Below, piece after piece: positions 1 through 64,000 of a DNA stretch of 64,000 nucleotides (position 1 is the first letter of the stretch; every line of letters begins with the position of its first letter). The notes beneath the pieces are model-generated. The model made no database searches, was not told the DNA's origin, and was given only the letters and a program-made list of their open reading frames with translations. Both the position numbers and the translations under genes were made by a program. This stretch comes from Thermoplasmata archaeon (GTDB lineage: Archaea > Thermoplasmatota > Thermoplasmata > Thermoplasmatales > GCA-001856825), in NCBI GenBank assembly GCA_021792255.1, contig JAJYUZ010000002.1, positions 349,071-413,070 of the forward strand, read 5' to 3'.

Positions 1-1
1 G

Positions 2-367
2 GCGCTTGAGGAAGTCGACTTTGTCTTGGTAAACGTCAAAGGAACAGATGTTGCAGGACACGATGGAAACGGTATAGTCAAGAAAGAATTCATAGAAAAA
101 ATAGACAAGGTACTCGGAGAGACTATCATGAAAATAAGGAGTGATATCTTAATATGTTTCACGGGGGACCACTCTACCCCCGCAAGCGTAAAGGAGCACA
201 CTTCCGATCCAGTTCCAATTCTCCTTCACTACCCTGGATGCAGGAGAGATGGCGTGGGAGAGTTTGACGAAATCAAGGCAAAGGATGGATACCTAAGGCT
301 AAGAGGAAGTGATCTCATGAACGTTCTATTGAGTTCTGCAAACAGGTCAGAAAAATATGGAGCTTAA
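2..367 (+). CDS. apgM: 2,3-bisphosphoglycerate-independent phosphoglycerate mutase, C-terminal part (5' truncated by window)
   Basis: VKGTDVAGHDG, TGDHSTP and HTSDPVP metal-binding motifs; frame open to window start. Confidence 0.9.
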   Translation, partial: ALEEVDFVLVNVKGTDVAGHDGNGIVKKEFIEKIDKVLGETIMKIRSDILICFTGDHSTPASVKEHTSDPVPILLHYPGCRRDGVGEFDEIKAKDGYLRLRGSDLMNVLLSSANRSEKYGA

Positions 368-1035
368 GAGATAGTCTCCTCCAACATCTTCTTGATCTCT
401 TCGTCTCTGCTCTCTACTTTAAGCAGCAGATCTCTCGCCTTTTCCTTTTCACCAGAATTGAGATAAATTCTGGACAGTATGATTATGGCATTCCTGTCCC
501 TCTGATCTATCTTCAGGGATACTTCGCAGGATTCCTTGGCGTCATTTATTCTCTGGAGCTTCATCAGACTCTCCGCTCTCTGATTCCAGTAGTATGGGTT
601 CCTGTTTTCCATCTTGATTGCTAGGTCAACAGAAGCTAACGCTTCGACATATCTGGACATCGAAAACAAGAGGCGCGACTTGTCATAATAATAGACGGCT
701 TTCTTCAACAGATTGATTGCCTTGTTGATGTAAGTTAGCGCTTCATCTTTGTTGGAGTCAAAGTTCGAAAGGAACATTCGCCGGTAGGCATCGGGATTTG
801 TAGGGTAATCTTCGAGAAGCATCTTTTGATAAGGAACCGAGTCTTTACTTTGTTTTTCCAGGACATCTATCAGCAATATGATGGCCTCTATGTTCTTCTT
901 AATTTCTATAGATTTTCTTGCATGTTTCTCTGCTTCCTCGAAGTATCCATCTTCAGAAAGCTCTACTGCAGCCATGTACTCGTCTGTACTCTTTGCGAGA
1001 GATGGGAGCACCCTATCTTCGCTCATGATTGACAA
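364..1035 (-). CDS. TPR-repeat protein
   Basis: Repeated helical A-x3-Y/A-x2-A-I-x-L patterns (EALTYINKAINL, EALASVDLAIKM, DAKESCEVSLKID). Confidence 0.75.
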   Translation of the reverse strand: MSIMSEDRVLPSLAKSTDEYMAAVELSEDGYFEEAEKHARKSIEIKKNIEAIILLIDVLEKQSKDSVPYQKMLLEDYPTNPDAYRRMFLSNFDSNKDEALTYINKAINLLKKAVYYYDKSRLLFSMSRYVEALASVDLAIKMENRNPYYWNQRAESLMKLQRINDAKESCEVSLKIDQRDRNAIIILSRIYLNSGEKEKARDLLLKVESRDEEIKKMLEETIS

Positions 1036-1108
1036 TTAAATTACGACAATTTAACATTTCTGCTAGAAACTAAATAAAAGTAATAATACCAATCACTATA
1101 TTCTTCCC

Positions 1109-2080
1109 ATGAAGGTCCAGTTGATCGGTTTGGGTTCAATTGGAAAAAATTTGTTGAGACTTATAGGTCAGAAAGGAAACAGCATAAGGCAGACGATTGG
1201 AGAGAATATTGAGGTCGTTTCAGTAAGTGACACGACAGGTACGGTCATCACGGACGGAATGCCGCTGACTAGTATCATTCAGGCAAAGGAAGGGGGAGGG
1301 CTTAAAACTCTTGATTCTTTTGAGAAAATTAGTGCAAAGAGTGCTATTGCGGACCTCGAATCCGATATCGTAGTGGAAATTACCCAGAGTACGAAGGATG
1401 GGGAACCTGGAATAGCACACATCGTGACCGCCCTAGAAAACGAGAAGAATGTTGTCACGGCCAACAAGAGTACGTTGGTTTCAGGCGTAGACCTCTTTAA
1501 AATGGTAAAGGAAATGAAAAGATCCCTAAGGTACGAAGCAACCGTTTGTGGAGGTCTTCCAGTGTTCAATCTGATGGATTACTGCATGAAACCAGCTAAG
1601 ATAATTTCGGTCGATGGAATTTTCAACGCTACGAGCACTTTTGTGATTTCTCAGATGGAGAGAGGGAAGAGTCAGTCACTGGCAAGGGCCGAGGCAATCA
1701 AACGGGGGTTATCAGAAAAAGACCAAAGAGACGATCTTGCAGGGATCGACTCGGCAAGGAAGGGTACAATTCTTCACAGGAGGATATTCGGATCCTCCCT
1801 GGTTTTGAAAGATGCGACTATTTCTGCAAGAGAGAGTGAAATCTCCGTTGGCTTGAGACAAATCACAGAAGTGACGTCAAGTGGTGTCAAGGTCGGATAT
1901 GAGAAAATAGATGGAAAGAGCATCTATTCAAATGCTGTCGGGCCATCCATGATCATAAGATTCAACACGGACATAATGGATCATCTCACGTTATATACCG
2001 ACCACGATGGTCCACTGGAATCAGCAGCAACAGTATTAAATGACATAATACTGTCGAGGTCAGAAAAGGTAGGCCAATGA
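1109..2080 (+). CDS. hom: Homoserine dehydrogenase
   Basis: IGLGSIG Rossmann motif, NVVTANK, RYEATVCGGLP, GIFNATS. Confidence 0.9.
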   Translation: MKVQLIGLGSIGKNLLRLIGQKGNSIRQTIGENIEVVSVSDTTGTVITDGMPLTSIIQAKEGGGLKTLDSFEKISAKSAIADLESDIVVEITQSTKDGEPGIAHIVTALENEKNVVTANKSTLVSGVDLFKMVKEMKRSLRYEATVCGGLPVFNLMDYCMKPAKIISVDGIFNATSTFVISQMERGKSQSLARAEAIKRGLSEKDQRDDLAGIDSARKGTILHRRIFGSSLVLKDATISARESEISVGLRQITEVTSSGVKVGYEKIDGKSIYSNAVGPSMIIRFNTDIMDHLTLYTDHDGPLESAATVLNDIILSRSEKVGQ

Positions 2081-3144
2081 ACAAGGGATATGTCGCGTTA
2101 GTAGCAGTCCTCTCAGTGCTCTGGGGGGTCATGATGGTAATAGATTTAGTGATGTCTATCCTTCTATTTAAGCCGAATTTTTCTGATTTTCTGAACACCT
2201 TGTTCCCTCTCTTCATAATAGTACCAGTACCGCTTCTTTTGGTTTATCTTCCAGGCACTTTTACTGCAATCTGGCTCGGAGTCGTAGTCGTTGTGGTGAT
2301 CGTCTTCTTCACTTTTGCCATCTATAAATCATCAATGAAGTTCGAGAACTCTTCTCTGTACAGACTCGGAGAATTCTTTGCACTCAATTATTTTCTCTCC
2401 ATTGTCTACATCGAGCTAATCGCTTTGGCGGGCTATCCTATTGTCAGTCCTATCACTAATACTACTCCATTTTATCTGAATTTTATCACCATTACAAATG
2501 CTGGTCTGTACGAAGAGCTCATTTCTAGAGTGTTGTACATCGGTATTCCTCTTTTTGTTTACTACGCCTGGAGTGCCCACGGAAAAAAGTCCCATTCCAG
2601 GCCAAACAAACTTCCGCTGTACAGAATGATCTGGGGGGGCGGTTACAAGTTTGGGAAACCAGAAATCACGTTACTAATAATTTCGTCAATCATTTTCGGA
2701 TTTGCTCACGTCACGTCATGGGATATCTCGAAGGTGCCACAGGCAGCCCTGGGGGGGTTATTACTTGGAGTACTGTACCTGAGGTTTGGACTGTATGCAG
2801 ATGTGTTATTGCACTTCTCCATCGACTCTCCATCCCTCTTATTGCCGCTTGGCACGGGAGATCCACTGGCTTCAGGATATACCAACTCCTTCATCAACGC
2901 AGCTATCATAATTGCGGTCGTAGCAGGGGCCATAGTACTAATCTCCTACATAATTCAAGCAAGAGCAATCTATAGATCAAGAAAGCTAAACCCTCAACTT
3001 ATCGTCGCCCAAGTCTCAGGAGATCCAAGCACTTCGAGGAAAGCACTGGCATGCACCAAATGTGGCTCTAGCAGGGTGACTTTCTTTTATGACGATATTT
3101 ATCGATGTGACGACTGCGGAACAGTTTTCAAATGGGATCAATAA
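2077..3144 (+). CDS. CPBP (CAAX/Abi) intramembrane metalloprotease with C-terminal zinc ribbon
   Basis: EELISR, FGFAH and LLHF motifs in a multi-TM protein; C-terminal CTKC...CDDC. Confidence 0.8.
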   Translation: MNKGYVALVAVLSVLWGVMMVIDLVMSILLFKPNFSDFLNTLFPLFIIVPVPLLLVYLPGTFTAIWLGVVVVVVIVFFTFAIYKSSMKFENSSLYRLGEFFALNYFLSIVYIELIALAGYPIVSPITNTTPFYLNFITITNAGLYEELISRVLYIGIPLFVYYAWSAHGKKSHSRPNKLPLYRMIWGGGYKFGKPEITLLIISSIIFGFAHVTSWDISKVPQAALGGLLLGVLYLRFGLYADVLLHFSIDSPSLLLPLGTGDPLASGYTNSFINAAIIIAVVAGAIVLISYIIQARAIYRSRKLNPQLIVAQVSGDPSTSRKALACTKCGSSRVTFFYDDIYRCDDCGTVFKWDQ

Positions 3145-4340
3145 TTTGCCATTTCATCTACTCTCATAATTTCCCTAAGAACTGATGTCGCGTATCCCCC
3201 TGGTAGAAGAGAAAACCTGACCGTCGAATCAGAGCATTCAAAATCCTTGAATCTCAAGAATAAATCTCTTCTTTCTCCCTTTGAACTCAACCCGAAAGGA
3301 AGCTTAAAATCAGATTGCTTAACGCCCTCCTGACTCAGGATTTGGCTCTCGATCGCCCCCATTTTTCCTCTGGCAAATTCAGTATCGAATCCCACAACAA
3401 GACCCGTTGGAGACCCATCTCCCTTTGCAAAAGAAGAGGACACTTTTTCGATGTTCAGATTATTGACCATTATGAATTCGTCATTGATACTGAAGATGTC
3501 GCCAGGAATGATCGACTTGGCCAATTCCAACCTATTGCTGAGAATTCTGTTGAAGATGTATCCCTGATAAGCATGTATGAACATAGAAACTAGGTTCTCT
3601 GGAAGCTCCTTAATTGCGCCAACGTAATCTTCTTTCTGACTGACAAGATGTACCATAACTTTTCTCTCAAGATCTAGTGATTCTGGAAAGATTTCCAAAC
3701 CTCTTACTGGATCCGGCTTATCAAAGTACTCCTTTCTGACTTCAGCGAATCTATCCTCTCCAGGATATCCCACGAACACCCTAACGGCCTCTTCATAGTT
3801 TCCTCTAACAATCTCCCTGCCGACGACGTGGGTGATGGGTCTCAGAGAACCGAACCTTTGTGGTCCATAGTAGTTCGGTACTTTTCCCTCTCTCTTGGCC
3901 TCTTTGCAGTTAGAAGTGAATGTGGATGAATCGGTATCTGAAACCTTAATCTCGAATAGGTTCTGGGAATGGCTGCCTATAGTCAATGGAGAGTCGAGGT
4001 AGAAATGCTCTAGTATCTCAACATCATTCAACGAGAAGTCCCTATATTTAATCCCCGGAATGCTAAAGTACTGAACTTTCACGCTTCTCCTATCCTTCGT
4101 CCCTGCGAAATAAACTCTCTTTGGTGAGACGTGGTTGCTCCTTGCCAAGAATCTTATGAGCCTGTTGTGCTCCCAGTTCTTGGCTTTCAACTTAAGCACT
4201 AAGACCTTTCCATCATCTTTCTTGTCTAGATTTTCGAAGCGTTCTTCCACGTAGAAATCTTCAGATTCCTTTCTGAGTTTTCCCCCCGAAGGAGGCAGAT
4301 CTAAGTAATAACTGGAGACACCAATTTCCGAGAATTTCAC
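3138..4340 (-). CDS. truD: tRNA pseudouridine(13) synthase TruD
   Basis: EDFYVEE, AGTKDRRS, PNYYGPQRFG, GGYATSVLRE. Confidence 0.93.
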   Translation of the reverse strand: MKFSEIGVSSYYLDLPPSGGKLRKESEDFYVEERFENLDKKDDGKVLVLKLKAKNWEHNRLIRFLARSNHVSPKRVYFAGTKDRRSVKVQYFSIPGIKYRDFSLNDVEILEHFYLDSPLTIGSHSQNLFEIKVSDTDSSTFTSNCKEAKREGKVPNYYGPQRFGSLRPITHVVGREIVRGNYEEAVRVFVGYPGEDRFAEVRKEYFDKPDPVRGLEIFPESLDLERKVMVHLVSQKEDYVGAIKELPENLVSMFIHAYQGYIFNRILSNRLELAKSIIPGDIFSINDEFIMVNNLNIEKVSSSFAKGDGSPTGLVVGFDTEFARGKMGAIESQILSQEGVKQSDFKLPFGLSSKGERRDLFLRFKDFECSDSTVRFSLLPGGYATSVLREIMRVDEMANY

Positions 4341-4395
4341 GATTGTCGAAGAGCATCAACAACATTAATTAACTCTTTTCTCCTTCTCGCCCTAA

Positions 4396-5214
4396 ATGTG
4401 GGAAGGTCTCACTGGAAAGAGAAAAAAAAATGGGCTATTCGGGATGGTAATAGGAATAGTGGTATCTTCTATTCTTCTCTATCTTTCGTTTTCCGTCTCA
4501 TCATTTTTGTACCTCTTGATACCTGTTCTTCTTCTGGTCATCTTTCATTACACCAAGGCGTGGCGATTTTCTGACCGGGCAGTTTATGGATTTATCGCAA
4601 TAATCCTTGCATTTTTCATAGCCATGGGAGGAATATCGATATCAATCGAAGGCGCCCCTCACCAATCGACGGCAACCCTTACTGAGTCATCTGTTTCGTC
4701 CTACATTCATTTCGGTTATTACAACAACAGTGGAAGTTACATTTTCAATTTCAGCTTACCCGCAAAGAGCATTACTAGCACTGCCCAAATAGGACTCATA
4801 GACCTGTTCACCAATGAAACGATTCTATCAACGAACGCAACTTTCTCGAATTCTGGGAATAACTATTCGTACTCCTGGAATGCAGGACAGTTATCTTCAC
4901 ATGCATACGTAGTGTTATTGACCCTTCACTTCATAGAGAACAACACTACGGTAAGTCAAGAAGTCGAATTCCTCGGGCCTGTACTCATTTCGGGAATAAA
5001 TGTGATGTTCTACCTTGTGGAAAGATTGATCGCGACCTATCTCCTTATAACGTTCTTGTTCTTTTTGGCCTTCGCTTTCTTTGCTAGAGCTTTATCGATG
5101 TCCAAGCAGAGAAGGAGGACGGACGGAAATCAGAATCCTCCCACACCTACAGAGCAGCCTGTAATGGAAAGTGATCAGCGGAAGACCGGATGGTTTGGTC
5201 GTAGAAAGAATTAG
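4396..5214 (+). CDS. Membrane protein with N-glycosylation-sequon-rich extracellular domain
   Basis: 3 N-terminal TMs and 1 C-terminal TM; sequons NNS, NFS, NET, NAT, NYS, NNT. Confidence 0.7.
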   Translation: MWEGLTGKRKKNGLFGMVIGIVVSSILLYLSFSVSSFLYLLIPVLLLVIFHYTKAWRFSDRAVYGFIAIILAFFIAMGGISISIEGAPHQSTATLTESSVSSYIHFGYYNNSGSYIFNFSLPAKSITSTAQIGLIDLFTNETILSTNATFSNSGNNYSYSWNAGQLSSHAYVVLLTLHFIENNTTVSQEVEFLGPVLISGINVMFYLVERLIATYLLITFLFFLAFAFFARALSMSKQRRRTDGNQNPPTPTEQPVMESDQRKTGWFGRRKN

Positions 5215-5666
5215 GCCTCTAGGCCTAGCTCTCTGATTTTACCTAGGACTTCTTGGGCGTGCTCCTTTGGGCTCACCTTCGGAAAGATGTATGCGATCTT
5301 TCCCTCTCTGTCAATTATGAAAGTGACTCTCTTGGCAGTCCCGAGTCCCAGCGCATTGTACTTCTTGGAAATATCCTTAGATCCATCGGGCGCCAGTGGG
5401 AAGGGTAGGTCGTACTTTTCGACAAATTTCTTGTGAGAATTTTCCGAGTCGACGCTGACTCCTATCACTTCTATCCCTCTGGACCTGAAATCATCGAAAT
5501 TGTCCCTAAAATTGCACGCTTCCGTCGTACACCCTGGTGTAAAATCTCTTGGATAAAAGTAGACGACCACAACCTTTCCTCTGTGATCCGAGAGTCTCCG
5601 TTTTCCGCCATCTATTGTCAGCTCAAAATCTGGTGCACCGTCTCCGACTTTTAATTCGTTGTCCAC
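5211..5666 (-). CDS. bcp: Peroxiredoxin (BCP/PrxQ)
   Basis: YFYPRDFTPGCTTEACNFRD. Confidence 0.93.
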   Translation of the reverse strand: MDNELKVGDGAPDFELTIDGGKRRLSDHRGKVVVVYFYPRDFTPGCTTEACNFRDNFDDFRSRGIEVIGVSVDSENSHKKFVEKYDLPFPLAPDGSKDISKKYNALGLGTAKRVTFIIDREGKIAYIFPKVSPKEHAQEVLGKIRELGLEA

Positions 5667-5723
5667 GTATTTTCAACTCAAATCTATTTAAATATTTTTT
5701 CTGACTAAGATCGCTTTATTTTC

Positions 5724-5738
5724 TGATCGAATCGATCA
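5724..5738. promoter_or_regulatory. Perfect 7-1-7 inverted repeat TGATCGA-A-TCGATCA upstream of the bcp promoter
   Basis: Palindrome read directly, about 30 bp upstream of the minus-strand TATA-like TTTAAATA near 5685-5692. Confidence 0.4.
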
Positions 5739-5767
5739 AACTGGTTCGTGTTCGGTGCCGTAAATGA

Positions 5768-7735
5768 CTACTTAATTCCACCGTCAATAGGGATCATTGT
5801 CCCGGTCGTTGCACCAAACAAGCTTTCCTTTATCAGCGCAATCACCATGTTTGCTACTTGCTCCGGAAGGACTTCAACATGAAGTAAGTTTCCTTTTTTG
5901 TATTCATCAGGTGATATTCCCTTTGCCCTCGCTCTGTTTTCCAAAACACCACCTTCCCATATCTTTGATTCTCTGAATATTTTGTCCGGATTGATGACGT
6001 TGCTCCGAATCCCGTACCTTCCACCTTCGATTGCCACGTACCTTGAGAGCTGAGCTGCAAATGCTTTAGAAGTTCCATATGCCGTCATACCCTCGCCCGG
6101 GTTGGTAACATTCTTCGTGACATTGAATATAAATGACCCACCCGAGCCTTGAGATTTCATTATTTTAAATGCTTCCCTCGTGACCAAGAAAGTGCCAACG
6201 GAATTTATTTCGACATGTTTTCTCAGATCTTCCAGAGAAGTGTCCTCGAGCGGTGATGGTTTGAGGTATCCAGCATTGTTGAAAACAACATCAATTCCCC
6301 CAAAATTCTTTATGATATCCCTAAAAGCCCCCTTGACTGAAGTCTCATTCGAAATGTCAAATTTTATTCCATAAGCATCTTCTCCTATTTCCTTCGAGAC
6401 TTCTGATATTCTTTGGTCTACGTCTCCTCCTGCTGTGAGTATTCCTTCCTTCACGAACCTCTGAAAGGTGACCTTACCTATCCCGCTCGCCGCTCCCGTC
6501 ACCAAACCGATGTATCCTTCAAGTTCCTTCCTCTTCTTCTTCGCTAGTTTAGCTTCCTGGAAGGGCCAATACTCCATGTCGAAGCACTGCTGATCTGTGA
6601 TAAATTTGTTCTTTGCGATTGCACCTGCAGCACTGGCTACTCTGAATGAATGCATTGCCTCATCTCTCAATATGTCAGCCTCTTTCTTCGTACTAGCGGC
6701 AGTTACCACCCCATATCCTCTGAAAACCAGCACGGATGGATAGGGGTCGTGCATCTCTCGCCCCGAGGGGACATATCTCTTGTAGTCTCCTTCGTAGGAC
6801 CTTACAAAATCATCGATGTCAGATTCTATTTTCGCAATGTCATCCGAGAAAAGAAACCTCTTTTTCATTCTTACCAGCATATCTGGCGTTGCTGGACCAA
6901 GGTCCTGGAATTTCTCTGCCTCCGGACTGAAGGAGAATCCTACTGCCTCTGAAGAATAATCCCAGGTGAGAATCTTTTTCTTCTCAGTGCTCAGAAGACC
7001 CCTCAATATTGGAAGAAAGCCTAGGAAAGAATCTTCTTTTTCCTTTTCGAACTCCTTTGAGGCGATTCCCTTCCACTTGCTCTCAATGTGTCTCTTCGCT
7101 TCTTCCACGAGCTTGAGATGCATCTCATAACTCTCTCTTGCAGTTTTTCCCCAAGTCACAAGCCCATGATTTCTCAAGATGACCCCTGCGAAATTTGAGA
7201 GGTCCCTTTCACTTATGATATTGAGGAAAAATCTTGCAAGTTGAAATCCAGGAGGGGCATAGGGTATCACCAGTACTTTTTCTTTAAAAATATCGGTTAT
7301 TTCATTATCTCCAAGATCCGTGTTGGTAAGAGCAACAATGAAGTCGGAATGTGAATGATCGACAAATTTTGAACTAATAAAGGCGTGGATGAATATTTCG
7401 ACCGACGGGAATGCTTGGTCCGTATCTAGCATGCACGTCTTTATGAAGGAGGACATTTCCTGGTCATTCATGCTTTCCAAAAGTTTCGCTTCCATCAGGC
7501 CATCCATCCGAAGACCCGTAAAATCTTCTGCATTTATTGTGGCCAAATCGGATCCAGAACTTTTCACAAATATGGCTGAAATGTCTTTCCCAGTCACGCT
7601 GCGAACTTTGAGTTTGACACTGGTGTTTCCACCCCCGTGAAGAACAAGGTTATGGTCAGACCCTAGAGATCTGGAAGTAACGACTCTCTCGTCCAATAGC
7701 TTTCTTTCCTGATCCGGGATGGCAAACATCATCAT
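5768..7735 (-). CDS. Bifunctional class II aldolase / short-chain dehydrogenase (rhamnulose-1-P aldolase/SDR family)
   Basis: LVLHGGGNTSVK, PSVE, HSH and HGL aldolase motifs; TGAASGIG, NNAG and YGTSK SDR motifs; start uncertain (7729-7771). Confidence 0.85.
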   Translation of the reverse strand: MMMFAIPDQERKLLDERVVTSRSLGSDHNLVLHGGGNTSVKLKVRSVTGKDISAIFVKSSGSDLATINAEDFTGLRMDGLMEAKLLESMNDQEMSSFIKTCMLDTDQAFPSVEIFIHAFISSKFVDHSHSDFIVALTNTDLGDNEITDIFKEKVLVIPYAPPGFQLARFFLNIISERDLSNFAGVILRNHGLVTWGKTARESYEMHLKLVEEAKRHIESKWKGIASKEFEKEKEDSFLGFLPILRGLLSTEKKKILTWDYSSEAVGFSFSPEAEKFQDLGPATPDMLVRMKKRFLFSDDIAKIESDIDDFVRSYEGDYKRYVPSGREMHDPYPSVLVFRGYGVVTAASTKKEADILRDEAMHSFRVASAAGAIAKNKFITDQQCFDMEYWPFQEAKLAKKKRKELEGYIGLVTGAASGIGKVTFQRFVKEGILTAGGDVDQRISEVSKEIGEDAYGIKFDISNETSVKGAFRDIIKNFGGIDVVFNNAGYLKPSPLEDTSLEDLRKHVEINSVGTFLVTREAFKIMKSQGSGGSFIFNVTKNVTNPGEGMTAYGTSKAFAAQLSRYVAIEGGRYGIRSNVINPDKIFRESKIWEGGVLENRARAKGISPDEYKKGNLLHVEVLPEQVANMVIALIKESLFGATTGTMIPIDGGIK

Positions 7736-7844
7736 TTGCGAATACCAACCGGATAAAATATGTTTATCCACTTTTAAGATTATTTTGCCATTTGAATTTG
7801 CCCGTTCATAAAAAAGAATAAATTGGGATTGAAATTATAGTGGC

Positions 7845-9410
7845 ATGGATTCGTTTTCCAACAGAGACAAGGACGTATTCTTAATCACGTGTGAAAAAAT
7901 GATAGACAGGGGGGCCCTGATGTCGAGATATAGCAGGACCAAAGAACTTGATATCAGAACGTTGTGGGACAAGGAGTTCGCGGGAGTAGAGGACCGGGCT
8001 GAGAAATTTTACGAAAGAGTTTTTTTAGAGTACGGGGACGAATCCGTTGCTGAGCTAGCGACGGCTCAGATGGGTATCCAAAACGTCAGCAACGTCACTT
8101 CAAAGATCATAGAGGAGAGCAGAATAGGTCTCTCTTATCTTGAAAAGAGTTCGAGATACGTCTCATACAAAGAAAAAAGGAATGGAAGGTTTCTCTACTT
8201 GGATCCAGAAAGGGCAGGCATTCCCAAGAAATATTACGAAAGATATGAAGAATTCAACACTTCGCTCTTTGAACTCTACGAAAGGATATTTACGGGAGTC
8301 ACAAGTTACATCAAGGAGAATAATTCATTTGAAAGAACCAGGTTTTACCTTCCAAATGGAAAGGAAGTTAGATTGGGGGAGGAAGGGGCTTCGGAGGAAG
8401 TTTTAAAGAAGGCATACGATAACTCCGTAAGAAGTAGAGCTTTGGACGAAACTAGGTTTATACTTCCGGCTTCCACTCTTACTAACATAGGAATCAGCGG
8501 AAATGCAAGGGCTTTTTCACATTTGCTGGAGAGACTAAAGGTGAGCGGACTTACGGAAGCCGATAGGCTGTACGAAGAATTGTTGACCGAGCTGAAACTA
8601 GTGTTTCCTAAGCTCATCGAAAATGTCCAAAATCCACACGGAATTGAGAACGTGGAGTACCTTAAAGCGATGAAAAATTTCGTTCCCGACAAAATCTCTC
8701 CCCTAGGGGAATCAAAGAGTACCACCGTAAATCTGGTCTCCTGGGAAAACGATGACACTGCCCTTAACAAGATACTGTCCTCCTACTTCTTCGAAAGAAC
8801 CGAAGAAGATTATGAATCTCTCTTCAGACGCTTTTCGTCTCTTGGCATCCAACAAAAGACGGAGATCTTAAACAAAATAGCAGATTCGAGAAAAAACAGA
8901 CGGAACAAGCTTGACAGGAGTTTCGAACACGTTCACTACTCATTCGAAATAAATACCAACTTTGGGGCTTTCAGGGACCTGCAGAGACATAGATCCTTGA
9001 CGATTCAAAGAAAGCCATTGAGCTCCGAACATGGATTTGACGTTCCTCCTATAATTTCAAAAATCGACGACCTTTTGAAGCAATACCTAAGAGCGATCGA
9101 AGAATCGAAAAGACTCTACAATGAAATAAAATCTGAAAATCTGAAGGCAGCCCAGTACGTAGTAATATTTGCCCACAAACACCCAACCCTAGTCACAGTC
9201 GATCTGAGAGAACTGGTGTACCTAACCGAGCTCAGATCCACTCCTCAAGCTCACTTTGACTTGAGAAACATCAGCAGAGAGATGGTCAGGCAAGCAAAAG
9301 AAGTCAATCCTTCTTTAGATAGATTGTTCACATTCCTTAATGTGAAAGAAGAGGAACTCGGGAGGCTGAGTGCTGAACTCAGGAAAGAAATAAAACTCAA
9401 GAGTGCTTGA
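7845..9410 (+). CDS. thyX: FAD-dependent thymidylate synthase, tandem-domain type
   Basis: YGDESVAEL, EKSSRYV, RFILPASTLT, RDLQRHR, LRELVYLTELRS. Confidence 0.9.
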   Translation: MDSFSNRDKDVFLITCEKMIDRGALMSRYSRTKELDIRTLWDKEFAGVEDRAEKFYERVFLEYGDESVAELATAQMGIQNVSNVTSKIIEESRIGLSYLEKSSRYVSYKEKRNGRFLYLDPERAGIPKKYYERYEEFNTSLFELYERIFTGVTSYIKENNSFERTRFYLPNGKEVRLGEEGASEEVLKKAYDNSVRSRALDETRFILPASTLTNIGISGNARAFSHLLERLKVSGLTEADRLYEELLTELKLVFPKLIENVQNPHGIENVEYLKAMKNFVPDKISPLGESKSTTVNLVSWENDDTALNKILSSYFFERTEEDYESLFRRFSSLGIQQKTEILNKIADSRKNRRNKLDRSFEHVHYSFEINTNFGAFRDLQRHRSLTIQRKPLSSEHGFDVPPIISKIDDLLKQYLRAIEESKRLYNEIKSENLKAAQYVVIFAHKHPTLVTVDLRELVYLTELRSTPQAHFDLRNISREMVRQAKEVNPSLDRLFTFLNVKEEELGRLSAELRKEIKLKSA

Positions 9411-9487
9411 TTCTTTCTAGGTTTGGAAAGGAACAGCAGTACTTTAAGAATACTGTTTTACGTCCTGAGATTCATGGGGCCTAGGGC

Positions 9488-10279
9488 TTATTTCCTCTTG
9501 TTCTCCTCAAATATTCCCATAGCCTCTTTGACCGTTGCCTTTTCGTGAACTATAGCTCTAATCGATTTGATCATCCCGACTGGGTTATCGTTTTGCCAGA
9601 TGTTTCTCCCCATATCGACTCCGACCGCACCCTCTTGAAGAGCATTGTAGACCAGGTTAAAAACGTCCAATTCTGTGTTGAGTTTTGGTCCGCCGGCAAC
9701 AACGAGAGGAACAGGAGACCCATCTGCCACTTTCCTGAAATTATCGCAGTAGTAGGTTTTGACTATGTGTGCTCCTATTTCAGCTGCGAGCCTGCAGGAA
9801 AGGGCAAGATATTTTGCATCTCTCTTTTCGAGTTCCTTTCCTACCGCAGTGATTGCCATTACGGGCATTCCAATCTCTTCACCATCATTTACCAGCTTTG
9901 ACAGGTTTATCAAAGATTGCTTCTCGTGATTTGTTCCTACGAATATGGAAAGAGCAACCGCGGAGACATTCAGCCTCACTGCGTCTTGCATTGAAGTAGT
10001 AATTTCCTCATCGCTCAAGTCTTCCTTTAAAACGCTCGCCCCCCCAGACACTCTTAAGAGAATCGGGGTATCCCATTTCGGGTCTATTGACGTCCGAAGT
10101 ACTCCTCTAGTAACTGCAATCGTATCAGCGTAGGGTAGCAGAGGTTCGAGAGTCTTTCTTGGATTCTCGAGTTTGTGGGTTGGTCCCATAAAATATCCAT
10201 GGTCTGCAGCCAGCATCACCGATCTTCCGGTAGCCGGTTTGATCATTCTTGAAAGTCTGTTCTTCATTCCCCAGTCCAT
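9488..10279 (-). CDS. lsrF: LsrF-like 3-hydroxy-5-phosphonooxypentane-2,4-dione thiolase (class I aldolase family)
   Basis: MDWGMKNRLSR, DHGYFMGPT, VKTYYC, AGGPK, GVDMGRNIWQ. Confidence 0.85.
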   Translation of the reverse strand: MDWGMKNRLSRMIKPATGRSVMLAADHGYFMGPTHKLENPRKTLEPLLPYADTIAVTRGVLRTSIDPKWDTPILLRVSGGASVLKEDLSDEEITTSMQDAVRLNVSAVALSIFVGTNHEKQSLINLSKLVNDGEEIGMPVMAITAVGKELEKRDAKYLALSCRLAAEIGAHIVKTYYCDNFRKVADGSPVPLVVAGGPKLNTELDVFNLVYNALQEGAVGVDMGRNIWQNDNPVGMIKSIRAIVHEKATVKEAMGIFEENKRK

Positions 10280-10458
10280 ATATTTCGCCTTCTACAGCAC
10301 TCACGGATGTTATCTTAGTCTAATAATATTTCTATGGTCAGCCACTCGCAATTTAGGCATCATTTACGAGGCATTTCCAGATACATCGCATCAAGAGAGT
10401 CGATGATGAAAACCCAGACTATGGTCATTCTTTTATAAGGAAACAAGTTGGAGAATTG

Positions 10459-12315
10459 ATGTCTTCACTAAAGATTGAAGATTTCTACGACTTAAGATTT
10501 CTCGCAAATTTGAACGTAGCAAATGGAAGGATTTTCTTCGAAGTATTCAGGCCCGTCGAAAAGACAAACAAGTACGAATCTGAAATTTTTGAGCTGAAGG
10601 GAACGAACGTAGTGAGGTACACGCGGGGAAACGAAGATCGCGATAGCGTGGTAGACATTACGGGATTTCTAATGGCGTATCTCATCAGGGAGGACAAGAA
10701 GACTGCCGTGCTGATAAAGGACATCGAGACTGGAGAAGAGAATAAGATATGGGAGACTGATCTGAAAGTTAAGAAGATGGCATGGGACAGGTTGTCCAAG
10801 GGCCTCTACCTTATAGTCCAGGACAAACCGAAGGATAAAGACTTCAGGGTTATCGAAAAATATCCAATTTACTTCAACGGTGAAGGATTCTTCCCTTCCA
10901 TAAATCATAAATTTATCCATCTGGGACTGAGGGGGAAGGTTCAAACCATACTGGAAGGAGATGCAGAAATTATTGATTTTGCGATAAATTCTTCAGGACC
11001 AGACATTGCGATAGTTGAGAGACCAGAAAAATGGGATGTATATGACTCAAGGATAGGAGTTCTTCTTCCAGGCACCGAAGAAATCGACTATATCAAAGGA
11101 GCGAAGGGGGGAATAAGCAGCCCGGTGTACGATCACGATGGGAAACTTTACTTCCTCTTGAACAGGCATGAAAAGAGTATATTCGAAAGTCCAAAAATTT
11201 ACTGCTATGATGGCGGGAGATTGGAAAATCTACTCGAAAGCTATGACATCACTCCTGAGAATACGATGAATTCTGATTCGAGGATGGGAAATACGAAAAC
11301 CATAATTCCGCACGAAGGATTTCTCTACTTCGTAGCGACCGTGCAAGGAAGATCCGGAATCTACAAAATCGGGGCGAATAAGAAGCTGGAGAGTGTGGTG
11401 AGCGGTGATTTTACCATAGATTCATTTGACTTCAACGAAGATGTCATTTACTATATTGGTCAGTCATCAGTCCTTCCTCAAGAGATCTATCGATACGGTG
11501 AACGAAGCCAGAGACTAACGACAATAAACTCCAAATTGGAAAGAAGAACCCTTAAAAAGGCCAGGAATTTTAGCATGATCGCAAGCGACGGTGAGGAAGT
11601 AGAAGGGTGGTTGTTGAAGGGGCAGAAGAAGGCTACAGTCTTAGAAATTCATGGTGGTCCCCGAACTTCTTTTGGGGAGGCATTTTCCTTCGAGTTCCAT
11701 TTATTGAATTCTCGCGGGTTTAACGTCATTTATGCCAACCCCAGGGGGAGTGACAGCTATGGAGACAACTTTGCACTGGAAATAAAGGAAAGGTTCGGAG
11801 AAAGGGACTACCAAGACTTGATGGAGGTCGTTGATTACTCCTCAGACAAGCTGGGAATCAACCCGAGTAATATTGGAGTCATAGGGGGTTCATACGGCGG
11901 ATTCATGGTCAACTGGATGATAGGACACACGAATCTGTTCAAGGCCGCAGTTACGGACAGATCCATAAGCGATCAGATATCCTTTTACTTCTCAAGTGAC
12001 ATCGGACCAAGATTCAATTCTGATCAGATGGGTGGTACTCCGTACGACAATCTGCAGCACTTCTGGGATAAGTCCCCAATCAAATTCATAAAGAATGTGA
12101 AGACTCCTCTCTTGATAATACACTCGGAAGAGGACTATAGATGCCCAGTCTGGCAGGCGTACGAACTCTTTACGCAGCTTAAGAGGCAAGGCTCTGAAGT
12201 CAGGATGGTAATTTTTAAGGAAGAAAACCACGATCTCTCGCGGGGCGGTAAACCCAAGGACAGGATAAAAAGACTTGAAGAAATTCTAGATTGGTTTGAG
12301 ACTAAGCTTGACTGA
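10459..12315 (+). CDS. S9 family (acylaminoacyl/prolyl oligo) peptidase
   Basis: IHGGP, NPRGS, GGSYGG nucleophile, EEDYRC and ENHDL triad residues. Confidence 0.9.
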   Translation: MSSLKIEDFYDLRFLANLNVANGRIFFEVFRPVEKTNKYESEIFELKGTNVVRYTRGNEDRDSVVDITGFLMAYLIREDKKTAVLIKDIETGEENKIWETDLKVKKMAWDRLSKGLYLIVQDKPKDKDFRVIEKYPIYFNGEGFFPSINHKFIHLGLRGKVQTILEGDAEIIDFAINSSGPDIAIVERPEKWDVYDSRIGVLLPGTEEIDYIKGAKGGISSPVYDHDGKLYFLLNRHEKSIFESPKIYCYDGGRLENLLESYDITPENTMNSDSRMGNTKTIIPHEGFLYFVATVQGRSGIYKIGANKKLESVVSGDFTIDSFDFNEDVIYYIGQSSVLPQEIYRYGERSQRLTTINSKLERRTLKKARNFSMIASDGEEVEGWLLKGQKKATVLEIHGGPRTSFGEAFSFEFHLLNSRGFNVIYANPRGSDSYGDNFALEIKERFGERDYQDLMEVVDYSSDKLGINPSNIGVIGGSYGGFMVNWMIGHTNLFKAAVTDRSISDQISFYFSSDIGPRFNSDQMGGTPYDNLQHFWDKSPIKFIKNVKTPLLIIHSEEDYRCPVWQAYELFTQLKRQGSEVRMVIFKEENHDLSRGGKPKDRIKRLEEILDWFETKLD

Positions 12316-12338
12316 TCCATACTGACGGTTACTGGTCC

Positions 12339-12539
12339 TTATTCTCTGCCAGCAAACAGGTAGAATTTCATCTTTTTGAGCAAATCATCGCTGAACTTTT
12401 CAGGAAAAGAGGCTCTATAGCCGAAGAGCTTCGCTGCGAGAACCCTGTTCGTCGAGAATATTTCATAGTACTCAAATCTGAGAGCTGCAATTCGTCGGTT
12501 CAATGACCACAATTTGAACTTGTCGTCATGATCGTTCAT
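12339..12539 (-). CDS. Small hypothetical protein (66 aa)
   Basis: Strong SD GGAGGT upstream of ATG; overlaps the upstream micro-ORF. Confidence 0.55.
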   Translation of the reverse strand: MNDHDDKFKLWSLNRRIAALRFEYYEIFSTNRVLAAKLFGYRASFPEKFSDDLLKKMKFYLFAGRE

Positions 12540-12660
12540 TTTCGACCTCCTTGAGTTTTCTTTCGAACAATTCGTAGTCCTCTTTCGCTTGATTGATGAC
12601 CTCGCGGAGCAATCTCAATTGCTCCTCGCTTTCCTGCAATTCTTCTTCCATTTCATTCAC
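12526..12660 (-). CDS. Small coiled-coil protein (44 aa, MNEMEEELQESEEQLRLLREVINQAKEDYELFERKLKEVENERS)
   Basis: Read by hand, below the ORF-track cut-off; GGGTGA SD upstream; overlaps the next gene. Confidence 0.5.
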   Translation of the reverse strand: MNEMEEELQESEEQLRLLREVINQAKEDYELFERKLKEVENERS

Positions 12661-12851
12661 AAATTTCACCCTATTAGCAGGAATCATCATTCATTAGAAG
12701 GTTCGGCTCTGAAAGCGCGGGAGGATTCCATCTCCATTTTCTCAATATTTGGAACAGTATTATACTTTTCCAGACGATCCCAATTTTCTTTCTTTGACGC
12801 AGTACGGTGACCTCTCTCGTACGTTACCGTGTTTCATAGATCAAAAGAGCT

Positions 12852-14321
12852 TCAAGAGTAATAAGTCGCGTAGTATGGTCCTCTCTCGAAGTTGATCAGC
12901 TTGGCTGGGACCTTGTCTATCCTTCTCGTATCTTTGAAATAAAACAGGATTCCCATACTGGCCCTTCCAGAGTCCGCAACTCCGCTGATTATATCCTTCC
13001 TCTTGTTGGAAATGTCTCCCCCTGCAAATATTCCAGGGTAGCTCGTCATGTTGTACTGATTTACCAAGAGATCTCCAGCCGGGGTAACGTTGATCTTCTT
13101 CATTACTTCAGATGGAATGAAAGAAAGATCTCCTTTCTGTCCGGTCGCCTCTATTATGGTGTCGACTTCAACTGTGTATTCCTTGTCCTTGATGGGGACA
13201 GGTTCTCTTCTTCCCTTTCCGTTATCAACCATCTGGTTTTTCCAATACTTGATTCCCTTTACTTTGCCATTTTCCCCTAAGTACTCGGTCGGAGTCACTT
13301 CCCAGATAAACTGAACTCTCTCTTCCTCTGCCTCGTCCAGTTCCTCTTCTGCATTGCTCGAAGGATATCCGGGTCTATCGGTGACCGCTCTTCTGTACAT
13401 AACTATAACTTTCTTTGCACCCAATCTCAGGGATATTCTCGCCGCGTCGAAAGCTGTGAAGCCACCACCAATTATTGCCACAGTGTTTCCGAGCTCTATC
13501 TTCTTGCCATTATTGATTTGTCCTAGAAAGTCAATTGCGTGATAAACTCCTCTGAGACCAACCCCAGGAGTCCTGGTCTTGGACGGTTTCCAGTTTCCTA
13601 TTGCAATGTATATCGCGTCATATTTGTCCATCAGATCATCAAACTTTACGTCCCTTCCTACCTTCTTGCCGTAATAGATGTTCGCGCCATAAGAAAGAAC
13701 GTGATCGGCCTCTTTCTGTACTGTTTCCCTCGCCAGTCTGAAATTGGGTATTCCATGGACCATCATTCCGCCAGGTCTGTCCGTCGCTTCAAATACGTCC
13801 ACCTGAATCCCGTTTATCGAAAGGTAAAAAGCTGTCGATAGCCCGGATGGTCCTCCCCCAATAATCGCAACCTTAGGGTGTCCTCCCAGATCGTTCTCGA
13901 CGACTTCTAGCGTCTCCCTATAATTGCTCGTGTTTTCGGATATGAATTTCTTGACTTGTCTGATGGCGACCGGTCCCTTATTATCGTCAAGAACGCAGTT
14001 GTCTTCACAAGGGTGGGGGCAAACGCTGCCACAGACCCCTACGAACGGAAGTTTCTCGAAATTGATTTTCAAACCCTCTTCCAAGTGTCCGTTTCTTACA
14101 GCTATCTGATAGCCCGGGACGTCTATTCTCGCTGGGCATCCCTCTATACAAAGGCCGCAGCCGAGACATCTTGAAGCTTCAGCGGTCACTTCTTCAATAG
14201 TGTATGGAACTAGCGTCTGAATTTCTAGGCTCTTGACTCTGTCTGTCGGGTTAAAGTGCTTTATAGGTACTCTCGAATAGTTCACACTGTTCAAATAGGT
14301 CAACCAATTACGATAGTTCAT
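12852..14321 (-). CDS. GltD-like Fe-S flavoprotein (NAD(P)H-dependent oxidoreductase)
   Basis: EASRCLGCGLCIEGCP, CGSVCPHPCEDNC, GGGPSG, IGGGFTAFD, FAGGD. Confidence 0.88.
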   Translation of the reverse strand: MNYRNWLTYLNSVNYSRVPIKHFNPTDRVKSLEIQTLVPYTIEEVTAEASRCLGCGLCIEGCPARIDVPGYQIAVRNGHLEEGLKINFEKLPFVGVCGSVCPHPCEDNCVLDDNKGPVAIRQVKKFISENTSNYRETLEVVENDLGGHPKVAIIGGGPSGLSTAFYLSINGIQVDVFEATDRPGGMMVHGIPNFRLARETVQKEADHVLSYGANIYYGKKVGRDVKFDDLMDKYDAIYIAIGNWKPSKTRTPGVGLRGVYHAIDFLGQINNGKKIELGNTVAIIGGGFTAFDAARISLRLGAKKVIVMYRRAVTDRPGYPSSNAEEELDEAEEERVQFIWEVTPTEYLGENGKVKGIKYWKNQMVDNGKGRREPVPIKDKEYTVEVDTIIEATGQKGDLSFIPSEVMKKINVTPAGDLLVNQYNMTSYPGIFAGGDISNKRKDIISGVADSGRASMGILFYFKDTRRIDKVPAKLINFERGPYYATYYS

Positions 14322-14402
14322 ACAATATTATAATGATTTTCAACTACAGAAAGAGCCCTCGAATCCTTCATTTGGACCAGGCGAAATATCCAGTATTCTA
14401 AT

Positions 14403-14939
14403 CTATCTGAGTCGCATATGTTCTAAACTGTTGGTGGCCCTATAAAAACCAGGATCAATGTCTAGACTCTTCTTGTACATCTTTGCCGCAAGCTTTTCCT
14501 TTCCTATGCTCTCCAATATTTGCCCTTTTACAAAGTAGAAGTCCGCTTTTGGCGGTTTTACGCTTGTTATCGCTTTTAGATCGTCCAACGCCACTTTAGG
14601 ATATCCCATCATTGCCAACGCTATTGCTCTGTTAAAATACGAGTCTACTGCCTTCTTGTTTCCTGCCTTTCTAAGCATGGCAATTGACTTGGTGTAGAGA
14701 TCGATAGCCTCCGAATACTGAGAGTCTTCGACCATTCCGTTGGCAAGTTCATAATACTTCCTGGAGATTCTCGAGATGATTTCTATTTTCTCCTTCTTCT
14801 TGCTCGGGGTCGAAAAAATGCTCTCCAGTTTTTCTGTCTCTTTTTCGATTTCAATCTCCTGCTTATCCCTCTCGAGAATCCTCTCCATTCTCTCTGGGTC
14901 TACAGCCATTGCTAGCGTCGGATGGACACCATCTTTCAT
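14403..14939 (-). CDS. TPR-repeat protein
   Basis: EAIDLYTKSI, YFNRAIA, YFVKGQIL, YKKSLDIDP. Confidence 0.75.
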   Translation of the reverse strand: MKDGVHPTLAMAVDPERMERILERDKQEIEIEKETEKLESIFSTPSKKKEKIEIISRISRKYYELANGMVEDSQYSEAIDLYTKSIAMLRKAGNKKAVDSYFNRAIALAMMGYPKVALDDLKAITSVKPPKADFYFVKGQILESIGKEKLAAKMYKKSLDIDPGFYRATNSLEHMRLR

Positions 14940-15061
14940 TGGCGAACAATGAGAAATTTGATATTAAAATATTTCGTACATGGTTAAATTCATTCGGCGA
15001 ACTTTTCTTTCTTAGCTTTGATAAAGTTAAACACTTCAAAATAACAAAAATGCAATCAGTT

Positions 15062-15388
15062 TCAGATGCTGTCTCTCCTGAATTCTATTCTGCCTTCTTC
15101 GAATGTGAGCGAGTAGATATCATTCACCTCGAATTTTATTCCTAAGGACTCGTATTCTTCGTCGGTGAGTCTGAGAATCAGCTTCTGGTTGGGTCGTGCC
15201 TGAATACCGACGGTCTGGGAAATACCTTTCATTAGGTCATTGACGAAATCAGGTCCAAAGTTAAAGCTTTGAACGGGTCTGTCTCTTTCTGTGACATATT
15301 CGTCGAGGTCTACCTCCCTTCCTCTGGTTCTCGTTTCTTGATCGTAAAATGACGATATGTTTATGACGATTACCTTCTTGTTCAGCAT
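15062..15388 (-). CDS. Arcadin-1-like protein
   Basis: 108 aa; C-terminal LILRLTDEEYESLGIKFEVNDIYSLTFEEGRIEF resembles the arcadin-1 LxLTEEE..G.IxVGDxIxIxxxxGxI pattern (from memory). Confidence 0.6.
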   Translation of the reverse strand: MLNKKVIVINISSFYDQETRTRGREVDLDEYVTERDRPVQSFNFGPDFVNDLMKGISQTVGIQARPNQKLILRLTDEEYESLGIKFEVNDIYSLTFEEGRIEFRRDSI

Positions 15389-15539
15389 AAGTCAGCAACG
15401 TAAATTGATATATTTATTTGTGGTGAGGCACACTTTGCAAGTGAAAAGTGCTGACATAAAGCAAAACGCTGCCATTGATGTTGGTCAGGAATGATTTTAA
15501 CGTTTAGATCAATTCCGTCGCCCTGAATTCTGACAGAAG

Positions 15540-15794
15540 CTATCCCTCAAAAGCTATCAAAAGGTTTTCCAATATAGTAACAAAAAGGTTCTCTCCTATC
15601 AACACACTCAAAAATGCCAAAAAGATCCCGAAGACGAAAACTTCAGTCAAAATTAGCATTGCAGCTATCGCAAAAAGACCAATTATGTAAATAAAGGAAC
15701 CATTCACCAAAACTACGAGGATTAGTAATAGCCATAGCTCTAAACTCCTCAGTTTTCTATCTCTCTCAGATCTGGGATTTCTGACTATTATCAT
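15540..15794 (-). CDS. Small 2-TM membrane protein
   Basis: Basic N-terminus then long hydrophobic segments; no family recognised. Confidence 0.45.
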   Translation of the reverse strand: MIIVRNPRSERDRKLRSLELWLLLILVVLVNGSFIYIIGLFAIAAMLILTEVFVFGIFLAFLSVLIGENLFVTILENLLIAFEG

Positions 15795-16078
15795 CTTCGA
15801 TTCTCTTCTAATTTACCATGGAAGTTAAGCGAAAGTCGGTCTGGTTTGTGCCTAACACGACGATGGCACCAAACACATCTGCTTGCGCTTAATAGCCAAC
15901 GGTGTTGGTCTCCCATAAAATAACGTTGAACGACCTTATAAATGTTGGGAAGATTCGACCGGTACAGATTTTCGAGGACTTGGAAACCGGTTTAAAAGAG
16001 TCAAAAGAGAAGAACCTAACATCTTATTTCTGTTGAGATATTCTGCGTCACAGATTCAAAGCTCCTCAACTCCACTCG

Positions 16079-17086
16079 CTACCTCGATTGATCATCGAGA
16101 AGCAACAGTGCTTGATCTCTTCTGAGGTCTGTGAAATGTCTCGCGACTTCCCTCACCAACTCCTTCTGTCCTGAATTGTAGAGGGCAATTAGTGCATTTC
16201 TGGCAAATCCTTCGTGCGTTGCCCTCTTTATCGCACTCCCTCTGTAGATTTCGTTGAACGATTCTTTGTCAATGAACGCTATGTCTTCAAGCTTCATTTT
16301 GGGGGGATATGATTCCTGTCGCACTTCGACTAACGAAGAATCTCTTTTTCCCGCGTTCCATGGACAGACGTTGTTGCATATGTCACATCCGAAGATCATG
16401 TCATCCATCCTTGCAGAGACTTCCATCGGAATTATTCCCCTATTCTCTATTGTGTGATAAGAAATACAGAGGTTAGAATTGAGAGTTCTATCTAGGTTTA
16501 TGGCTCCAGTGGGACAACTTTCGATGCACTTGGTACATTTTCCACACAAGTCAGAAGAGGAAGGACTGAAATTGTCAATGCACAAGTCGGTAACAGCAGC
16601 TCCTATGAAAGTAAACGATCCCATAGCCGAGTTGATTAACATGGAATTCTTCCCTACCCAGCCCAATGAAGAATTCTTGGCTAAGCCCCTTTCAAGCAGA
16701 GGGCCGGTATCAACGTACGTTTTGAAATTACTGACAAACAGTTTGTTTTCTGTCATGAACTTATCAATCAACCGAGGAAAGAACTTGTGATAATCTCCGA
16801 AGCTTGCATAAGTAGCTATTCTTCCATAGCCTTCTCTAAAGGAATTCTTTCTCCTATAATTCAACAAGAAGACAATAATCGATTTTGAATTCTGCATTAA
16901 GAGGGACGTATCGTTGCTCTTCATAACTCTCTCACTCCTCGCAAGATAACTCATCGAAGCGTGATACCTGCTGTTAATCCAATTGGAATAGGTCTCAGAA
17001 TACAGACTTCCAACCCGGATCGAAGAGAATTCAAGGTCAGGAGGAATAGAAAGATCCTGATCCAGCAACACATGCGGAAATATCAA
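16079..17086 (-). CDS. queG: Epoxyqueuosine reductase QueG-like (cobalamin, 2x[4Fe-4S])
   Basis: YHASMSYL, GRIATYA..GDYH, VDTGPLLER, LGWVGKNSMLI, CGKCTKCIESCPTGA, CISYHTIE, FGCDICNNVCPWN, RNALIAL. Confidence 0.85.
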   Translation of the reverse strand: MIFPHVLLDQDLSIPPDLEFSSIRVGSLYSETYSNWINSRYHASMSYLARSERVMKSNDTSLLMQNSKSIIVFLLNYRRKNSFREGYGRIATYASFGDYHKFFPRLIDKFMTENKLFVSNFKTYVDTGPLLERGLAKNSSLGWVGKNSMLINSAMGSFTFIGAAVTDLCIDNFSPSSSDLCGKCTKCIESCPTGAINLDRTLNSNLCISYHTIENRGIIPMEVSARMDDMIFGCDICNNVCPWNAGKRDSSLVEVRQESYPPKMKLEDIAFIDKESFNEIYRGSAIKRATHEGFARNALIALYNSGQKELVREVARHFTDLRRDQALLLLDDQSR

Positions 17087-17138
17087 AGGAACTCTAAAAC
17101 TTAACCATATTTATTATTTAAGGGGTAAATTACCAGAA

Positions 17139-18059
17139 GTGAAAATCGGGAAGGCCACAACGAAAGAGATCGACCATATTTTGACCAAGAACAGAGATGT
17201 AATGCTGGAAAGTAATGTTCTGGGCTCGGACTTCTCTTTCCTCAAGATAAGGACGTCGGATCTCGTTTTCAAGATGGAACCAATGGTGTTTTATAAATTC
17301 CTGACTGCTCAAGAAAATGCTGCTCTTTCAGTAACGTTCCCGATCAACGATTTCATTGCTTCTGGGACCTGGCCGTCCATTGCGATGACAGACTTTGAGA
17401 AGCCCAAGGGTGTCGGAAAAGAATTCTTTGATTATGTTACTCAGGTCCTCAGGAATCTAGGGGAGAGAAAAATCAGGATAGCTTCTGGTCACACCGGATT
17501 CTACGGTAACGTGGGTCATGGTGTGGTTGGATCCATGGCCTTGATAGGTCTTGAAGGACCAATTTTCAGTTTTGCCAGAATAGAGAAGGACGACTCTTTC
17601 TATTCTGTAGGCTACCTCGGCACAGAGTTATCATATTTTCGTGGCAAACAGGAACGCAAGAGCAACACTAAACCGTCCGATCTCTCGATCGAGAAGTATG
17701 TAAAGGAATTTCTCAAGATGAGAAGAACTGTCCATTATGTTCACGATATGTCAGAGGGAGGTCTTATAAGGGCTATCGGAGAAGTTTCAGAATTAATTAA
17801 ATCGGGTTTTAATGTCGGGTCAGAGCATCTTAAAAGCATATCGGCGAGAGGGGCTGAAGATTATGGGGTAAACGTGCTCTCTGCAAGCTCTTCCGGGTCG
17901 GTGATCGTCTCGGTGGAACGGGGTCGAAAAGAGGAATTTGAAGGAAAAATGAAAGAGAATGCATTCCCCTTCATTGAGATTGAAAAGAGAAAAAAAGGAG
18001 TAACCGTTGACGGAAAGAAATTCAGTCCCAGAGATAGTGTCGTCAATTTTCTAAAATAG
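17139..18059 (+). CDS. AIR synthase/PurM-fold protein (divergent)
   Basis: INDFIASG, ASGHT, HDMSEGGL, SSSGS motifs. Confidence 0.7.
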   Translation: MKIGKATTKEIDHILTKNRDVMLESNVLGSDFSFLKIRTSDLVFKMEPMVFYKFLTAQENAALSVTFPINDFIASGTWPSIAMTDFEKPKGVGKEFFDYVTQVLRNLGERKIRIASGHTGFYGNVGHGVVGSMALIGLEGPIFSFARIEKDDSFYSVGYLGTELSYFRGKQERKSNTKPSDLSIEKYVKEFLKMRRTVHYVHDMSEGGLIRAIGEVSELIKSGFNVGSEHLKSISARGAEDYGVNVLSASSSGSVIVSVERGRKEEFEGKMKENAFPFIEIEKRKKGVTVDGKKFSPRDSVVNFLK

Positions 18060-18130
18060 CCAGTCCAATCTTCCAGATCAAAGCGACTTTGGAGACCAAC
18101 TAATTTATATCACTTTTTACTTTCAGAACG

Positions 18131-18958
18131 ATGAAAATAGATGGGCTGGAGCTGAGCCTCGCAAGCGATGGAGTTTTCAAGTTGGACGGCGGGGCGATGT
18201 TTGGGATCGTGCCGAAACCCGTGTGGGAAAAATATTTCTCTCCAGATGTGAAGAACAAGATTACCTTGGGAACAAATGTACTGGTAATCAGAGCTGGAAA
18301 GAATGTGGCACTTGTCGACCTGGGAATAGGCGATAAATTCGACAAGAGGTTGTTCGACATCTACGAAATCAGCAGAGAGAGGAACCTATTGGAAGATCTC
18401 AGAGCCAAGGGAATCGAGAGAACTGACGTGACCCATGTCTTCATAACACACGGACATCTAGACCACACCGGGTGGGCTACCACCTACCATCACGAAAAAA
18501 TTGAACCGACATTCCCAATGGCAAAATATTACATGCAAGAAGAAACTCTCAAAGAAATCAAAGAGCCCAACCAGAAGACCAAGCCCAATTACAACTATCT
18601 TAACTTCGAAAACCTTAGTGAACATCTGGAACTTCTGAATGGGGATGAGGAAGTACTGCCAGGTATCCGGCTCGTAAAGTCAGGAGGACACACGAAGGGG
18701 CACCAGATTGTGGAGGTTCGTGTCGGGAACAATACTTTCGTTTATTTCGGAGATCTGATACCAACTTCTGCGCACATCAAACCAGCGTACGTCATGGCGT
18801 ACGATCTCTACCCAATGGACACCTTCTACAAAAAGAGGGAAATACTAGAAAAGGCGTATGAAGAATCCTGGACAATCTTTTTTGAGCACGATCCTACTAC
18901 TCCAGTGGCAAAGTTGAGCGATGTCGAGAACTATACTCTGAAAAAGATTTCATTCTAA
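18131..18958 (+). CDS. MBL-fold hydrolase (YtnP-like lactonase family)
   Basis: LDGGAMFGIVPKPVW, THGHLDHTG, GHTKGHQ, GDLIPT, FEHDP. Confidence 0.88.
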   Translation: MKIDGLELSLASDGVFKLDGGAMFGIVPKPVWEKYFSPDVKNKITLGTNVLVIRAGKNVALVDLGIGDKFDKRLFDIYEISRERNLLEDLRAKGIERTDVTHVFITHGHLDHTGWATTYHHEKIEPTFPMAKYYMQEETLKEIKEPNQKTKPNYNYLNFENLSEHLELLNGDEEVLPGIRLVKSGGHTKGHQIVEVRVGNNTFVYFGDLIPTSAHIKPAYVMAYDLYPMDTFYKKREILEKAYEESWTIFFEHDPTTPVAKLSDVENYTLKKISF

Positions 18959-20088
18959 AAAGATGGCATTCCTTTTTTCAAAATTTCACGGGCTATGATC
19001 ATTCTCTGGATCTCGTTTGTGCCTTCATAGATTTGAGTTATCTTTGCTTCCCTGAACCTTCTTTCCAGTGGGTATTCTTCGGACATGGCGTGATATCCGA
19101 GAAGTGAAATGGCATCTGAAGTGATCTGTACCGCTGAGTCTCCTGCCTGGAGCTTTGACAAGGAGCTCATTAACGTAGCCTCCTTTCCTGTCTGTGCGTA
19201 ATGAATCGACTCGTTGTATTTTGCCACGGAAGAATGCAACTGGTTGACCATGTCAGCAAGCCTGAACTGCTTGTTCTCTCCGTTAATACCTCCCAATTCC
19301 TCGTTGAAACGTATCACGTCTCTGATTGCACCCTCAGAGATACCGATCGCTTGAGAAGCGATTCCAATTCTTCCAAGATTTAGTGTGTCCATTTCTATCT
19401 TGAATCCTTCGTCCAGGTTGCCTACTATCTGCTCTTTATCAACCTCCACGTTGTCAAGCAGTACTTCTGTAGTACTGGTTCCCCTTATTCCCATTTTCTT
19501 GAATTCATTTCCGATCGATAAGCCGTCCATTTCTCTGTCTAGAGCGAACAGGGTAATGCCGTGGTGCTTCTTCTCAGGAGAAGTCACCGCAGAGGCAAGA
19601 TAAAACTCCGCTTCGTCCCCGTTCGTGATGAAAGTCTTCCCTCCATTCAGCACGTAACCTGCTCCCTTTTTGCTTGCCGTAGTCTTGATGGCAGCAGCAT
19701 CAGAACCCGCCCCAGGCTCAGTTATTGCAAGGGCCCCGATGGTACCTTTTGCAATTTTTGAGAGGTATTTCCTTTTCAAAAATTCAGATCCGTACTTAAG
19801 TATAGGTTCTCCGAAGAGGGATATCGTGACGTCTGGAATCAAGGATGTGGAGGCACACTCTCTCGATATGATTCTTATGCTTTCCATCAAGGAGTTGAGC
19901 GAGAATGCCAAACCTCCATATTTTCTGGGGATGTAAAATGAGAACACTCCAATACTCCCCATCTCTCTCACTAGATCAGACGGGAAAGTGGCCAGGTCGT
20001 CTATCTCAGACGCTCTCTTTCTTACCTTTGAAACTGCAAATTCCTCCACTTCCTTCAGTTTTTCGTGTTCAGAAATGTCTAAATCCAT
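18955..20088 (-). CDS. Acyl-CoA dehydrogenase
   Basis: AITEPGAGSD, LNGGKTFITNG, KMGIRG, QIYEGTNEIQR; start moved to ATG 20088. Confidence 0.92.
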   Translation of the reverse strand: MDLDISEHEKLKEVEEFAVSKVRKRASEIDDLATFPSDLVREMGSIGVFSFYIPRKYGGLAFSLNSLMESIRIISRECASTSLIPDVTISLFGEPILKYGSEFLKRKYLSKIAKGTIGALAITEPGAGSDAAAIKTTASKKGAGYVLNGGKTFITNGDEAEFYLASAVTSPEKKHHGITLFALDREMDGLSIGNEFKKMGIRGTSTTEVLLDNVEVDKEQIVGNLDEGFKIEMDTLNLGRIGIASQAIGISEGAIRDVIRFNEELGGINGENKQFRLADMVNQLHSSVAKYNESIHYAQTGKEATLMSSLSKLQAGDSAVQITSDAISLLGYHAMSEEYPLERRFREAKITQIYEGTNEIQRMIIAREILKKGMPSF

Positions 20089-20179
20089 CAATTTCCAGTA
20101 TGAAGCGCTGAAAATTAAGTTTCTCTCCTCCAGTATATCTGACAAAAGTCTTATATTTGTCTTATGTATATATTCAGAA

Positions 20180-21043
20180 ATGAACGAAATAATCACTGAA
20201 CAATTGAACAGCAACGTGACAGACAACTTTAGAAATAGACTGTACGCTAACGGTAAAAGCAGGAATACCGTCAAGATGTATGGATATATAGTGAATCAAT
20301 TCTTGGATTTCATTAAATTTGATAAGGAAGCTATAACTTTTGAGAACATAGAGGCGTTCAAGGAATATCTCTCGATTGAAAAGGGGTACTCAAAGTCGAC
20401 AATTTATCTCTACATCAGGGCGATACAATCATTTCTCACCTACATAGGTCTGGACAGCCTCGGGCATCTCAGTGCACCAAAGAGACCACAGACGGTCCCG
20501 AACTATCTGATGAACGACGAAGTTACTGCAATAATAATGAACTGCAGAAACCTGAAGGAGAGACTCATAGTGAAACTCCTTGTGTACACCGGAATCAGAG
20601 TCTCCGAGCTCTGTTCGATCAGAATCCAGGACATCGACATAAATAGTAAAACTCTGAAGATAAGAAATGGTAAGGGCGACAAAGACAGGTTGGTCGTATT
20701 CAGCGAAAAAGTCGTTCCCGATTTGAGACTGTACCTTATGGGGGTAAGGGATGGTAGGGGGAAAGGAGATTTCCTGTTTCCTACTTCAAAGAGCAGAAAG
20801 ATTTCTCCAGTAACGATAGAGAGAGTCGTCAGAGACATCGTAAAGAGGTCAGGCATACCAAAAAAGATCACTCCGCATACTTTTAGACACACTTTTGCTA
20901 CGTCCCTTCTCAGGAACGGTGCTGACCTGAGGATCATTCAGCTGCTATTGGGTCATTCAAGCATCAGCACGACGCAAATATACACGCACATGGATGATAG
21001 GGCTCTCAAGATGGGTTACGAGAAGTTCATTCCCAGTTACTGA
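20180..21043 (+). CDS. xerA: Archaeal Xer site-specific tyrosine recombinase
   Basis: TGIRVSEL, GKGDKDR, TPHTFRHTFAT, LLGHSSISTTQIYTH; 287 aa from ATG 20180; housekeeping context. Confidence 0.85.
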   Translation: MNEIITEQLNSNVTDNFRNRLYANGKSRNTVKMYGYIVNQFLDFIKFDKEAITFENIEAFKEYLSIEKGYSKSTIYLYIRAIQSFLTYIGLDSLGHLSAPKRPQTVPNYLMNDEVTAIIMNCRNLKERLIVKLLVYTGIRVSELCSIRIQDIDINSKTLKIRNGKGDKDRLVVFSEKVVPDLRLYLMGVRDGRGKGDFLFPTSKSRKISPVTIERVVRDIVKRSGIPKKITPHTFRHTFATSLLRNGADLRIIQLLLGHSSISTTQIYTHMDDRALKMGYEKFIPSY

Positions 21044-21125
21044 GCTATCCAGGTTTAGGAAATTCTCTCTTAAAATAGGAATGTAATAATACTTTCAGTA
21101 CATCACAAACTTGAAGGGTCTAGTG

Positions 21126-21776
21126 ATGGACAAAAAAGAACAGGTCGCAAGAGAAGCACTAAAGTTCATTGTTCAGGGGAATGTGGTCGGACTTGGTTCC
21201 GGAACCACTGCTTCTCGATTTATAGAGATACTAGGCGTAAGTGATATCAGGGACAAGATCGTGGGGGTCTCTACCTCAATCTCGTCCAGCAAACTAGCCA
21301 GGGAAGTGGGTATAAAGACTGTGGATATTGATACCGTGGACTGGATAGATATCACCTTCGATGGAGCAGATGAAGTGGACAAAAACCTGAACATTCTCAA
21401 GGGAGGTGGAGGGATGCTCACCAGGGAAAAGAAAGTCAGAAACAAATCTAGAAATTACGTCGTTATGATTTCTGACGAAAAATTAGTAGACACTATACCA
21501 GCTAAATTTCCAATTCCGGTCGAAGTTCTCTCATTTGGTAAAGACACGACCCTAAAAGAGATTGAGGCTATAGGGATGGCGTGTCATTTTAGGGAGGACT
21601 TTGTCACCGACAACGGTAACCTGATCTGCGACTGCAAGCCATTGGATAAGTTCGATTTGCAGGAGCTGGATCACCGGATAAAAGCGATAACGGGAGTAGT
21701 GGAAACGGGTCTTTTCCTTGGAGGGAAAAAGACAGTTTTGGTCTCAGATGGACGGCAGGTTAGGGTACTTAAATAG
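21126..21776 (+). CDS. rpiA: Ribose-5-phosphate isomerase A
   Basis: GLGSGTT, DGADEVD, KGGGG, TDNGN, GVVETGLF. Confidence 0.93.
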   Translation: MDKKEQVAREALKFIVQGNVVGLGSGTTASRFIEILGVSDIRDKIVGVSTSISSSKLAREVGIKTVDIDTVDWIDITFDGADEVDKNLNILKGGGGMLTREKKVRNKSRNYVVMISDEKLVDTIPAKFPIPVEVLSFGKDTTLKEIEAIGMACHFREDFVTDNGNLICDCKPLDKFDLQELDHRIKAITGVVETGLFLGGKKTVLVSDGRQVRVLK

Positions 21777-21842
21777 CGTCAACTTGAATCAATACATATT
21801 CTTTCCAAAGGAGAAAATTGGACACTACTGGATTCGGTCTGT

Positions 21843-22205
21843 TTAGAGAACTAAGTTTTGTATTTGACCCAACACGTTCTGCATGTCTGAAATCTTTCGT
21901 CTCTGCTCTTCCTCAAGTTCCTTCACGATCTCGTTGAATTGTTTCGCCAGTCTGTAGCCATGGACTGGTCTTCCCTTACCCTCTTTCTTTATATCTCTCT
22001 TCATTATCCAACCGTGTTCTTTCAGGATCCGCATTGCAATCGAAACTTCAGGCTGTCTGAGATTTGCATTCTTCTCGATCTCTACTGAGGTGGTCTCCTG
22101 TCGTCCTTTCATATAGACTAGAGCCTTGGAGACGTTTCTAGGCACGCCCATCTGGATCAGCAATCCAGCTAGCTTCTCATCCTCAGCCGTAAATCCCTCT
22201 ATCAT
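21843..22205 (-). CDS. Winged-HTH transcriptional regulator, divergent from nrdJ
   Basis: TSVEIE..ANLRQPEVSIAMR...GKGRP..Y archaeal regulator pattern; start uncertain. Confidence 0.8.
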   Translation of the reverse strand: MIEGFTAEDEKLAGLLIQMGVPRNVSKALVYMKGRQETTSVEIEKNANLRQPEVSIAMRILKEHGWIMKRDIKKEGKGRPVHGYRLAKQFNEIVKELEEEQRRKISDMQNVLGQIQNLVL

Positions 22206-22470
22206 ACGAATCATCATAAAAATTCTATATTTATATTTTATCAAATTTATTAAGCTTCTTTTTTAAGATATTTCCCTTTATTATTTCTTATAGATTATTT
22301 TATAGAAACCGGATATGTGCTTTAAAAATAAAGAAAGGGAAAATTACATAGGTCATTTATCCAGTAACGAACTAGTTTTTGCTGGTAATATAGGTGACTA
22401 TTTTGATAAAGACTCACTCACAAAAACCTTTTAGTACAACTAACGTTAGTAGCGAAGTACAGTGGTTTGA

Positions 22471-24777
22471 ATGAGTGCGGAAGGCGACGAAATTTTAAAA
22501 GAGATTCCTGTTGAGGTTCCTGCAGAAACTCTTGTCAGATTTAACAACGACGAGCTTAGGGCTAGAGTTTTCATCGACAAGTATGCTATTAAAGACAACA
22601 ACGGCATCCTCCTAGAAAAGGTACCAGAAGAAATGTGGAGACGAGTCGCGAGGGAAATTTCTTCGGTAGAAAGTGGCCCACTGATGGCAGAGTGGGAGAA
22701 CAAGTTCTATTGGTTGCTGGAAAACTTTAGAATGATTCCCGGTGGGAGAATATTGTTTGGTGCTGGTCAGGAAAAGTTCAAGAGAAGGGCCACGCTGAAC
22801 AACTGCTACGTCATTCCGATTAGAGACGATTCTCTGGAATCGATATTTGAATGGACTAAGGAAGCAGCGAGAACATACTCCCTTGGCGGAGGAGTCGGTA
22901 CAGACATAAGCATCCTTAGACCAAGAGGTGCGCCGGTCAATAACGCCGCACTGAAATCTACAGGAAGTGTCTCTTTCATGAACATAATGTCCGAGACCAC
23001 CGGGACGATTGGGCAGTCAGGAAGACGCGGGGCACTTATGATCACTATCAGGGTGGATCATCCCGACATAATGGACTTCATTAAGGTCAAGAGAGATTTG
23101 AACCACGTTAGACACGCCAACATATCGGTAAAGATCACAGATGAATTCATGAAGAAAGTGGAAGACGACGAAGAATTCACCCTCCATTACGAGAGCAGTA
23201 AGGTGAAGAGAATAGAGAGAGTAGTCAGAGCGAGAGAGCTGTGGGGGGAGCTCATAGAGTCGGCTAGAAACTGGGCAGAACCGGGATTAATCTTCTGGGA
23301 CACTATGAAGAAGGAAAGTACTTCAGAATACAACGGGATGGATATTCTTACCACAAATCCGTGTTCCGAAATTCCACTCGAAGGCTACGGAGCTTGCAAC
23401 TTAGGAAACGTCAATCTTGCTCTGTTCGTAAAGAATCCCTTTGAGAACGCTGAACTCGACTGGGATGATCTCGAGAGAGCGGTCAGGTTCACAGTTCGCT
23501 TCTTGGATGACGTGGTTGATTACAACCTATACAAGCATCCCCTAAAATCTCAGACTGACGAGGCGGGAAAGAGTAGGAGAATCGGAGTAGGTTTTACCGG
23601 ACTGGGAGACATGCTTATAAAGTTAAAGATCAAGTACGATACTTCGGAGTCCGTCAAATTTGTGGGATCAATGTTCGAGAAGATAATGAACATAATCTAT
23701 GACGAAAGTGCGAACATTGCTACAGAAAAGGGGACTTTCCCTTCCTTCGATCTTGAAAAACACTTGAAGTCGCCTTTCATATCAAAACTCGGATCGGAGG
23801 TCTTGGGAAAGATAAAGAAAAATGGGCTGAGGAATGTCGCCCTAATAACGGTACCTCCGGTAGGGAGCGGATCGGCTCTCGCGGGGACTTCTAGCGGAAT
23901 AGAGCCTGTGTTCGCGTTTTCCTACACCAGGAGAAGTGAGTCGCTTTCGAAGCAAATGTTCAAGGTCTACCACCCACTAGTAAGAGAATACATGGAACTG
24001 TACGGAGTAAAGGAAGAAAAAGACCTCCCGGAATATTTCGTGGAGGCTCACAAGATCGATCCGATGTTTAGGATCAAGCTTCAAGCCACAATCCAGAATT
24101 ACGTAGATCACTCTATCTCGTCGACAGTAAATCTTCCATCAACGGTCACCACTGAAGAAGTTGGTAAGATATACTTTGAAGCCTGGAAAGCGGGCTGCAA
24201 AGGGGTTACAGTCTACAGAGAGGGATCGAGGGAAGGCATACTCCTCACTAAGGAAGCAACAAAGAAGAAGGAGAATAAGGAATTTGAAAGATCGACCATT
24301 CTCACTGGGAGAACCATAGTGTTCCCACTATTGGAAACTGGAAAACTCTACACGACAATCAACTTCGATGACTCCGGCAATCCCGTAGAGATATTCGTCA
24401 ACGTGGGAAAGTCAGGATCTGAGGAAAAAGCGTACTCCGAGGCGATAGGGAGACTGCTGTCACTATATCTTCAACAGGGAGGGGACATATCAAAGGTAGT
24501 ACGGGCCCTGACGGGCATAAAGGGAAAGACCACTACATTCGTTGGAGGTACCAAGATCACCTCGGTTCCCGATGGCGTTGCAAAAGCAATAGATATAGCA
24601 ATGAAGGGAGAACAGCCACAATCCACTCTAACTGGAGAATTTCTGGTCACGACAATAAAGACCGAGGAGAAGAAGGAAAAGACTTTCTCAACCTGTCCGA
24701 GATGCAGCAACGACACTCTCGCTGTGGAGAACGGCTGCCTGACCTGTAAGACGTGTGGATACTCAAAATGCGAATGA
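22471..24777 (+). CDS. nrdJ: Class II (adenosylcobalamin) ribonucleotide reductase
   Basis: PGGRIL, NNCY, TNPCSEIPL, ACNLG, TSSGIEP, KGVTVYR, C-terminal CPRC..CKTCGYSKC; no intein seen. Confidence 0.93.
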   Translation: MSAEGDEILKEIPVEVPAETLVRFNNDELRARVFIDKYAIKDNNGILLEKVPEEMWRRVAREISSVESGPLMAEWENKFYWLLENFRMIPGGRILFGAGQEKFKRRATLNNCYVIPIRDDSLESIFEWTKEAARTYSLGGGVGTDISILRPRGAPVNNAALKSTGSVSFMNIMSETTGTIGQSGRRGALMITIRVDHPDIMDFIKVKRDLNHVRHANISVKITDEFMKKVEDDEEFTLHYESSKVKRIERVVRARELWGELIESARNWAEPGLIFWDTMKKESTSEYNGMDILTTNPCSEIPLEGYGACNLGNVNLALFVKNPFENAELDWDDLERAVRFTVRFLDDVVDYNLYKHPLKSQTDEAGKSRRIGVGFTGLGDMLIKLKIKYDTSESVKFVGSMFEKIMNIIYDESANIATEKGTFPSFDLEKHLKSPFISKLGSEVLGKIKKNGLRNVALITVPPVGSGSALAGTSSGIEPVFAFSYTRRSESLSKQMFKVYHPLVREYMELYGVKEEKDLPEYFVEAHKIDPMFRIKLQATIQNYVDHSISSTVNLPSTVTTEEVGKIYFEAWKAGCKGVTVYREGSREGILLTKEATKKKENKEFERSTILTGRTIVFPLLETGKLYTTINFDDSGNPVEIFVNVGKSGSEEKAYSEAIGRLLSLYLQQGGDISKVVRALTGIKGKTTTFVGGTKITSVPDGVAKAIDIAMKGEQPQSTLTGEFLVTTIKTEEKKEKTFSTCPRCSNDTLAVENGCLTCKTCGYSKCE

Positions 24778-25144
24778 AGCGGAACGCCCGGGTAAGAGTT
24801 TAGCTCGTTTTTAGTTTCTTATATATGAGTTTGGAAGTAGAACTGGCAGACCCTCGCCACTAAGACCAGTTGTTCAGGAGTCTTTGAAAGTACAATTACC
24901 TGTCACCTTGGAGCAGGGTTCAAGGTTTCATTATGTCGGTTGGTCGGTACATATAAGAGTACTTCAGAAGAGTTTTGAGCTGGGCGGAACAGGCTCGCCC
25001 TTTGTGGTAAGAGACTCTTTGGAAGAGGCGTACCTCGAATGAGAATTCGGCAGCCGTACCGTATAGATCATACCTCTGAACGGCAATACTAAAATCAGAA
25101 ATTAGGATATTACCTCGCCTGAGCGGAAGCGGGAGAGATAATCG

Positions 25145-25354
25145 ATGGGTAAATTGGAAGTTGAGATGAAACTAGATAAATTGCGAGGAATGACAAGATA
25201 TGCAAGTTATTATTCGGGGCCTCCTCCATTAGGACTAAAGCATATAGACAGTACCGCGACGATGCAACTCTTTATAAAAGAATTGGAAAGCGTCGCTGGA
25301 GGGATTCCACTGAAAATAAATGTCACCATTGAGTGGGAGGGCCCGTCAGACTAA
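25145..25354 (+). CDS. Small hypothetical protein (69 aa)
   Basis: ORF with GGGAG upstream; globular-like composition. Confidence 0.5.
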   Translation: MGKLEVEMKLDKLRGMTRYASYYSGPPPLGLKHIDSTATMQLFIKELESVAGGIPLKINVTIEWEGPSD

Positions 25355-25428
25355 GCAAGTGCGACAGGTGTGTGTATACATGCCCGAGAGACTCAAAAGC
25401 TATTAGAGCTTCGGGGATTCGGAATAGA

Positions 25429-25971
25429 ATGAATAGACCGCAAGGAGGAACTCGTCTCCTAAATCGTTCACTGATGAGCGCAATAATTTCTGCAGTTCTA
25501 GCAGTCGCGGCAGTAATCATGCTGATATTGCTCTCCTTCACTCTATTCTTGGTCACGGACAGCTCTTTCTTCAAAAACTTACCCGTACGGCCATATGCAT
25601 ACTACCTCATAGGAGGCATATCTGCTTCGGTGGCTTTGCTCGTCATTTCTTTTATCTTTCTTTTCAAAAACATAAATGCTATTTCCTTGGATATTGATGA
25701 AAAAATAACTGAAGAACCAAAGGCGAAGGGAACAAAGGGGGAGGAGGGAGTCGAAGACGTAATGAAATATCTAGACGCGAGTGAGAGAGAGATATATGGT
25801 CTGCTAGTAGACGCGGGCGGAATGATTTTGCAACGGGATATTACGAGCGTAAAGGGATATTCCAAAGCTACAATAACGAGAATACTCAATCGTCTGGAAG
25901 CGAAAGGAGTAATAGAAAGGATGAGACACGGAACGACAAATCAGATAATCCTGAAACGAGTTTCGAAATAG
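25429..25971 (+). CDS. Membrane-anchored wHTH regulator (2 TM + MarR-like HTH)
   Basis: Two TMs, then LDASERE...GGMILQRDI...YSKATITRILNRLEAKGVIER. Confidence 0.8.
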   Translation: MNRPQGGTRLLNRSLMSAIISAVLAVAAVIMLILLSFTLFLVTDSSFFKNLPVRPYAYYLIGGISASVALLVISFIFLFKNINAISLDIDEKITEEPKAKGTKGEEGVEDVMKYLDASEREIYGLLVDAGGMILQRDITSVKGYSKATITRILNRLEAKGVIERMRHGTTNQIILKRVSK

Positions 25972-25996
25972 ATTTCACAAGAATGAAAACTGTTTC
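25953..25996. promoter_or_regulatory. Three GAAA-N4-TTTC palindromes upstream of the SHOCT gene promoter
   Basis: GAAAcgagTTTC 25953, GAAAtagaTTTC 25965, GAAAactgTTTC 25985; TTTAAG TATA-like at about 26005. Confidence 0.55.
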
Positions 25997-26045
25997 AACA
26001 TAGATTTAAGAGCTTTTTCATCTTTGTACATGGTAGGGTGAAAAC

Positions 26046-26420
26046 TTGAGAAATCACATGATGAGGTTCTTCTGGGTGTTCCTCGGGGTAATCGCTGCGG
26101 TCGTAGTAGTTTCAGTTGTGCTCAATGCGATATTCTTTCGCGCATACTATCCCACCGGATCTAGTCCTTACTATTATGGGATGATGAATTGGGGGTATGG
26201 TGGATTCTGGGGAATAGGCGCTTTAATGATGATCGTGCCTTTTGTCCTTCTGGTGCTATTCATACTATGGATAGTAGATGTGACGAGAGACCATCACTAT
26301 GTGGAGCATAATGAATGGCACGGCAGAAACGCATTGGACATCCTGAACGAGAGATATGCAAACGGCTCAATAACGCAAGAGGAATACATAAGAATGAAGG
26401 AAGAGATCAACAAGCACTAG
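26046..26420 (+). CDS. SHOCT-domain membrane protein
   Basis: GMM..GG membrane segment; C-terminal ALDILNERYANGSITQEEYIRMKEEI. Confidence 0.85.
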   Translation: MRNHMMRFFWVFLGVIAAVVVVSVVLNAIFFRAYYPTGSSPYYYGMMNWGYGGFWGIGALMMIVPFVLLVLFILWIVDVTRDHHYVEHNEWHGRNALDILNERYANGSITQEEYIRMKEEINKH

Positions 26421-26677
26421 GCGATCAGAGTCATCTTTTATTCTATCAGAGGGGGTATCCATTTTCTGATTAAACGCCCCCTCAAGAAATTATTCTGACA
26501 TCACATCTGACTTTAGATTGTGACCATAATTAAATACAAACTGAGGTCTTGGGACAAAATGGGTTTTGGTACCTTGACTCCTCTCACACGGGGGAGGGGG
26601 TGAAAGAGTAGCTATACAGGAAGCCCGGTACCTTTCCCGATTCTCCTTTTTCAGTTTTACCCCATCTCACAGGGAAA

Positions 26678-26802
26678 TGCTGAAGAGAGTGATAATTCTC
26701 AGGGTGATGACGTAGATAGGGTACTGGAATTCCCGGGACACTATTCCCTGATACTTCACGGGAGAGATAAGACTGACAAAGGGGATGGAAATATCTTCAG
26801 CA
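26678..26802 (+). ncRNA. Candidate structured or C/D-box-like sRNA
   Basis: 9-bp closing stem TGCTGAAGA/TCTTCAGCA; box C GTGATGA at 26704; CTGA at 26748 and 26773. Confidence 0.4.
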
Positions 26803-26874
26803 GGGGCATACCTTAATACTGTCCAAAGCTGCGCGTTGCGATCGCTTTATATATGAACAGGTGCTGTCGAACGA

Positions 26875-26952
26875 GCATTAGCCACACGTCTCTGGCAATA
26901 ATGCCTATGATGGTTCTGCAATTAAGAACTCATCAAGACGCAACGGCTGTGC
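26875..26952 (+). promoter_or_regulatory. Structured 5' leader of the rpl3 superoperon (candidate r-leader)
   Basis: Nested stems forming a three-way junction downstream of TATA TTTATATA at about 26846. Confidence 0.55.
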
Positions 26953-26965
26953 AATAGTGGTAAGT

Positions 26966-27955
26966 ATGGCAACGCCAAATCATTCAAGACACGGGTCTAT
27001 GGGATACTATCCCAGGAAGAGGGCAAGATCAGAAATACCCCACATCAGGTCGTGGCCCCAAGCCAACGGCGGTCCGAAGCTTCAGGGCTTCGTCGGATTC
27101 AAGGCTGGGACTACGCACGCACTGTTTGTGGATTACAGAAAGAGCAGCACGACTGCGGGTTCGGAAGTTGCATCATCTGTAACAGTCATAGAAGTCCCAC
27201 CTCTCAAAGTTGTAGGTATACGGCTCTATGGAAGGGATGCATACGGAGAGCACACGATTGGAGAGACTTTTGACGCCGGTTCTCTGAACGAACTCAAGAA
27301 GGTTCTTCCAATCTCCAAGGAGTACAAGCCCAAGGAGCTGGATGGTACTGATGCAGTGGACGTTAACGTTCTAGTGCTGATTCAGAACGACAAGGTGAAA
27401 GCAATTTCAAAGAAAATTCCAGACATCACAGAGATCAGAATCGGAGGAGGCTCAATCAAGGAGAGACTTGATTATTCAAAGTCTATCCTCGGGAAGGAAG
27501 TGAGTTTTGATTCCTTTTCTAAGTCTGGAAAATTCGTCGATATAATAGCTGTTACAAAGGGCAAAGGATTTCAGGGTCACGTCAAGAGATGGGGGGTCAA
27601 GCTTCTTCCGAGAAAGAACAGGAAGCACAGGAGAATGATCGGAACCCTCGGTCCCTGGCACCCAGACTGGGTAAGGAACACAGTCCCACAGGCGGGTCAG
27701 ATGGGATATCATCAGAGAACTGAATTCAATAAGAGAGTGCTGTTTTACGGTAAGCCTGATGAGAAGGCAATAACACCGAAAGGTGGGTTCCTGAATTATG
27801 GCGAGGTAGTAAACAGTTATATTTTGGTCCATGGCTCAGTCCCAGGAGCAACTAAGAGAATAATCAAGCTAAGGGACCCAACGAGGCAAGTGGTCTCAGA
27901 TGTGGAGAAGGTAGGAATGACTTACGTGTCGCTAGAGAGCAAGCAGGGGGTGTAA
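26966..27955 (+). CDS. rpl3: 50S ribosomal protein L3
   Basis: RHGSMGYYPRKRA, TKGKGFQG, VPQAGQMGYHQRTE. Confidence 0.96.
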   Translation: MATPNHSRHGSMGYYPRKRARSEIPHIRSWPQANGGPKLQGFVGFKAGTTHALFVDYRKSSTTAGSEVASSVTVIEVPPLKVVGIRLYGRDAYGEHTIGETFDAGSLNELKKVLPISKEYKPKELDGTDAVDVNVLVLIQNDKVKAISKKIPDITEIRIGGGSIKERLDYSKSILGKEVSFDSFSKSGKFVDIIAVTKGKGFQGHVKRWGVKLLPRKNRKHRRMIGTLGPWHPDWVRNTVPQAGQMGYHQRTEFNKRVLFYGKPDEKAITPKGGFLNYGEVVNSYILVHGSVPGATKRIIKLRDPTRQVVSDVEKVGMTYVSLESKQGV

Positions 27956-27956
27956 G

Positions 27957-28715
27957 ATGACGAATTTATTTTCCCTAGATGGAAAAGTAGTGAAGAGCGT
28001 CGAACTACCTGAGGCATTCAGATTCCCAATCAGAAACGATCTGATTATCAGATTCACAAATGCATACCAGTCGAATGGACGAACTCCGTATGGAAGCTAC
28101 TGGTTCGCAGGCAACAGGAGGGTCGGACATAATATGGGCCCAAATCACGGTATCTCAAGGTATCCGAGGGTTTCAGGGACCTCAAGGGGAGTTCTCCTGA
28201 GCAATGCCAGGGGAGGCAGATCCGCTCACCATCCAGTCACGGAGAAGAACTGGGACATGAAAGTCAACAAGAAAGAGAAGGTGTACGCAAAACTGTCCGC
28301 GCTTTCTTCGACGGTGTCTCCAGAATTAGTCAAGAAGAGAGGACACAAGTTCACGGTCGAATCCCTTCCAGTCGTACTCGAGGACAAGTTCGAAGAGATA
28401 GAGAAGACCAAGGAAGCAACGGACGTTCTCGTGAACGTGGGCATTTTTGGAGATATTTTAAGATCGAAGGAAGGGACAAAGATTAGGGCGGGAAGGGGAA
28501 AGAGCAGAGGAAGAAAGTACGTTACTCCCAAGAGCATCCTGTTCGTCGTAAAGGACAAATCCCACATTTCCAAGGCACTCAGCAATCTTCCAGGCGTGGA
28601 TATAGTTAAGCCAGAGGAGCTCAATGCCTATGTCCTAGCTCCAGGAGGGCATCCGGGAAGACTGCTCGTCATAACGGAGGGAGCATTGAACGATGTGAGG
28701 GGGTGGAAGTTTTGA
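27957..28715 (+). CDS. rpl4: 50S ribosomal protein L4
   Basis: RGGRSAH, KIRAGRGKSRGRKY, LAPGGHPGRL. Confidence 0.95.
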   Translation: MTNLFSLDGKVVKSVELPEAFRFPIRNDLIIRFTNAYQSNGRTPYGSYWFAGNRRVGHNMGPNHGISRYPRVSGTSRGVLLSNARGGRSAHHPVTEKNWDMKVNKKEKVYAKLSALSSTVSPELVKKRGHKFTVESLPVVLEDKFEEIEKTKEATDVLVNVGIFGDILRSKEGTKIRAGRGKSRGRKYVTPKSILFVVKDKSHISKALSNLPGVDIVKPEELNAYVLAPGGHPGRLLVITEGALNDVRGWKF

Positions 28716-28972
28716 AGAGTCCATATGACATTCTTCTGAAGCCATTCGTTACAGAAAAAACGATGTTGCAGATAGAGAGGGACAACAAGATATGGTTCAT
28801 CGTCAACGAGAAAGCAACGAGGGACCAGATAAAGAGAGCGGCCGAGGAGATTTCTGGTATGAAGATAACAAACGTAAACATTCTGAGGGACAAGGAAGGA
28901 AAGAAAGCAGTCGTCAAGATTTCCAAAGATTTTTCTGCGGAGGAGCTGGCTACAAAGCTGGGGATATTCTGA
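28703..28972 (+). CDS. rpl23: 50S ribosomal protein L23
   Basis: PFVTEKT, GKKAVV, ELATKLGIF; synteny. Confidence 0.93.
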   Translation: MEVLKSPYDILLKPFVTEKTMLQIERDNKIWFIVNEKATRDQIKRAAEEISGMKITNVNILRDKEGKKAVVKISKDFSAEELATKLGIF

Positions 28973-28981
28973 GGTGAAAAC

Positions 28982-29695
28982 ATGGGAAAGAGAATAGTTG
29001 TTCAGAGAAGAGGAAAGGGCGGACTCATGTACAGGAGTCCGAGTCACAGGCATTACGGTCAAATCAAGTATCCGACTGAAAAGAACTGGGAAGGAAGAGT
29101 CGAGAAGCTGGTCAGGGATCCAGGTCACTATGCACCAGTTGCTGTCGTCAGGATGAATGACGAGAGCAACAGGAATTTCATAGCTCACAGTGGTATGTTC
29201 ACTGGACAGAAGATAAGGGGAGGTCTGGACGTTCCCTCTGGAGTTGGCAATACCCTACCACTCGGTTTGATCCCCGATGGTTCTACAGTCTTCAACGTAG
29301 AGGTCAGACCAGGATCCGGTGGCAACATAGCCAGGACTCCGGGGGCGTACTGTACGGTCGTAGCCCATGGGGAAAATGTCACACTCAAACTTCCCTCAGG
29401 AAAGATGAGGGACATCAAGCCGTCGTGTCTAGCGACGATCGGCGTCACCGGTGGGGGAGGAAGAAATTCAAAGCCGTTCCTGAAGGCAGGTAAGAAGATA
29501 CACGCTTACTCGAGCAGAGCAAAGCGCCCATTCTCTGTCAGAGGAATTGCGATGAACGCAGCCAACCATCCGCACGGTGGCGGAAACCATCAGCACGTGG
29601 GAAGGCCATCCACGGTGGGTAGAAATACTCCTCCTGGAAGAAAGGTAGGAAGACTTTCCCCGAGAAAGAAGGTGAAGACAAATGCCGGAAGATAA
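28982..29695 (+). CDS. rpl2: 50S ribosomal protein L2
   Basis: MGKRI..QRRGKG, RGIAMNAANHPHGGG, PPGRKVG. Confidence 0.96.
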   Translation: MGKRIVVQRRGKGGLMYRSPSHRHYGQIKYPTEKNWEGRVEKLVRDPGHYAPVAVVRMNDESNRNFIAHSGMFTGQKIRGGLDVPSGVGNTLPLGLIPDGSTVFNVEVRPGSGGNIARTPGAYCTVVAHGENVTLKLPSGKMRDIKPSCLATIGVTGGGGRNSKPFLKAGKKIHAYSSRAKRPFSVRGIAMNAANHPHGGGNHQHVGRPSTVGRNTPPGRKVGRLSPRKKVKTNAGR

Positions 29696-30137
29696 GAGAT
29701 TGAGATCACAGAAAGCGATTAAGAGGTCCAAGAGGAAGGCGACGAAGGCAATATCGGAGAGAGGGAAGGAGATACTCTACAGAGGCAAGACGCTGGATCA
29801 GTTACTTGCTTTAGATTTTCCCGAACTGCTCAAGACGGTGCCAGCCAGGGCAAGAAGATCCCTGAAGAGGGGGTACAACGTCGAACAGCAGAGACTTCAC
29901 GACAGGCTGCTGGAGGAAGACTCCGTGAAGACGAGAGTCAGGGACCTGATCATAATTCCTCAGTACGTGGGGAAGACGATATCCGTTTACAACGGCCACC
30001 TTTATCAGACATTCACGATTAAGGAAGAGATGATTGGTCATTACCTGGGGGAATTCTCCCAGACGAGGAAAGAAGTGAAACACTCCGGACCCGGAGTGGG
30101 GGCTACTAGAGGATCGAAGTTCCTCCCCCTGAAGTGA
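29682..30137 (+). CDS. rps19: 30S ribosomal protein S19
   Basis: EMIGHYLGEFSQTRKEVKHSGPGVGATR. Confidence 0.95.
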   Translation: MPEDKRLRSQKAIKRSKRKATKAISERGKEILYRGKTLDQLLALDFPELLKTVPARARRSLKRGYNVEQQRLHDRLLEEDSVKTRVRDLIIIPQYVGKTISVYNGHLYQTFTIKEEMIGHYLGEFSQTRKEVKHSGPGVGATRGSKFLPLK

Positions 30138-30146
30138 GGTCTTGAA

Positions 30147-30599
30147 ATGAAATACGTAATAGAAACTGATAAGAAAAAAAGTGCAAGGGCGACGTCAGTG
30201 AACACTCCCATCTCCCCGAGGGACGCTCTAGAGGTGGTCAGGACGGTCAAGGGGATGAAACTCGAGACGGCAAAGGATTACCTGGAGAAGGTCATATCCA
30301 AGACCAATGCAGTCCCGTACAGAAAATTCCTGGACTCGGTATCCCACAAGAGAGGAATCGGCTCCGGAAGGTATCCAGTGAGGGCTGCGAAATATGTTCT
30401 CGAAACATTGACTAATGCCGAAAATAATGCAGAATTCAAACAGCTGGACTCGGAAAAGCTAGTGATAAAGAACGCAGTCGCGCAGCCAGCACCTCCCATC
30501 AAGTACTACACGTACAAGGCGTTTGGATCTAGTGGACACTTTTACAGGGAGAGGGTACACATCCAGATTATTCTAGAAGAGTTGGAGGAGACAGAATGA
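30147..30599 (+). CDS. rpl22: 50S ribosomal protein L22
   Basis: GRYPVRAA, NAENNAE; synteny. Confidence 0.95.
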   Translation: MKYVIETDKKKSARATSVNTPISPRDALEVVRTVKGMKLETAKDYLEKVISKTNAVPYRKFLDSVSHKRGIGSGRYPVRAAKYVLETLTNAENNAEFKQLDSEKLVIKNAVAQPAPPIKYYTYKAFGSSGHFYRERVHIQIILEELEETE

Positions 30600-31249
30600 A
30601 GGAATTGAAGTTTCTTAAGGAAAACATCAGAAGGCAGCTTATCAAGGAATATCTAATTCAGGAAATCGGGGACGCGGGATTTGGAGGAGTCGACATCCAG
30701 AGGACCCCCCAGAACACTATAGTCATGCTCAGGGTAGAGCGACCCGGTCTAGTCATCGGAAGAAGAGGATCGAAGATAAAGAACATGGAGGCTACGCTGG
30801 AGAAGAAGTTTAGCCTGACGAGCCCACTGATCAAGGTCGAAGGAACCGAGGAACCCGGACTGAACGCCCAGATAATGGCACAGAAACTGGCGAGATCGAT
30901 AGAAAAAGGGTGGCACTTCAGGAGAGCGGGACACAGCATCCTCAAGAGGATAATGGACTCGGGAGCTAGAGGGGGACAAGTGAGGATGGGAGGTAAGCTG
31001 ACTGGAGAGAGGTCCAGGACCGTCAAGTACACATCCGGCAAGGTCATATCGTCCGGTTACCCTTCCGAATCTATCGAGAAGGGGTTTGCGGTCGCAATGA
31101 CGAAACCCGGTATCATAGGCATCACGGTAAAGATACTCAGAAAGAACGTAAAGCTGCCAGACGACATCCAGGTTCGCAAGGTCAATTTTGGGGAGGTGAC
31201 GGGCATTGGAGGAAATGAAGGCAAAATCGATCCGCAAGATGAGCAGTGA
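30596..31249 (+). CDS. rps3: 30S ribosomal protein S3
   Basis: RPGLVIGRRG KH motif, GWHFRRAG, GKLTGERSR. Confidence 0.95.
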   Translation: MKELKFLKENIRRQLIKEYLIQEIGDAGFGGVDIQRTPQNTIVMLRVERPGLVIGRRGSKIKNMEATLEKKFSLTSPLIKVEGTEEPGLNAQIMAQKLARSIEKGWHFRRAGHSILKRIMDSGARGGQVRMGGKLTGERSRTVKYTSGKVISSGYPSESIEKGFAVAMTKPGIIGITVKILRKNVKLPDDIQVRKVNFGEVTGIGGNEGKIDPQDEQ

Positions 31250-31406
31250 AGAGATGAAGAAGAAATACAACGATCTGCGAGAGGAACTGATGAGGGAGAG
31301 AGGGATATCAGCTATGGGAGGAGCTCCTCCGAGTCCTGGAAAGATAGAGTCACTGCGAAGACAGCTTGCCAGAATGGAAACGGTGATGAGGGAGATAGAA
31401 AAATGA
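31206..31406 (+). CDS. rpl29: 50S ribosomal protein L29
   Basis: MGGAPPSPGKI..LRRQLARMETV; TTG start 6 nt after GAGGTGA. Confidence 0.92.
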   Translation: MEEMKAKSIRKMSSEEMKKKYNDLREELMRERGISAMGGAPPSPGKIESLRRQLARMETVMREIEK

Positions 31407-31687
31407 AGGACGACAAGATTTTCAGAGACTTGACCCCACTCGACGAGATAGCCAGAGAATCTCAGGTCATAACGATCGAAACAGACAAAAGGAGATACGG
31501 GAAGTGGATGACAATAGTGTCTGGATTTGACCCGCACTCTGAAGACGTCAAAGAGCTGGCGAAAACGCTCAAGAAGAAAACGGCGACTGGTGGAACGGTC
31601 AAGGGAGAGAAGATAGAACTGCAGGGAGACCAGAGGGAAAAGGCAAAGAAGGTTCTCGAGGAAATGGGTTTTAAGGTCGAGGTCTGA
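31403..31687 (+). CDS. Translation initiation factor aIF1 (SUI1)
   Basis: RRYGKWMTIV, GGTVK, IELQGDQR. Confidence 0.92.
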   Translation: MKDDKIFRDLTPLDEIARESQVITIETDKRRYGKWMTIVSGFDPHSEDVKELAKTLKKKTATGGTVKGEKIELQGDQREKAKKVLEEMGFKVEV

Positions 31688-31689
31688 GA

Positions 31690-31947
31690 ATGAACGCTTA
31701 CCTTACCGATGTAATCGGTTACAAGATTAGAGTGATAAAACACACCGATCCGACTCTCGTTGGATTGGAGGGAAAAGTAGTGGACGAGCGAAAGAACATC
31801 CTGACGCTTGAGACGGAGAATGGCAAAAAGATTCTCCCCAAGACGAAGGGAATTTTGATGATTAATGATCAGAGCATGGACCTCGAGAAAATGAGGTTCA
31901 GGCCGGAAGACAAGATGAAAAAGATTAGGAGGAAGGGAAGGCAATGA
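31690..31947 (+). CDS. rnp1: Ribonuclease P protein subunit Rpp29
   Basis: GLEGKVVDE.KN, IPK-like LPK, RPED; synteny. Confidence 0.88.
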   Translation: MNAYLTDVIGYKIRVIKHTDPTLVGLEGKVVDERKNILTLETENGKKILPKTKGILMINDQSMDLEKMRFRPEDKMKKIRRKGRQ

Positions 31948-32270
31948 GGAACATAGGCATAGAAGTAAACGAACCCAAGGAAGAATGCACCGATTCGAAG
32001 TGCCCATTTCACGGGGAACTGGGAGTGAAATCCCCTGTCATAGAGGGGAAGATCACGTCGGTTTCCATGAAGGGTACGGTGACGGTCTTGAGGGAATATC
32101 TGAAGAAGAACGAGAAGTACGAGAGATACGAGAAGAGACGGAAGAAGTATCACGCACACCTCCCGGGTTGCATACACGTCAAGCTGGGAGACGTCGTCAA
32201 GATAGCATATGCAAGGCCACTGGCCAAGTCAGTATCGTTCGTGGTAATAGAGAAGGAGGAGAGACTGTGA
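31944..32270 (+). CDS. rps17: 30S ribosomal protein S17
   Basis: CPFHG, KYERYEKRR, RPLAKS. Confidence 0.95.
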   Translation: MRNIGIEVNEPKEECTDSKCPFHGELGVKSPVIEGKITSVSMKGTVTVLREYLKKNEKYERYEKRRKKYHAHLPGCIHVKLGDVVKIAYARPLAKSVSFVVIEKEERL

Positions 32271-32665
32271 AGGGACTGGCAGGAGTACAGATGAGGGGTC
32301 TCCCGCTGGGGGCAAACCTTGAGTGCGCAGATAACTCCGGTGCGAAGATGCTTTCTTTGATCAACGTGAAGGCATACCACAACACCAAGAGAAGAGTCCC
32401 GGCCGCGTCTGTCGGTGACATGATCGTTGCCTCAGTAAAGAGGGGATCTCCAGAAATGAGAAGAAAGGTGGTCTACGCTATCGTGATCAGACAGAGAAGG
32501 ACGTTCAGGAGACAGGATGGAGTGATGGTCGAATTTGAAGACAACGCAGCGGTACTGGTTCAAGACAACGGCGAAACCAGAGGGACCGAGATAAAGGGAC
32601 CGGTGGCGAAGGAGGCCGCCGAGAGATGGCCGAGGGTTGCCGCCCTCGCGAGTTCCATCGTGTGA
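32267..32665 (+). CDS. rpl14: 50S ribosomal protein L14
   Basis: CADNSGAK, EFEDNAAV, KGPVAKEAAERWP; true start GTG 32267. Confidence 0.95.
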   Translation: MKGLAGVQMRGLPLGANLECADNSGAKMLSLINVKAYHNTKRRVPAASVGDMIVASVKRGSPEMRRKVVYAIVIRQRRTFRRQDGVMVEFEDNAAVLVQDNGETRGTEIKGPVAKEAAERWPRVAALASSIV

Positions 32666-32675
32666 GGTGAAAGAG

Positions 32676-33134
32676 ATGAAAAACGTTAGCGTTCATCTGT
32701 CAAAGGACCTGATTTCAAAGTATGGAATCAAGAATTTTCCAGTAAGGAAGGGAGATCTCGTCAGGATAGTCAGAGGAGATGCTGAGAAGGACGAGAAACT
32801 GAACATCGTGGGAAAGGAGGGAAAGGTGATCAAGATAGTCACCGATGAGGGCAAAGTCATCATCGAAAACATAAACATAGCGAAGGCAGACGGAAAGATG
32901 AAACCGAGAAAACTTGACCCCTCTGCCGTCGTTCTTACCAAGCTTATCCTGGAAGACAAGAAGAGGAAGGAGAGGCTGACCAGGCTCGCATCCCTCAGGA
33001 ACAAGGTCGTGGAGGACGAGCCAGAGCCTGAACCCAAGGAACCAGAAAAGACTGAGGAGAAAGGCGAAGAGCCAGAGGCTCCCGCAGAAAAAGAGACAGA
33101 GGAAGAGGAAAAGGAGGAAGAAGAAAATGAGTAA
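32676..33134 (+). CDS. rpl24: 50S ribosomal protein L24 with acidic C-terminal tail
   Basis: KOW motif PVRKGDLVRIVRG; start ATG 32676 after GAGGTGA. Confidence 0.92.
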   Translation: MKNVSVHLSKDLISKYGIKNFPVRKGDLVRIVRGDAEKDEKLNIVGKEGKVIKIVTDEGKVIIENINIAKADGKMKPRKLDPSAVVLTKLILEDKKRKERLTRLASLRNKVVEDEPEPEPKEPEKTEEKGEEPEAPAEKETEEEEKEEEENE

Positions 33135-33831
33135 GCACGTCAAGAGACTTGCGTCGCCGACGACCTGGAAGCAACCGAGGAAGAAGTTCGCCTGGTCCGT
33201 CCGTTCCCGGGCAGGACCACATCCGCTCAAAGCGAGCGTTCCTCTCATGGTCGTGATAAGGGACGTACTGAAGTTTGCCGACACATCCAAGGAAGCGAGA
33301 AACATAATAACCAAAGGAAAAGTGGAAGTGGATGGCAGAGTCGTGAAGGACTACCAGAGACCCGTTGGATTCATGGACGTTCTGTCCGTGAAGGATTCAG
33401 GGGTCGCAAAGAGGGTACTGATGGATAAGAAGGGTACGCTGATTCTTGCTGATCTGAACTCACAAGAAGTTAACTGGAAACTGGTAAAAGTGACAGGGAA
33501 GACTATAGCAAAGGGTGGCAAGATACAGATCGCAACCCACGACGGGAGGGTAATTCTCTCCAGCGAGGAGAACGTAAAGAGGGGAGACACCCTGAAGATC
33601 AGTATTCCGGACCAAAAGATACTGGAAGTCTATCCGATGGCAAAGGAAACGTCCGTATATGTTACGGGCGGAGCTCACAAGGGGACGATAACGACGATCA
33701 AAGAAATTAACGTCTCTAGAAGCTACCAGGAGAATACGGTGGAGAGCAACGACAACTTTACGACCACCATGTCAAACGTATTCGTGCTTGGAAAATCCAA
33801 GGGCGAGATAACGATCCCAGGAGGCGCTTAG
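33127..33831 (+). CDS. rps4e: 30S ribosomal protein S4e
   Basis: KHVKRLASP, GPH, VDGRVVKD..PVGFMDV, HDGR. Confidence 0.95.
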   Translation: MSKHVKRLASPTTWKQPRKKFAWSVRSRAGPHPLKASVPLMVVIRDVLKFADTSKEARNIITKGKVEVDGRVVKDYQRPVGFMDVLSVKDSGVAKRVLMDKKGTLILADLNSQEVNWKLVKVTGKTIAKGGKIQIATHDGRVILSSEENVKRGDTLKISIPDQKILEVYPMAKETSVYVTGGAHKGTITTIKEINVSRSYQENTVESNDNFTTTMSNVFVLGKSKGEITIPGGA

Positions 33832-33832
33832 A

Positions 33833-34351
33833 ATGGTGGACATGAGAGACGTAGTAATCGACAAAGTCACGATAAACATAGGTGTGGGAGAATCGGGAGA
33901 AAAGCTGGAGAAGGCAAAGAGCGTCCTCAAACTTCTGACCACCGGAAATCCCACGATCACAAAGGCAAAGAGAACCAGCAGAGAATTCGGATTGAGAAGG
34001 GATCAGCCTATCGGGGTCAAGGTCACTCTGAAGGGAGAGGAGATGGACAGGTTCCTCAAGACCGCCCTGTGGGTCAAGAACAACAAGTGCCTGAGCTACT
34101 CCTTTTCGGAGCAGGGAAGCTACAGCTTTGGCATCGCAGACTACACGGATTTCAAGGGTATGAAGTACAACCCGGAGATCGGAATTTTCGGGATGGATGT
34201 GGTCGTCACTTTCAAGAGAAGAGGTGGCTACAGGGTAGCGAGAAGATGGATAACTCCGCGCCCAGTTCCGAAGAAGATCAGGGTCAAAAGGGAAGAAATG
34301 ATGAAATTCATGAAGGAAAACTACAACGTAGAGATTCTGGAGGTGGGATGA
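33833..34351 (+). CDS. rpl5: 50S ribosomal protein L5
   Basis: KVTINIGVGESGEKL, YNPEIGIFGMDV. Confidence 0.95.
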   Translation: MVDMRDVVIDKVTINIGVGESGEKLEKAKSVLKLLTTGNPTITKAKRTSREFGLRRDQPIGVKVTLKGEEMDRFLKTALWVKNNKCLSYSFSEQGSYSFGIADYTDFKGMKYNPEIGIFGMDVVVTFKRRGGYRVARRWITPRPVPKKIRVKREEMMKFMKENYNVEILEVG

Positions 34352-34513
34352 GTGACGCAGACTAAGCTTGCCCCAAAGAAGAAGTACGGCAGGAAGGAAG
34401 GGTGCGAAAGGTGCGGAAGGAAGAGGGGTCTAGTGAGAAGGTATAACCTTCATCTCTGCAGGCAGTGCTTCAGGGAGATAGCTCCCGAGCTGGGGTTCGA
34501 GAAATATTCGTGA
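34352..34513 (+). CDS. rps14: 30S ribosomal protein S14 (zinc type)
   Basis: Read by hand: [36 protein letters not shown]; absent from ORF track. Confidence 0.93.
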
Positions 34514-34522
34514 GGTGAAAGA

Positions 34523-34906
34523 ATGGGAGATACGTTAAACGATGCATTAATTTCCATTAAGAACGCTTCTAAGCTGGGAAGACAGGAACTTGACGTCAGG
34601 GCGTCAAATCTAGTTGGAAGGGTACTTCGCGTGTTCCAGAAGTATGGCTACATCGAGGAGTACGAATACGTGGAAAACGGGAAGGGTGGATTATTCAAGG
34701 TAAAGGTTGCGAAGACCGTCAATAACTGCGGAGCCATCAAGCCAAGATTTTCAATAAAGAGGGACGAACTGGAAAGGTGGGAGTCGCGATACCTTCCGGC
34801 CCAGGATATAGGAATCCTGGTCATATCCACCACTTCTGGTGTGATGAGCAACGCGGAAGCGAAGAAAAAGGGAACCGGAGGAAAGGCGCTTGCCTTCATC
34901 TACTGA
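34523..34906 (+). CDS. rps8: 30S ribosomal protein S8
   Basis: NNCGAIKPRF, YLPA, STTSGVM. Confidence 0.95.
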   Translation: MGDTLNDALISIKNASKLGRQELDVRASNLVGRVLRVFQKYGYIEEYEYVENGKGGLFKVKVAKTVNNCGAIKPRFSIKRDELERWESRYLPAQDIGILVISTTSGVMSNAEAKKKGTGGKALAFIY

Positions 34907-34916
34907 GGTGATATGA

Positions 34917-35450
34917 ATGGAAAGAATAATAGAGATTCCCCAGGGTGTGAAGGTGAAGATACAGGGTTTCGAATTCGAAGCCCAGGGTGCGAGGGGTAAG
35001 GTCACGAAAACGTTCAGGAACGAATACGTTTCTGTCGAAATGAAGGACAAGAAGATCAGGGTATTCACCAAGAGAGAAAAGAAAACGGATACGGCAGTCG
35101 TCGGCACTTGGGAGAGCATAATTAAGAGCTCCTTTACTGGAGTCACGAAGGGCTTCATTTACACGATGAAGATCGTCTATGCCCACTTCCCGGTGAAAGT
35201 GACGGTCAAGGGAAATCAGGTGCTTCTAGACAACTTCCTCGGGGAGAAGAGTCCGAGAAAGATAACGCTCGGACCAGACACAAAGGTCACAGTCAAGGGA
35301 GATCTCGTCACAGTCGAAGGGAGTGATCTCGAAGTGACAGGTAATGCCGCTGCAAGGATAGAAAAGATGAGCAAGATCAAGGGATTCGATCCTAGGGTAT
35401 TCCAGGATGGAATCTACATTGTAAGGAAGGGTGATGTTATTGAAGGCTGA
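34917..35450 (+). CDS. rpl6: 50S ribosomal protein L6
   Basis: YAHFPV, NFLGEK, DPRVFQDGIYI. Confidence 0.95.
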   Translation: MERIIEIPQGVKVKIQGFEFEAQGARGKVTKTFRNEYVSVEMKDKKIRVFTKREKKTDTAVVGTWESIIKSSFTGVTKGFIYTMKIVYAHFPVKVTVKGNQVLLDNFLGEKSPRKITLGPDTKVTVKGDLVTVEGSDLEVTGNAAARIEKMSKIKGFDPRVFQDGIYIVRKGDVIEG

Positions 35451-35835
35451 ATTGGATAAGGAAGGAAAGAGACTGTTAGGAATCAGGAACAAAATGAACA
35501 GGAAGAGACCCGAATTTCACAGACAGGAATGGTTCAGGTATCAGAGGCTCGGAACGTCTTGGCGGAAGCCGAGAGGAAAACACTCAAAGCTGAGGGAAAA
35601 GAAGGGCTACAGGCACGCCTGGGTGGAGTCTGGGTACAGAGGACCCGTCAGAGTCAGGAATCTGCATCCGTCTGGATTCGAGGAAGTGTACGTTACCAGC
35701 ATCACAGATCTGGAGAAGATCAACCCTAAGCTGCAGGCTGCGAGAATCAGCTCGACGATAGGGATGAGGAAGAGAAGATTCATACAGGAGAAAGCAAAGG
35801 CTGCAGGCATAAGACTCCTCAACGAGGTGAAATGA
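35431..35835 (+). CDS. rpl32e: 50S ribosomal protein L32e
   Basis: WRKPRGKHSK, LHPSGFEEV. Confidence 0.95.
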   Translation: MMLLKAELDKEGKRLLGIRNKMNRKRPEFHRQEWFRYQRLGTSWRKPRGKHSKLREKKGYRHAWVESGYRGPVRVRNLHPSGFEEVYVTSITDLEKINPKLQAARISSTIGMRKRRFIQEKAKAAGIRLLNEVK

Positions 35836-36290
35836 TGGCGACCCTTAGTCCACAGAAGAGAATGGCCGCATCTATTCTCAAGTCCGGAATGTCAAGAGTC
35901 TGGATGGACACAAAGAGTATCGACGACATTGCTGAGGCGGTTACGAGGGACGACATCAGGAAGCTCATAAAGAAAAACGTCATCCAAAAGAGGTCCGCAA
36001 AGGGTAACTCTAGGGGCAGGTTCAAGGTCGCGAAGGCCCAGAGAAACAAGGGACGAAGAAAAGGTCCCGGATCGAGAAAGGGAACCAAGAACGCAAGGGA
36101 TCCCAGAAAGAGGAAATGGATAAGGAGCATAAGATCGATGAGAAATTCCCTGAAGGAGATGAGAGATTCCGGGAAAATAACGAGGACCGACTACAGGGTA
36201 TTCTACAAGAAGATCAAGGGAGGCGCGTTCCGGAGCAGAAACGCCCTGCTGCTTCACATGAGGGAAGAGGGAGTTCTCAAGGGTGAGTGA
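35832..36290 (+). CDS. rpl19e: 50S ribosomal protein L19e
   Basis: QKRMAA, TRDDIRKLI, KGRRKGPGSRKG. Confidence 0.95.
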   Translation: MMATLSPQKRMAASILKSGMSRVWMDTKSIDDIAEAVTRDDIRKLIKKNVIQKRSAKGNSRGRFKVAKAQRNKGRRKGPGSRKGTKNARDPRKRKWIRSIRSMRNSLKEMRDSGKITRTDYRVFYKKIKGGAFRSRNALLLHMREEGVLKGE

Positions 36291-36789
36291 AATGAGATCA
36301 AGATACGTTATGCCGCTGAAGCGGAGAAGGTTGAAGAAAACCGATTACAAGAAGAGGCTCGCACTCATCAAGGGCGGTATGCCCAGGGCGATCGTAAGAA
36401 GGTCGCTGAAGAACATGAATGTCGATATAGCAGAGTACGCCGTCAGTGGGGACAAGATCGTGGCCCACGGGTCTACGGTGGAACTGAAGAAGTTCGGCTG
36501 GAAGAGCCCGACGGGAAACACTCCGTCTTCGTATCTTGCGGGGTATCTCGCGGGATTGAGGGCAAAGAAGAAGGGGATAAAGAAGGTGATCGTGGACCTT
36601 GGCAGGCAGAAGGTGATAAAGGGTGGCAAACTCATGGCCAGCGTCCAGGGTCTGCTGGACTCGGGACTGAAGGTCCCGGTGAGCAAGAAGTTCCTGCCCA
36701 ATAAGGACAGGCTTGCAGGAAAACACCTTAAGACAATTCAGGAAAATGCGATGGATGAAGTGAAGAAAGCGATGGAGGAATCACTGTGA
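36283..36789 (+). CDS. rpl18: 50S ribosomal protein L18
   Basis: [23 protein letters not shown]. Confidence 0.95.
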
Positions 36790-37472
36790 CTAAAGACGCA
36801 ATTGAGTGGATACCCAAAACGAGACTTGGAAAGATGGTCAAAGAGGGCAAGATCAAGTCAATATCCGAAGTCCTTGGCACGCACATGCCGATAAGGGAAT
36901 CCGGAATCGTTGACACCCTTGTTCCCAACCTGGAGGATGAGGTAATCGAGATCAAGATGGTCCAGAAGATGTCAGACTCAGGAAGAAAAGTCAAGTTCGC
37001 TGCGACCGTCGTAATAGGAAACAAGGACGGATACGTGGGCATGGGTCACGGCAAGGCAAGGGAGACGGGCGACGCAATACAGAAAGCCATAGAAAACGCA
37101 AAGATAAATCTCATCGAGATAAAGAGGGGGTGCGGATCCTGGGAGTGTGGATGTGGAAGGAGCCACACGCTTCCTTTCGAAGTTCTGGGAAAGTCGGGCT
37201 CGGTAAGAGTCTATTTGAAGCCAGCTCCGCAGGGAGTTGGACTGGCCATTGGTGACATACCGAAGAAGGTTCTGACTATCGCAGGAATCCAGGATACGTG
37301 GGGGTTTTCAGAGGGGCACACCAAGAGCACACTGAACTTCGCTTATGCAACGTTCAATGCCCTCAAAGAGACGTCTAAATTCAAGATAAATGAAAAGCTG
37401 AACCTCAGTACCCCGATATACAAGGGAGGTGTGATGAATGTTAGCAGTGATAAAAATCAGGGGAAGCAATAA
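36786..37472 (+). CDS. rps5: 30S ribosomal protein S5
   Basis: [27 protein letters not shown]. Confidence 0.95.
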
Positions 37473-37920
37473 AACGGAAGTTGGAATTAGAAGGGCATTC
37501 CAGGAGCTGAGACTCACGAGGAACAATCACCTCGTCTTGGTGGACGAGTCTCAAATAGGGCAGATCAAGAAAGCAAAAGATTACGTGACGTGGGGAGAGG
37601 TTGACGAGGAACACGTGGTCAAGCTACTCCAGGAAAAGGGAAGAATGACGGGCGGAAAACCCCTGGACGACGCGGTTTTGAAGGAACTCGGGTTTGCCAC
37701 GATTAACGAGATGGCATCCAAGCTTCTCGACGGCAGTCTCAGGGTAAAGGACATAGAGGGCATGAAGCCAGTCTTCAGAATGAACCCTCCCAGAAGGGGA
37801 TATCATTCGACTAAAAGGACCTACAAGCTCAAGGGCGCCCTGGGATACAGGGGAAAGGACATAAACAAACTCATAGACGCTATGCTGGAAGGTGGTAAGA
37901 GTGGTCAAGGAGAAAACTAA
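37438..37920 (+). CDS. rpl30: 50S ribosomal protein L30
   Basis: [28 protein letters not shown]. Confidence 0.94.
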
Positions 37921-38341
37921 GAAATACAGAGGAACGTACTACGGGAGGGGAAAGAAGGCCGGTAGGGGGAAGGGAAAGAGAGGAGGAAAAGGAATGGCTG
38001 GCCTGGGAAAGCACAGGTGGATCTGGATGGTTAAGAACATGCCTGACCACTATGGCAGCCATGGGTTCGTGAGGCACTCCCAAAAGGTAGAAGTCAAGGC
38101 GATAAACGTGGGAGATCTTGACAGGACCTCGGAAAGACTGATCGAAACCGGAATGGCACGGATGGAAGAGGACAAGGTCAGAGTGGATCTCGAAAAGATG
38201 GGGTATGCAGTCCTTCTCGGAGGAGGACAGGTTGGGAAACCATTGCTGATCAAGGTAGGAAGGGCAACAGAAAAGGCTAAAGAAAAAATTAAGAGCGCAG
38301 GGGGAGAGGTAGAAACTAATGGCGGAGATAAAGAGGAATAG
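37892..38341 (+). CDS. rpl15: 50S ribosomal protein L15
   Basis: RGGKGMAG, AKEKIKSAGG. Confidence 0.94.
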   Translation: MVRVVKEKTKKYRGTYYGRGKKAGRGKGKRGGKGMAGLGKHRWIWMVKNMPDHYGSHGFVRHSQKVEVKAINVGDLDRTSERLIETGMARMEEDKVRVDLEKMGYAVLLGGGQVGKPLLIKVGRATEKAKEKIKSAGGEVETNGGDKEE

Positions 38342-40076
38342 ATTAGTTTCCATACCTCTGATTCTCATATTCGCGCTCAACGTATACATTGACTACAGGT
38401 ACGCCCATTACAACATACCTTACACGGTAATCATATCGGTCTTCGTATCGCCGCTTTACTATCTCGCATACCTGCTAGTCTCGTACACGGGAGAAGGGTC
38501 TAAACTCTACGGCTGGAAGAATCTAGTGGAGAGGCTTCCGGCGGTCAAGAGACCCGGAAGGCACGTTCGTTTCAAAGAAAAATTCCTGTGGACCGCGCTG
38601 GTACTGTTAATCTATTTCGCACTTTCAAACATATTCGTCTACGGTCTGGAGAAGACGCAGATCATCGACGTGTTCGCGCAGTTCCGTACGATCTTCGCGG
38701 GACAGGCAGGCTCTATCATGGACTTGGGAATAGGTCCTATTGTCACTGCAAGTATCATAATGCAGCTCTTCGCCGGAGCCAAGATCATCAACATAGATCT
38801 CACGAAGGCCGAGGACAAGGCTCTCTACCAGGGCGCACAGAAGCTTCTGGTCATAATCATGATCTTCGTCGAGGCGATACCGCAGGTGTTCGGTTATCTG
38901 CCACCAGATCCAGCCATAATATCAGCACTGAATGGATCGGTTCCAGGGTACGGTCTGATGCTCGCCAGGATGCTGATAATCTTCCAGATATTCATGGGTT
39001 CTTATCTGCTCTTCTTCATGGACGAGCTTGTCTCGAAGTGGGGCATAGGCTCTGGAGTCTCTCTGTTCATAGCCGCGGGAGTCTCGCAGGCTCTGATTCT
39101 GGGTACGCTCAACTGGGTTCCCATATCTACTAGCTCCGTTCTTTCTGTCGCGAATCCTCCAAGCGGTGCCCTACCTAAGACGTTCTATCTGCTGGGTCAC
39201 TTCAGCTCCTTTCAGCTATTCTCGGGAGGGTTGGAGAGGATAGTGTTTGCGGCACCCAATCCGCTCATCGCGCTAGCAGGTACGATATTCATCTTCTTCC
39301 TCGTGGTGTGGGCCCAGACGGTAAAGGTAGAACTACCCTTGGCTCACGAGAGAGCGAGAGGCGCAAGGGGAAGGTATCCGATACAGCTGATGTACGCTTC
39401 CAATATACCTGTCATCTTGGCAGCAGCGGTTCTCGCAAACCTCTCGATGTGGTCCCTGCTCTTCTGGACGAACCCGACTCTTTCTCACGTTCCTATCTTA
39501 GGACACGACTTCTTCTTGGGTGCATATCCAAGTTCCTCTCTCGCATCTCAACTCAACATTCAACAGACTACTCCACTAGGTGGACTAGCTTGGTACCTTG
39601 CGAATCCAAACGGGATAGCAAACTGGTTGTTCCCGATGCTACAGCCTTCGGTCTACCAGACCCAGCTGCTCAGTCACCCACCATGGGAGATGGGAATCCA
39701 CGTCCTAGCGTACGTCACTTTTATGGTCGGAGCTTCGATAATGTTCGCAAAGTTCTGGATCGAAACAACGAACATGAACTCCGAGGGGGTCGCGAGGCAG
39801 ATACAGAGTTCCGGCATGCAGATACCTGGATTCAGGCGTGACCCAAGAGTCCTGAAACGCGTTCTTGATAAGTACATACCAGCCATCACAGTATTCAGTG
39901 GTGCAGCCGTGGGTGCCCTCGCTGCCGGAGCCGATCTTATCGGCACGGTCGGGAATGCATCAGGTACCGGCGTGCTACTGACGGTAGGTATCGTCATCCA
40001 ACTGTACCAGGCAATGGGCAAGGAACAGATGACCGAAATGTATCCATTCATGAGGGACTTCTTTGGAGGGCTCTGA
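38319..40076 (+). CDS. secY: Preprotein translocase SecY
   Basis: LGIGPIVTASII, SKWGIGSGVSLFI, YASNIPVI, MQIPGFRRDP, SGTGVLLTV. Confidence 0.96.
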   Translation: MAEIKRNRLVSIPLILIFALNVYIDYRYAHYNIPYTVIISVFVSPLYYLAYLLVSYTGEGSKLYGWKNLVERLPAVKRPGRHVRFKEKFLWTALVLLIYFALSNIFVYGLEKTQIIDVFAQFRTIFAGQAGSIMDLGIGPIVTASIIMQLFAGAKIINIDLTKAEDKALYQGAQKLLVIIMIFVEAIPQVFGYLPPDPAIISALNGSVPGYGLMLARMLIIFQIFMGSYLLFFMDELVSKWGIGSGVSLFIAAGVSQALILGTLNWVPISTSSVLSVANPPSGALPKTFYLLGHFSSFQLFSGGLERIVFAAPNPLIALAGTIFIFFLVVWAQTVKVELPLAHERARGARGRYPIQLMYASNIPVILAAAVLANLSMWSLLFWTNPTLSHVPILGHDFFLGAYPSSSLASQLNIQQTTPLGGLAWYLANPNGIANWLFPMLQPSVYQTQLLSHPPWEMGIHVLAYVTFMVGASIMFAKFWIETTNMNSEGVARQIQSSGMQIPGFRRDPRVLKRVLDKYIPAITVFSGAAVGALAAGADLIGTVGNASGTGVLLTVGIVIQLYQAMGKEQMTEMYPFMRDFFGGL

Positions 40077-40640
40077 GTGAGGGTCATAATAGGAGGAATA
40101 CCTGGGGTCGGCAAGACCACAGTCCTCGACGAGCTCGTGAGGGAAGGGTACAGAGTAGAGAATTACGGAGATGTGATGTTGAAGGAAGCCATTTCAAGAG
40201 AATATGCAAAAAATAGGGATGAGCTGAGAAAACTTCCCGTGGAAGAGCAAAAGGAGATCCAGAAGATCGCAGCAGAGAAGCTGTCACAGTTCGACGATGT
40301 GATAATTGACACTCACTTCTCGGTAAGTACGAAGGATGGCTACCTCCCGGGACTACCAATTCCAGTACTTAACGTGCTCCATCCCGACTTACTCATCTCA
40401 ATGGAAGCAGATCCCCTTGACATATTTGAAAGGAGAAAGAACGATCCTATGCGAAACAGGGACAAGGACTCGCTGGAGAGGATCAGGGCTCATCTAGAAG
40501 CCAACAGGAGTTACGGGATAACTTATTCTGCAATGACGGGCTCTCCGCTTCTGGTAGTAATGAACGAGAACGGGAAAGCCAAAGAAGCGTCTGAAAAGAT
40601 AGCTTCCGTTGTGAGGCAATGCAACGGAGGCAACCTATGA
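40077..40640 (+). CDS. adkA: Adenylate kinase (archaeal)
   Basis: GIPGVGKTT, IDTH, GYLPGLP; follows secY. Confidence 0.93.
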   Translation: MRVIIGGIPGVGKTTVLDELVREGYRVENYGDVMLKEAISREYAKNRDELRKLPVEEQKEIQKIAAEKLSQFDDVIIDTHFSVSTKDGYLPGLPIPVLNVLHPDLLISMEADPLDIFERRKNDPMRNRDKDSLERIRAHLEANRSYGITYSAMTGSPLLVVMNENGKAKEASEKIASVVRQCNGGNL

Positions 40641-41359
40641 GTCAGAGGACACGACCCCCACAGCAGACGAGAGAGCAGCAACAAGCAATGTCGTCTTCTA
40701 TGAGGACGCAGATGCTGTACTTTATGATAATGATCCTTCTCCTTTTCGTTTATACGGTACCGACCCTACGGAACCTGTTTGCGATACCGATGACATATAT
40801 TCTTCAGCCCGTCATCGGATTTGATTTCAAGTATCCATTATTCACTATTCTCGGAGCGGCCCTGTTGACCGGTTTTGTCAACACGATAGCGCGCCATTTC
40901 TTCACGGACTACTTTGGAATGGCAGAAATGCAGCACAAGAACAAGAAGCTTCAGCAGAGATACAGGGAGGCTATACACTCCAAGGACAAGACAGAAATGG
41001 ACTCGGTCAGGGCCGAACAATCCAAGTCGATGCAGGAATCCATGAAGTACACACAGCAGCAAATGAAACCTACTTTCGTGACATTGTTGCTGACTGTTCT
41101 GATCTTCGCGTGGCTGATAGGGTTCATGTTCCATGCTTCCCATCTCACTCCACCCACAACTATGATGGCCTATCCGTTCAGCAATGGATCCACCGGCGAT
41201 ATGATGCATCCATTCTTCGGGTTCTATATCTGGATAGGGCTGTATTCGCTATTCTCGCTCGTGATTACCTATCCCCTTCAGTACTCGATCAAACTTTGGT
41301 ACATGACTCGGAGTGTAAAGAATGAAGGTAACTATATCCGGTCCGCCGGGCAGCGGTAA
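40637..41359 (+). CDS. DUF106 / EMC3-TMCO1 (Oxa1 superfamily) membrane protein
   Basis: Met/Gln-rich coiled coil between TMs, MKPT motif, W..Y; conserved position after adk. Confidence 0.85.
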   Translation: MSQRTRPPQQTREQQQAMSSSMRTQMLYFMIMILLLFVYTVPTLRNLFAIPMTYILQPVIGFDFKYPLFTILGAALLTGFVNTIARHFFTDYFGMAEMQHKNKKLQQRYREAIHSKDKTEMDSVRAEQSKSMQESMKYTQQQMKPTFVTLLLTVLIFAWLIGFMFHASHLTPPTTMMAYPFSNGSTGDMMHPFFGFYIWIGLYSLFSLVITYPLQYSIKLWYMTRSVKNEGNYIRSAGQR

Positions 41360-41876
41360 GACAACGGTCGCCGAGATGGTCAGCAAGAGGCTGTCTTACG
41401 ATCTCGTGACCGGAGGCAAGATTTTCAGGGAGAAAGCCAACGAGATGAAGATATCTCTTGCTCAACTGGGGACGGCAGCGGAAAGTGAGGATAGGTACGA
41501 CAAGATGTTGGATGGATTTCTGCTTGAAGTTCTGAGAAAGAAGGAGAATGTGATAGTGGAATCGAGACTTTCTGGCTGGCTTTGCCATCTCAACAAGATA
41601 AGTGCGTTCAAGGTATTCGTTTACGCGGACGAGGAAGTCAGACTGGAAAGAATAAGAAACTCCATTCACTCCAGAAAGGAAGAGATGGGAGACAACATAT
41701 TGACGCAGATGAGGGAGAGAGAGGAGAGCGAATGGGAACGCTACAAGAAATACTATGGCATAGACTACAGGGACACTTCCATATATGACCTGGTCCTGGA
41801 TGCCAGTTTTGAGGGAGCAGAGGAAATTGCAGAGGTGATAATTTCTGGCCTCGATATTCGGAAAGGAACCCTCTGA
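41322..41876 (+). CDS. cmk: Cytidylate kinase
   Basis: ISGPPGSGKTT, ESRLSGW, RYKKYYGID, IYDLVLD. Confidence 0.92.
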   Translation: MKVTISGPPGSGKTTVAEMVSKRLSYDLVTGGKIFREKANEMKISLAQLGTAAESEDRYDKMLDGFLLEVLRKKENVIVESRLSGWLCHLNKISAFKVFVYADEEVRLERIRNSIHSRKEEMGDNILTQMREREESEWERYKKYYGIDYRDTSIYDLVLDASFEGAEEIAEVIISGLDIRKGTL

Positions 41877-42735
41877 GAGAACGATCGAAGAGAGGATAAA
41901 TTACGGTTTCGTCGTGATAGACAAACCACGAGGGCCGACCTCTCATCAGGTCTCTGCGTGGGTTAAGGAAATATTGGGAATAGCAAAGGCCGGACACGTA
42001 GGCACCCTCGACCCAAACGTCACGGGAGTGCTTCCGGTAGGTCTGGAAAAGGCCACTAGACTTGCCGACTTCCTACACGAACAGGGAAAGGAGTATGTCA
42101 CCCTGATGCTACTCCACAAACAGGTAGATAGGCAGAATTTGGAAGATGTGCTCAAGGAATTTACAGGGGAAATATTCCAGTTTCCACCCCTGAGGTCTGC
42201 TGTAGCAAGAAACCTCAGGAAGAGGACGATATATTCGCTGAAGTTGATGGAGATAAAAGAAAGGCACGTTCTTTTTAGAGCGGATGTAGAGTCTGGTGTG
42301 TACATCAGGACCCTATGCAGGGACGTTGGAGATGCCCTCTTGGTGGGAGCAAACATGGCCGAGTTGAGGAGAACGAGAAGCGGACCCATCACTGAGTCGA
42401 ACCTCTCTACTCTTCAAAAACTCAAGGATGCCTATACCCTCTACAAGGAAGGCGACGAAAAATTACTATCCAGTATGCTCATTGATCCGGAAGAGGTCAC
42501 AAAGGACTATCCCAGGATTGTCCTGAAGGAAAGCGCAATCGACGCTATGGCTCACGGAGCTACCGTCTTCAGGAAAGGTATAATAGAAGATTTTGGCGAA
42601 GGCAAGACCGTGAGGATATTGAGTCCAAAAGGCGAATTACTCGGCATGGGGAACAGGGAAGGGGAGAACGTGAAACCAGAGGTCGTTCTGATAGACAGAG
42701 GAGTATATCCCAAGGGTTGGAAAAGTAACAAGTGA
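41845..42735 (+). CDS. truB: Cbf5/TruB pseudouridine synthase (proposed CTG start)
   Basis: IDKPRGPTSHQV, GHVGTLDP, KEYV, PPLRSAV; conserved-looking GKEPSERTIEE lies upstream of the track's GTG 41914. Confidence 0.92.
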   Translation: MASIFGKEPSERTIEERINYGFVVIDKPRGPTSHQVSAWVKEILGIAKAGHVGTLDPNVTGVLPVGLEKATRLADFLHEQGKEYVTLMLLHKQVDRQNLEDVLKEFTGEIFQFPPLRSAVARNLRKRTIYSLKLMEIKERHVLFRADVESGVYIRTLCRDVGDALLVGANMAELRRTRSGPITESNLSTLQKLKDAYTLYKEGDEKLLSSMLIDPEEVTKDYPRIVLKESAIDAMAHGATVFRKGIIEDFGEGKTVRILSPKGELLGMGNREGENVKPEVVLIDRGVYPKGWKSNK

Positions 42736-42775
42736 CCTAAAATAAAGATTTTAATCACCCGATTATTGTAGATGG

Positions 42776-44008
42776 GTGTACAGTTTCCTCGCTCCTATAC
42801 TCATTGCGCTCACTCTGGGGTACCTAGCCACACTGATAGCCAGGCTGACGGGCACTGTATATATTCCATATTTGCTGTTGCTGGGTATAGTAGTGGGACC
42901 GGTTTTGTACCTCATAAGACCAAGTGAAGCGGAGGTCCTATTTTACAACTATATTGGTCCGATTGGCGCCGCATTTGTCATTCTTGCAGAATCTGCAAAG
43001 ATTCCACGATACTTATTGAGGCGTATACTCAAGCCTCTTTCAATGATGCTGACTTTCGTCCTCTTTGTCACCGGAATCACGACTGGAGTAATCCTGGTAT
43101 TTCTGCTCAGGGCTCCTGTCTGGGTTGGATTTATGGTGGGAGCAATAATTTCGTCCACCGATCCCGCATCTATAATAACCTCACTGAGAAAGACGAAGGT
43201 GTCAGAGGTTCCATCGACCCTGCTTATCACAGAATCGGTCTTCAATGATCCCTTCTCCTATCTGTTCCTGGTGACAGTCATACTGGTGTTTTTCCCTAAA
43301 AATATCACTTACATACAGACGTCCCTCTTCACTTCCAGCAACATTTTCATTTACATCCTAATGACCCAGGGACTCTTTCCTGTTCTTACTTCGGGAGCGC
43401 TTTTTGGTCTTCTCTATTTGCTTAGAGTCAAACTTCCAAAAGACTTCAAGGAGTACTACACAGCCATGTTCCTGCTGTTCGGATTGTCTGCCTACTCAAT
43501 CACCGTAGTAGTAGGTGGATCGGGGTATATGGCTGCGGCAATCTTCGGTGTGCTTTCAGGAAATTTCATGCCTAGAGACACCGAATTCGAAAATTACAAA
43601 CAATTCATGGATAACATCTCCACATTTGCTGCCATCCTAATTTTTGTGTTTTTGGGTGCCTCAATCAATCTATCGATTCTATTTGAGTTTGTGGTACCGG
43701 GGGTCCTAATCTCGCTAATCTTGATTTTTATAGTTAGACCTCTTGCTGTAGTCCTTGCCGGATCCATTGATGTGGAACTGAAATACGGAGATCTTGTGTT
43801 CGTGGGTCTTGAGGGGACTAGAGGGATCTTTCCTGCGATTCTAGCACCAACAGTCCTCATAATGGGTAACACGACGGGAAACGTCTTGCTGCAATACTGG
43901 GGGCAAGCTATAGAGTCTCTGGTTCTTGTCATAATATTTACGTCGCTGACCATTCAGCCTCTCCTAATGGGAAGAATTTACAAGGCCCTTCACAAGGATG
44001 AGACTTAG
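42776..44008 (+). CDS. Cation:proton antiporter (CPA1/NhaP family)
   Basis: SSTDPA, ESVFND, IVRP, GTRG motifs; about 12 TMs. Confidence 0.88.
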   Translation: MYSFLAPILIALTLGYLATLIARLTGTVYIPYLLLLGIVVGPVLYLIRPSEAEVLFYNYIGPIGAAFVILAESAKIPRYLLRRILKPLSMMLTFVLFVTGITTGVILVFLLRAPVWVGFMVGAIISSTDPASIITSLRKTKVSEVPSTLLITESVFNDPFSYLFLVTVILVFFPKNITYIQTSLFTSSNIFIYILMTQGLFPVLTSGALFGLLYLLRVKLPKDFKEYYTAMFLLFGLSAYSITVVVGGSGYMAAAIFGVLSGNFMPRDTEFENYKQFMDNISTFAAILIFVFLGASINLSILFEFVVPGVLISLILIFIVRPLAVVLAGSIDVELKYGDLVFVGLEGTRGIFPAILAPTVLIMGNTTGNVLLQYWGQAIESLVLVIIFTSLTIQPLLMGRIYKALHKDET

Positions 44009-44071
44009 GGAACACTTCTGCGACATCGCGTCTCTCGTGACTCAGAAGAATTAATGTCAGGCTTCAATGTC

Positions 44072-44236
44072 TCAAATATTTTCGAATTCTTCGCTTACAT
44101 CTATTATTACCTGTTCCATTAGTTTGTCAATATTCCTAGCGGAAAATTCCCTTAGGCCCCCCATTTCGCTTTTGACCTTTGCAAAAAATTTTGAATTCTC
44201 TGTGAAAATGTCGAAGTGAACGAGCAGTTCTTCCAT
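44072..44236 (-). CDS. Small hypothetical protein (54 aa, MEELLVHFDIFTENSKFFAKVKSEMGGLREFSARNIDKLMEQVIIDVSEEFENI)
   Basis: Read by hand; TTTATA TATA-like about 25 nt upstream; compact beta-beta-beta-alpha pattern. Confidence 0.6.
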   Translation of the reverse strand: MEELLVHFDIFTENSKFFAKVKSEMGGLREFSARNIDKLMEQVIIDVSEEFENI

Positions 44237-44675
44237 GGCTGTTAATGAACACTCTGTATAAATTCTTAACTCATTTTGCTGGTCAATTCGCCGCTGAAGA
44301 GTTTGCCGAAGGAATTGAGTTATGGGATGTCATATCATTAGTATGACAATATGATACCACAGGGTGCCAGAAACAAGCCATAAATCTAGGTTAAATTTGC
44401 AGGACAATTCAGGAAAAGAGAGAGGAGTGGAAGTACACATACTATTCTACAAATCTCAGATGTGTTGAATTGATCAAGACAATCTTGTCGCAGTGAATAG
44501 AGCAATTCGGGGATTTCTTAGGATAAATCTCCGGTGACAAAGGAATTGCTTCTTACGCTAAAGTCCTTTATAGCGAAGACTACCACATCATTTGTTTCAC
44601 TGTTGAAATTATTAATGAACTAGTTTAGATATATTCTTTCTTGAGATTTCCTTGCTCTGCTCTAGGCAGACCGGT

Positions 44676-45428
44676 TCAACCGAAGTATCCAAGGTCTTCT
44701 TTCCTTTCCTCTGGAGGCTGGTTCTCAATCATTCTGTTGGTTATGTCCTCTATTTCCTTAATCCGTTCGTCAAGGCTCGAAGTGTCCGTTCCGAGTTTTA
44801 GGTAATCGACCAGTACTCTCGTGACCTGCTTGGCAGATTTTGGGTCTGTGAAATAGCCCGACGTTTCACCCATCAGGCACACTCCCGGGAGTTCGAACAA
44901 TTCTAATCCCATCCCAAGGAATAGTCCTGCTCCGCCGACAATGCCTCCTCCTGGTTCGTTCTTTGAGAATATCACACCGAGTTTCTCCACTTCCTCTTTC
45001 ACTTCTTTCGAGGTGTAAGCTCCGAGCACTCTCGGGATTTCCATAAGCTTCCCTATCTGGTACCCGCCCAGCGTGATTATCTGCTTGACATCGAAATTCT
45101 TTCCTAATTCAAGGACCTTATAGCATATTTCATATTGTCCCTGTGAAGTAAGTCCCTGGAAATCTCCAGTGAAAAAGATAAGATCGCCTTCCTTCCTTTT
45201 CTTGTAGTACAGCTCGTTTCTGACCAGTCGTGCGAGAGCATCCTCGTTCATTAACACTTGAGGTGGAAGGTGGTGCGAAAAAACGTCTGCGAGTTTTTTG
45301 GCTTTCAGATTTTCTATCAGGAAATCAGCCGTTATCTTTCCTACATTACCTATCCCGGGTAATCCTACAATAAGCACCGAATTCTTCAATTTCACGTTAT
45401 CTGCCATTCTGACGATTACGCTTTCCAT
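44676..45428 (-). CDS. PAC2 family (proteasome assembly chaperone-like) protein
   Basis: GLPGIGNVGK, TLGGY, GGIVGGAGL, CLMGETSGY, DPKSA; follows nop10. Confidence 0.9.
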   Translation of the reverse strand: MESVIVRMADNVKLKNSVLIVGLPGIGNVGKITADFLIENLKAKKLADVFSHHLPPQVLMNEDALARLVRNELYYKKRKEGDLIFFTGDFQGLTSQGQYEICYKVLELGKNFDVKQIITLGGYQIGKLMEIPRVLGAYTSKEVKEEVEKLGVIFSKNEPGGGIVGGAGLFLGMGLELFELPGVCLMGETSGYFTDPKSAKQVTRVLVDYLKLGTDTSSLDERIKEIEDITNRMIENQPPEERKEDLGYFG

Positions 45429-45432
45429 GTTT

Positions 45433-45594
45433 TCACTCCTTACCATATAGCATCTTCATCCTGTACTTTCCAAATCTGTCTTGCGGCGAGAACCTGGGTG
45501 GGATAGTGGATATGGTGGAGGATCCACACTTTGGACACTTGCTTTCTAGAGTGTAATTACCACACCCTGTACACTTGAATATGAGAGTCTTCAC
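45433..45594 (-). CDS. nop10: H/ACA RNP subunit Nop10
   Basis: Read by hand: KCTGCGNYTL..KCPKCG...PPRFSPQDRFGKYR. Confidence 0.92.
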   Translation of the reverse strand: MKTLIFKCTGCGNYTLESKCPKCGSSTISTIPPRFSPQDRFGKYRMKMLYGKE

Positions 45595-46349
45595 TCTTTC
45601 ACTGGTCCCTCTCCTATCCCTCCGTGTTTCTTGAGGTAGGATATTATGTCTTCGCTACTTTTTTTCATGTTTTCTTCTGCTATTTTAATGTCATCAGCTT
45701 GCGAGATGATCCTGTACTGCGGTGCTCCTAGGTACGTGATCTCGATACCCTCTCGCTCCCCCGCTTGAAGGGCTTTCTTGATTACCTCAATGCCATTGCC
45801 AGAGCCGTCCTTCAGCTTTATTATGCCCCTCACCTCAGCCACTGGTGGCTTGAGATTTTCTCTCGCATAGTCGATTATGACCGCTGCCCATTCCTTGTTC
45901 TTAAGATCCGTTGAGAATTGTTCGGGTTCAACTGCGGCCAGATCGAGTGCGTATGCTAGAGAACCGAATTTTTCCTCCATCTCTTCAATGACAATGCTCG
46001 TGTCAGGCTTTCCAGGGAATTGGAGGGAAAGATTTGCGAGTATCTTCTCTGCCCTTTGTTCGTTTTTCCATTCCTTCAGTTTTTCTCTTTTTTGATGATC
46101 ATTGACCCTTCTCAGGGAAAGATCAAATCTTCCTCTAGATGGATTCGCGTCTAGGACTTTGCAGACGACCCTCTTTCCTTCTCTTACGTAGTCTCTAATG
46201 TACTTGATCCAGCCTGATGAAACCTCTGAAATGTGAATGAAACCTTCCTTGCCAGTGTATTCATCCAAGTTGCACGTTGCCCCAAAGTCACGAACATCTT
46301 TGACCGTGCAAACCACGAGATCTCCAATCTCCGGATCCGTCTTCTTCAT
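45591..46349 (-). CDS. eif2a: Translation initiation factor aIF-2 alpha
   Basis: S1 domain LDEY..KEGFIHISEVSSGWIK, DLSLRRV, GAPQY. Confidence 0.94.
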   Translation of the reverse strand: MKKTDPEIGDLVVCTVKDVRDFGATCNLDEYTGKEGFIHISEVSSGWIKYIRDYVREGKRVVCKVLDANPSRGRFDLSLRRVNDHQKREKLKEWKNEQRAEKILANLSLQFPGKPDTSIVIEEMEEKFGSLAYALDLAAVEPEQFSTDLKNKEWAAVIIDYARENLKPPVAEVRGIIKLKDGSGNGIEVIKKALQAGEREGIEITYLGAPQYRIISQADDIKIAEENMKKSSEDIISYLKKHGGIGEGPVKE

Positions 46350-46534
46350 TTGAATTCTCCGCTGATCTGTCCACTGACCTCATACTTGCCGCCCGTTGGC
46401 TTTGCAAGTACAGTGTTGCAGACTGGACATTTCACTTCGGTAGAACCTCTTGCATATGTCAAAGTCTCGGTGCCACAGTCAGGACACTTTACCTTTACAA
46501 ATGACTTGTCCATTCCTTTGATCTTTGTAGTCAT
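46346..46534 (-). CDS. rps27e: 30S ribosomal protein S27e
   Basis: VKCPDC...VKCPVC..LAKPTGGK. Confidence 0.94.
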   Translation of the reverse strand: MTTKIKGMDKSFVKVKCPDCGTETLTYARGSTEVKCPVCNTVLAKPTGGKYEVSGQISGEFK

Positions 46535-46822
46535 TTATGCCTCAACCTCCGCGAGTTCAAACTTCTTTGCTCTCCAGGTCGGGGTGTGATAGGATTTCTT
46601 GCAATCCAAGCACCTGTACCTTATATTGATTCTCTTTGTCGGTTTTTCCCTTCCTTCGTAAACGGGTCTTGGAAAACCTCCATAACCCGAAGTAACTCTC
46701 CTGAAGCGCCTCTGTCCTTTTCGAAGCTCGCTTGCCTTCTTTTTCTTGACTCTCTCTATTTCCTGTAGAGTATGTTTCTTACAGTGAGGACAATATCTCA
46801 TAACCTTTCTAGGTAACTTCAA
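46535..46822 (-). CDS. rpl44e: 50S ribosomal protein L44e
   Basis: YCPHCKKHT, SGYGGFP, KPTKR, CLDC. Confidence 0.94.
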   Translation of the reverse strand: MKLPRKVMRYCPHCKKHTLQEIERVKKKKASELRKGQRRFRRVTSGYGGFPRPVYEGREKPTKRINIRYRCLDCKKSYHTPTWRAKKFELAEVEA

Positions 46823-47006
46823 TCATACCACCGGTGTTGCAAGCTGAATTTGAAATGCATATTTAAGAATTTGTCACTTATATCTGGTGCAGAGGGTCCA
46901 AATTTAACTTTTAAATAGGTAATGCAGGGGCTGCAATCCCATTCCAAATCCCATATATGGAGAAAAATGGACAAAAATTATCAATCTGATGCACATAAAG
47001 TTGCTT

Positions 47007-50000
47007 ATGCTGGACGAAGTTCCTCAATCCTTCGACTCGCTGCAGATTGAAAAAGAAGTCTATAAGTACTGGGAAAGCGAAGAGATTATGCAGCAATCCT
47101 TCGAAATCAATAGAGGTAAGCGAAGGTTCTCTTTTGTCGAAGGTCCACCGACCGCCAACGGTCCGCCCCACATCGGGCACGCAGAGACTAGAGCCGTAAA
47201 AGATCTATTCCTGAGATACAAGACAATGAAGGGGTTCGACATTTATCCTAGAATCGCTGGGTGGGACTGCCACGGCCTTCCGGTCGAGATTGAGGTAGAA
47301 AAGAAACTTGGTATAAAGAACAAGGCAGAAATTGAAAAAATGGGAATTTCCAAATTCAATAACCTCTGCAAAGAGAGTGTCTTTGAGTACCTAAAAATAT
47401 GGGCGGAAGCGTCCAAGCGGCTGGGGTTCTGGGTAGATTATGACAAGGCTTACATAACGATGAAGGACGAGTACATTGAGAGTGAGTGGTGGGCCTTAAG
47501 AGAACTGTACAAGAAGGGATTACTCTTCAAGGACTTCAGGATATCTCCCTATTGCCCAAGATGCGGTACTACTCTCAGTGCGCACGAAGTTTCACAGGGT
47601 TACAAGGAAGTGGAGGATTTCTCCGTATATGTGAAGTTCAAGTTGCTGGATAAGGACGAATATTTCCTCGTCTGGACTACCACGCCATGGACACTGCCAG
47701 CCAACGAATATCTTGTGGTCAATCCGAATTTCAACTACTCACTGGTTGACTACCGGGGAGAAAAACTTTGGGTAGTGGAGGAAAGGGCCAAGACAGTTCT
47801 GAAGAAGTACGTAGTAATAGAGAGCAGACCGGGTTCTTCGTTCGTGGGTACGAGATATGAGCAACTCATTCCCTTTTTAAAGGTGAATACAGGACTCTAT
47901 GTGGTCTCTGGAGACTTCGTCACGAAGGAAGATGGATCAGGAATAGTCCACGCTGCCCCTGCATTTGGCGCGGACGATTATGTGGTCATGAAGAGGGAGA
48001 AAGGGGAGCTCTACGTGACAGTAGATGAAGCCGGAAAGATCGCTCTAGAATCCCCATGGAAGGGATTGGACGTCCAGACAGCAAGTGACAAGATCAATGA
48101 ATATCTAAAGGAGACTGGCAAGCTCCTCAAGATAGAGAAAGCGGCTCATTCGTATCCATTTTGCTGGAGGTGCGAAACCAGACTGATTTTTTACCCGGTA
48201 GAATCTTGGTATATTGGAGTCTCCAAAGAAAAGGATAAAGTCGTGAAATACAACAAAATGGTCAACTGGAAGCCAGACTACATAAGAGATGGAAGGTTTG
48301 GGAATTTCTTGGAAGAAGGGAAAGACTGGGCACTTTCTAGGAATAGATTCTGGGGCACCCCTCTTCCAGTATGGGTGTGCAAGAACAAACACACATTCAT
48401 TCCTGGCAGCAAGAAAGAGCTGCTCGACAATTCTACAGAAATCCCTGAGAATTTTGAACTTCATAGACCCAAGGTCGACGAGATAAAGGTCAGGTGCAAG
48501 GAATGCGGGTTGAATATGGTTAGAGAACCGTACCCAATAGACACTTGGTTCGATTCAGGTTCTGCCTTCTTTGCTCAGTTTCACTATCCGTTTGAAAATG
48601 CTGAACTGTTTAAACAAAATAATCCTGTAGACTTCATAAGCGAGGCAATGGACCAGACCCGAGGGTGGTTCTATTCGATGCACGTTATTTCATCTCTTCT
48701 CTTCGAAAGAAACGCTTACAACAATGTCGTCGTGATGGAATTTATCCTGAATTCAAGGGGAGAAAAGATGAGCAAGTCGAGGGGAGATAAGGTAGATCCA
48801 CTCGAATTGATGGATAGAATAGGTACGGATTCCCTAAGGTTATTCTTTTTGCAGGGGCCGCCGTGGAAGCCTAAGAGGTTTTCAGAAGAAGTTGCGCTGG
48901 AGTTTTCAAGGAAGCTACTGGGAACACTCTATAACTCTTATCTCCTGTTCTCCACGAATGCAAGACTGGATAACTGGAAGCCGAAGAAGGAAGCAATCTC
49001 CTCAGATCTTGACACATGGATGCTCAACAGAATCAATGAGTGCATAGCCTCCGTGACAAAGCATATGGACGAATACGATCCTCACCTTGCGCTGGATGAC
49101 ATAAAAGATCTGGTCCTAGATCTGAGCCAGTGGTATCTTAGGCTCTCGAGAGACACTTTTTGGAGCGGCGAAGTCACTGAAGGCAAGAGATCTTCGTACT
49201 ACGTCACTTACCACGCCCTTATCAGCATTTCAAAAATGCTAGCTCCATTTGCGCCCTATTTCTCTGAATACCTGTTTAGGAAGTTGACAGATGAAAAATC
49301 GGTTCATCTCTCCGGGTTTCCTGAAGCAGAAGAATTCGATCATTCGCTGATAGAGGAAATGAATTATGTAAAGGACACAGTGGAGTCTGGAAGGAGAATA
49401 AGGCAGAAGAATGGCTTGATACTAAGAAGACCGGTCAAGGAAATAGTTATAACCGATCCCAAGCACAGAGAAGTCGTCCGCAAGTACTCTCGATTAATTC
49501 AGAAAGAGTTGAATGCAAAGGAAATAGTAGTGGATGATCTGAAATCGTACATGATTCAGAGTTTTGTCCTAAACAAGAGAGCAGCAGGCAAGATATTTGG
49601 GAAGGAACTGAACAACGCTGAAAAGGAATTCGAAATGGAAGCAAAACAAGACGAACTGAAGAGAACAGGTGAGACAAGGATCTTGGGGAAGGTAATAGGA
49701 GATTTGGAAGTAAATTCCAAGGAACACCTCGATGAGAGGTATGTCTCTGACGATGTTTCCGGCAACAAGATCCTCATAAACAAGGAGTTCGACAAGAATC
49801 TGTACCTGGAGGGTCTAGCTAGAGAGATGGTTCGAAGAATCCAGAGCATGAGAAAGGATGCCAATCTCGATTACACAGACAGGATTTATCTGCACCTAGA
49901 GGGAGACGAGCCCCTGATGGAGGCATTCTTATCCTTCAAAAAATATATCCTCTCCAGTACCCAGGCTGAGGAGAAAACATCAGTCAACGGATCAGACAAG

Positions 50001-50057
50001 AACTGGGACATATCAGGGCTTGGTCTTAAGGTGAGCATAGAAAAAGCGCATAGGTAA
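47007..50057 (+). CDS. ileS: Isoleucyl-tRNA synthetase
   Basis: EGPPTANG.PHIGH, GWDCHGLP, WTTTPWTLP, DQTRGWF, KMSKS. Confidence 0.96.
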   Translation: MLDEVPQSFDSLQIEKEVYKYWESEEIMQQSFEINRGKRRFSFVEGPPTANGPPHIGHAETRAVKDLFLRYKTMKGFDIYPRIAGWDCHGLPVEIEVEKKLGIKNKAEIEKMGISKFNNLCKESVFEYLKIWAEASKRLGFWVDYDKAYITMKDEYIESEWWALRELYKKGLLFKDFRISPYCPRCGTTLSAHEVSQGYKEVEDFSVYVKFKLLDKDEYFLVWTTTPWTLPANEYLVVNPNFNYSLVDYRGEKLWVVEERAKTVLKKYVVIESRPGSSFVGTRYEQLIPFLKVNTGLYVVSGDFVTKEDGSGIVHAAPAFGADDYVVMKREKGELYVTVDEAGKIALESPWKGLDVQTASDKINEYLKETGKLLKIEKAAHSYPFCWRCETRLIFYPVESWYIGVSKEKDKVVKYNKMVNWKPDYIRDGRFGNFLEEGKDWALSRNRFWGTPLPVWVCKNKHTFIPGSKKELLDNSTEIPENFELHRPKVDEIKVRCKECGLNMVREPYPIDTWFDSGSAFFAQFHYPFENAELFKQNNPVDFISEAMDQTRGWFYSMHVISSLLFERNAYNNVVVMEFILNSRGEKMSKSRGDKVDPLELMDRIGTDSLRLFFLQGPPWKPKRFSEEVALEFSRKLLGTLYNSYLLFSTNARLDNWKPKKEAISSDLDTWMLNRINECIASVTKHMDEYDPHLALDDIKDLVLDLSQWYLRLSRDTFWSGEVTEGKRSSYYVTYHALISISKMLAPFAPYFSEYLFRKLTDEKSVHLSGFPEAEEFDHSLIEEMNYVKDTVESGRRIRQKNGLILRRPVKEIVITDPKHREVVRKYSRLIQKELNAKEIVVDDLKSYMIQSFVLNKRAAGKIFGKELNNAEKEFEMEAKQDELKRTGETRILGKVIGDLEVNSKEHLDERYVSDDVSGNKILINKEFDKNLYLEGLAREMVRRIQSMRKDANLDYTDRIYLHLEGDEPLMEAFLSFKKYILSSTQAEEKTSVNGSDKNWDISGLGLKVSIEKAHR

Positions 50058-50093
50058 ATCACTCGCTCTGAGCACGGATGGGAGTTAATGCGT

Positions 50094-50486
50094 CTAAATT
50101 AGGTGCACAAAGGGCAGCACAATTCCCACAACAGCCAGCAATAAGAGCAACACCGCGTATACAATAAAAGTCAAAATCGCCATTACGAACGCCTTTGTGA
50201 GTCCAATCTGAAAAACGATCATTAATACAAACAGAATTCCTACGAACCCCATGATGAGACCCATAGGAGGGAATAAGAAGGAGAACAGAAATAAAAAAAA
50301 CAAAAAGGTGGCCGCAGAAAAGAATGTTCCCGCTAATGCTCTAACGATTTGAGATCGCTCGTGTACGAGTATCTTTGAAGCGAGATAGAGGGGGAATGAG
50401 GTCAATATCCACAAAATAATGAACACTGCAATTGCAATTATAGCATCAAATGCCCCTGAAGGGGATATTAAGGGCCCAGGTTGCAT
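50094..50486 (-). CDS. Small multi-TM membrane protein
   Basis: Four hydrophobic segments. Confidence 0.65.
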   Translation of the reverse strand: MQPGPLISPSGAFDAIIAIAVFIILWILTSFPLYLASKILVHERSQIVRALAGTFFSAATFLFFLFLFSFLFPPMGLIMGFVGILFVLMIVFQIGLTKAFVMAILTFIVYAVLLLLLAVVGIVLPFVHLI

Positions 50487-50642
50487 TTATCAACAATATT
50501 GGATCGAATTTAATTCTTCTCGTGCAGATGAGTCATAGGAATTCAAGTGATTTTTTTGAATTAGTCAAAACTCTAACAATCTCGAATGCTCAGTCACGGC
50601 CGGTCGAGAATCAAGGAGTCAAAGATAGCTTCTATGGCTGGA

Positions 50643-51614
50643 TTATTCAGAGGGGACGACGAAAATTTCACCTTCGATTTTGACTACTTTGACTTTGTCA
50701 TTCCCTTCTGACTCGACTACTGCCCTCTCCTTGAAATCGAAGGGATCAAGAATGTAGGCAGTACCTTCCTGCCTGTAAAGCACATCGGCTTCCCTTATGT
50801 CCTCTTCTCTTTTGTATACTACGTATTCTTTTAAGTCGAGTAGTTTCTGCTTTACCCTAGATCCTGATTTGAAATCAAGCAGCGTAACTATGTCAGATTT
50901 AATAGAAATGACCAGAAAGAGATTCTTTTCAATCACCAGGACGTCAGATTTTTGGAAGTTTGGGATTCGGACTGACACGGTTATCCGGTACAGCTCACTT
51001 CCATTCTTCATCCCTACCAAGTGCGATGTTTCTTTTAAAGTTCCACCAAAGCGTTCGATCGCCTTTCTAGCTATCGTCCGAGTGTACTGTTTTTCGGAGA
51101 CGAGCAGATCGTAGCCTTCTTTAATTCTCTCCATTTTGGTAAGAAATATGTCTTTGGAAGGTGCATCTTCTAACATTTCTACCAGGTAATTCAGGATGAA
51201 ATCTAGGCGCTCTCCCTTTTCTCCTCTGAGTTGGAGAATTGCTTCGTAATAGTTACCCAGTTTCTTGGTACAAACAGGACACGTGGATAGAGAAGTCTGC
51301 AGAAAGAATTCCCCTTTCCTAAGTTCTCCGTCTTGATCAGAAATACCTTGGAATGAGATTTTTCTGTTGTACTCGTCTCCACTGACTTCGAAAGTGGGCT
51401 CACTTACATTGAACACCTTCTGAATCGTGGAATGTATAACGTCCTTTTCCTTGATCGATTTTTCTGACCAGGTTCCTGTAAACACTGCCCCACAGTGAGG
51501 GCACTTCTTGACTCTAACTGATTTGACGTAGCCCTCTGTCTTGGTTCCCTTCTTGCACTCATCGCATATGATTGTCGATCTATCGACTTCCTTTCCGCAG
51601 ACTATACACTTCGT
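50643..51614 (-). CDS. nmd3: Nmd3-like ribosome biogenesis protein (proposed ACG start)
   Basis: KCIVCG..CDEC..CPHCG...CPVC...YYEAILQLR; first three Cys pairs lie upstream of the track's start at 51485. Confidence 0.85.
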   Translation of the reverse strand, partial: TKCIVCGKEVDRSTIICDECKKGTKTEGYVKSVRVKKCPHCGAVFTGTWSEKSIKEKDVIHSTIQKVFNVSEPTFEVSGDEYNRKISFQGISDQDGELRKGEFFLQTSLSTCPVCTKKLGNYYEAILQLRGEKGERLDFILNYLVEMLEDAPSKDIFLTKMERIKEGYDLLVSEKQYTRTIARKAIERFGGTLKETSHLVGMKNGSELYRITVSVRIPNFQKSDVLVIEKNLFLVISIKSDIVTLLDFKSGSRVKQKLLDLKEYVVYKREEDIREADVLYRQEGTAYILDPFDFKERAVVESEGNDKVKVVKIEGEIFVVPSE

Positions 51615-51640
51615 AGCGGCTTATTGTTACAAGGCTAAAA

Positions 51641-51889
51641 TTATTTTGTTCGTTCGACTGCTTTCGGAACCTCAGGCGGTGACTCAAAATATTCTCTGAA
51701 AAATACACAGTTGTCTTTCCCCTTGCAGGCCAGCAGATTGAGTTTCGAACATCCGTGGACGTCCAGGTAAACGCACTCTTTTTCCAGTGCGTTGAAATGT
51801 CCCCACACATCGCACTCTTCCTGAATGCACTTGTATCCAGGATATTTAAAATGACAAACGTCTTTCAGATCAGAGAAAACGCACCGCAC
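51641..51889 (-). CDS. Cys-rich small protein (8 Cys, two repeats)
   Basis: Cx8Cx8Cx4C followed by Cx7Cx7Cx5C. Confidence 0.6.
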   Translation of the reverse strand: MRCVFSDLKDVCHFKYPGYKCIQEECDVWGHFNALEKECVYLDVHGCSKLNLLACKGKDNCVFFREYFESPPEVPKAVERTK

Positions 51890-51981
51890 GTAAGTTGATA
51901 AATAGCTTGAATAAAAATCATGTCAGTAAATTTCTGCAACTTCCAACGACATTCAAGCAACTCACCGCAGAATAAGCCCTC

Positions 51982-52014
51982 AAACACCTCGAATCCTCAG
52001 GATTGTTGGTGTTT
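51982..52014 (-). terminator. Hairpin immediately 3' of asnS
   Basis: AAACACC-tcg-AATCC-tca-GGATT-gtt-GGTGTTT. Confidence 0.35.
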
Positions 52015-52021
52015 CACTGTT

Positions 52022-53308
52022 CTACGGTTTGAGTCTTCTGATAGTCCTAGGGAATGGAATTGCTTTGTTTATGTGATCCAAACCCGCAAGCCAAGTCAGA
52101 AGTCGGTCGACTCCAAGTCCGAATCCCGAGTGTGGAACGCTCCCATAACTTCTTAGGTCTACGTACCACTGATAGTCTTCGGGGTTGAGATTGTCACTCT
52201 TCATTCTGCTTATCAGCTCATCCTTGTCCCAGATTCTTTCCCCTCCTCCTATAACCTCTCCATAACCCTCTGGAGCAAGGAGATCATGGTTGAGAACGTG
52301 AGAAGGATCCTCTGGGTCCTGCCTGTGATAGAATGGTTTGAGTTGAGTCGGGAAATTGTATACGAACATAGGTTTGTCGAAATCTTCAGTTATTGCTCTC
52401 TCTTCCTTTTCTCCCAAATCTGCCATATCGCTCAGCTGCAACCCCTTCTGCCTACCAATGTCGATCACCTTTTCGTACCTGTATCGGTAAAACGGCTTTT
52501 CGATCGCCTTGACCTTATTGAGATCCCTCTTTACCACTTCCAGTTCTTCCTTATTTGAACTCAGGAGACGCTGCGCTATGAAGACGATCAGTTCCTCCTC
52601 AAGATCCATCATTTGCTGATTTTGGACCCATGCCGCTTCTGCCTCATAATGAGAGAACTCGGTGACGTGCCTTCTCGTCCTAGATTTTTCAGCCCTGAAA
52701 GAGGGAGAAATCGTGTAGACACTCTCAAGAGAAAACATGAAGGCCTCCAAGTAAAATTGAGAGGATTGGGTGAGATAGGCTTTTTCTCCGAAGTAAGGGA
52801 CCTCGAACAGCGTCGAGCCACCTTCGACCATTCCTCCGACGAACATAGGGGGGTCCACTTCGTGGTAATCTTTCTCTCTCATGAAGTCTCTGATTGAATC
52901 CAGGATTGTATCCCTCATCTTCATTATTGCAGTCATCTCTCTGCTTCTCAGCCAGAGATGCCTTATGTCGAGCAGAAATTCATCGCTCTTGTCCTTGGTT
53001 ATTGGGAAATTCTCTGCTATCTGGTATATCCTGATTTTAGTTGCGTGTATTTCATATCCAGTCACCGCCTTAGGTTCCTTCGAGCACTTTCCTTCGACTT
53101 CGATAGAACTTTCTATGGTGGCTCTCTTTGCGAGCTCAAATTCTTCGGAGGAAACTACGCCTTTCTCGACCACGACCTGAACGATGCCGGTAGAATCTCT
53201 AATGACCGTGAATATAAGTCGTCCAGATTCTCTTGATCTATAGACCCAGCCTCTGACACTGACTATAGTATCTACGCACTTATCGTTCAGGATATCGCCT
53301 ATATGCAT
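52022..53308 (-). CDS. asnS: Asparaginyl-tRNA synthetase
   Basis: RHLWLRS, EGGSTLF, YLTQSSQ, FRAEKSRTRRH, DLLAPEGYGEVIGG, YGSVPHSGFGLG. Confidence 0.93.
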   Translation of the reverse strand: MHIGDILNDKCVDTIVSVRGWVYRSRESGRLIFTVIRDSTGIVQVVVEKGVVSSEEFELAKRATIESSIEVEGKCSKEPKAVTGYEIHATKIRIYQIAENFPITKDKSDEFLLDIRHLWLRSREMTAIMKMRDTILDSIRDFMREKDYHEVDPPMFVGGMVEGGSTLFEVPYFGEKAYLTQSSQFYLEAFMFSLESVYTISPSFRAEKSRTRRHVTEFSHYEAEAAWVQNQQMMDLEEELIVFIAQRLLSSNKEELEVVKRDLNKVKAIEKPFYRYRYEKVIDIGRQKGLQLSDMADLGEKEERAITEDFDKPMFVYNFPTQLKPFYHRQDPEDPSHVLNHDLLAPEGYGEVIGGGERIWDKDELISRMKSDNLNPEDYQWYVDLRSYGSVPHSGFGLGVDRLLTWLAGLDHINKAIPFPRTIRRLKP

Positions 53309-53395
53309 ATTTTCCCTAATTTGTCTCTGTATAAATACTGTATATCCCTGATAATGACAGTACTTTGCGTGAACTATGCTCAAGTCGACCGATAG

Positions 53396-54190
53396 CTATA
53401 GGTGAGCCTGAGACACGAGCGATTCAAAAGTCTCCACGAATTTGGGCGGTGTCTTGTAATCCTTGATCTTTTCTAGAGGAATCCAAGTATACCCAGAATT
53501 CTCAAAATTCAATTTCACTTCTCTCGTTTTTGTCTCCATCAGCATAGGGGTGATTTCATAGAGAATGTCGTTGCTTCTGACATAAATCTCCCCGCCGATT
53601 AGTCTTAAAGACGCTTCTCGAATTCCACACTCTTCTAGCAGCTCCCTTTCTCCCGTCAATTTCGGGGTCTCTCTATTCTCGACGTATCCCGAAACTCCAC
53701 TGTACAAGCCAGGGAAAGACGTTGCATCTTCTGACCTCTTCAGTAAAAGGAGCTTCCCTCCATGTACCAGATACACAGTTGCCACTTTCTTTTCTTGAAC
53801 ACCAAAAATCGAAACTTCCCCCGAAGATCCGTCGATTGATATCTTATCTCCTTTCGAAAAAATATCGAGGGGTACACTATCGACCATAGGTATTTCAGAA
53901 ATTATTGCACCAGTAACAACCATCTGTTCAGCAGACTCGTTAATTAGACCCGTCGGAGCAATGTTCTTACTCTTCAGTTCGAGGAAGGTGTAGGAGCCTA
54001 CAGTAGAGCCCCTTCCCCCTTTGAAAGCCAGGATTTTACCAGTTATGCTAGTGTTTTCACAAGGTCCGGTGGTCACGAACCCCTCTCTGCTAATCTCTCC
54101 TAGTGGAGAGATAAGCTGATTGCAGACCACTACCTCAGAAGAAGCTTTTCCTGGTGACAGACCTCGACCCTTTATCAAGCTATCACCCAT
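53396..54190 (-). CDS. AcnX swivel (DUF126; phosphomevalonate dehydratase small subunit-like) fused to a Nudix hydrolase
   Basis: SITGKILAF.GGRGSTVGSY, GAIISEIPMVD, then the Nudix box GYVENRETPKLTGERELLEECGI. Confidence 0.85.
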   Translation of the reverse strand: MGDSLIKGRGLSPGKASSEVVVCNQLISPLGEISREGFVTTGPCENTSITGKILAFKGGRGSTVGSYTFLELKSKNIAPTGLINESAEQMVVTGAIISEIPMVDSVPLDIFSKGDKISIDGSSGEVSIFGVQEKKVATVYLVHGGKLLLLKRSEDATSFPGLYSGVSGYVENRETPKLTGERELLEECGIREASLRLIGGEIYVRSNDILYEITPMLMETKTREVKLNFENSGYTWIPLEKIKDYKTPPKFVETFESLVSQAHL

Positions 54191-55356
54191 TTCAGAAGGT
54201 CCATTATTCCCATAAATGCAACTTTCTGGTTGCCGTATCCTTTGAGTGGGAGATAGAATGTTGCCTTTCCAGAGTTAGTGCCAGTGCTGTTGTACTTGTT
54301 GCTTAATGGAGAGACGACCATACAAGTATCAGAAAATACCTTCCCCCCAAAATTCTCTATTATCCTCACTGCTTCACTCGAGTTCGCTTTCACTTCCCTC
54401 GATGTAAAAAGAAATAGGTCAGGTCCCACCTTCTTCTTTCCATTTAAAAGATGAGCTATGTAGTCCAGTTCTTCCGACGATAGGTGCGGACAACCTATTG
54501 CGATTAGTTCCGGTTCCTCTTTGGTCGAATTCTTTTCAATAGTCTCCTCTATCTCCTCTTTTCCTACGTCTATGGTTTCAGGAGAATCTGCTAGGAGTCC
54601 TGATTCTCTGGTAACTCTGTCGACGTGAAACATTGGTATGGAGGAAGTTGCCGAAAGCGCTGCTGAAAATGCCTTCAGTTCAATTCCTTTGGCTTTTTCC
54701 TGTCCCTTGACGAGCGGGATGCTCTTGTTCAGCTTTGGACCCAGGTACAGACCCAAAGCAGCAAACTTTGTGTAGTCTAGGGGTTCGCTGACATTTACTA
54801 CTACCGTCGCTTTTCTACCTTCGTCCTTGTGGAGTCCATGGTTTGGTGTTTTTCCAATAATGGCAGAAGCTAATGCCGATGGGCCGCTTTCACGATTTGT
54901 CCTTGCACCTATGAGCGAATTTACATAAATAATAGCAGAGCTCTCCGCCCAAGAAATGTGGTCGCCAAAACTAGGCTCATTGTAATAGTAGTATGGAGTG
55001 CAAGTGAAACTGTCCATTACACCCATCTTCTGATAGAGTTCAACAATCTCCATTTGCTTCTTGTGAAAATTTTCGTCGATTGTGACGGGTCCGCCATTTT
55101 CGATATCAAATCCGAGCGGGTTCAGCGAAGTGGGTACAGACACTTTATGAAACATTTTTTTAAGGAACTGTATCCCTCCCTCTCCCACATTCTTGTAGGA
55201 TACCCCCGAAATATGGGCGGACTTGATCGATATAAGTTTGTCTGCTCCACCCAGCTCCCCGAGTGAGTAGAGAAGCCTGATCGCCATACTTAAGGCTTCT
55301 CCTTGCTTTCCATCGAATATTTCCTCTTCCTCTCTAGTAAGCTGCAACCGCTTCAC
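54175..55356 (-). CDS. AcnX catalytic subunit (phosphomevalonate dehydratase large subunit-like)
   Basis: AHISGVSY, TCTPY, WAESSA, GARTNRE, IGCPHLS, DTCMVVSP, TNSGKA. Confidence 0.9.
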   Translation of the reverse strand: MKRLQLTREEEEIFDGKQGEALSMAIRLLYSLGELGGADKLISIKSAHISGVSYKNVGEGGIQFLKKMFHKVSVPTSLNPLGFDIENGGPVTIDENFHKKQMEIVELYQKMGVMDSFTCTPYYYYNEPSFGDHISWAESSAIIYVNSLIGARTNRESGPSALASAIIGKTPNHGLHKDEGRKATVVVNVSEPLDYTKFAALGLYLGPKLNKSIPLVKGQEKAKGIELKAFSAALSATSSIPMFHVDRVTRESGLLADSPETIDVGKEEIEETIEKNSTKEEPELIAIGCPHLSSEELDYIAHLLNGKKKVGPDLFLFTSREVKANSSEAVRIIENFGGKVFSDTCMVVSPLSNKYNSTGTNSGKATFYLPLKGYGNQKVAFMGIMDLLKWVIA

Positions 55357-55970
55357 CGTTGTGACAGTAATTCTTTAATTTTTTGTTTTGGGTCTGGAGA
55401 CAATATGATGCTCCTACCTATAATTAGGTAGTCCGCTCCGCTGTCCAGCGCCTCTTTATAGCTTCCTCCCTGAGCTCCTACTCCGGGGGAAAGTACCTTG
55501 AGTCCAGAGATGCGTTTCAGAACCTTTATCCTCTCTGGATGAGTGGCAGGAGCTACTATCCCGTCCGCTCCCTCTTCCTTGGCGATTATTGCTATCTTCT
55601 CTGATTGACCAGTAATGAAATCTGCATTTCCCGGATGAGACATTTCAGCTACGACGTATAGGCTTTCAGCTACTTTTCTGACTTCCTTCACCACGTCCCG
55701 TCCCACGAATCCTTGAACTATAATGCCAGATGCGCCGTGTGAGGTCAGAGTCTTGGCGATGCTTTTGGACACCTCAGGTATATCCGCAATCTTGATATCG
55801 ACTATAACTTCTCCAATTTTTGATACCCGATCTATGACTCCTGCACCTTCGCTGAGAATCAAAGGATACCCTACCTTGTAAGCGCTGACGTAGCCTCTTA
55901 CTTCCTCCGCTATTCTCAGTGCCCTGTCGGTTTCCTCCACATCCAGTGCTAGAATGATGTTGCTGTCCAT
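55353..55970 (-). CDS. pyrF: Orotidine-5'-phosphate decarboxylase
   Basis: ILALD, DIKIADIP, MSHPG, SPGVGAQGG, IIGRSI. Confidence 0.95.
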   Translation of the reverse strand: MDSNIILALDVEETDRALRIAEEVRGYVSAYKVGYPLILSEGAGVIDRVSKIGEVIVDIKIADIPEVSKSIAKTLTSHGASGIIVQGFVGRDVVKEVRKVAESLYVVAEMSHPGNADFITGQSEKIAIIAKEEGADGIVAPATHPERIKVLKRISGLKVLSPGVGAQGGSYKEALDSGADYLIIGRSIILSPDPKQKIKELLSQR

Positions 55971-56093
55971 CTCTCACTAATGCGATCGCAAAATAAAATA
56001 TTGTTCCTTCTTCCAGAAAATTGATCTTATAAATGGAGGCGACAATGCGATAAGTATTTTAGTAGCGTTAAATGTCCGTTTGATAAAAAATAG

Positions 56094-56936
56094 ATGGTCC
56101 AAGACGGAGGATTACTGGGTGGAAGGCTTTTCCAATATTTGGACGAGCTGCTCGTGAAGCTACGCGGTACTATAATTCTCTTTATGCTGCTTTTCTTTGC
56201 GATGTTCCTCCTTGGACCGGTTACTTTCAAGTTCGACGGATTCACTCTATTTTACCTTATCCCGTCCTTCTATCACAGCTTTTCAGTTATCCTGCTTCAA
56301 CTATTGGAAAAGAGTCTTGTACCGCACAAGATGATACTCATCAACATCTCTCCCTTCGACATAGTCGTAAGCGTCGTGTATATTTCACTCGCGGTCTCGA
56401 TTTCAGTGATCATTCCGATACTCGCTTTCCAACTAATAAATTTCTCTAAGTCTGCGCTATATCCAAAAGAAAGGAAAATTGTAAGTTTCTCCATATTTCC
56501 AATAATTCTACTGTTTATTGTCGGGGTAATTTTTGCACTAAGGTTGATAATACCGATTCTCTTCAGTGTGATATTTCTATTCGCAATCGATGTGGGGGTC
56601 CTTCCAACCCTTGGGATACTGCAGTTCGTCTCGATTGTTGTACTGATCACTGCAGGAATGGGGGCAATATTCGAAACACCAGTTATCGTGTTTTCCCTAT
56701 CATACGTAGGCGCTGTGCCGCCATCACTCTGGTTCAAGAATTGGAGATACGCCATTATTGGAGCTTTTTTTATTGCGATGCTGATTTCTCCCGGAGCAAC
56801 GGGCGGTATAATGGAAGTGACAATTGCACTGACGATAATTGGTCTTTATTTTTCAGGTGCGATCCTGGCCAGATGGATTGTAAATGAGAAGACTAAGTCT
56901 GACGAAAAAGGAATAGGGACAAAGGGTGAAGAATGA
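56094..56936 (+). CDS. tatC: Twin-arginine translocase TatC
   Basis: LDEL..KLR, ALYPKER, FETPV, WRYAI; 6 TMs. Confidence 0.88.
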   Translation: MVQDGGLLGGRLFQYLDELLVKLRGTIILFMLLFFAMFLLGPVTFKFDGFTLFYLIPSFYHSFSVILLQLLEKSLVPHKMILINISPFDIVVSVVYISLAVSISVIIPILAFQLINFSKSALYPKERKIVSFSIFPIILLFIVGVIFALRLIIPILFSVIFLFAIDVGVLPTLGILQFVSIVVLITAGMGAIFETPVIVFSLSYVGAVPPSLWFKNWRYAIIGAFFIAMLISPGATGGIMEVTIALTIIGLYFSGAILARWIVNEKTKSDEKGIGTKGEE

Positions 56937-57004
56937 AAGACAAGATTATTAGACGGGTAATATTCGAGAATGTGGAAAATGAACAGGGGAGTTCCTTGAA
57001 ATGA
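56933..57004 (+). CDS. 23-aa micro-ORF coupled to tatC and to the next gene
   Basis: ATGA overlaps at both ends; GGGTGA SD upstream. Confidence 0.35.
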   Translation: MKDKIIRRVIFENVENEQGSSLK

Positions 57005-57669
57005 CCCACAAATCTTCAGCTCCATCCGTCGAGGGCTTCAGCAAAGTTTCTTTCTGGAGAGAAGACACCGTTGGCGTGGTCTCGCTACTTTCTCCGGGAC
57101 ACATCAACAACGCACTTCTGGACGAGCTAATCCGTGTTTTTTCCATTGCGGCGCTCGACGATAAGGTCTCTTCTATTTTAATAACAGGATCAAATTATGT
57201 CTTTTCCAGGGGTTTAGCCATCCCTGAGAATAGAGCCTATGCGGATATGAGGGATTTCTACAACAGGATTCAAAGTCTAGTCCTATTCTGGATATCGCTT
57301 GAAAAACCTATCTTTTCAGCGATCAACGGAATAGCAACAAACAACGGTCTATCGCTCGCTCTCTTGGCCGATGAGGTATTTTACTCGGCAAACAGTAAGT
57401 TTGTTTTGGATAAGGAAGAGCCAACTATCTTGTTAGGCAGTACGACCATACCGGACAAAGTCTTGCTACCTGCAGGAGACCTGAAAATTAAAGGTATCGA
57501 AGTGAAAAAAGAGGAAATGATGGAAGATGTATTCGAGAAGACAAAAAAACTTCAAAGCATTCTATATCATAGAGCGAGAAGGAAGAGGTTCCAAAATATA
57601 GACCAGGTATTGCTGCAAGAAGAGATAGATTTCCTCGATTTTTACCTCTGGTGTGAAGGTTGCAAATGA
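57001..57669 (+). CDS. Divergent crotonase (enoyl-CoA hydratase/isomerase) fold protein
   Basis: NAL, LITGS..FSRG, LEKPIFSAING, LALLAD. Confidence 0.75.
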   Translation: MTHKSSAPSVEGFSKVSFWREDTVGVVSLLSPGHINNALLDELIRVFSIAALDDKVSSILITGSNYVFSRGLAIPENRAYADMRDFYNRIQSLVLFWISLEKPIFSAINGIATNNGLSLALLADEVFYSANSKFVLDKEEPTILLGSTTIPDKVLLPAGDLKIKGIEVKKEEMMEDVFEKTKKLQSILYHRARRKRFQNIDQVLLQEEIDFLDFYLWCEGCK

Positions 57670-57744
57670 GGTCAATATCCAGCCAAAAGAATAATGACTA
57701 ACGCCCTGCTTTTTGAACGCATCGAGCGATATTTTATTATAATT

Positions 57745-57942
57745 CTACTTCTGAGGAGCTGGGGTTGCTGTCTCTAGCTTCGTGGCCTCGTTTATTTCCC
57801 GTTCCACTTCCATTTTTCCTTTCCGAAACTCGCCCATCGCCCGACCCATTGCTTTTGCGACCTCAGGTATCTTCTTCGCTCCGCCAAGAACAAGCAGAAC
57901 GACCACAATGAGTATGATCCAGTCTGTTGGACTTTCTAGCAC
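57745..57942 (-). CDS. tatA: TatA family protein (copy 1)
   Basis: DWIILIVV..LGGAKKIPEVAKAMGRAMGEFRKG; start GTG 57942 inferred. Confidence 0.9.
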   Translation of the reverse strand: MLESPTDWIILIVVVLLVLGGAKKIPEVAKAMGRAMGEFRKGKMEVEREINEATKLETATPAPQK

Positions 57943-58285
57943 CGATATCGGATTTAAGCCGTCTATATTAACGTAATGGTAACTCATGTCATAAGGTAGG
58001 AATCACCAAAATCTTTACTAGACCTCACGATGCTGCTCTGATCGATGATCTGCTGCTAAATACCTAAAACAAAGGATAGGAAGCACGAGTACTCATCTTT
58101 TCTTCTAGTGATTCAAACGAATAGACCTAAATGCACATTTCTACGTAAAAACATACTGCGTTCTTCAATTTGTGATAGTCAAAAATCAAAATTTTTGATA
58201 TGTTGCTCTCAGTCACTCCCTTAGATAAAGTGAGAAAAATTGCTGATAGGCTATTTAGCAGACTTCGGTACTGTAGTTAAAGACA

Positions 58286-58453
58286 TTATTTTTCTATCTG
58301 TTCCAGCTCTTTTTCGACTTCTTTCTTTCCCTTGTCGAATTCGCCTTTTGCACGACCCAGACTCTTTGCCAATTCCGGAATCTTCTTTGCGCCCCCAAGT
58401 ACGACGAGGGCAACTACTATTAGTATTATCCAGTCAGTGGCACTTCCTATCAT
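58286..58453 (-). CDS. tatA: TatA family protein (copy 2, 55 aa)
   Basis: Read by hand: MIGSATDWIILIVVALVVLGGAKKIPELAKSLGRAKGEFDKGKKEVEKELEQIEK. Confidence 0.9.
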   Translation of the reverse strand: MIGSATDWIILIVVALVVLGGAKKIPELAKSLGRAKGEFDKGKKEVEKELEQIEK

Positions 58454-58830
58454 CTTTTCTCCAATGAGCTATCATTAATTCTTATTTAATCCTAAGTTTT
58501 GTTTCTGAAGATCGCTAAGAGAATGTTGAAGAGATGAATGACGGAGAGTTATCAACGAAGTCCGGACCTAAGTTTCAATGGAAGATTTTCCTAAGTCCAA
58601 GATAATAAATGTAAATCAAAAAGGTTACCTAACTTATGTCTAAATAGGGATCCTATCTGGGATGTCAAAATCGTATTCTAAACTTTAGATCTAAAAAGCT
58701 GATCGGGCTTGCTTCAACCGTTTAGAGAAACACAGATATCGAGACGTGCGCTCGTACGCTACGGTGCATAAATTTTGTCACCCCAGAATTTAGGTTAGTC
58801 GATCATTAAAGTTCTTCACAGATACGTCTG

Positions 58831-59394
58831 TCATTGAGTACCTTTAATTCTGACGTATCCTTCACCTAATTGTTGTTCAAATTCTTTATAGCCGTATACA
58901 GTAAGGAAGCACTTCGCTCCTTCTGCAGTCAACTTGGAGGCAGTGATGCTATAACCGCTTCCTATCATTAAGACTTCCACGTCATCATCGACTCTCCTTA
59001 TTTCGAGTCTGTCAGTGGGGAGAAAGGACTCAAATTCTTGAACGAGTTTGGATAAGTCGTCGATGCTTTTCGCAATTCCCTTGACCAATTCTCCGAATAT
59101 CCTTCCCCTATCGCACCACATCTTCATCATATCTTCTTCAGCACATTTAACGGCTGCGGTCACGCTTAAGTCCAACATAATCGCTGAAATTGGGACCGCA
59201 CCAATGGACTTGGATATTTCGTGAAATCTTATCATGCTTTCAATCTGATCTTTACTAATGTGATTCTTCTTCAATTTCTCGTACAGATCTACGGATTCAG
59301 TTATAACAGACCCGATGGTCTTACCTTCTTCTTTGCTCAGTTCTTGAATTCCTTTTGCTTGTTCGTTTGAGAGAGAAATATTGAGTCTTGCCAT
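58831..59394 (-). CDS. Ribbon-helix-helix regulator with C-terminal V4R-like sensor domain
   Basis: N-terminal RLNISLS beta-strand plus two helices (EEGKTIGSVITES); C-terminal domain assignment is inference. Confidence 0.65.
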   Translation of the reverse strand: MARLNISLSNEQAKGIQELSKEEGKTIGSVITESVDLYEKLKKNHISKDQIESMIRFHEISKSIGAVPISAIMLDLSVTAAVKCAEEDMMKMWCDRGRIFGELVKGIAKSIDDLSKLVQEFESFLPTDRLEIRRVDDDVEVLMIGSGYSITASKLTAEGAKCFLTVYGYKEFEQQLGEGYVRIKGTQ

Positions 59395-59453
59395 TTTAGA
59401 TAATTATATCTAAGAAGCCTAAAAAAGTTGTGATATCTTCTAATGTACTTGTT

Positions 59454-59491
59454 TGCACCCATGCGTGCATTGCAGTGCGCACATAGGTGCA
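59454..59491. promoter_or_regulatory. 38-bp imperfect palindrome (candidate operator)
   Basis: TGCACCCATGCGTGCATTG|CAGTGCGCACATAGGTGCA, 15 of 19 arm positions complementary; abuts TAATATA at about 59498. Confidence 0.6.
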
Positions 59492-59533
59492 CGATACGTA
59501 ATATACTGTTTAAACTTGTTTAGTCGACCTAAG

Positions 59534-60979
59534 ATGATTCCAGAAAAGACATTTTACGCGATTGTGGTTGCCTTGATAATTGTGGGAGGAGTGGGTATAG
59601 GAGTTGCGTACGATCACGCAGTTTCTGTTACCACCCAACCTAATCCCAATAATCATGGAAATCAAACAACGCAAAGTGCATACTACCCACTGACCATCGC
59701 GATAACTACTAACAACCAGTTTAACAGTACGATCGGAGCCCAACCTGCGTTCTTTGTTTTAAAAGACGGTAAACTTCTGTCAACAGCTAATATCAGCCTT
59801 CCCGCAAATAAGCAGATAAATCTGACCATCATAAACTACGATGACGGAAGTGCCCCAACTCCAGCTCAATACGACAAGGTTGTCGGAACGGTTAACAGTC
59901 AGATAACGATATTTAACAATACCAACGTCAACTCGACTTTCAATGGACAAAGCATTAATGTTGTAGGTGGCGAGAAAGTTACAATAGTTCCAAACGGCAC
60001 TGTGGCCCACACATTTACGATACTGAACGGGTCAACTACAGTCGTAAACATCCCCATAACACCCTCCTCAATAACACAGACCTCATTCACACTCAGTTCT
60101 GGTAGCTACACCTGGCAGTGTGAAGCTGCCTGCGGTTCAGGCTCTTCTGGATGGGAAGGAGCTATGTCAACTCCAGGATGGATGGCAGGAACGGTCTACG
60201 TTTCTGGATCTGTACCTGCACCCATATCCCAGATATACTACGCGACTCTCGTAATCACCACGGAAAATTTCTATAACTCTACGGTTGGAAACCAACCAGC
60301 CTTTTTCTTGCTACAAAATGGGACCTTGTACTCAACGGCCGTGCTGAATTTTCCTTCCAATAAGGAAATAGGACTCACTATAATCAATTATGATGATGGT
60401 AATGGATCCACTCCAGCACAGTTTTCCAATGTGACAGGAACAACCGGTAATCAGATATCGATTGTGAACAATACAAACGTAAATTCTACCGAAGGTAGCG
60501 GCAGTATTAACGTGGTTGGAGGGGCCTCGGTCTCTCAAGTTCCGGATTCAAACATTGCTCATACGTTCACAGTTCTAAGTGCGAGTAACAGTGTCGTATT
60601 GAACATTCCAATAGTACCTTCTAGCACAGAATTTGCAACTTTTACTCTGAACTCAGGAAACTACAGCTGGCAGTGTGAAGCAGCTTGTGGCTCAGGCTCT
60701 TCCGGATGGGAAGGAGCTATGTCAACTCCAGGATGGATGGCAGGAACGGTCCTAGTATCGGCTTCCTTGTCTGCACAAGCATTCTACAATACGCCTGCTG
60801 TGATTCAATCATTATCTCACCTCTTCGAAATTAATGATCTGCTATCTTCTTCGACAGGTCTGAGTCTACTCGTGCACTCAATGATCCTGATCCACTCAAC
60901 TGTGGCCTCATTCAACATAGGCAAAGCAGCTGTCGCGACTCAGTCTCTAAATATGCAGAGCGCGGTCCACGTTTCATGA
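59534..60979 (+). CDS. Membrane-anchored tandem cupredoxin-like glycoprotein
   Basis: N-terminal TM; two ~185-aa repeats, each with LTIINYDDG, AHTFT and GxYxWQCEAACG..GAMSTPGWMAGTV; many N-x-S/T sequons. Confidence 0.75.
   Translation: MIPEKTFYAIVVALIIVGGVGIGVAYDHAVSVTTQPNPNNHGNQTTQSAYYPLTIAITTNNQFNSTIGAQPAFFVLKDGKLLSTANISLPANKQINLTIINYDDGSAPTPAQYDKVVGTVNSQITIFNNTNVNSTFNGQSINVVGGEKVTIVPNGTVAHTFTILNGSTTVVNIPITPSSITQTSFTLSSGSYTWQCEAACGSGSSGWEGAMSTPGWMAGTVYVSGSVPAPISQIYYATLVITTENFYNSTVGNQPAFFLLQNGTLYSTAVLNFPSNKEIGLTIINYDDGNGSTPAQFSNVTGTTGNQISIVNNTNVNSTEGSGSINVVGGASVSQVPDSNIAHTFTVLSASNSVVLNIPIVPSSTEFATFTLNSGNYSWQCEAACGSGSSGWEGAMSTPGWMAGTVLVSASLSAQAFYNTPAVIQSLSHLFEINDLLSSSTGLSLLVHSMILIHSTVASFNIGKAAVATQSLNMQSAVHVS
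60149..60751 (+). repeat. Perfect 48-nt direct repeat (60149-60196 and 60704-60751)
   Basis: ggatgggaaggagctatgtcaactccaggatggatggcaggaacggtc occurs twice, 555 bp apart. Confidence 0.9.
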
Positions 60980-60983
60980 GGGG

Positions 60984-61688
60984 ATGCGTCTGAAGTCTAC
61001 CGAAAGAGCACCAGATGAACAAAAAAGAAACTTCCTCAAGATAATGGGGACTCTAATCATAGGTGTCGGAATGGTGGGAACGCTGAGGAGTGTAGTGCAG
61101 TACATTATTCCACCTTCGACGCAGGCTGAAACGTCCTTTCCGGTTTTAACTCTAGTCTTAGCGAACGGTAACCCTATTCACACTTCGGATTTGATTGTCA
61201 ACAATTCTGCGACCGTGACCTTTGATTATCCTCTTCAGGGTGAACCAAATTTTCTCTTGAGACTTGGAGATTCTGGCAACACTGATGTCAAAATCCCGCC
61301 ATCAAAGGTCTCAATACCATCAACCGGGGGGTCGTACCAGTCACCAGGCGGAGTCGGACCCTACGGCTCCGTTGTTGCGGCTTCTGCAATCTGTGAGCAT
61401 CTAGGTTGCGTTCCTCCGGAGATAAAATTCTTTCCTCCGTCTTCCTCGACCACCCCAGGAAAAATACACTGCAGCTGTCACGGAAGCACTTACGATCCTT
61501 ACTCGGGCTTCAGTGTAGTCACTGGTCCGACGAGGATTCCACTGCCGAGTCTGGTGCTATCGTATGACTCAACTCAGGACACATATGCGGCCACAATGAT
61601 GGTGGGTCCAACTCTATACGGTCACACATCTGATCTGTCTGGAGGAAATGCAATCACGACGAAGGGTACCGTCGTGAGCACCACATAA
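60984..61688 (+). CDS. Rieske iron-sulfur protein (SoxL-like)
   Basis: Tat-like KRNFLK; CEHLGC and CSCHGSTYDP; GP...PLP. Confidence 0.92.
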   Translation: MRLKSTERAPDEQKRNFLKIMGTLIIGVGMVGTLRSVVQYIIPPSTQAETSFPVLTLVLANGNPIHTSDLIVNNSATVTFDYPLQGEPNFLLRLGDSGNTDVKIPPSKVSIPSTGGSYQSPGGVGPYGSVVAASAICEHLGCVPPEIKFFPPSSSTTPGKIHCSCHGSTYDPYSGFSVVTGPTRIPLPSLVLSYDSTQDTYAATMMVGPTLYGHTSDLSGGNAITTKGTVVSTT

Positions 61689-61699
61689 GAGGGAATGCT

Positions 61700-63304
61700 A
61701 TGGCTAAACAAAATTTGTTAGAAAAGGTGATGAACGAACCGCAGCCTCTCCCTAGGAAAGTTCCGGATTACATGCGAAAGAAGGGAGGGATATGGTACTG
61801 GACAGGAGCAATACTCATGATAACATTTCTCTACGAATCCTTGACAGGTCTCATTCTACTGTTCTATTATCAACCTGCCCATCCATACAGTAGCACCGGC
61901 ACGATCCTAGCTATGCCCTATGGAACAGTGCTGCTGACGACTCACCTCTATGCAGCGTACATAATGATCGCTTTTCTCTACATTCATCTTCTCCGAAATC
62001 TATTCGTTGGTGCGTACAAGAAACCGCGCCAGATGCAGTGGTTGACCGGTATTCTCCTACTTCTAGTCACTATCGGAGTGGTCTATTTCGGATACTCTAT
62101 GTCTGGTGACGTCCTCTCTGCAGACGCCACGGACGTCGGAAGGGGAATAGCTGCTGGAGCTCCATTGATAGGATCATACTTGAGATCAATATTCTTTGGA
62201 TCGGGCACCTCTCTCTCTCTTTTTATGAGACTGGAGGGATGGCACATAGTTTTAGCAGGGGTCATCTTGGCAATGTTTGCACTTCACTTTTACCTAGCGG
62301 AGTACAATACAATTATGCCGTCTCCGAAACATGCGGAATTCAAAGTTCCTGCGGTGGACAATGACGATCCTTCTTACAAGCCATGGTATCCATACAATCT
62401 CCTTTACATGGGTCAGGTATCATTTTTTACGCTGGCAATGATATTCATCATACCCTCTGTCTTGGCTATACTTCCCAATGTTCCCGTACTGTTCTCGCCA
62501 TTTCCTCAGGTTTCGGTTTCTAGCCCACTAGCCTCCTCTGTGCCTGCCTATCCTCCGTGGATTCTCTTGTTTATCTACAAGGAGTTGGATTTTGGTATAT
62601 CCTCTATAATAGGTCCATTCTGGGCTTCCCTTATATTCATAGGTCTCCCAGTGGGTTATCTTCTTTTCATTCCCTATCTGGACAGGAATGATTCTCTCAA
62701 GCTGTCAAGGAGAAAAGCGGTCTTGTACACAGGTATCTTGGGTCTTTTTTATTACATCGGCCTCTCGGTCTGGGGTGCGATGGAACCAGGAGTACCGGTC
62801 AGCAACCTGGTGGGGTTTCTGTTTTTTGCAGTACCAATGCTAGTGGTCATCCCTGTGTCGCTATACATGATCAAGAAAGTCGAAGCAGCGAAATCGAACT
62901 TGGGAAATAACCTGTGGAAACTGTATTCGATCCTGCCGGTCATAGGATTTTTGGCCATACTTGTGGGCATTACGAGCTACATGTTCTTGGATGGTCTAAG
63001 CTATTACGACCTTGCTGCGCTTATCTTTGTCCTAGTACTACTTGCCATTTCTTCACTATATGCATACGGTTGGATATACGGAATCAAGGAAAATACGAAG
63101 AACATCAAGATGAGTGAAAGGGGACACCTTGTATTTGGCGGTATCTACGGTTTCCTTGCCATTGTAATCTTCACCATGATATCAGATATTCCTCCCACAA
63201 AAGTCGAGTACCAAGCTCTCTATGGAATCGGTATCGGGTTGCTGTTCGTCCTTGGAGGTGCCTTTACAAAACTGTATAGATCCTATGCCTATCACGAGGG
63301 TTAG
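61700..63304 (+). CDS. Cytochrome b of a Rieske/cyt b complex (SoxN-like, extended C-terminus)
   Basis: Two H-x13-H heme helices, GAYKKPR..WLTG, PPWI (PEWY-equivalent); many TMs. Confidence 0.92.
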   Translation: MAKQNLLEKVMNEPQPLPRKVPDYMRKKGGIWYWTGAILMITFLYESLTGLILLFYYQPAHPYSSTGTILAMPYGTVLLTTHLYAAYIMIAFLYIHLLRNLFVGAYKKPRQMQWLTGILLLLVTIGVVYFGYSMSGDVLSADATDVGRGIAAGAPLIGSYLRSIFFGSGTSLSLFMRLEGWHIVLAGVILAMFALHFYLAEYNTIMPSPKHAEFKVPAVDNDDPSYKPWYPYNLLYMGQVSFFTLAMIFIIPSVLAILPNVPVLFSPFPQVSVSSPLASSVPAYPPWILLFIYKELDFGISSIIGPFWASLIFIGLPVGYLLFIPYLDRNDSLKLSRRKAVLYTGILGLFYYIGLSVWGAMEPGVPVSNLVGFLFFAVPMLVVIPVSLYMIKKVEAAKSNLGNNLWKLYSILPVIGFLAILVGITSYMFLDGLSYYDLAALIFVLVLLAISSLYAYGWIYGIKENTKNIKMSERGHLVFGGIYGFLAIVIFTMISDIPPTKVEYQALYGIGIGLLFVLGGAFTKLYRSYAYHEG

Positions 63305-63455
63305 TCGATGGAATGATGGTGTGTACAGACTCTCTAGGAAGGGCGCATGCCTCGAATTGCAATTCCTTGACAGAAATGGAGAGCATCAACGGGTCCTCTT
63401 CCTTGAGCCTATGGAGTCACACTGCTTTCGAATCGTGGAGGATTCTAGTCTATGA
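63285..63455 (+). CDS. Small hypothetical protein (56 aa)
   Basis: Overlaps the cyt b stop; ATGA overlap with the next ORF. Confidence 0.4.
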   Translation: MPITRVSRWNDGVYRLSRKGACLELQFLDRNGEHQRVLFLEPMESHCFRIVEDSSL

Positions 63456-63631
63456 AAACTATTGAGATACTCTGTCCAAAATGCGGATCGAAGAGTCTGA
63501 CTGCTAAAGAACCATCGGAGGTCGATTTTGTCTGTGACCTAGCGATTCCTTTCATCTGTAAATCGTGCGGATACAATGGGTTGATAAGTGTTTGCAGGAG
63601 AGACGGGAGCGTCCAGGTTCAGCTAAAGTGA
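63452..63631 (+). CDS. Small zinc-ribbon protein (59 aa)
   Basis: Read by hand: CPKCGS...CKSCGY; SD GGAGGA upstream. Confidence 0.65.
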   Translation: MKTIEILCPKCGSKSLTAKEPSEVDFVCDLAIPFICKSCGYNGLISVCRRDGSVQVQLK

Positions 63632-63877
63632 ACACTGGTCTTAAAACTCTATCAAATCTATCGGCATAGAATCATTACGCCGCTTCCCGATTGCTTTAAA
63701 GGAGATGCTATTCTCGACAAACTTGGTCGTGTTACCCTGTTTGAAAATTGGCCCATATTCAATCTCACCAGAAAGCTAATATAGAGTGTTGCCCTTACTT
63801 TCTTTTGCCGTTACATGCGACAGGCTAGATAGTCCTTTTGGACAGCATGAAAGTCTGGTTCCTGAGCGGCGAGATGA

Positions 63878-63908
63878 ATGAGGATTCGAACATGTTTATC
63901 GAATCTGA
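63878..63908 (+). promoter_or_regulatory. K-turn (C/D-like) hairpin in the 16S pre-rRNA leader
   Basis: ATGAGGA..GATTCGA/TCGAATC..CTGA; TAATATA promoter-like at about 63778. Confidence 0.5.
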
Positions 63909-63966
63909 GATGGGAAGAGAATATCCATTCCGCAATCCTATATTTTCATGGTAGAATCAAACGGCA

Positions 63967-64000
63967 ACTCCGGTTGATCCTGCCGGCGGTCACTGCTATC
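63967..64000 (+). rRNA. rrs: 16S rRNA, 5' end (truncated by window)
   Basis: ACTCCGGTTGATCCTGCCGG, universal archaeal 16S start. Confidence 0.95.

Follow-up and report, generated by a model that had tools for sequence, protein, structure and literature searches.

A tandem CuA-related cupredoxin encoded with a Rieske protein and cytochrome b in a Thermoplasmata archaeon, a putative copper counterpart of cytochrome c1

Which protein takes the electron from the Rieske cluster if an operon for a Rieske-cytochrome b complex encodes no cytochrome c? This question is raised by a locus of a Thermoplasmata archaeon (assembly GCA_021792255.1, contig JAJYUZ010000002.1), lying in a stretch of 64,000 nucleotides (positions 349,071 to 413,070 of the forward strand) that is called the window here and whose numbering we use throughout. 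The DNA comes from metagenomes of mine drainage, tailings and sediment. A preliminary description of the sequence had proposed that a tandem cupredoxin with an atypical copper site, encoded at the head of a respiratory operon, replaces cytochrome c1 as acceptor of the Rieske protein.

The gene unit and its products

The first gene of the unit (59534..60979, + strand) runs from an ATG at 59534 to a stop codon ending at 60979 and encodes a membrane-anchored tandem cupredoxin of 481 aa (P0001). This assignment rests on the translated ORF, on homologues of the same architecture and on independent contigs: contigs from four runs belonging to three studies reproduce the gene and its junction with the Rieske gene exactly, and some of these runs may be the source of the assembly itself. 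An N-terminal membrane helix (residues 4–25, 59543..59608, + strand), seen in the full-length model, which was shallow, is the predicted anchor. It is followed by repeat 1 (residues 47–228, 59672..60217, + strand) with H159, C196, C200, M211 and M217, and by repeat 2 (residues 231–415, 60224..60778, + strand) with H343, C381, C385, M396 and M402. The repeats are identical at 116 of 181 positions (64%), and at the DNA level a 136-nt stretch recurs with 82% identity at a spacing of 555 nt. AHTFT is found at residues 158–162 and 342–346, WQCEAACGSGSSGWEGAMSTPGWMAG at residues 194–219 and 379–404. A single His, two Cys and two Met are all that each repeat has of these residues, and the four Cys at 196, 200, 381 and 385 are the only ones in the whole protein. 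Gene, repeats, spacing and motifs are thus confirmed, including the two AHTFT-bearing repeats noticed before; a third, decayed repeat had been overlooked. The C-terminal tail (residues 416–481, 60779..60976, + strand) matches the beginning of repeat three in the three-repeat homologues P0006 and P0007, corresponds to about the first third of a repeat and lacks the ligand residues. The same tail is present in P0005 (90% identical), and residues 412–481 have a pLDDT below 50 in the full-length model. The protein may be glycosylated, as had been proposed: it carries 15 sequons, at a density that places it in the top 2.8% of the genome's long ORFs but only ∼1.9 sd above a composition shuffle.

The Rieske gene (60984..61688, + strand) starts 4 nt past the cupredoxin stop codon and the cytochrome b gene (61700..63304, + strand) 11 nt past the Rieske stop codon at 61688. 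The Rieske [2Fe-2S] protein contains the boxes CEHLGC and CSCHGSTY and matches PF00355 (2e-05); since TIGR03171 (soxL2) scores best (1.9e-59, 201 bits) yet stays below its equivalog cut-off of 582, we call the protein SoxL2-like rather than an equivalog. In alignment A3 (20 sequences) C163, C165, H166, G167, S168 and Y170 are invariant. A Ser and a Tyr in Rieske box II (CxCHGSxY) raise the reduction potential. The third product is a long archaeal cytochrome b of 534 aa with matches to PF13631 (4.4e-42) and, over residues 5–532, to NF041076 (cyt_b_SoxC; 4.2e-107, 359 bits, below the equivalog cut-off of 740); it is therefore described as SoxC/SoxN-like, and its C-terminal helices are the docking site predicted by the model. 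The tight packing of the three genes, the conserved Ser and Tyr of HGSTY and the absence of a CxxCH haem motif from all four proteins of the unit agree with what had been reported from the sequence. Its extent, given as 59534..63631, holds for the three genes, but its end takes in a 59-aa zinc-ribbon ORF that probably lies outside the unit, because no counterpart was found in any of 80 related loci.

Fold, ligand residues and kinship to CuA

The cupredoxin fold suspected for the repeats was recovered by structure prediction: AlphaFold2 modelled repeat 1 with a pLDDT of 93.2 and a pTM of 0.89, and all the Foldseek matches listed as well as the top VIA rows were cupredoxin domains. The best structural match was a nitrite reductase domain (Z 10.2), followed by nitrosocyanin and a Cupredoxin_1 domain (4hcf), both at Z 9.7; several COX2 chains were among the matches with Z values of 7–9. 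A Pfam search of the whole 481-aa protein gave no match, and PF00116 (COX2/CuA) gave none at E values up to 1. Among 66 family members 26 showed weak PF00116 matches (best 9.9e-07). Profile comparison places each repeat nearest to the CuA domain of oxidase subunit II: the family profile matched best the CuA domain of Thermus ba3 subunit II (PDB 1ehk/2cua, 4.8e-9), with the His and both Cys aligned. An hhalign comparison with the genome's own subunit II (probability 95.6) aligned the His, both Cys and the final Met. H159, C196 and C200 correspond to the His and both Cys of either subunit II, M217 (GWMAG) to the Met of YHYEM in the genome's CoxII, and Pro214 occupies the aligned place of the second CuA His in the latter. 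These alignments show homology to the CuA domain, from which the tandem domains would descend, and they suggest that the five ligand-type residues of a repeat cluster at one putative site.

The canonical CuA motif is given as Hx34Cx3Cx3Hx2M in the available part of PMC6189053. Like the CuA domain (PF00116), the repeats combine a cupredoxin fold with a His on an HxF strand, Cys-x3-Cys-Gly and a final Met, and the protein shares with subunit II its N-terminal anchoring in the membrane and its outward-facing domain. In contrast to CuA, the second His is absent, the loop is ∼10 residues longer and bears an extra conserved Met, His and first Cys are separated by 36 instead of 34 residues, ∼45 residues are inserted ahead of the His strand, the domain is duplicated in tandem, and the gene adjoins those for Rieske and cytochrome b rather than COX1. 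With the single His of each repeat, the ligand set of a type-1 blue copper site (His, Cys, His, Met) is not matched.

Proteins with this ligand set form an unnamed family, which comprises 264 clusters at 50% identity and ranges over Thermoplasmata, Nitrososphaeria, Thermoprotei and some bacteria. The pattern H / C-x3-C-G / M / M was present in 166 of the 178 homologues examined, and of their 197 domains, archaeal and bacterial, 187 keep the His, both Cys and both Met together; a His within the Cys-to-Met loop occurs in 5 only. In alignment A2 (66 sequences) C150 and C154 are invariant and H113, M165 and M171 are kept in at least 90%, and according to alignments A1 and A2 repeat 2 has the same invariant residues as repeat 1. 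Such ligand conservation goes beyond chance, and the CuA-like H...C-x3-C-G with two Met but no second His, first read from one protein, turns out to be a family trait.

Gene order, complex model and the candidate role

We surveyed 80 related loci for the association with respiratory genes. The order cupredoxin-Rieske-cytochrome b on one strand was found in 23, labelled Thermoplasmata and Nitrososphaerales/Thaumarchaeota, and also in the metagenome locus L113; among the 80, the cupredoxin gene lies directly upstream of Rieske/cytochrome b in all nine two-domain loci and in 14 of the 71 single-domain loci. Two further loci have the pair nearby in another order, whereas in 55 neither partner occurs within the flanks covered, so that the linkage expected from the operon is kept in two archaeal phyla but does not extend to most family members. 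Housekeeping genes make up most of the neighbours of 33 stand-alone copies. COX1 is adjacent to the family gene in none of the 80 loci, a COX1 fragment in L037 being 5 kb away. Across 151 sampled genomes of the class, cytochrome b was detected in 27 of 28 family-positive and in 26 of 123 family-negative genomes.

Modelling of the three-chain complex yielded a score of 0.66, with 0.00 for the best of three controls. The mark set for this score was calibrated on 157 solved complexes, 116 of which attained it, and 215 mismatched pairs, of which 2 did; our model differs from that set in its own alignments and its three chains. Between runs, at least 37% of contacts are shared, and the pLDDT of the partner is at least 68. 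Confident contacts link cupredoxin residues 4–29 with cytochrome b residues 469–534, which supports docking of the cupredoxin helix on the last helices of cytochrome b. Multimer modelling with both partners had been suggested as a check: the helix contacts with cytochrome b were predicted, but confident contacts are confined to membrane helices and none joins a copper domain to the Rieske head.

Elsewhere in the genome, which is 93.55% complete, we found one haem-copper oxidase, a canonical CuA enzyme with COX1 and canonical COX2 on another contig (C3), and no cytochrome bd. A gene for a canonical type-1, sulfocyanin-like protein (H...C-x2-H-x3-M) adjoins the oxidase genes. There are also a second Rieske/cytochrome b pair without adjacent cupredoxin and a stand-alone single-domain paralogue. 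One paralogue, at C3:250251-250847, has lost the His, and its Cys pattern is changed to C-x-C. The sulfocyanin-like carrier could serve both Rieske/cytochrome b complexes.

The explanation that we favour, with moderate confidence, is that the tandem cupredoxin is a putative copper subunit of the Rieske-cytochrome b complex and acts like cytochrome c1. It would be an extracellular protein of two cupredoxin domains held by one N-terminal helix, which may lie against the C-terminal helices of cytochrome b, so forming the third subunit of a SoxL/SoxN-type complex. Each domain retains the CuA His, Cys-x3-Cys and axial Met, but the second His has gone and the Gly/Ser loop has lengthened and acquired another conserved Met; such a domain could bind copper via His/Cys2/Met2. 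The copper domains, possibly as a two-domain relay, would accept the electron from the Rieske cluster, which is the job of cytochrome c1, and pass it to the CuA-bearing haem-copper oxidase, the sole terminal oxidase detected in this genome, either directly or via the sulfocyanin-like protein or the stand-alone paralogue. Such an oxidase cannot always be the acceptor, because COX1 was not seen in 6 of the 28 family-positive genomes, three of them 99% complete and from one genus. The cupredoxin probably takes the place of the absent cytochrome c1, much as first proposed on the strength of an operon free of CxxCH, but that proposal overlooked the sulfocyanin-like protein, the second Rieske/cytochrome b pair and the stand-alone paralogue. 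Counting against the copper subunit are the unlinked majority of loci, the second pair that does without an adjacent cupredoxin, the sulfocyanin-like carrier as a possible partner of both complexes, and the Cys pair, which could form a disulfide on the oxidizing outer face.

A role in copper trafficking or tolerance, in which the Cys/Met-rich site would bind Cu(I) like CupA and deliver copper to membrane proteins or shield them from it while the Rieske/cytochrome b link is secondary, would account for those unlinked loci and for the family's presence in genomes without COX1. Soft Cys and Met ligands predominate, the habitat is acid and rich in metals, and the Cu(I) chaperone CupA (4f2e) was also matched structurally, over 88 residues at an rmsd of 2.1 (Z 8.5), although not above many redox cupredoxins. 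An unnamed membrane protein of 12–14 helices and ∼500 aa is encoded downstream of the family gene in six loci (L036, L040, L050, L101, L103 and L084), with a Cys-rich CxCxxC stretch in that of L103, the only member whose sequence was looked at. A chaperone would lack a client in the operon, however, because Rieske protein and cytochrome b contain no copper, and no copper ATPase genes were detected among the 57 + 51 flanking proteins scanned (nearest genes, part of the loci). The close gene spacing together with an order kept in two phyla argues for a shared complex, the complex model passes its controls, and in the alignments redox ligands of CuA are matched by the conserved His-Thr-Phe-Thr strand and the axial Met; we consider trafficking unlikely.

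Quite unlikely, too, is an entry of electrons from outside, with the outward copper domains oxidizing Fe(II) or another donor and driving the complex in reverse to yield reduced quinone and NAD(P)H. Reverse feeding has reportedly been proposed for the Rieske-cytochrome b complex of Ferroplasma. The mine-drainage habitat and structural matches to rusticyanin (Z 9.2) and the iron-uptake cupredoxins FtrB (Z 9.4) and EfeO (Z 9.3) fit this idea, but these Z scores do not exceed those of other cupredoxins and the sequence bears no mark of an iron site. Moreover, a family member occurs in Cuniculiplasma divulgatum, a lineage described as non-iron-oxidizing; iron oxidation was not confirmed for its isolates in the available part of PMC5155288. 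A metal-free structural subunit like quinol oxidase subunit II (CyoA), with the fold kept, the centre lost and a Cys disulfide stiffening an exposed loop at low pH, is very improbable: the canonical ligand set is incomplete, disulfides can arise from the paired Cys of apo-CuA (PDB 4txv is, in the part of the record available, a mixed disulfide of TlpA with oxidase subunit II), the C3 paralogue has lost its His and the metal loops fall below a pLDDT of 50 in the shallow full-length model, but a deeper alignment models the loop at 97–98, the ligand residues are the sole His, Cys and Met of each repeat, and a disulfide alone explains poorly why nearly all domains keep all five.

Comparison with known systems

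The tandem cupredoxin as a copper subunit can be set beside several known proteins. Sulfocyanin (SoxE) and other type-1 carriers are likewise membrane-anchored extracellular cupredoxins of acidophiles without c-type cytochromes, and the proposed role lies in both cases between a Rieske/cytochrome b complex and CuA. Unlike sulfocyanin, our protein has two Cys and no second His, is built in tandem and is encoded with Rieske/cytochrome b instead of an oxidase; the genome's own sulfocyanin-like protein is a weaker profile match (probability 81) that ends ahead of the loop. CupA shares the fold and has a site rich in Cys and Met, whereas the present family has a conserved His and an axial Met aligned with a CuA ligand and, in the neighbours scanned, is linked to genes of a quinol oxidoreductase instead of a copper pump.

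CbsA of the Sulfolobus CbsAB-SoxLN complex, an extracellular redox protein with heavy glycosylation, is encoded together with a SoxL-type Rieske protein and a SoxN-type cytochrome b, a setting that resembles the one studied here, where the Rieske protein scores best with the soxL2 model. CbsA is not a cupredoxin but, in the available text of PMC13741234, a b-type cytochrome. PmoD, also a cupredoxin, offers a precedent: according to the part of PMC6189053 at hand, its non-canonical ligands form a CuA-like site, so that a CuA-type centre can arise without the canonical motif. Its site, formed by Cys41, Met49 and His51, lies between two monomers and in another part of the fold, whereas in the tandem cupredoxin the residues belong to a single domain and occupy the canonical CuA loop.

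Functional parallels may be seen in cytochrome c1 and in the di-haem cytochrome cc of the actinobacterial bcc complex, which would share with the cupredoxin a third gene packed with those for Rieske and cytochrome b, a single membrane helix and outward redox domains. The cupredoxin differs in its unrelated fold, in having no haem motif, with copper as its putative cofactor, and in its N-terminal anchor, that of cytochrome c1 being C-terminal. With two redox domains in a row, the tandem form would correspond to the di-haem c1 described for a III-IV supercomplex in the available part of PMC5040959.

Tandem cupredoxin gene at the head of a Rieske/cytochrome b unit

The first gene of the unit, an ORF from ATG 59534 to a stop ending at 60979 (+), translates into a 481-aa protein with two repeats (residues 47–228 and 231–415) and is followed on the same strand by genes for a SoxL2-like Rieske protein (60984–61688) and a SoxC/N-like cytochrome b (61700–63304). 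A longer frame from TTG 59453 adds 27 residues; since these occur in none of the homologues, 59534 was taken as the start. The preliminary description of this operon holds in the following details: the Rieske gene starts 4 nt past the cupredoxin stop and the cytochrome b gene 11 nt past the Rieske stop, AHTFT and WQCEAACGSGSSGWEGAMSTPGWMAG are present in both repeats exactly as written there, the CxxCH motif occurs in none of the unit's proteins and box II of the Rieske protein retains its Ser and Tyr, two residues associated with high potential in bc1-type Rieske proteins. The repeats are identical at 116/181 residues (64%), and in the DNA a 136-nt stretch recurs at 82% identity with a spacing of 555 nt. 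The protein contains four cysteines in total: each repeat carries only a single His, a pair of Cys and a pair of Met, every one of them within the motif His/Cys-x3-Cys-Gly/Met/Met (H159, C196, C200, M211 and M217 in repeat 1).

The last 66 residues, overlooked in the preliminary description, align with the start of a third repeat. Two homologues of 595 and 601 aa (P0006 and P0007) contain this repeat in full, the same stub is found in a 90%-identical homologue from another sample, and the repeat number in the family ranges from one to three. A full-length model from an 18-row alignment (mean pLDDT 59.6), used solely for the helix and the unstructured tail, showed a hydrophobic helix at the N-terminus (residues 4–25) and no confident fold for residues 412–481 (pLDDT under 50). 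The stretch was reproduced without a difference in contigs of four runs from three studies, with pieces bridging the stub and the Rieske gene; the agreement is only partly independent, because the assembly may itself derive from several of these runs. A 48-nt piece common to both repeats has about twice the depth of the neighbouring sequence, which is consistent with two full repeat copies. The protein carries 15 N-x-S/T sequons (shuffle mean 10, sd 2.7), which places it among the top 2.8% by density when 1034 long ORFs are ranked, and the glycosylation proposed earlier is plausible on this count.

Rieske proteins are usually Tat substrates, and a TatC gene (56094–56936, +; PF00902 at 1.8e-27) lies 1–3 kb upstream of the operon together with two TatA/E genes (57745–57987, −, and 58286–58453, −; PF02416 at 2.5e-13 and 2.3e-12, respectively); TatC and TatA likewise adjoin the Rieske/cytochrome b genes in G099, another sampled genome of the class. 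A 187-aa ORF on the opposite strand (58831–59394, −; no Pfam match) diverges from the upstream region of the operon. At the other end, a zinc-ribbon ORF (63452–63631, +; 59 aa, four Cys) begins 148 nt past cytochrome b, with the contig ending 369 nt further on; it probably does not belong to the unit, since none of 80 related loci has a homologue and the genome holds one paralogue at another place (contig C7: 255330–255512). Elsewhere in the window, positions 28001–38000 have a G+C content of 0.49–0.51, compared with about 0.44 outside, and a strong purine excess on the + strand (GC skew 0.16–0.25, AT skew 0.25–0.33).

Fold, ligand set and kinship to the CuA domain

Sequence searches of Pfam, NCBIfam and the PDB with the whole protein yielded no useful match; known families were reached with a single domain or the family profile only. 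Repeat 1, searched against 1.84 billion representatives, gave 264 clusters with E-values of 0.001 or below, 145 of which stay at or under 1e-10; most are single-domain proteins of 190–240 aa. A search of the ESM Atlas returned unnamed bacterial clusters only, which may serve as leads. Named members of the family are all called ‘hypothetical protein’ (A-plasma, Cuniculiplasma divulgatum, Thermoprotei, Actinomycetota), and one carries the automatic label COX2 periplasmic domain.

The AlphaFold2 model of repeat 1, based on a 66-sequence alignment, reached a pLDDT of 93.2 and a pTM of 0.89, with values of 97–98 in the metal loop and near 65 only in an Asn-rich insertion. The matches listed by one fold search with this model and the top rows of another were all cupredoxins, in agreement with the fold expected from the sequence: a nitrite reductase domain (Z 10.2), nitrosocyanin (9.7), Cupredoxin_1 of Bacillus anthracis (9.7), FtrB (9.4), EfeO (9.3), rusticyanin (9.2), CupA (8.5) and several COX2 chains (about 7–9). 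Subfamilies are set apart by sequence profiles and not by these Z values. With the family profile, the top hit (4.8e-9) was the CuA domain of Thermus ba3 oxidase subunit II, in which the His and the two Cys line up; among the 66 members, weak matches to PF00116 were found in 26, and PF13473 was touched by 22.

The CuA motif is quoted as Hx34Cx3Cx3Hx2M (PMC6189053). When repeat 1 was compared by hhalign with the genome's own subunit II, which carries the canonical CVEYCGEYHYEM, the two matched at a probability of 95.6: H159 paired with the His, C196 and C200 with both Cys and M217 with the axial Met. The second CuA His falls opposite Pro214, and about 10 additional loop residues of repeat 1, M211 among them, are without counterpart in subunit II. 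Judged by the profile match and this pairing, the domain is a derivative of the CuA domain: the second His of the motif has gone, and the loop has become longer and acquired another Met.

This ligand pattern extends over the family: the motif is present in 166/178 homologues (197 domains), and the 12 homologues lacking it are mostly fragments or frameshifted tails. A His anywhere between the first Cys and the last Met was found in 5/197 domains only, and H[TS][FL][TS] lies 20–60 residues upstream in 187/197. These counts, together with the hhalign pairing, bear out the earlier reading of the site as a CuA-like Cys-x3-Cys with no second His and with two Met following. In the 66-sequence alignment both Cys are invariant, as are the Asp of NYDD and the Thr that follows the His, and the His and both Met are conserved at 90% or more; a short-loop variant also exists (C-x-C-x-C-G...M...GWM).

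Gene neighbourhoods, respiratory chain and docking model

The preliminary description had tied its proposal to a linkage of homologues with respiratory genes, and such a linkage was found: among the best 80 loci in one-genome-per-species contigs, 23 show the order cupredoxin–Rieske–cytochrome b on one strand, which are not 23 independent events because several are near-identical to each other. They comprise all nine two-domain loci (9/9) and 14/71 single-domain loci, the latter labelled Thermoplasmata and Nitrososphaerales/Thaumarchaeota. Two further loci have Rieske and cytochrome b genes nearby in another order, and in 55 of the 80 neither gene was found within the available flanks. At the level of genomes, the family is present in 28/151 sampled members of the class. 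Cytochrome b was detected in 27 and COX1 in 22 of these 28, and cytochrome b in 26/123 genomes lacking the family (tallies that take in the unpublished genome G098). COX1 gave no match in three 99%-complete genomes of one genus that carry the family and two cytochrome b genes. In one of these, G099, a distance of 5.4 kb separates the cupredoxin gene from the Rieske/cytochrome b genes downstream of it, and two polytopic membrane proteins, one of them with a 4Fe-4S dicluster domain, follow the cupredoxin gene.

Neighbours of the stand-alone copies are mostly housekeeping genes, with YceI and HTH_10 genes recurrent, and no respiratory or copper theme was seen among 57 flanking proteins from 26 of 33 listed loci. 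One metagenome scan for bacterial-type members yielded 28 loci, mostly short; among the 51 neighbours scanned no consistent partner appeared except in two clusters. In L105:2–2965, a metagenome contig of 64% G+C, a family member precedes a Fer4_11 4Fe-4S dicluster (NrfC-like) protein and an NrfD-type membrane protein, which form another kind of quinol-oxidoreductase module; the metagenome locus L113 holds one further cupredoxin–Rieske–cytochrome b cluster.

Two membrane proteins recur in these surroundings. An unnamed protein of ∼500 aa with 12–14 predicted membrane helices and no Pfam match follows a stand-alone cupredoxin gene in six loci and cytochrome b in two (L036:6596–8131, L040:6594–8183, L050:6647–8149, L101:587–2164, L103:5483–6988, L084:3291–4757, L017:9222–10748 and L113:2826–4355); the one sequence inspected, from L103, contains a Cys-rich CQCEAC stretch, and a distant relative is encoded in our genome at C3:331921–333264. 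A 650-aa polytopic protein with a C-terminal 4Fe-4S dicluster domain occurs at L084:4781–6733 and at C3:333235–335193 (−), the two being related at 4e-147; it adjoins the cupredoxin gene in G099 and in our genome lies between the oxidase cluster and a second Rieske/cytochrome b pair.

That second pair (C3:336074–338455; 241 and 548 aa, 50% and 42% identical to the pair in the window) is located ∼5 kb beyond the one haem-copper oxidase cluster found in the genome, which encodes CoxII with canonical CuA, CoxI, a sulfocyanin-like type-1 protein and haem O synthase. No cupredoxin gene stands in front of it. The genome carries two further paralogues: a stand-alone 237-aa protein with the full His/Cys2/Met2 motif (C7:297335–298048, −) and a degenerate 198-aa protein lacking the His and containing WGDMCNCGPSM (C3:250251–250847, +). 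CxxCH occurs in 24/4674 ORFs of the genome, none with obvious cytochrome context, and cytochrome bd was not found in this 93.55% complete assembly. For the electrons of both Rieske complexes, the single oxidase detected is the most likely terminus.

We modelled cytochrome b, the Rieske protein and cupredoxin residues 1–228 together, each with an alignment. The complex scored 0.66 and the best of three controls 0.00; this mark is reached by 116/157 solved complexes vs 2/215 mismatched pairs, a calibration that is only rough here given the custom alignments and three chains. Contact agreement between runs was at least 37% and partner pLDDT at least 68. Confident contacts joined the anchor helix (residues 4–29) to the last helices of cytochrome b (residues 469–534), and no confident contact was reported between the copper domain and the Rieske head in this model. 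The model lends support to a putative shared complex of the three proteins.

A putative copper relay between Rieske protein and oxidase

To our knowledge, the electron acceptor of the Rieske protein in archaea without c-type cytochromes is settled in few lineages only. The preliminary description suggested a non-standard copper wire in place of cytochrome c1. In the scheme we consider most likely, quinol oxidation at cytochrome b would deliver one electron to the Rieske cluster, from which the Rieske head would pass it to a putative copper centre in one cupredoxin domain. Transfer from there to the CuA site of the oxidase would fall to the second domain, the stand-alone paralogue or sulfocyanin. 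Since exposed His ligands in cupredoxins are acid-labile, the loss of the exposed His and the use of thioether ligands would suit the site to keeping copper at very low external pH.

Other roles can be envisaged for a protein of this kind. The fold match to CupA, the soft ligands and the many family copies unlinked to Rieske/cytochrome b would fit a copper chaperone or tolerance factor; however, neither the Rieske protein nor cytochrome b contains copper to receive, and we consider this role unlikely. We give a slim chance to an entry point for external electrons from iron oxidation: it agrees with the habitat and with a proposal made for Ferroplasma, but nothing in the sequence speaks in favour and the family is present in lineages reported not to oxidise iron. 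A metal-free subunit with the Cys pair as a disulfide is very improbable, since it would hardly explain why the His and both Met are conserved together.

A bolder reading combines a CuA-derived His/Cys2/Met2 centre, a tandem relay and single-domain paralogues as overlooked carriers; taken jointly, these are possible rather than probable. Each domain would hold an undescribed natural copper centre, a CuA-derived Cu2(Cys)2 core in which Met replaces the solvent-exposed, acid-labile second His, so that the electron-transfer site, facing outwards in archaea that have no cell wall, would withstand a pH of about 1. In lineages described as having no III–IV carrier, the widespread paralogues with one domain would take the part of a ‘cytochrome c’ that has been overlooked.

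Our literature search found no description of the family, its ligand set or its place heading Rieske/cytochrome b operons. For Cuniculiplasma strain PM4 the authors state that the III–IV electron path cannot be predicted (PMC5155288); a family member is on record for Cuniculiplasma divulgatum. A comparative study of acid-mine Thermoplasmatales reports no rusticyanin or sulfocyanin gene for I-plasma (PMC3750248), and we found a single-domain member on an I-plasma contig (L023, 5932–6621). Under the heading cytochrome c oxidase, a supplementary table of that study has entries for unnamed ‘Cupredoxins’ of E-, G- and I-plasma, which may or may not be members of the family.

If the family is a copper carrier, it allows the respiratory chains of many archaeal acidophiles, and perhaps those of some bacteria, to be completed. 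A site that proves to be a His-poor variant of CuA would amount to a natural experiment in the tuning of potential and acid stability by CuA ligands, and a soluble domain of about 180 residues would be enough to test it directly. Archaeal copper stand-ins for c-type cytochromes are known from sulfocyanin in the SoxM supercomplex (PMC3750248) and from the plastocyanin-like carriers of ammonia oxidisers (PMC7785015). On the bolder reading, the tandem protein would relay electrons from the Rieske cluster to the oxidase in two fixed copper steps, as a copper-based equivalent of the di-haem cytochrome cc in actinobacterial supercomplexes.
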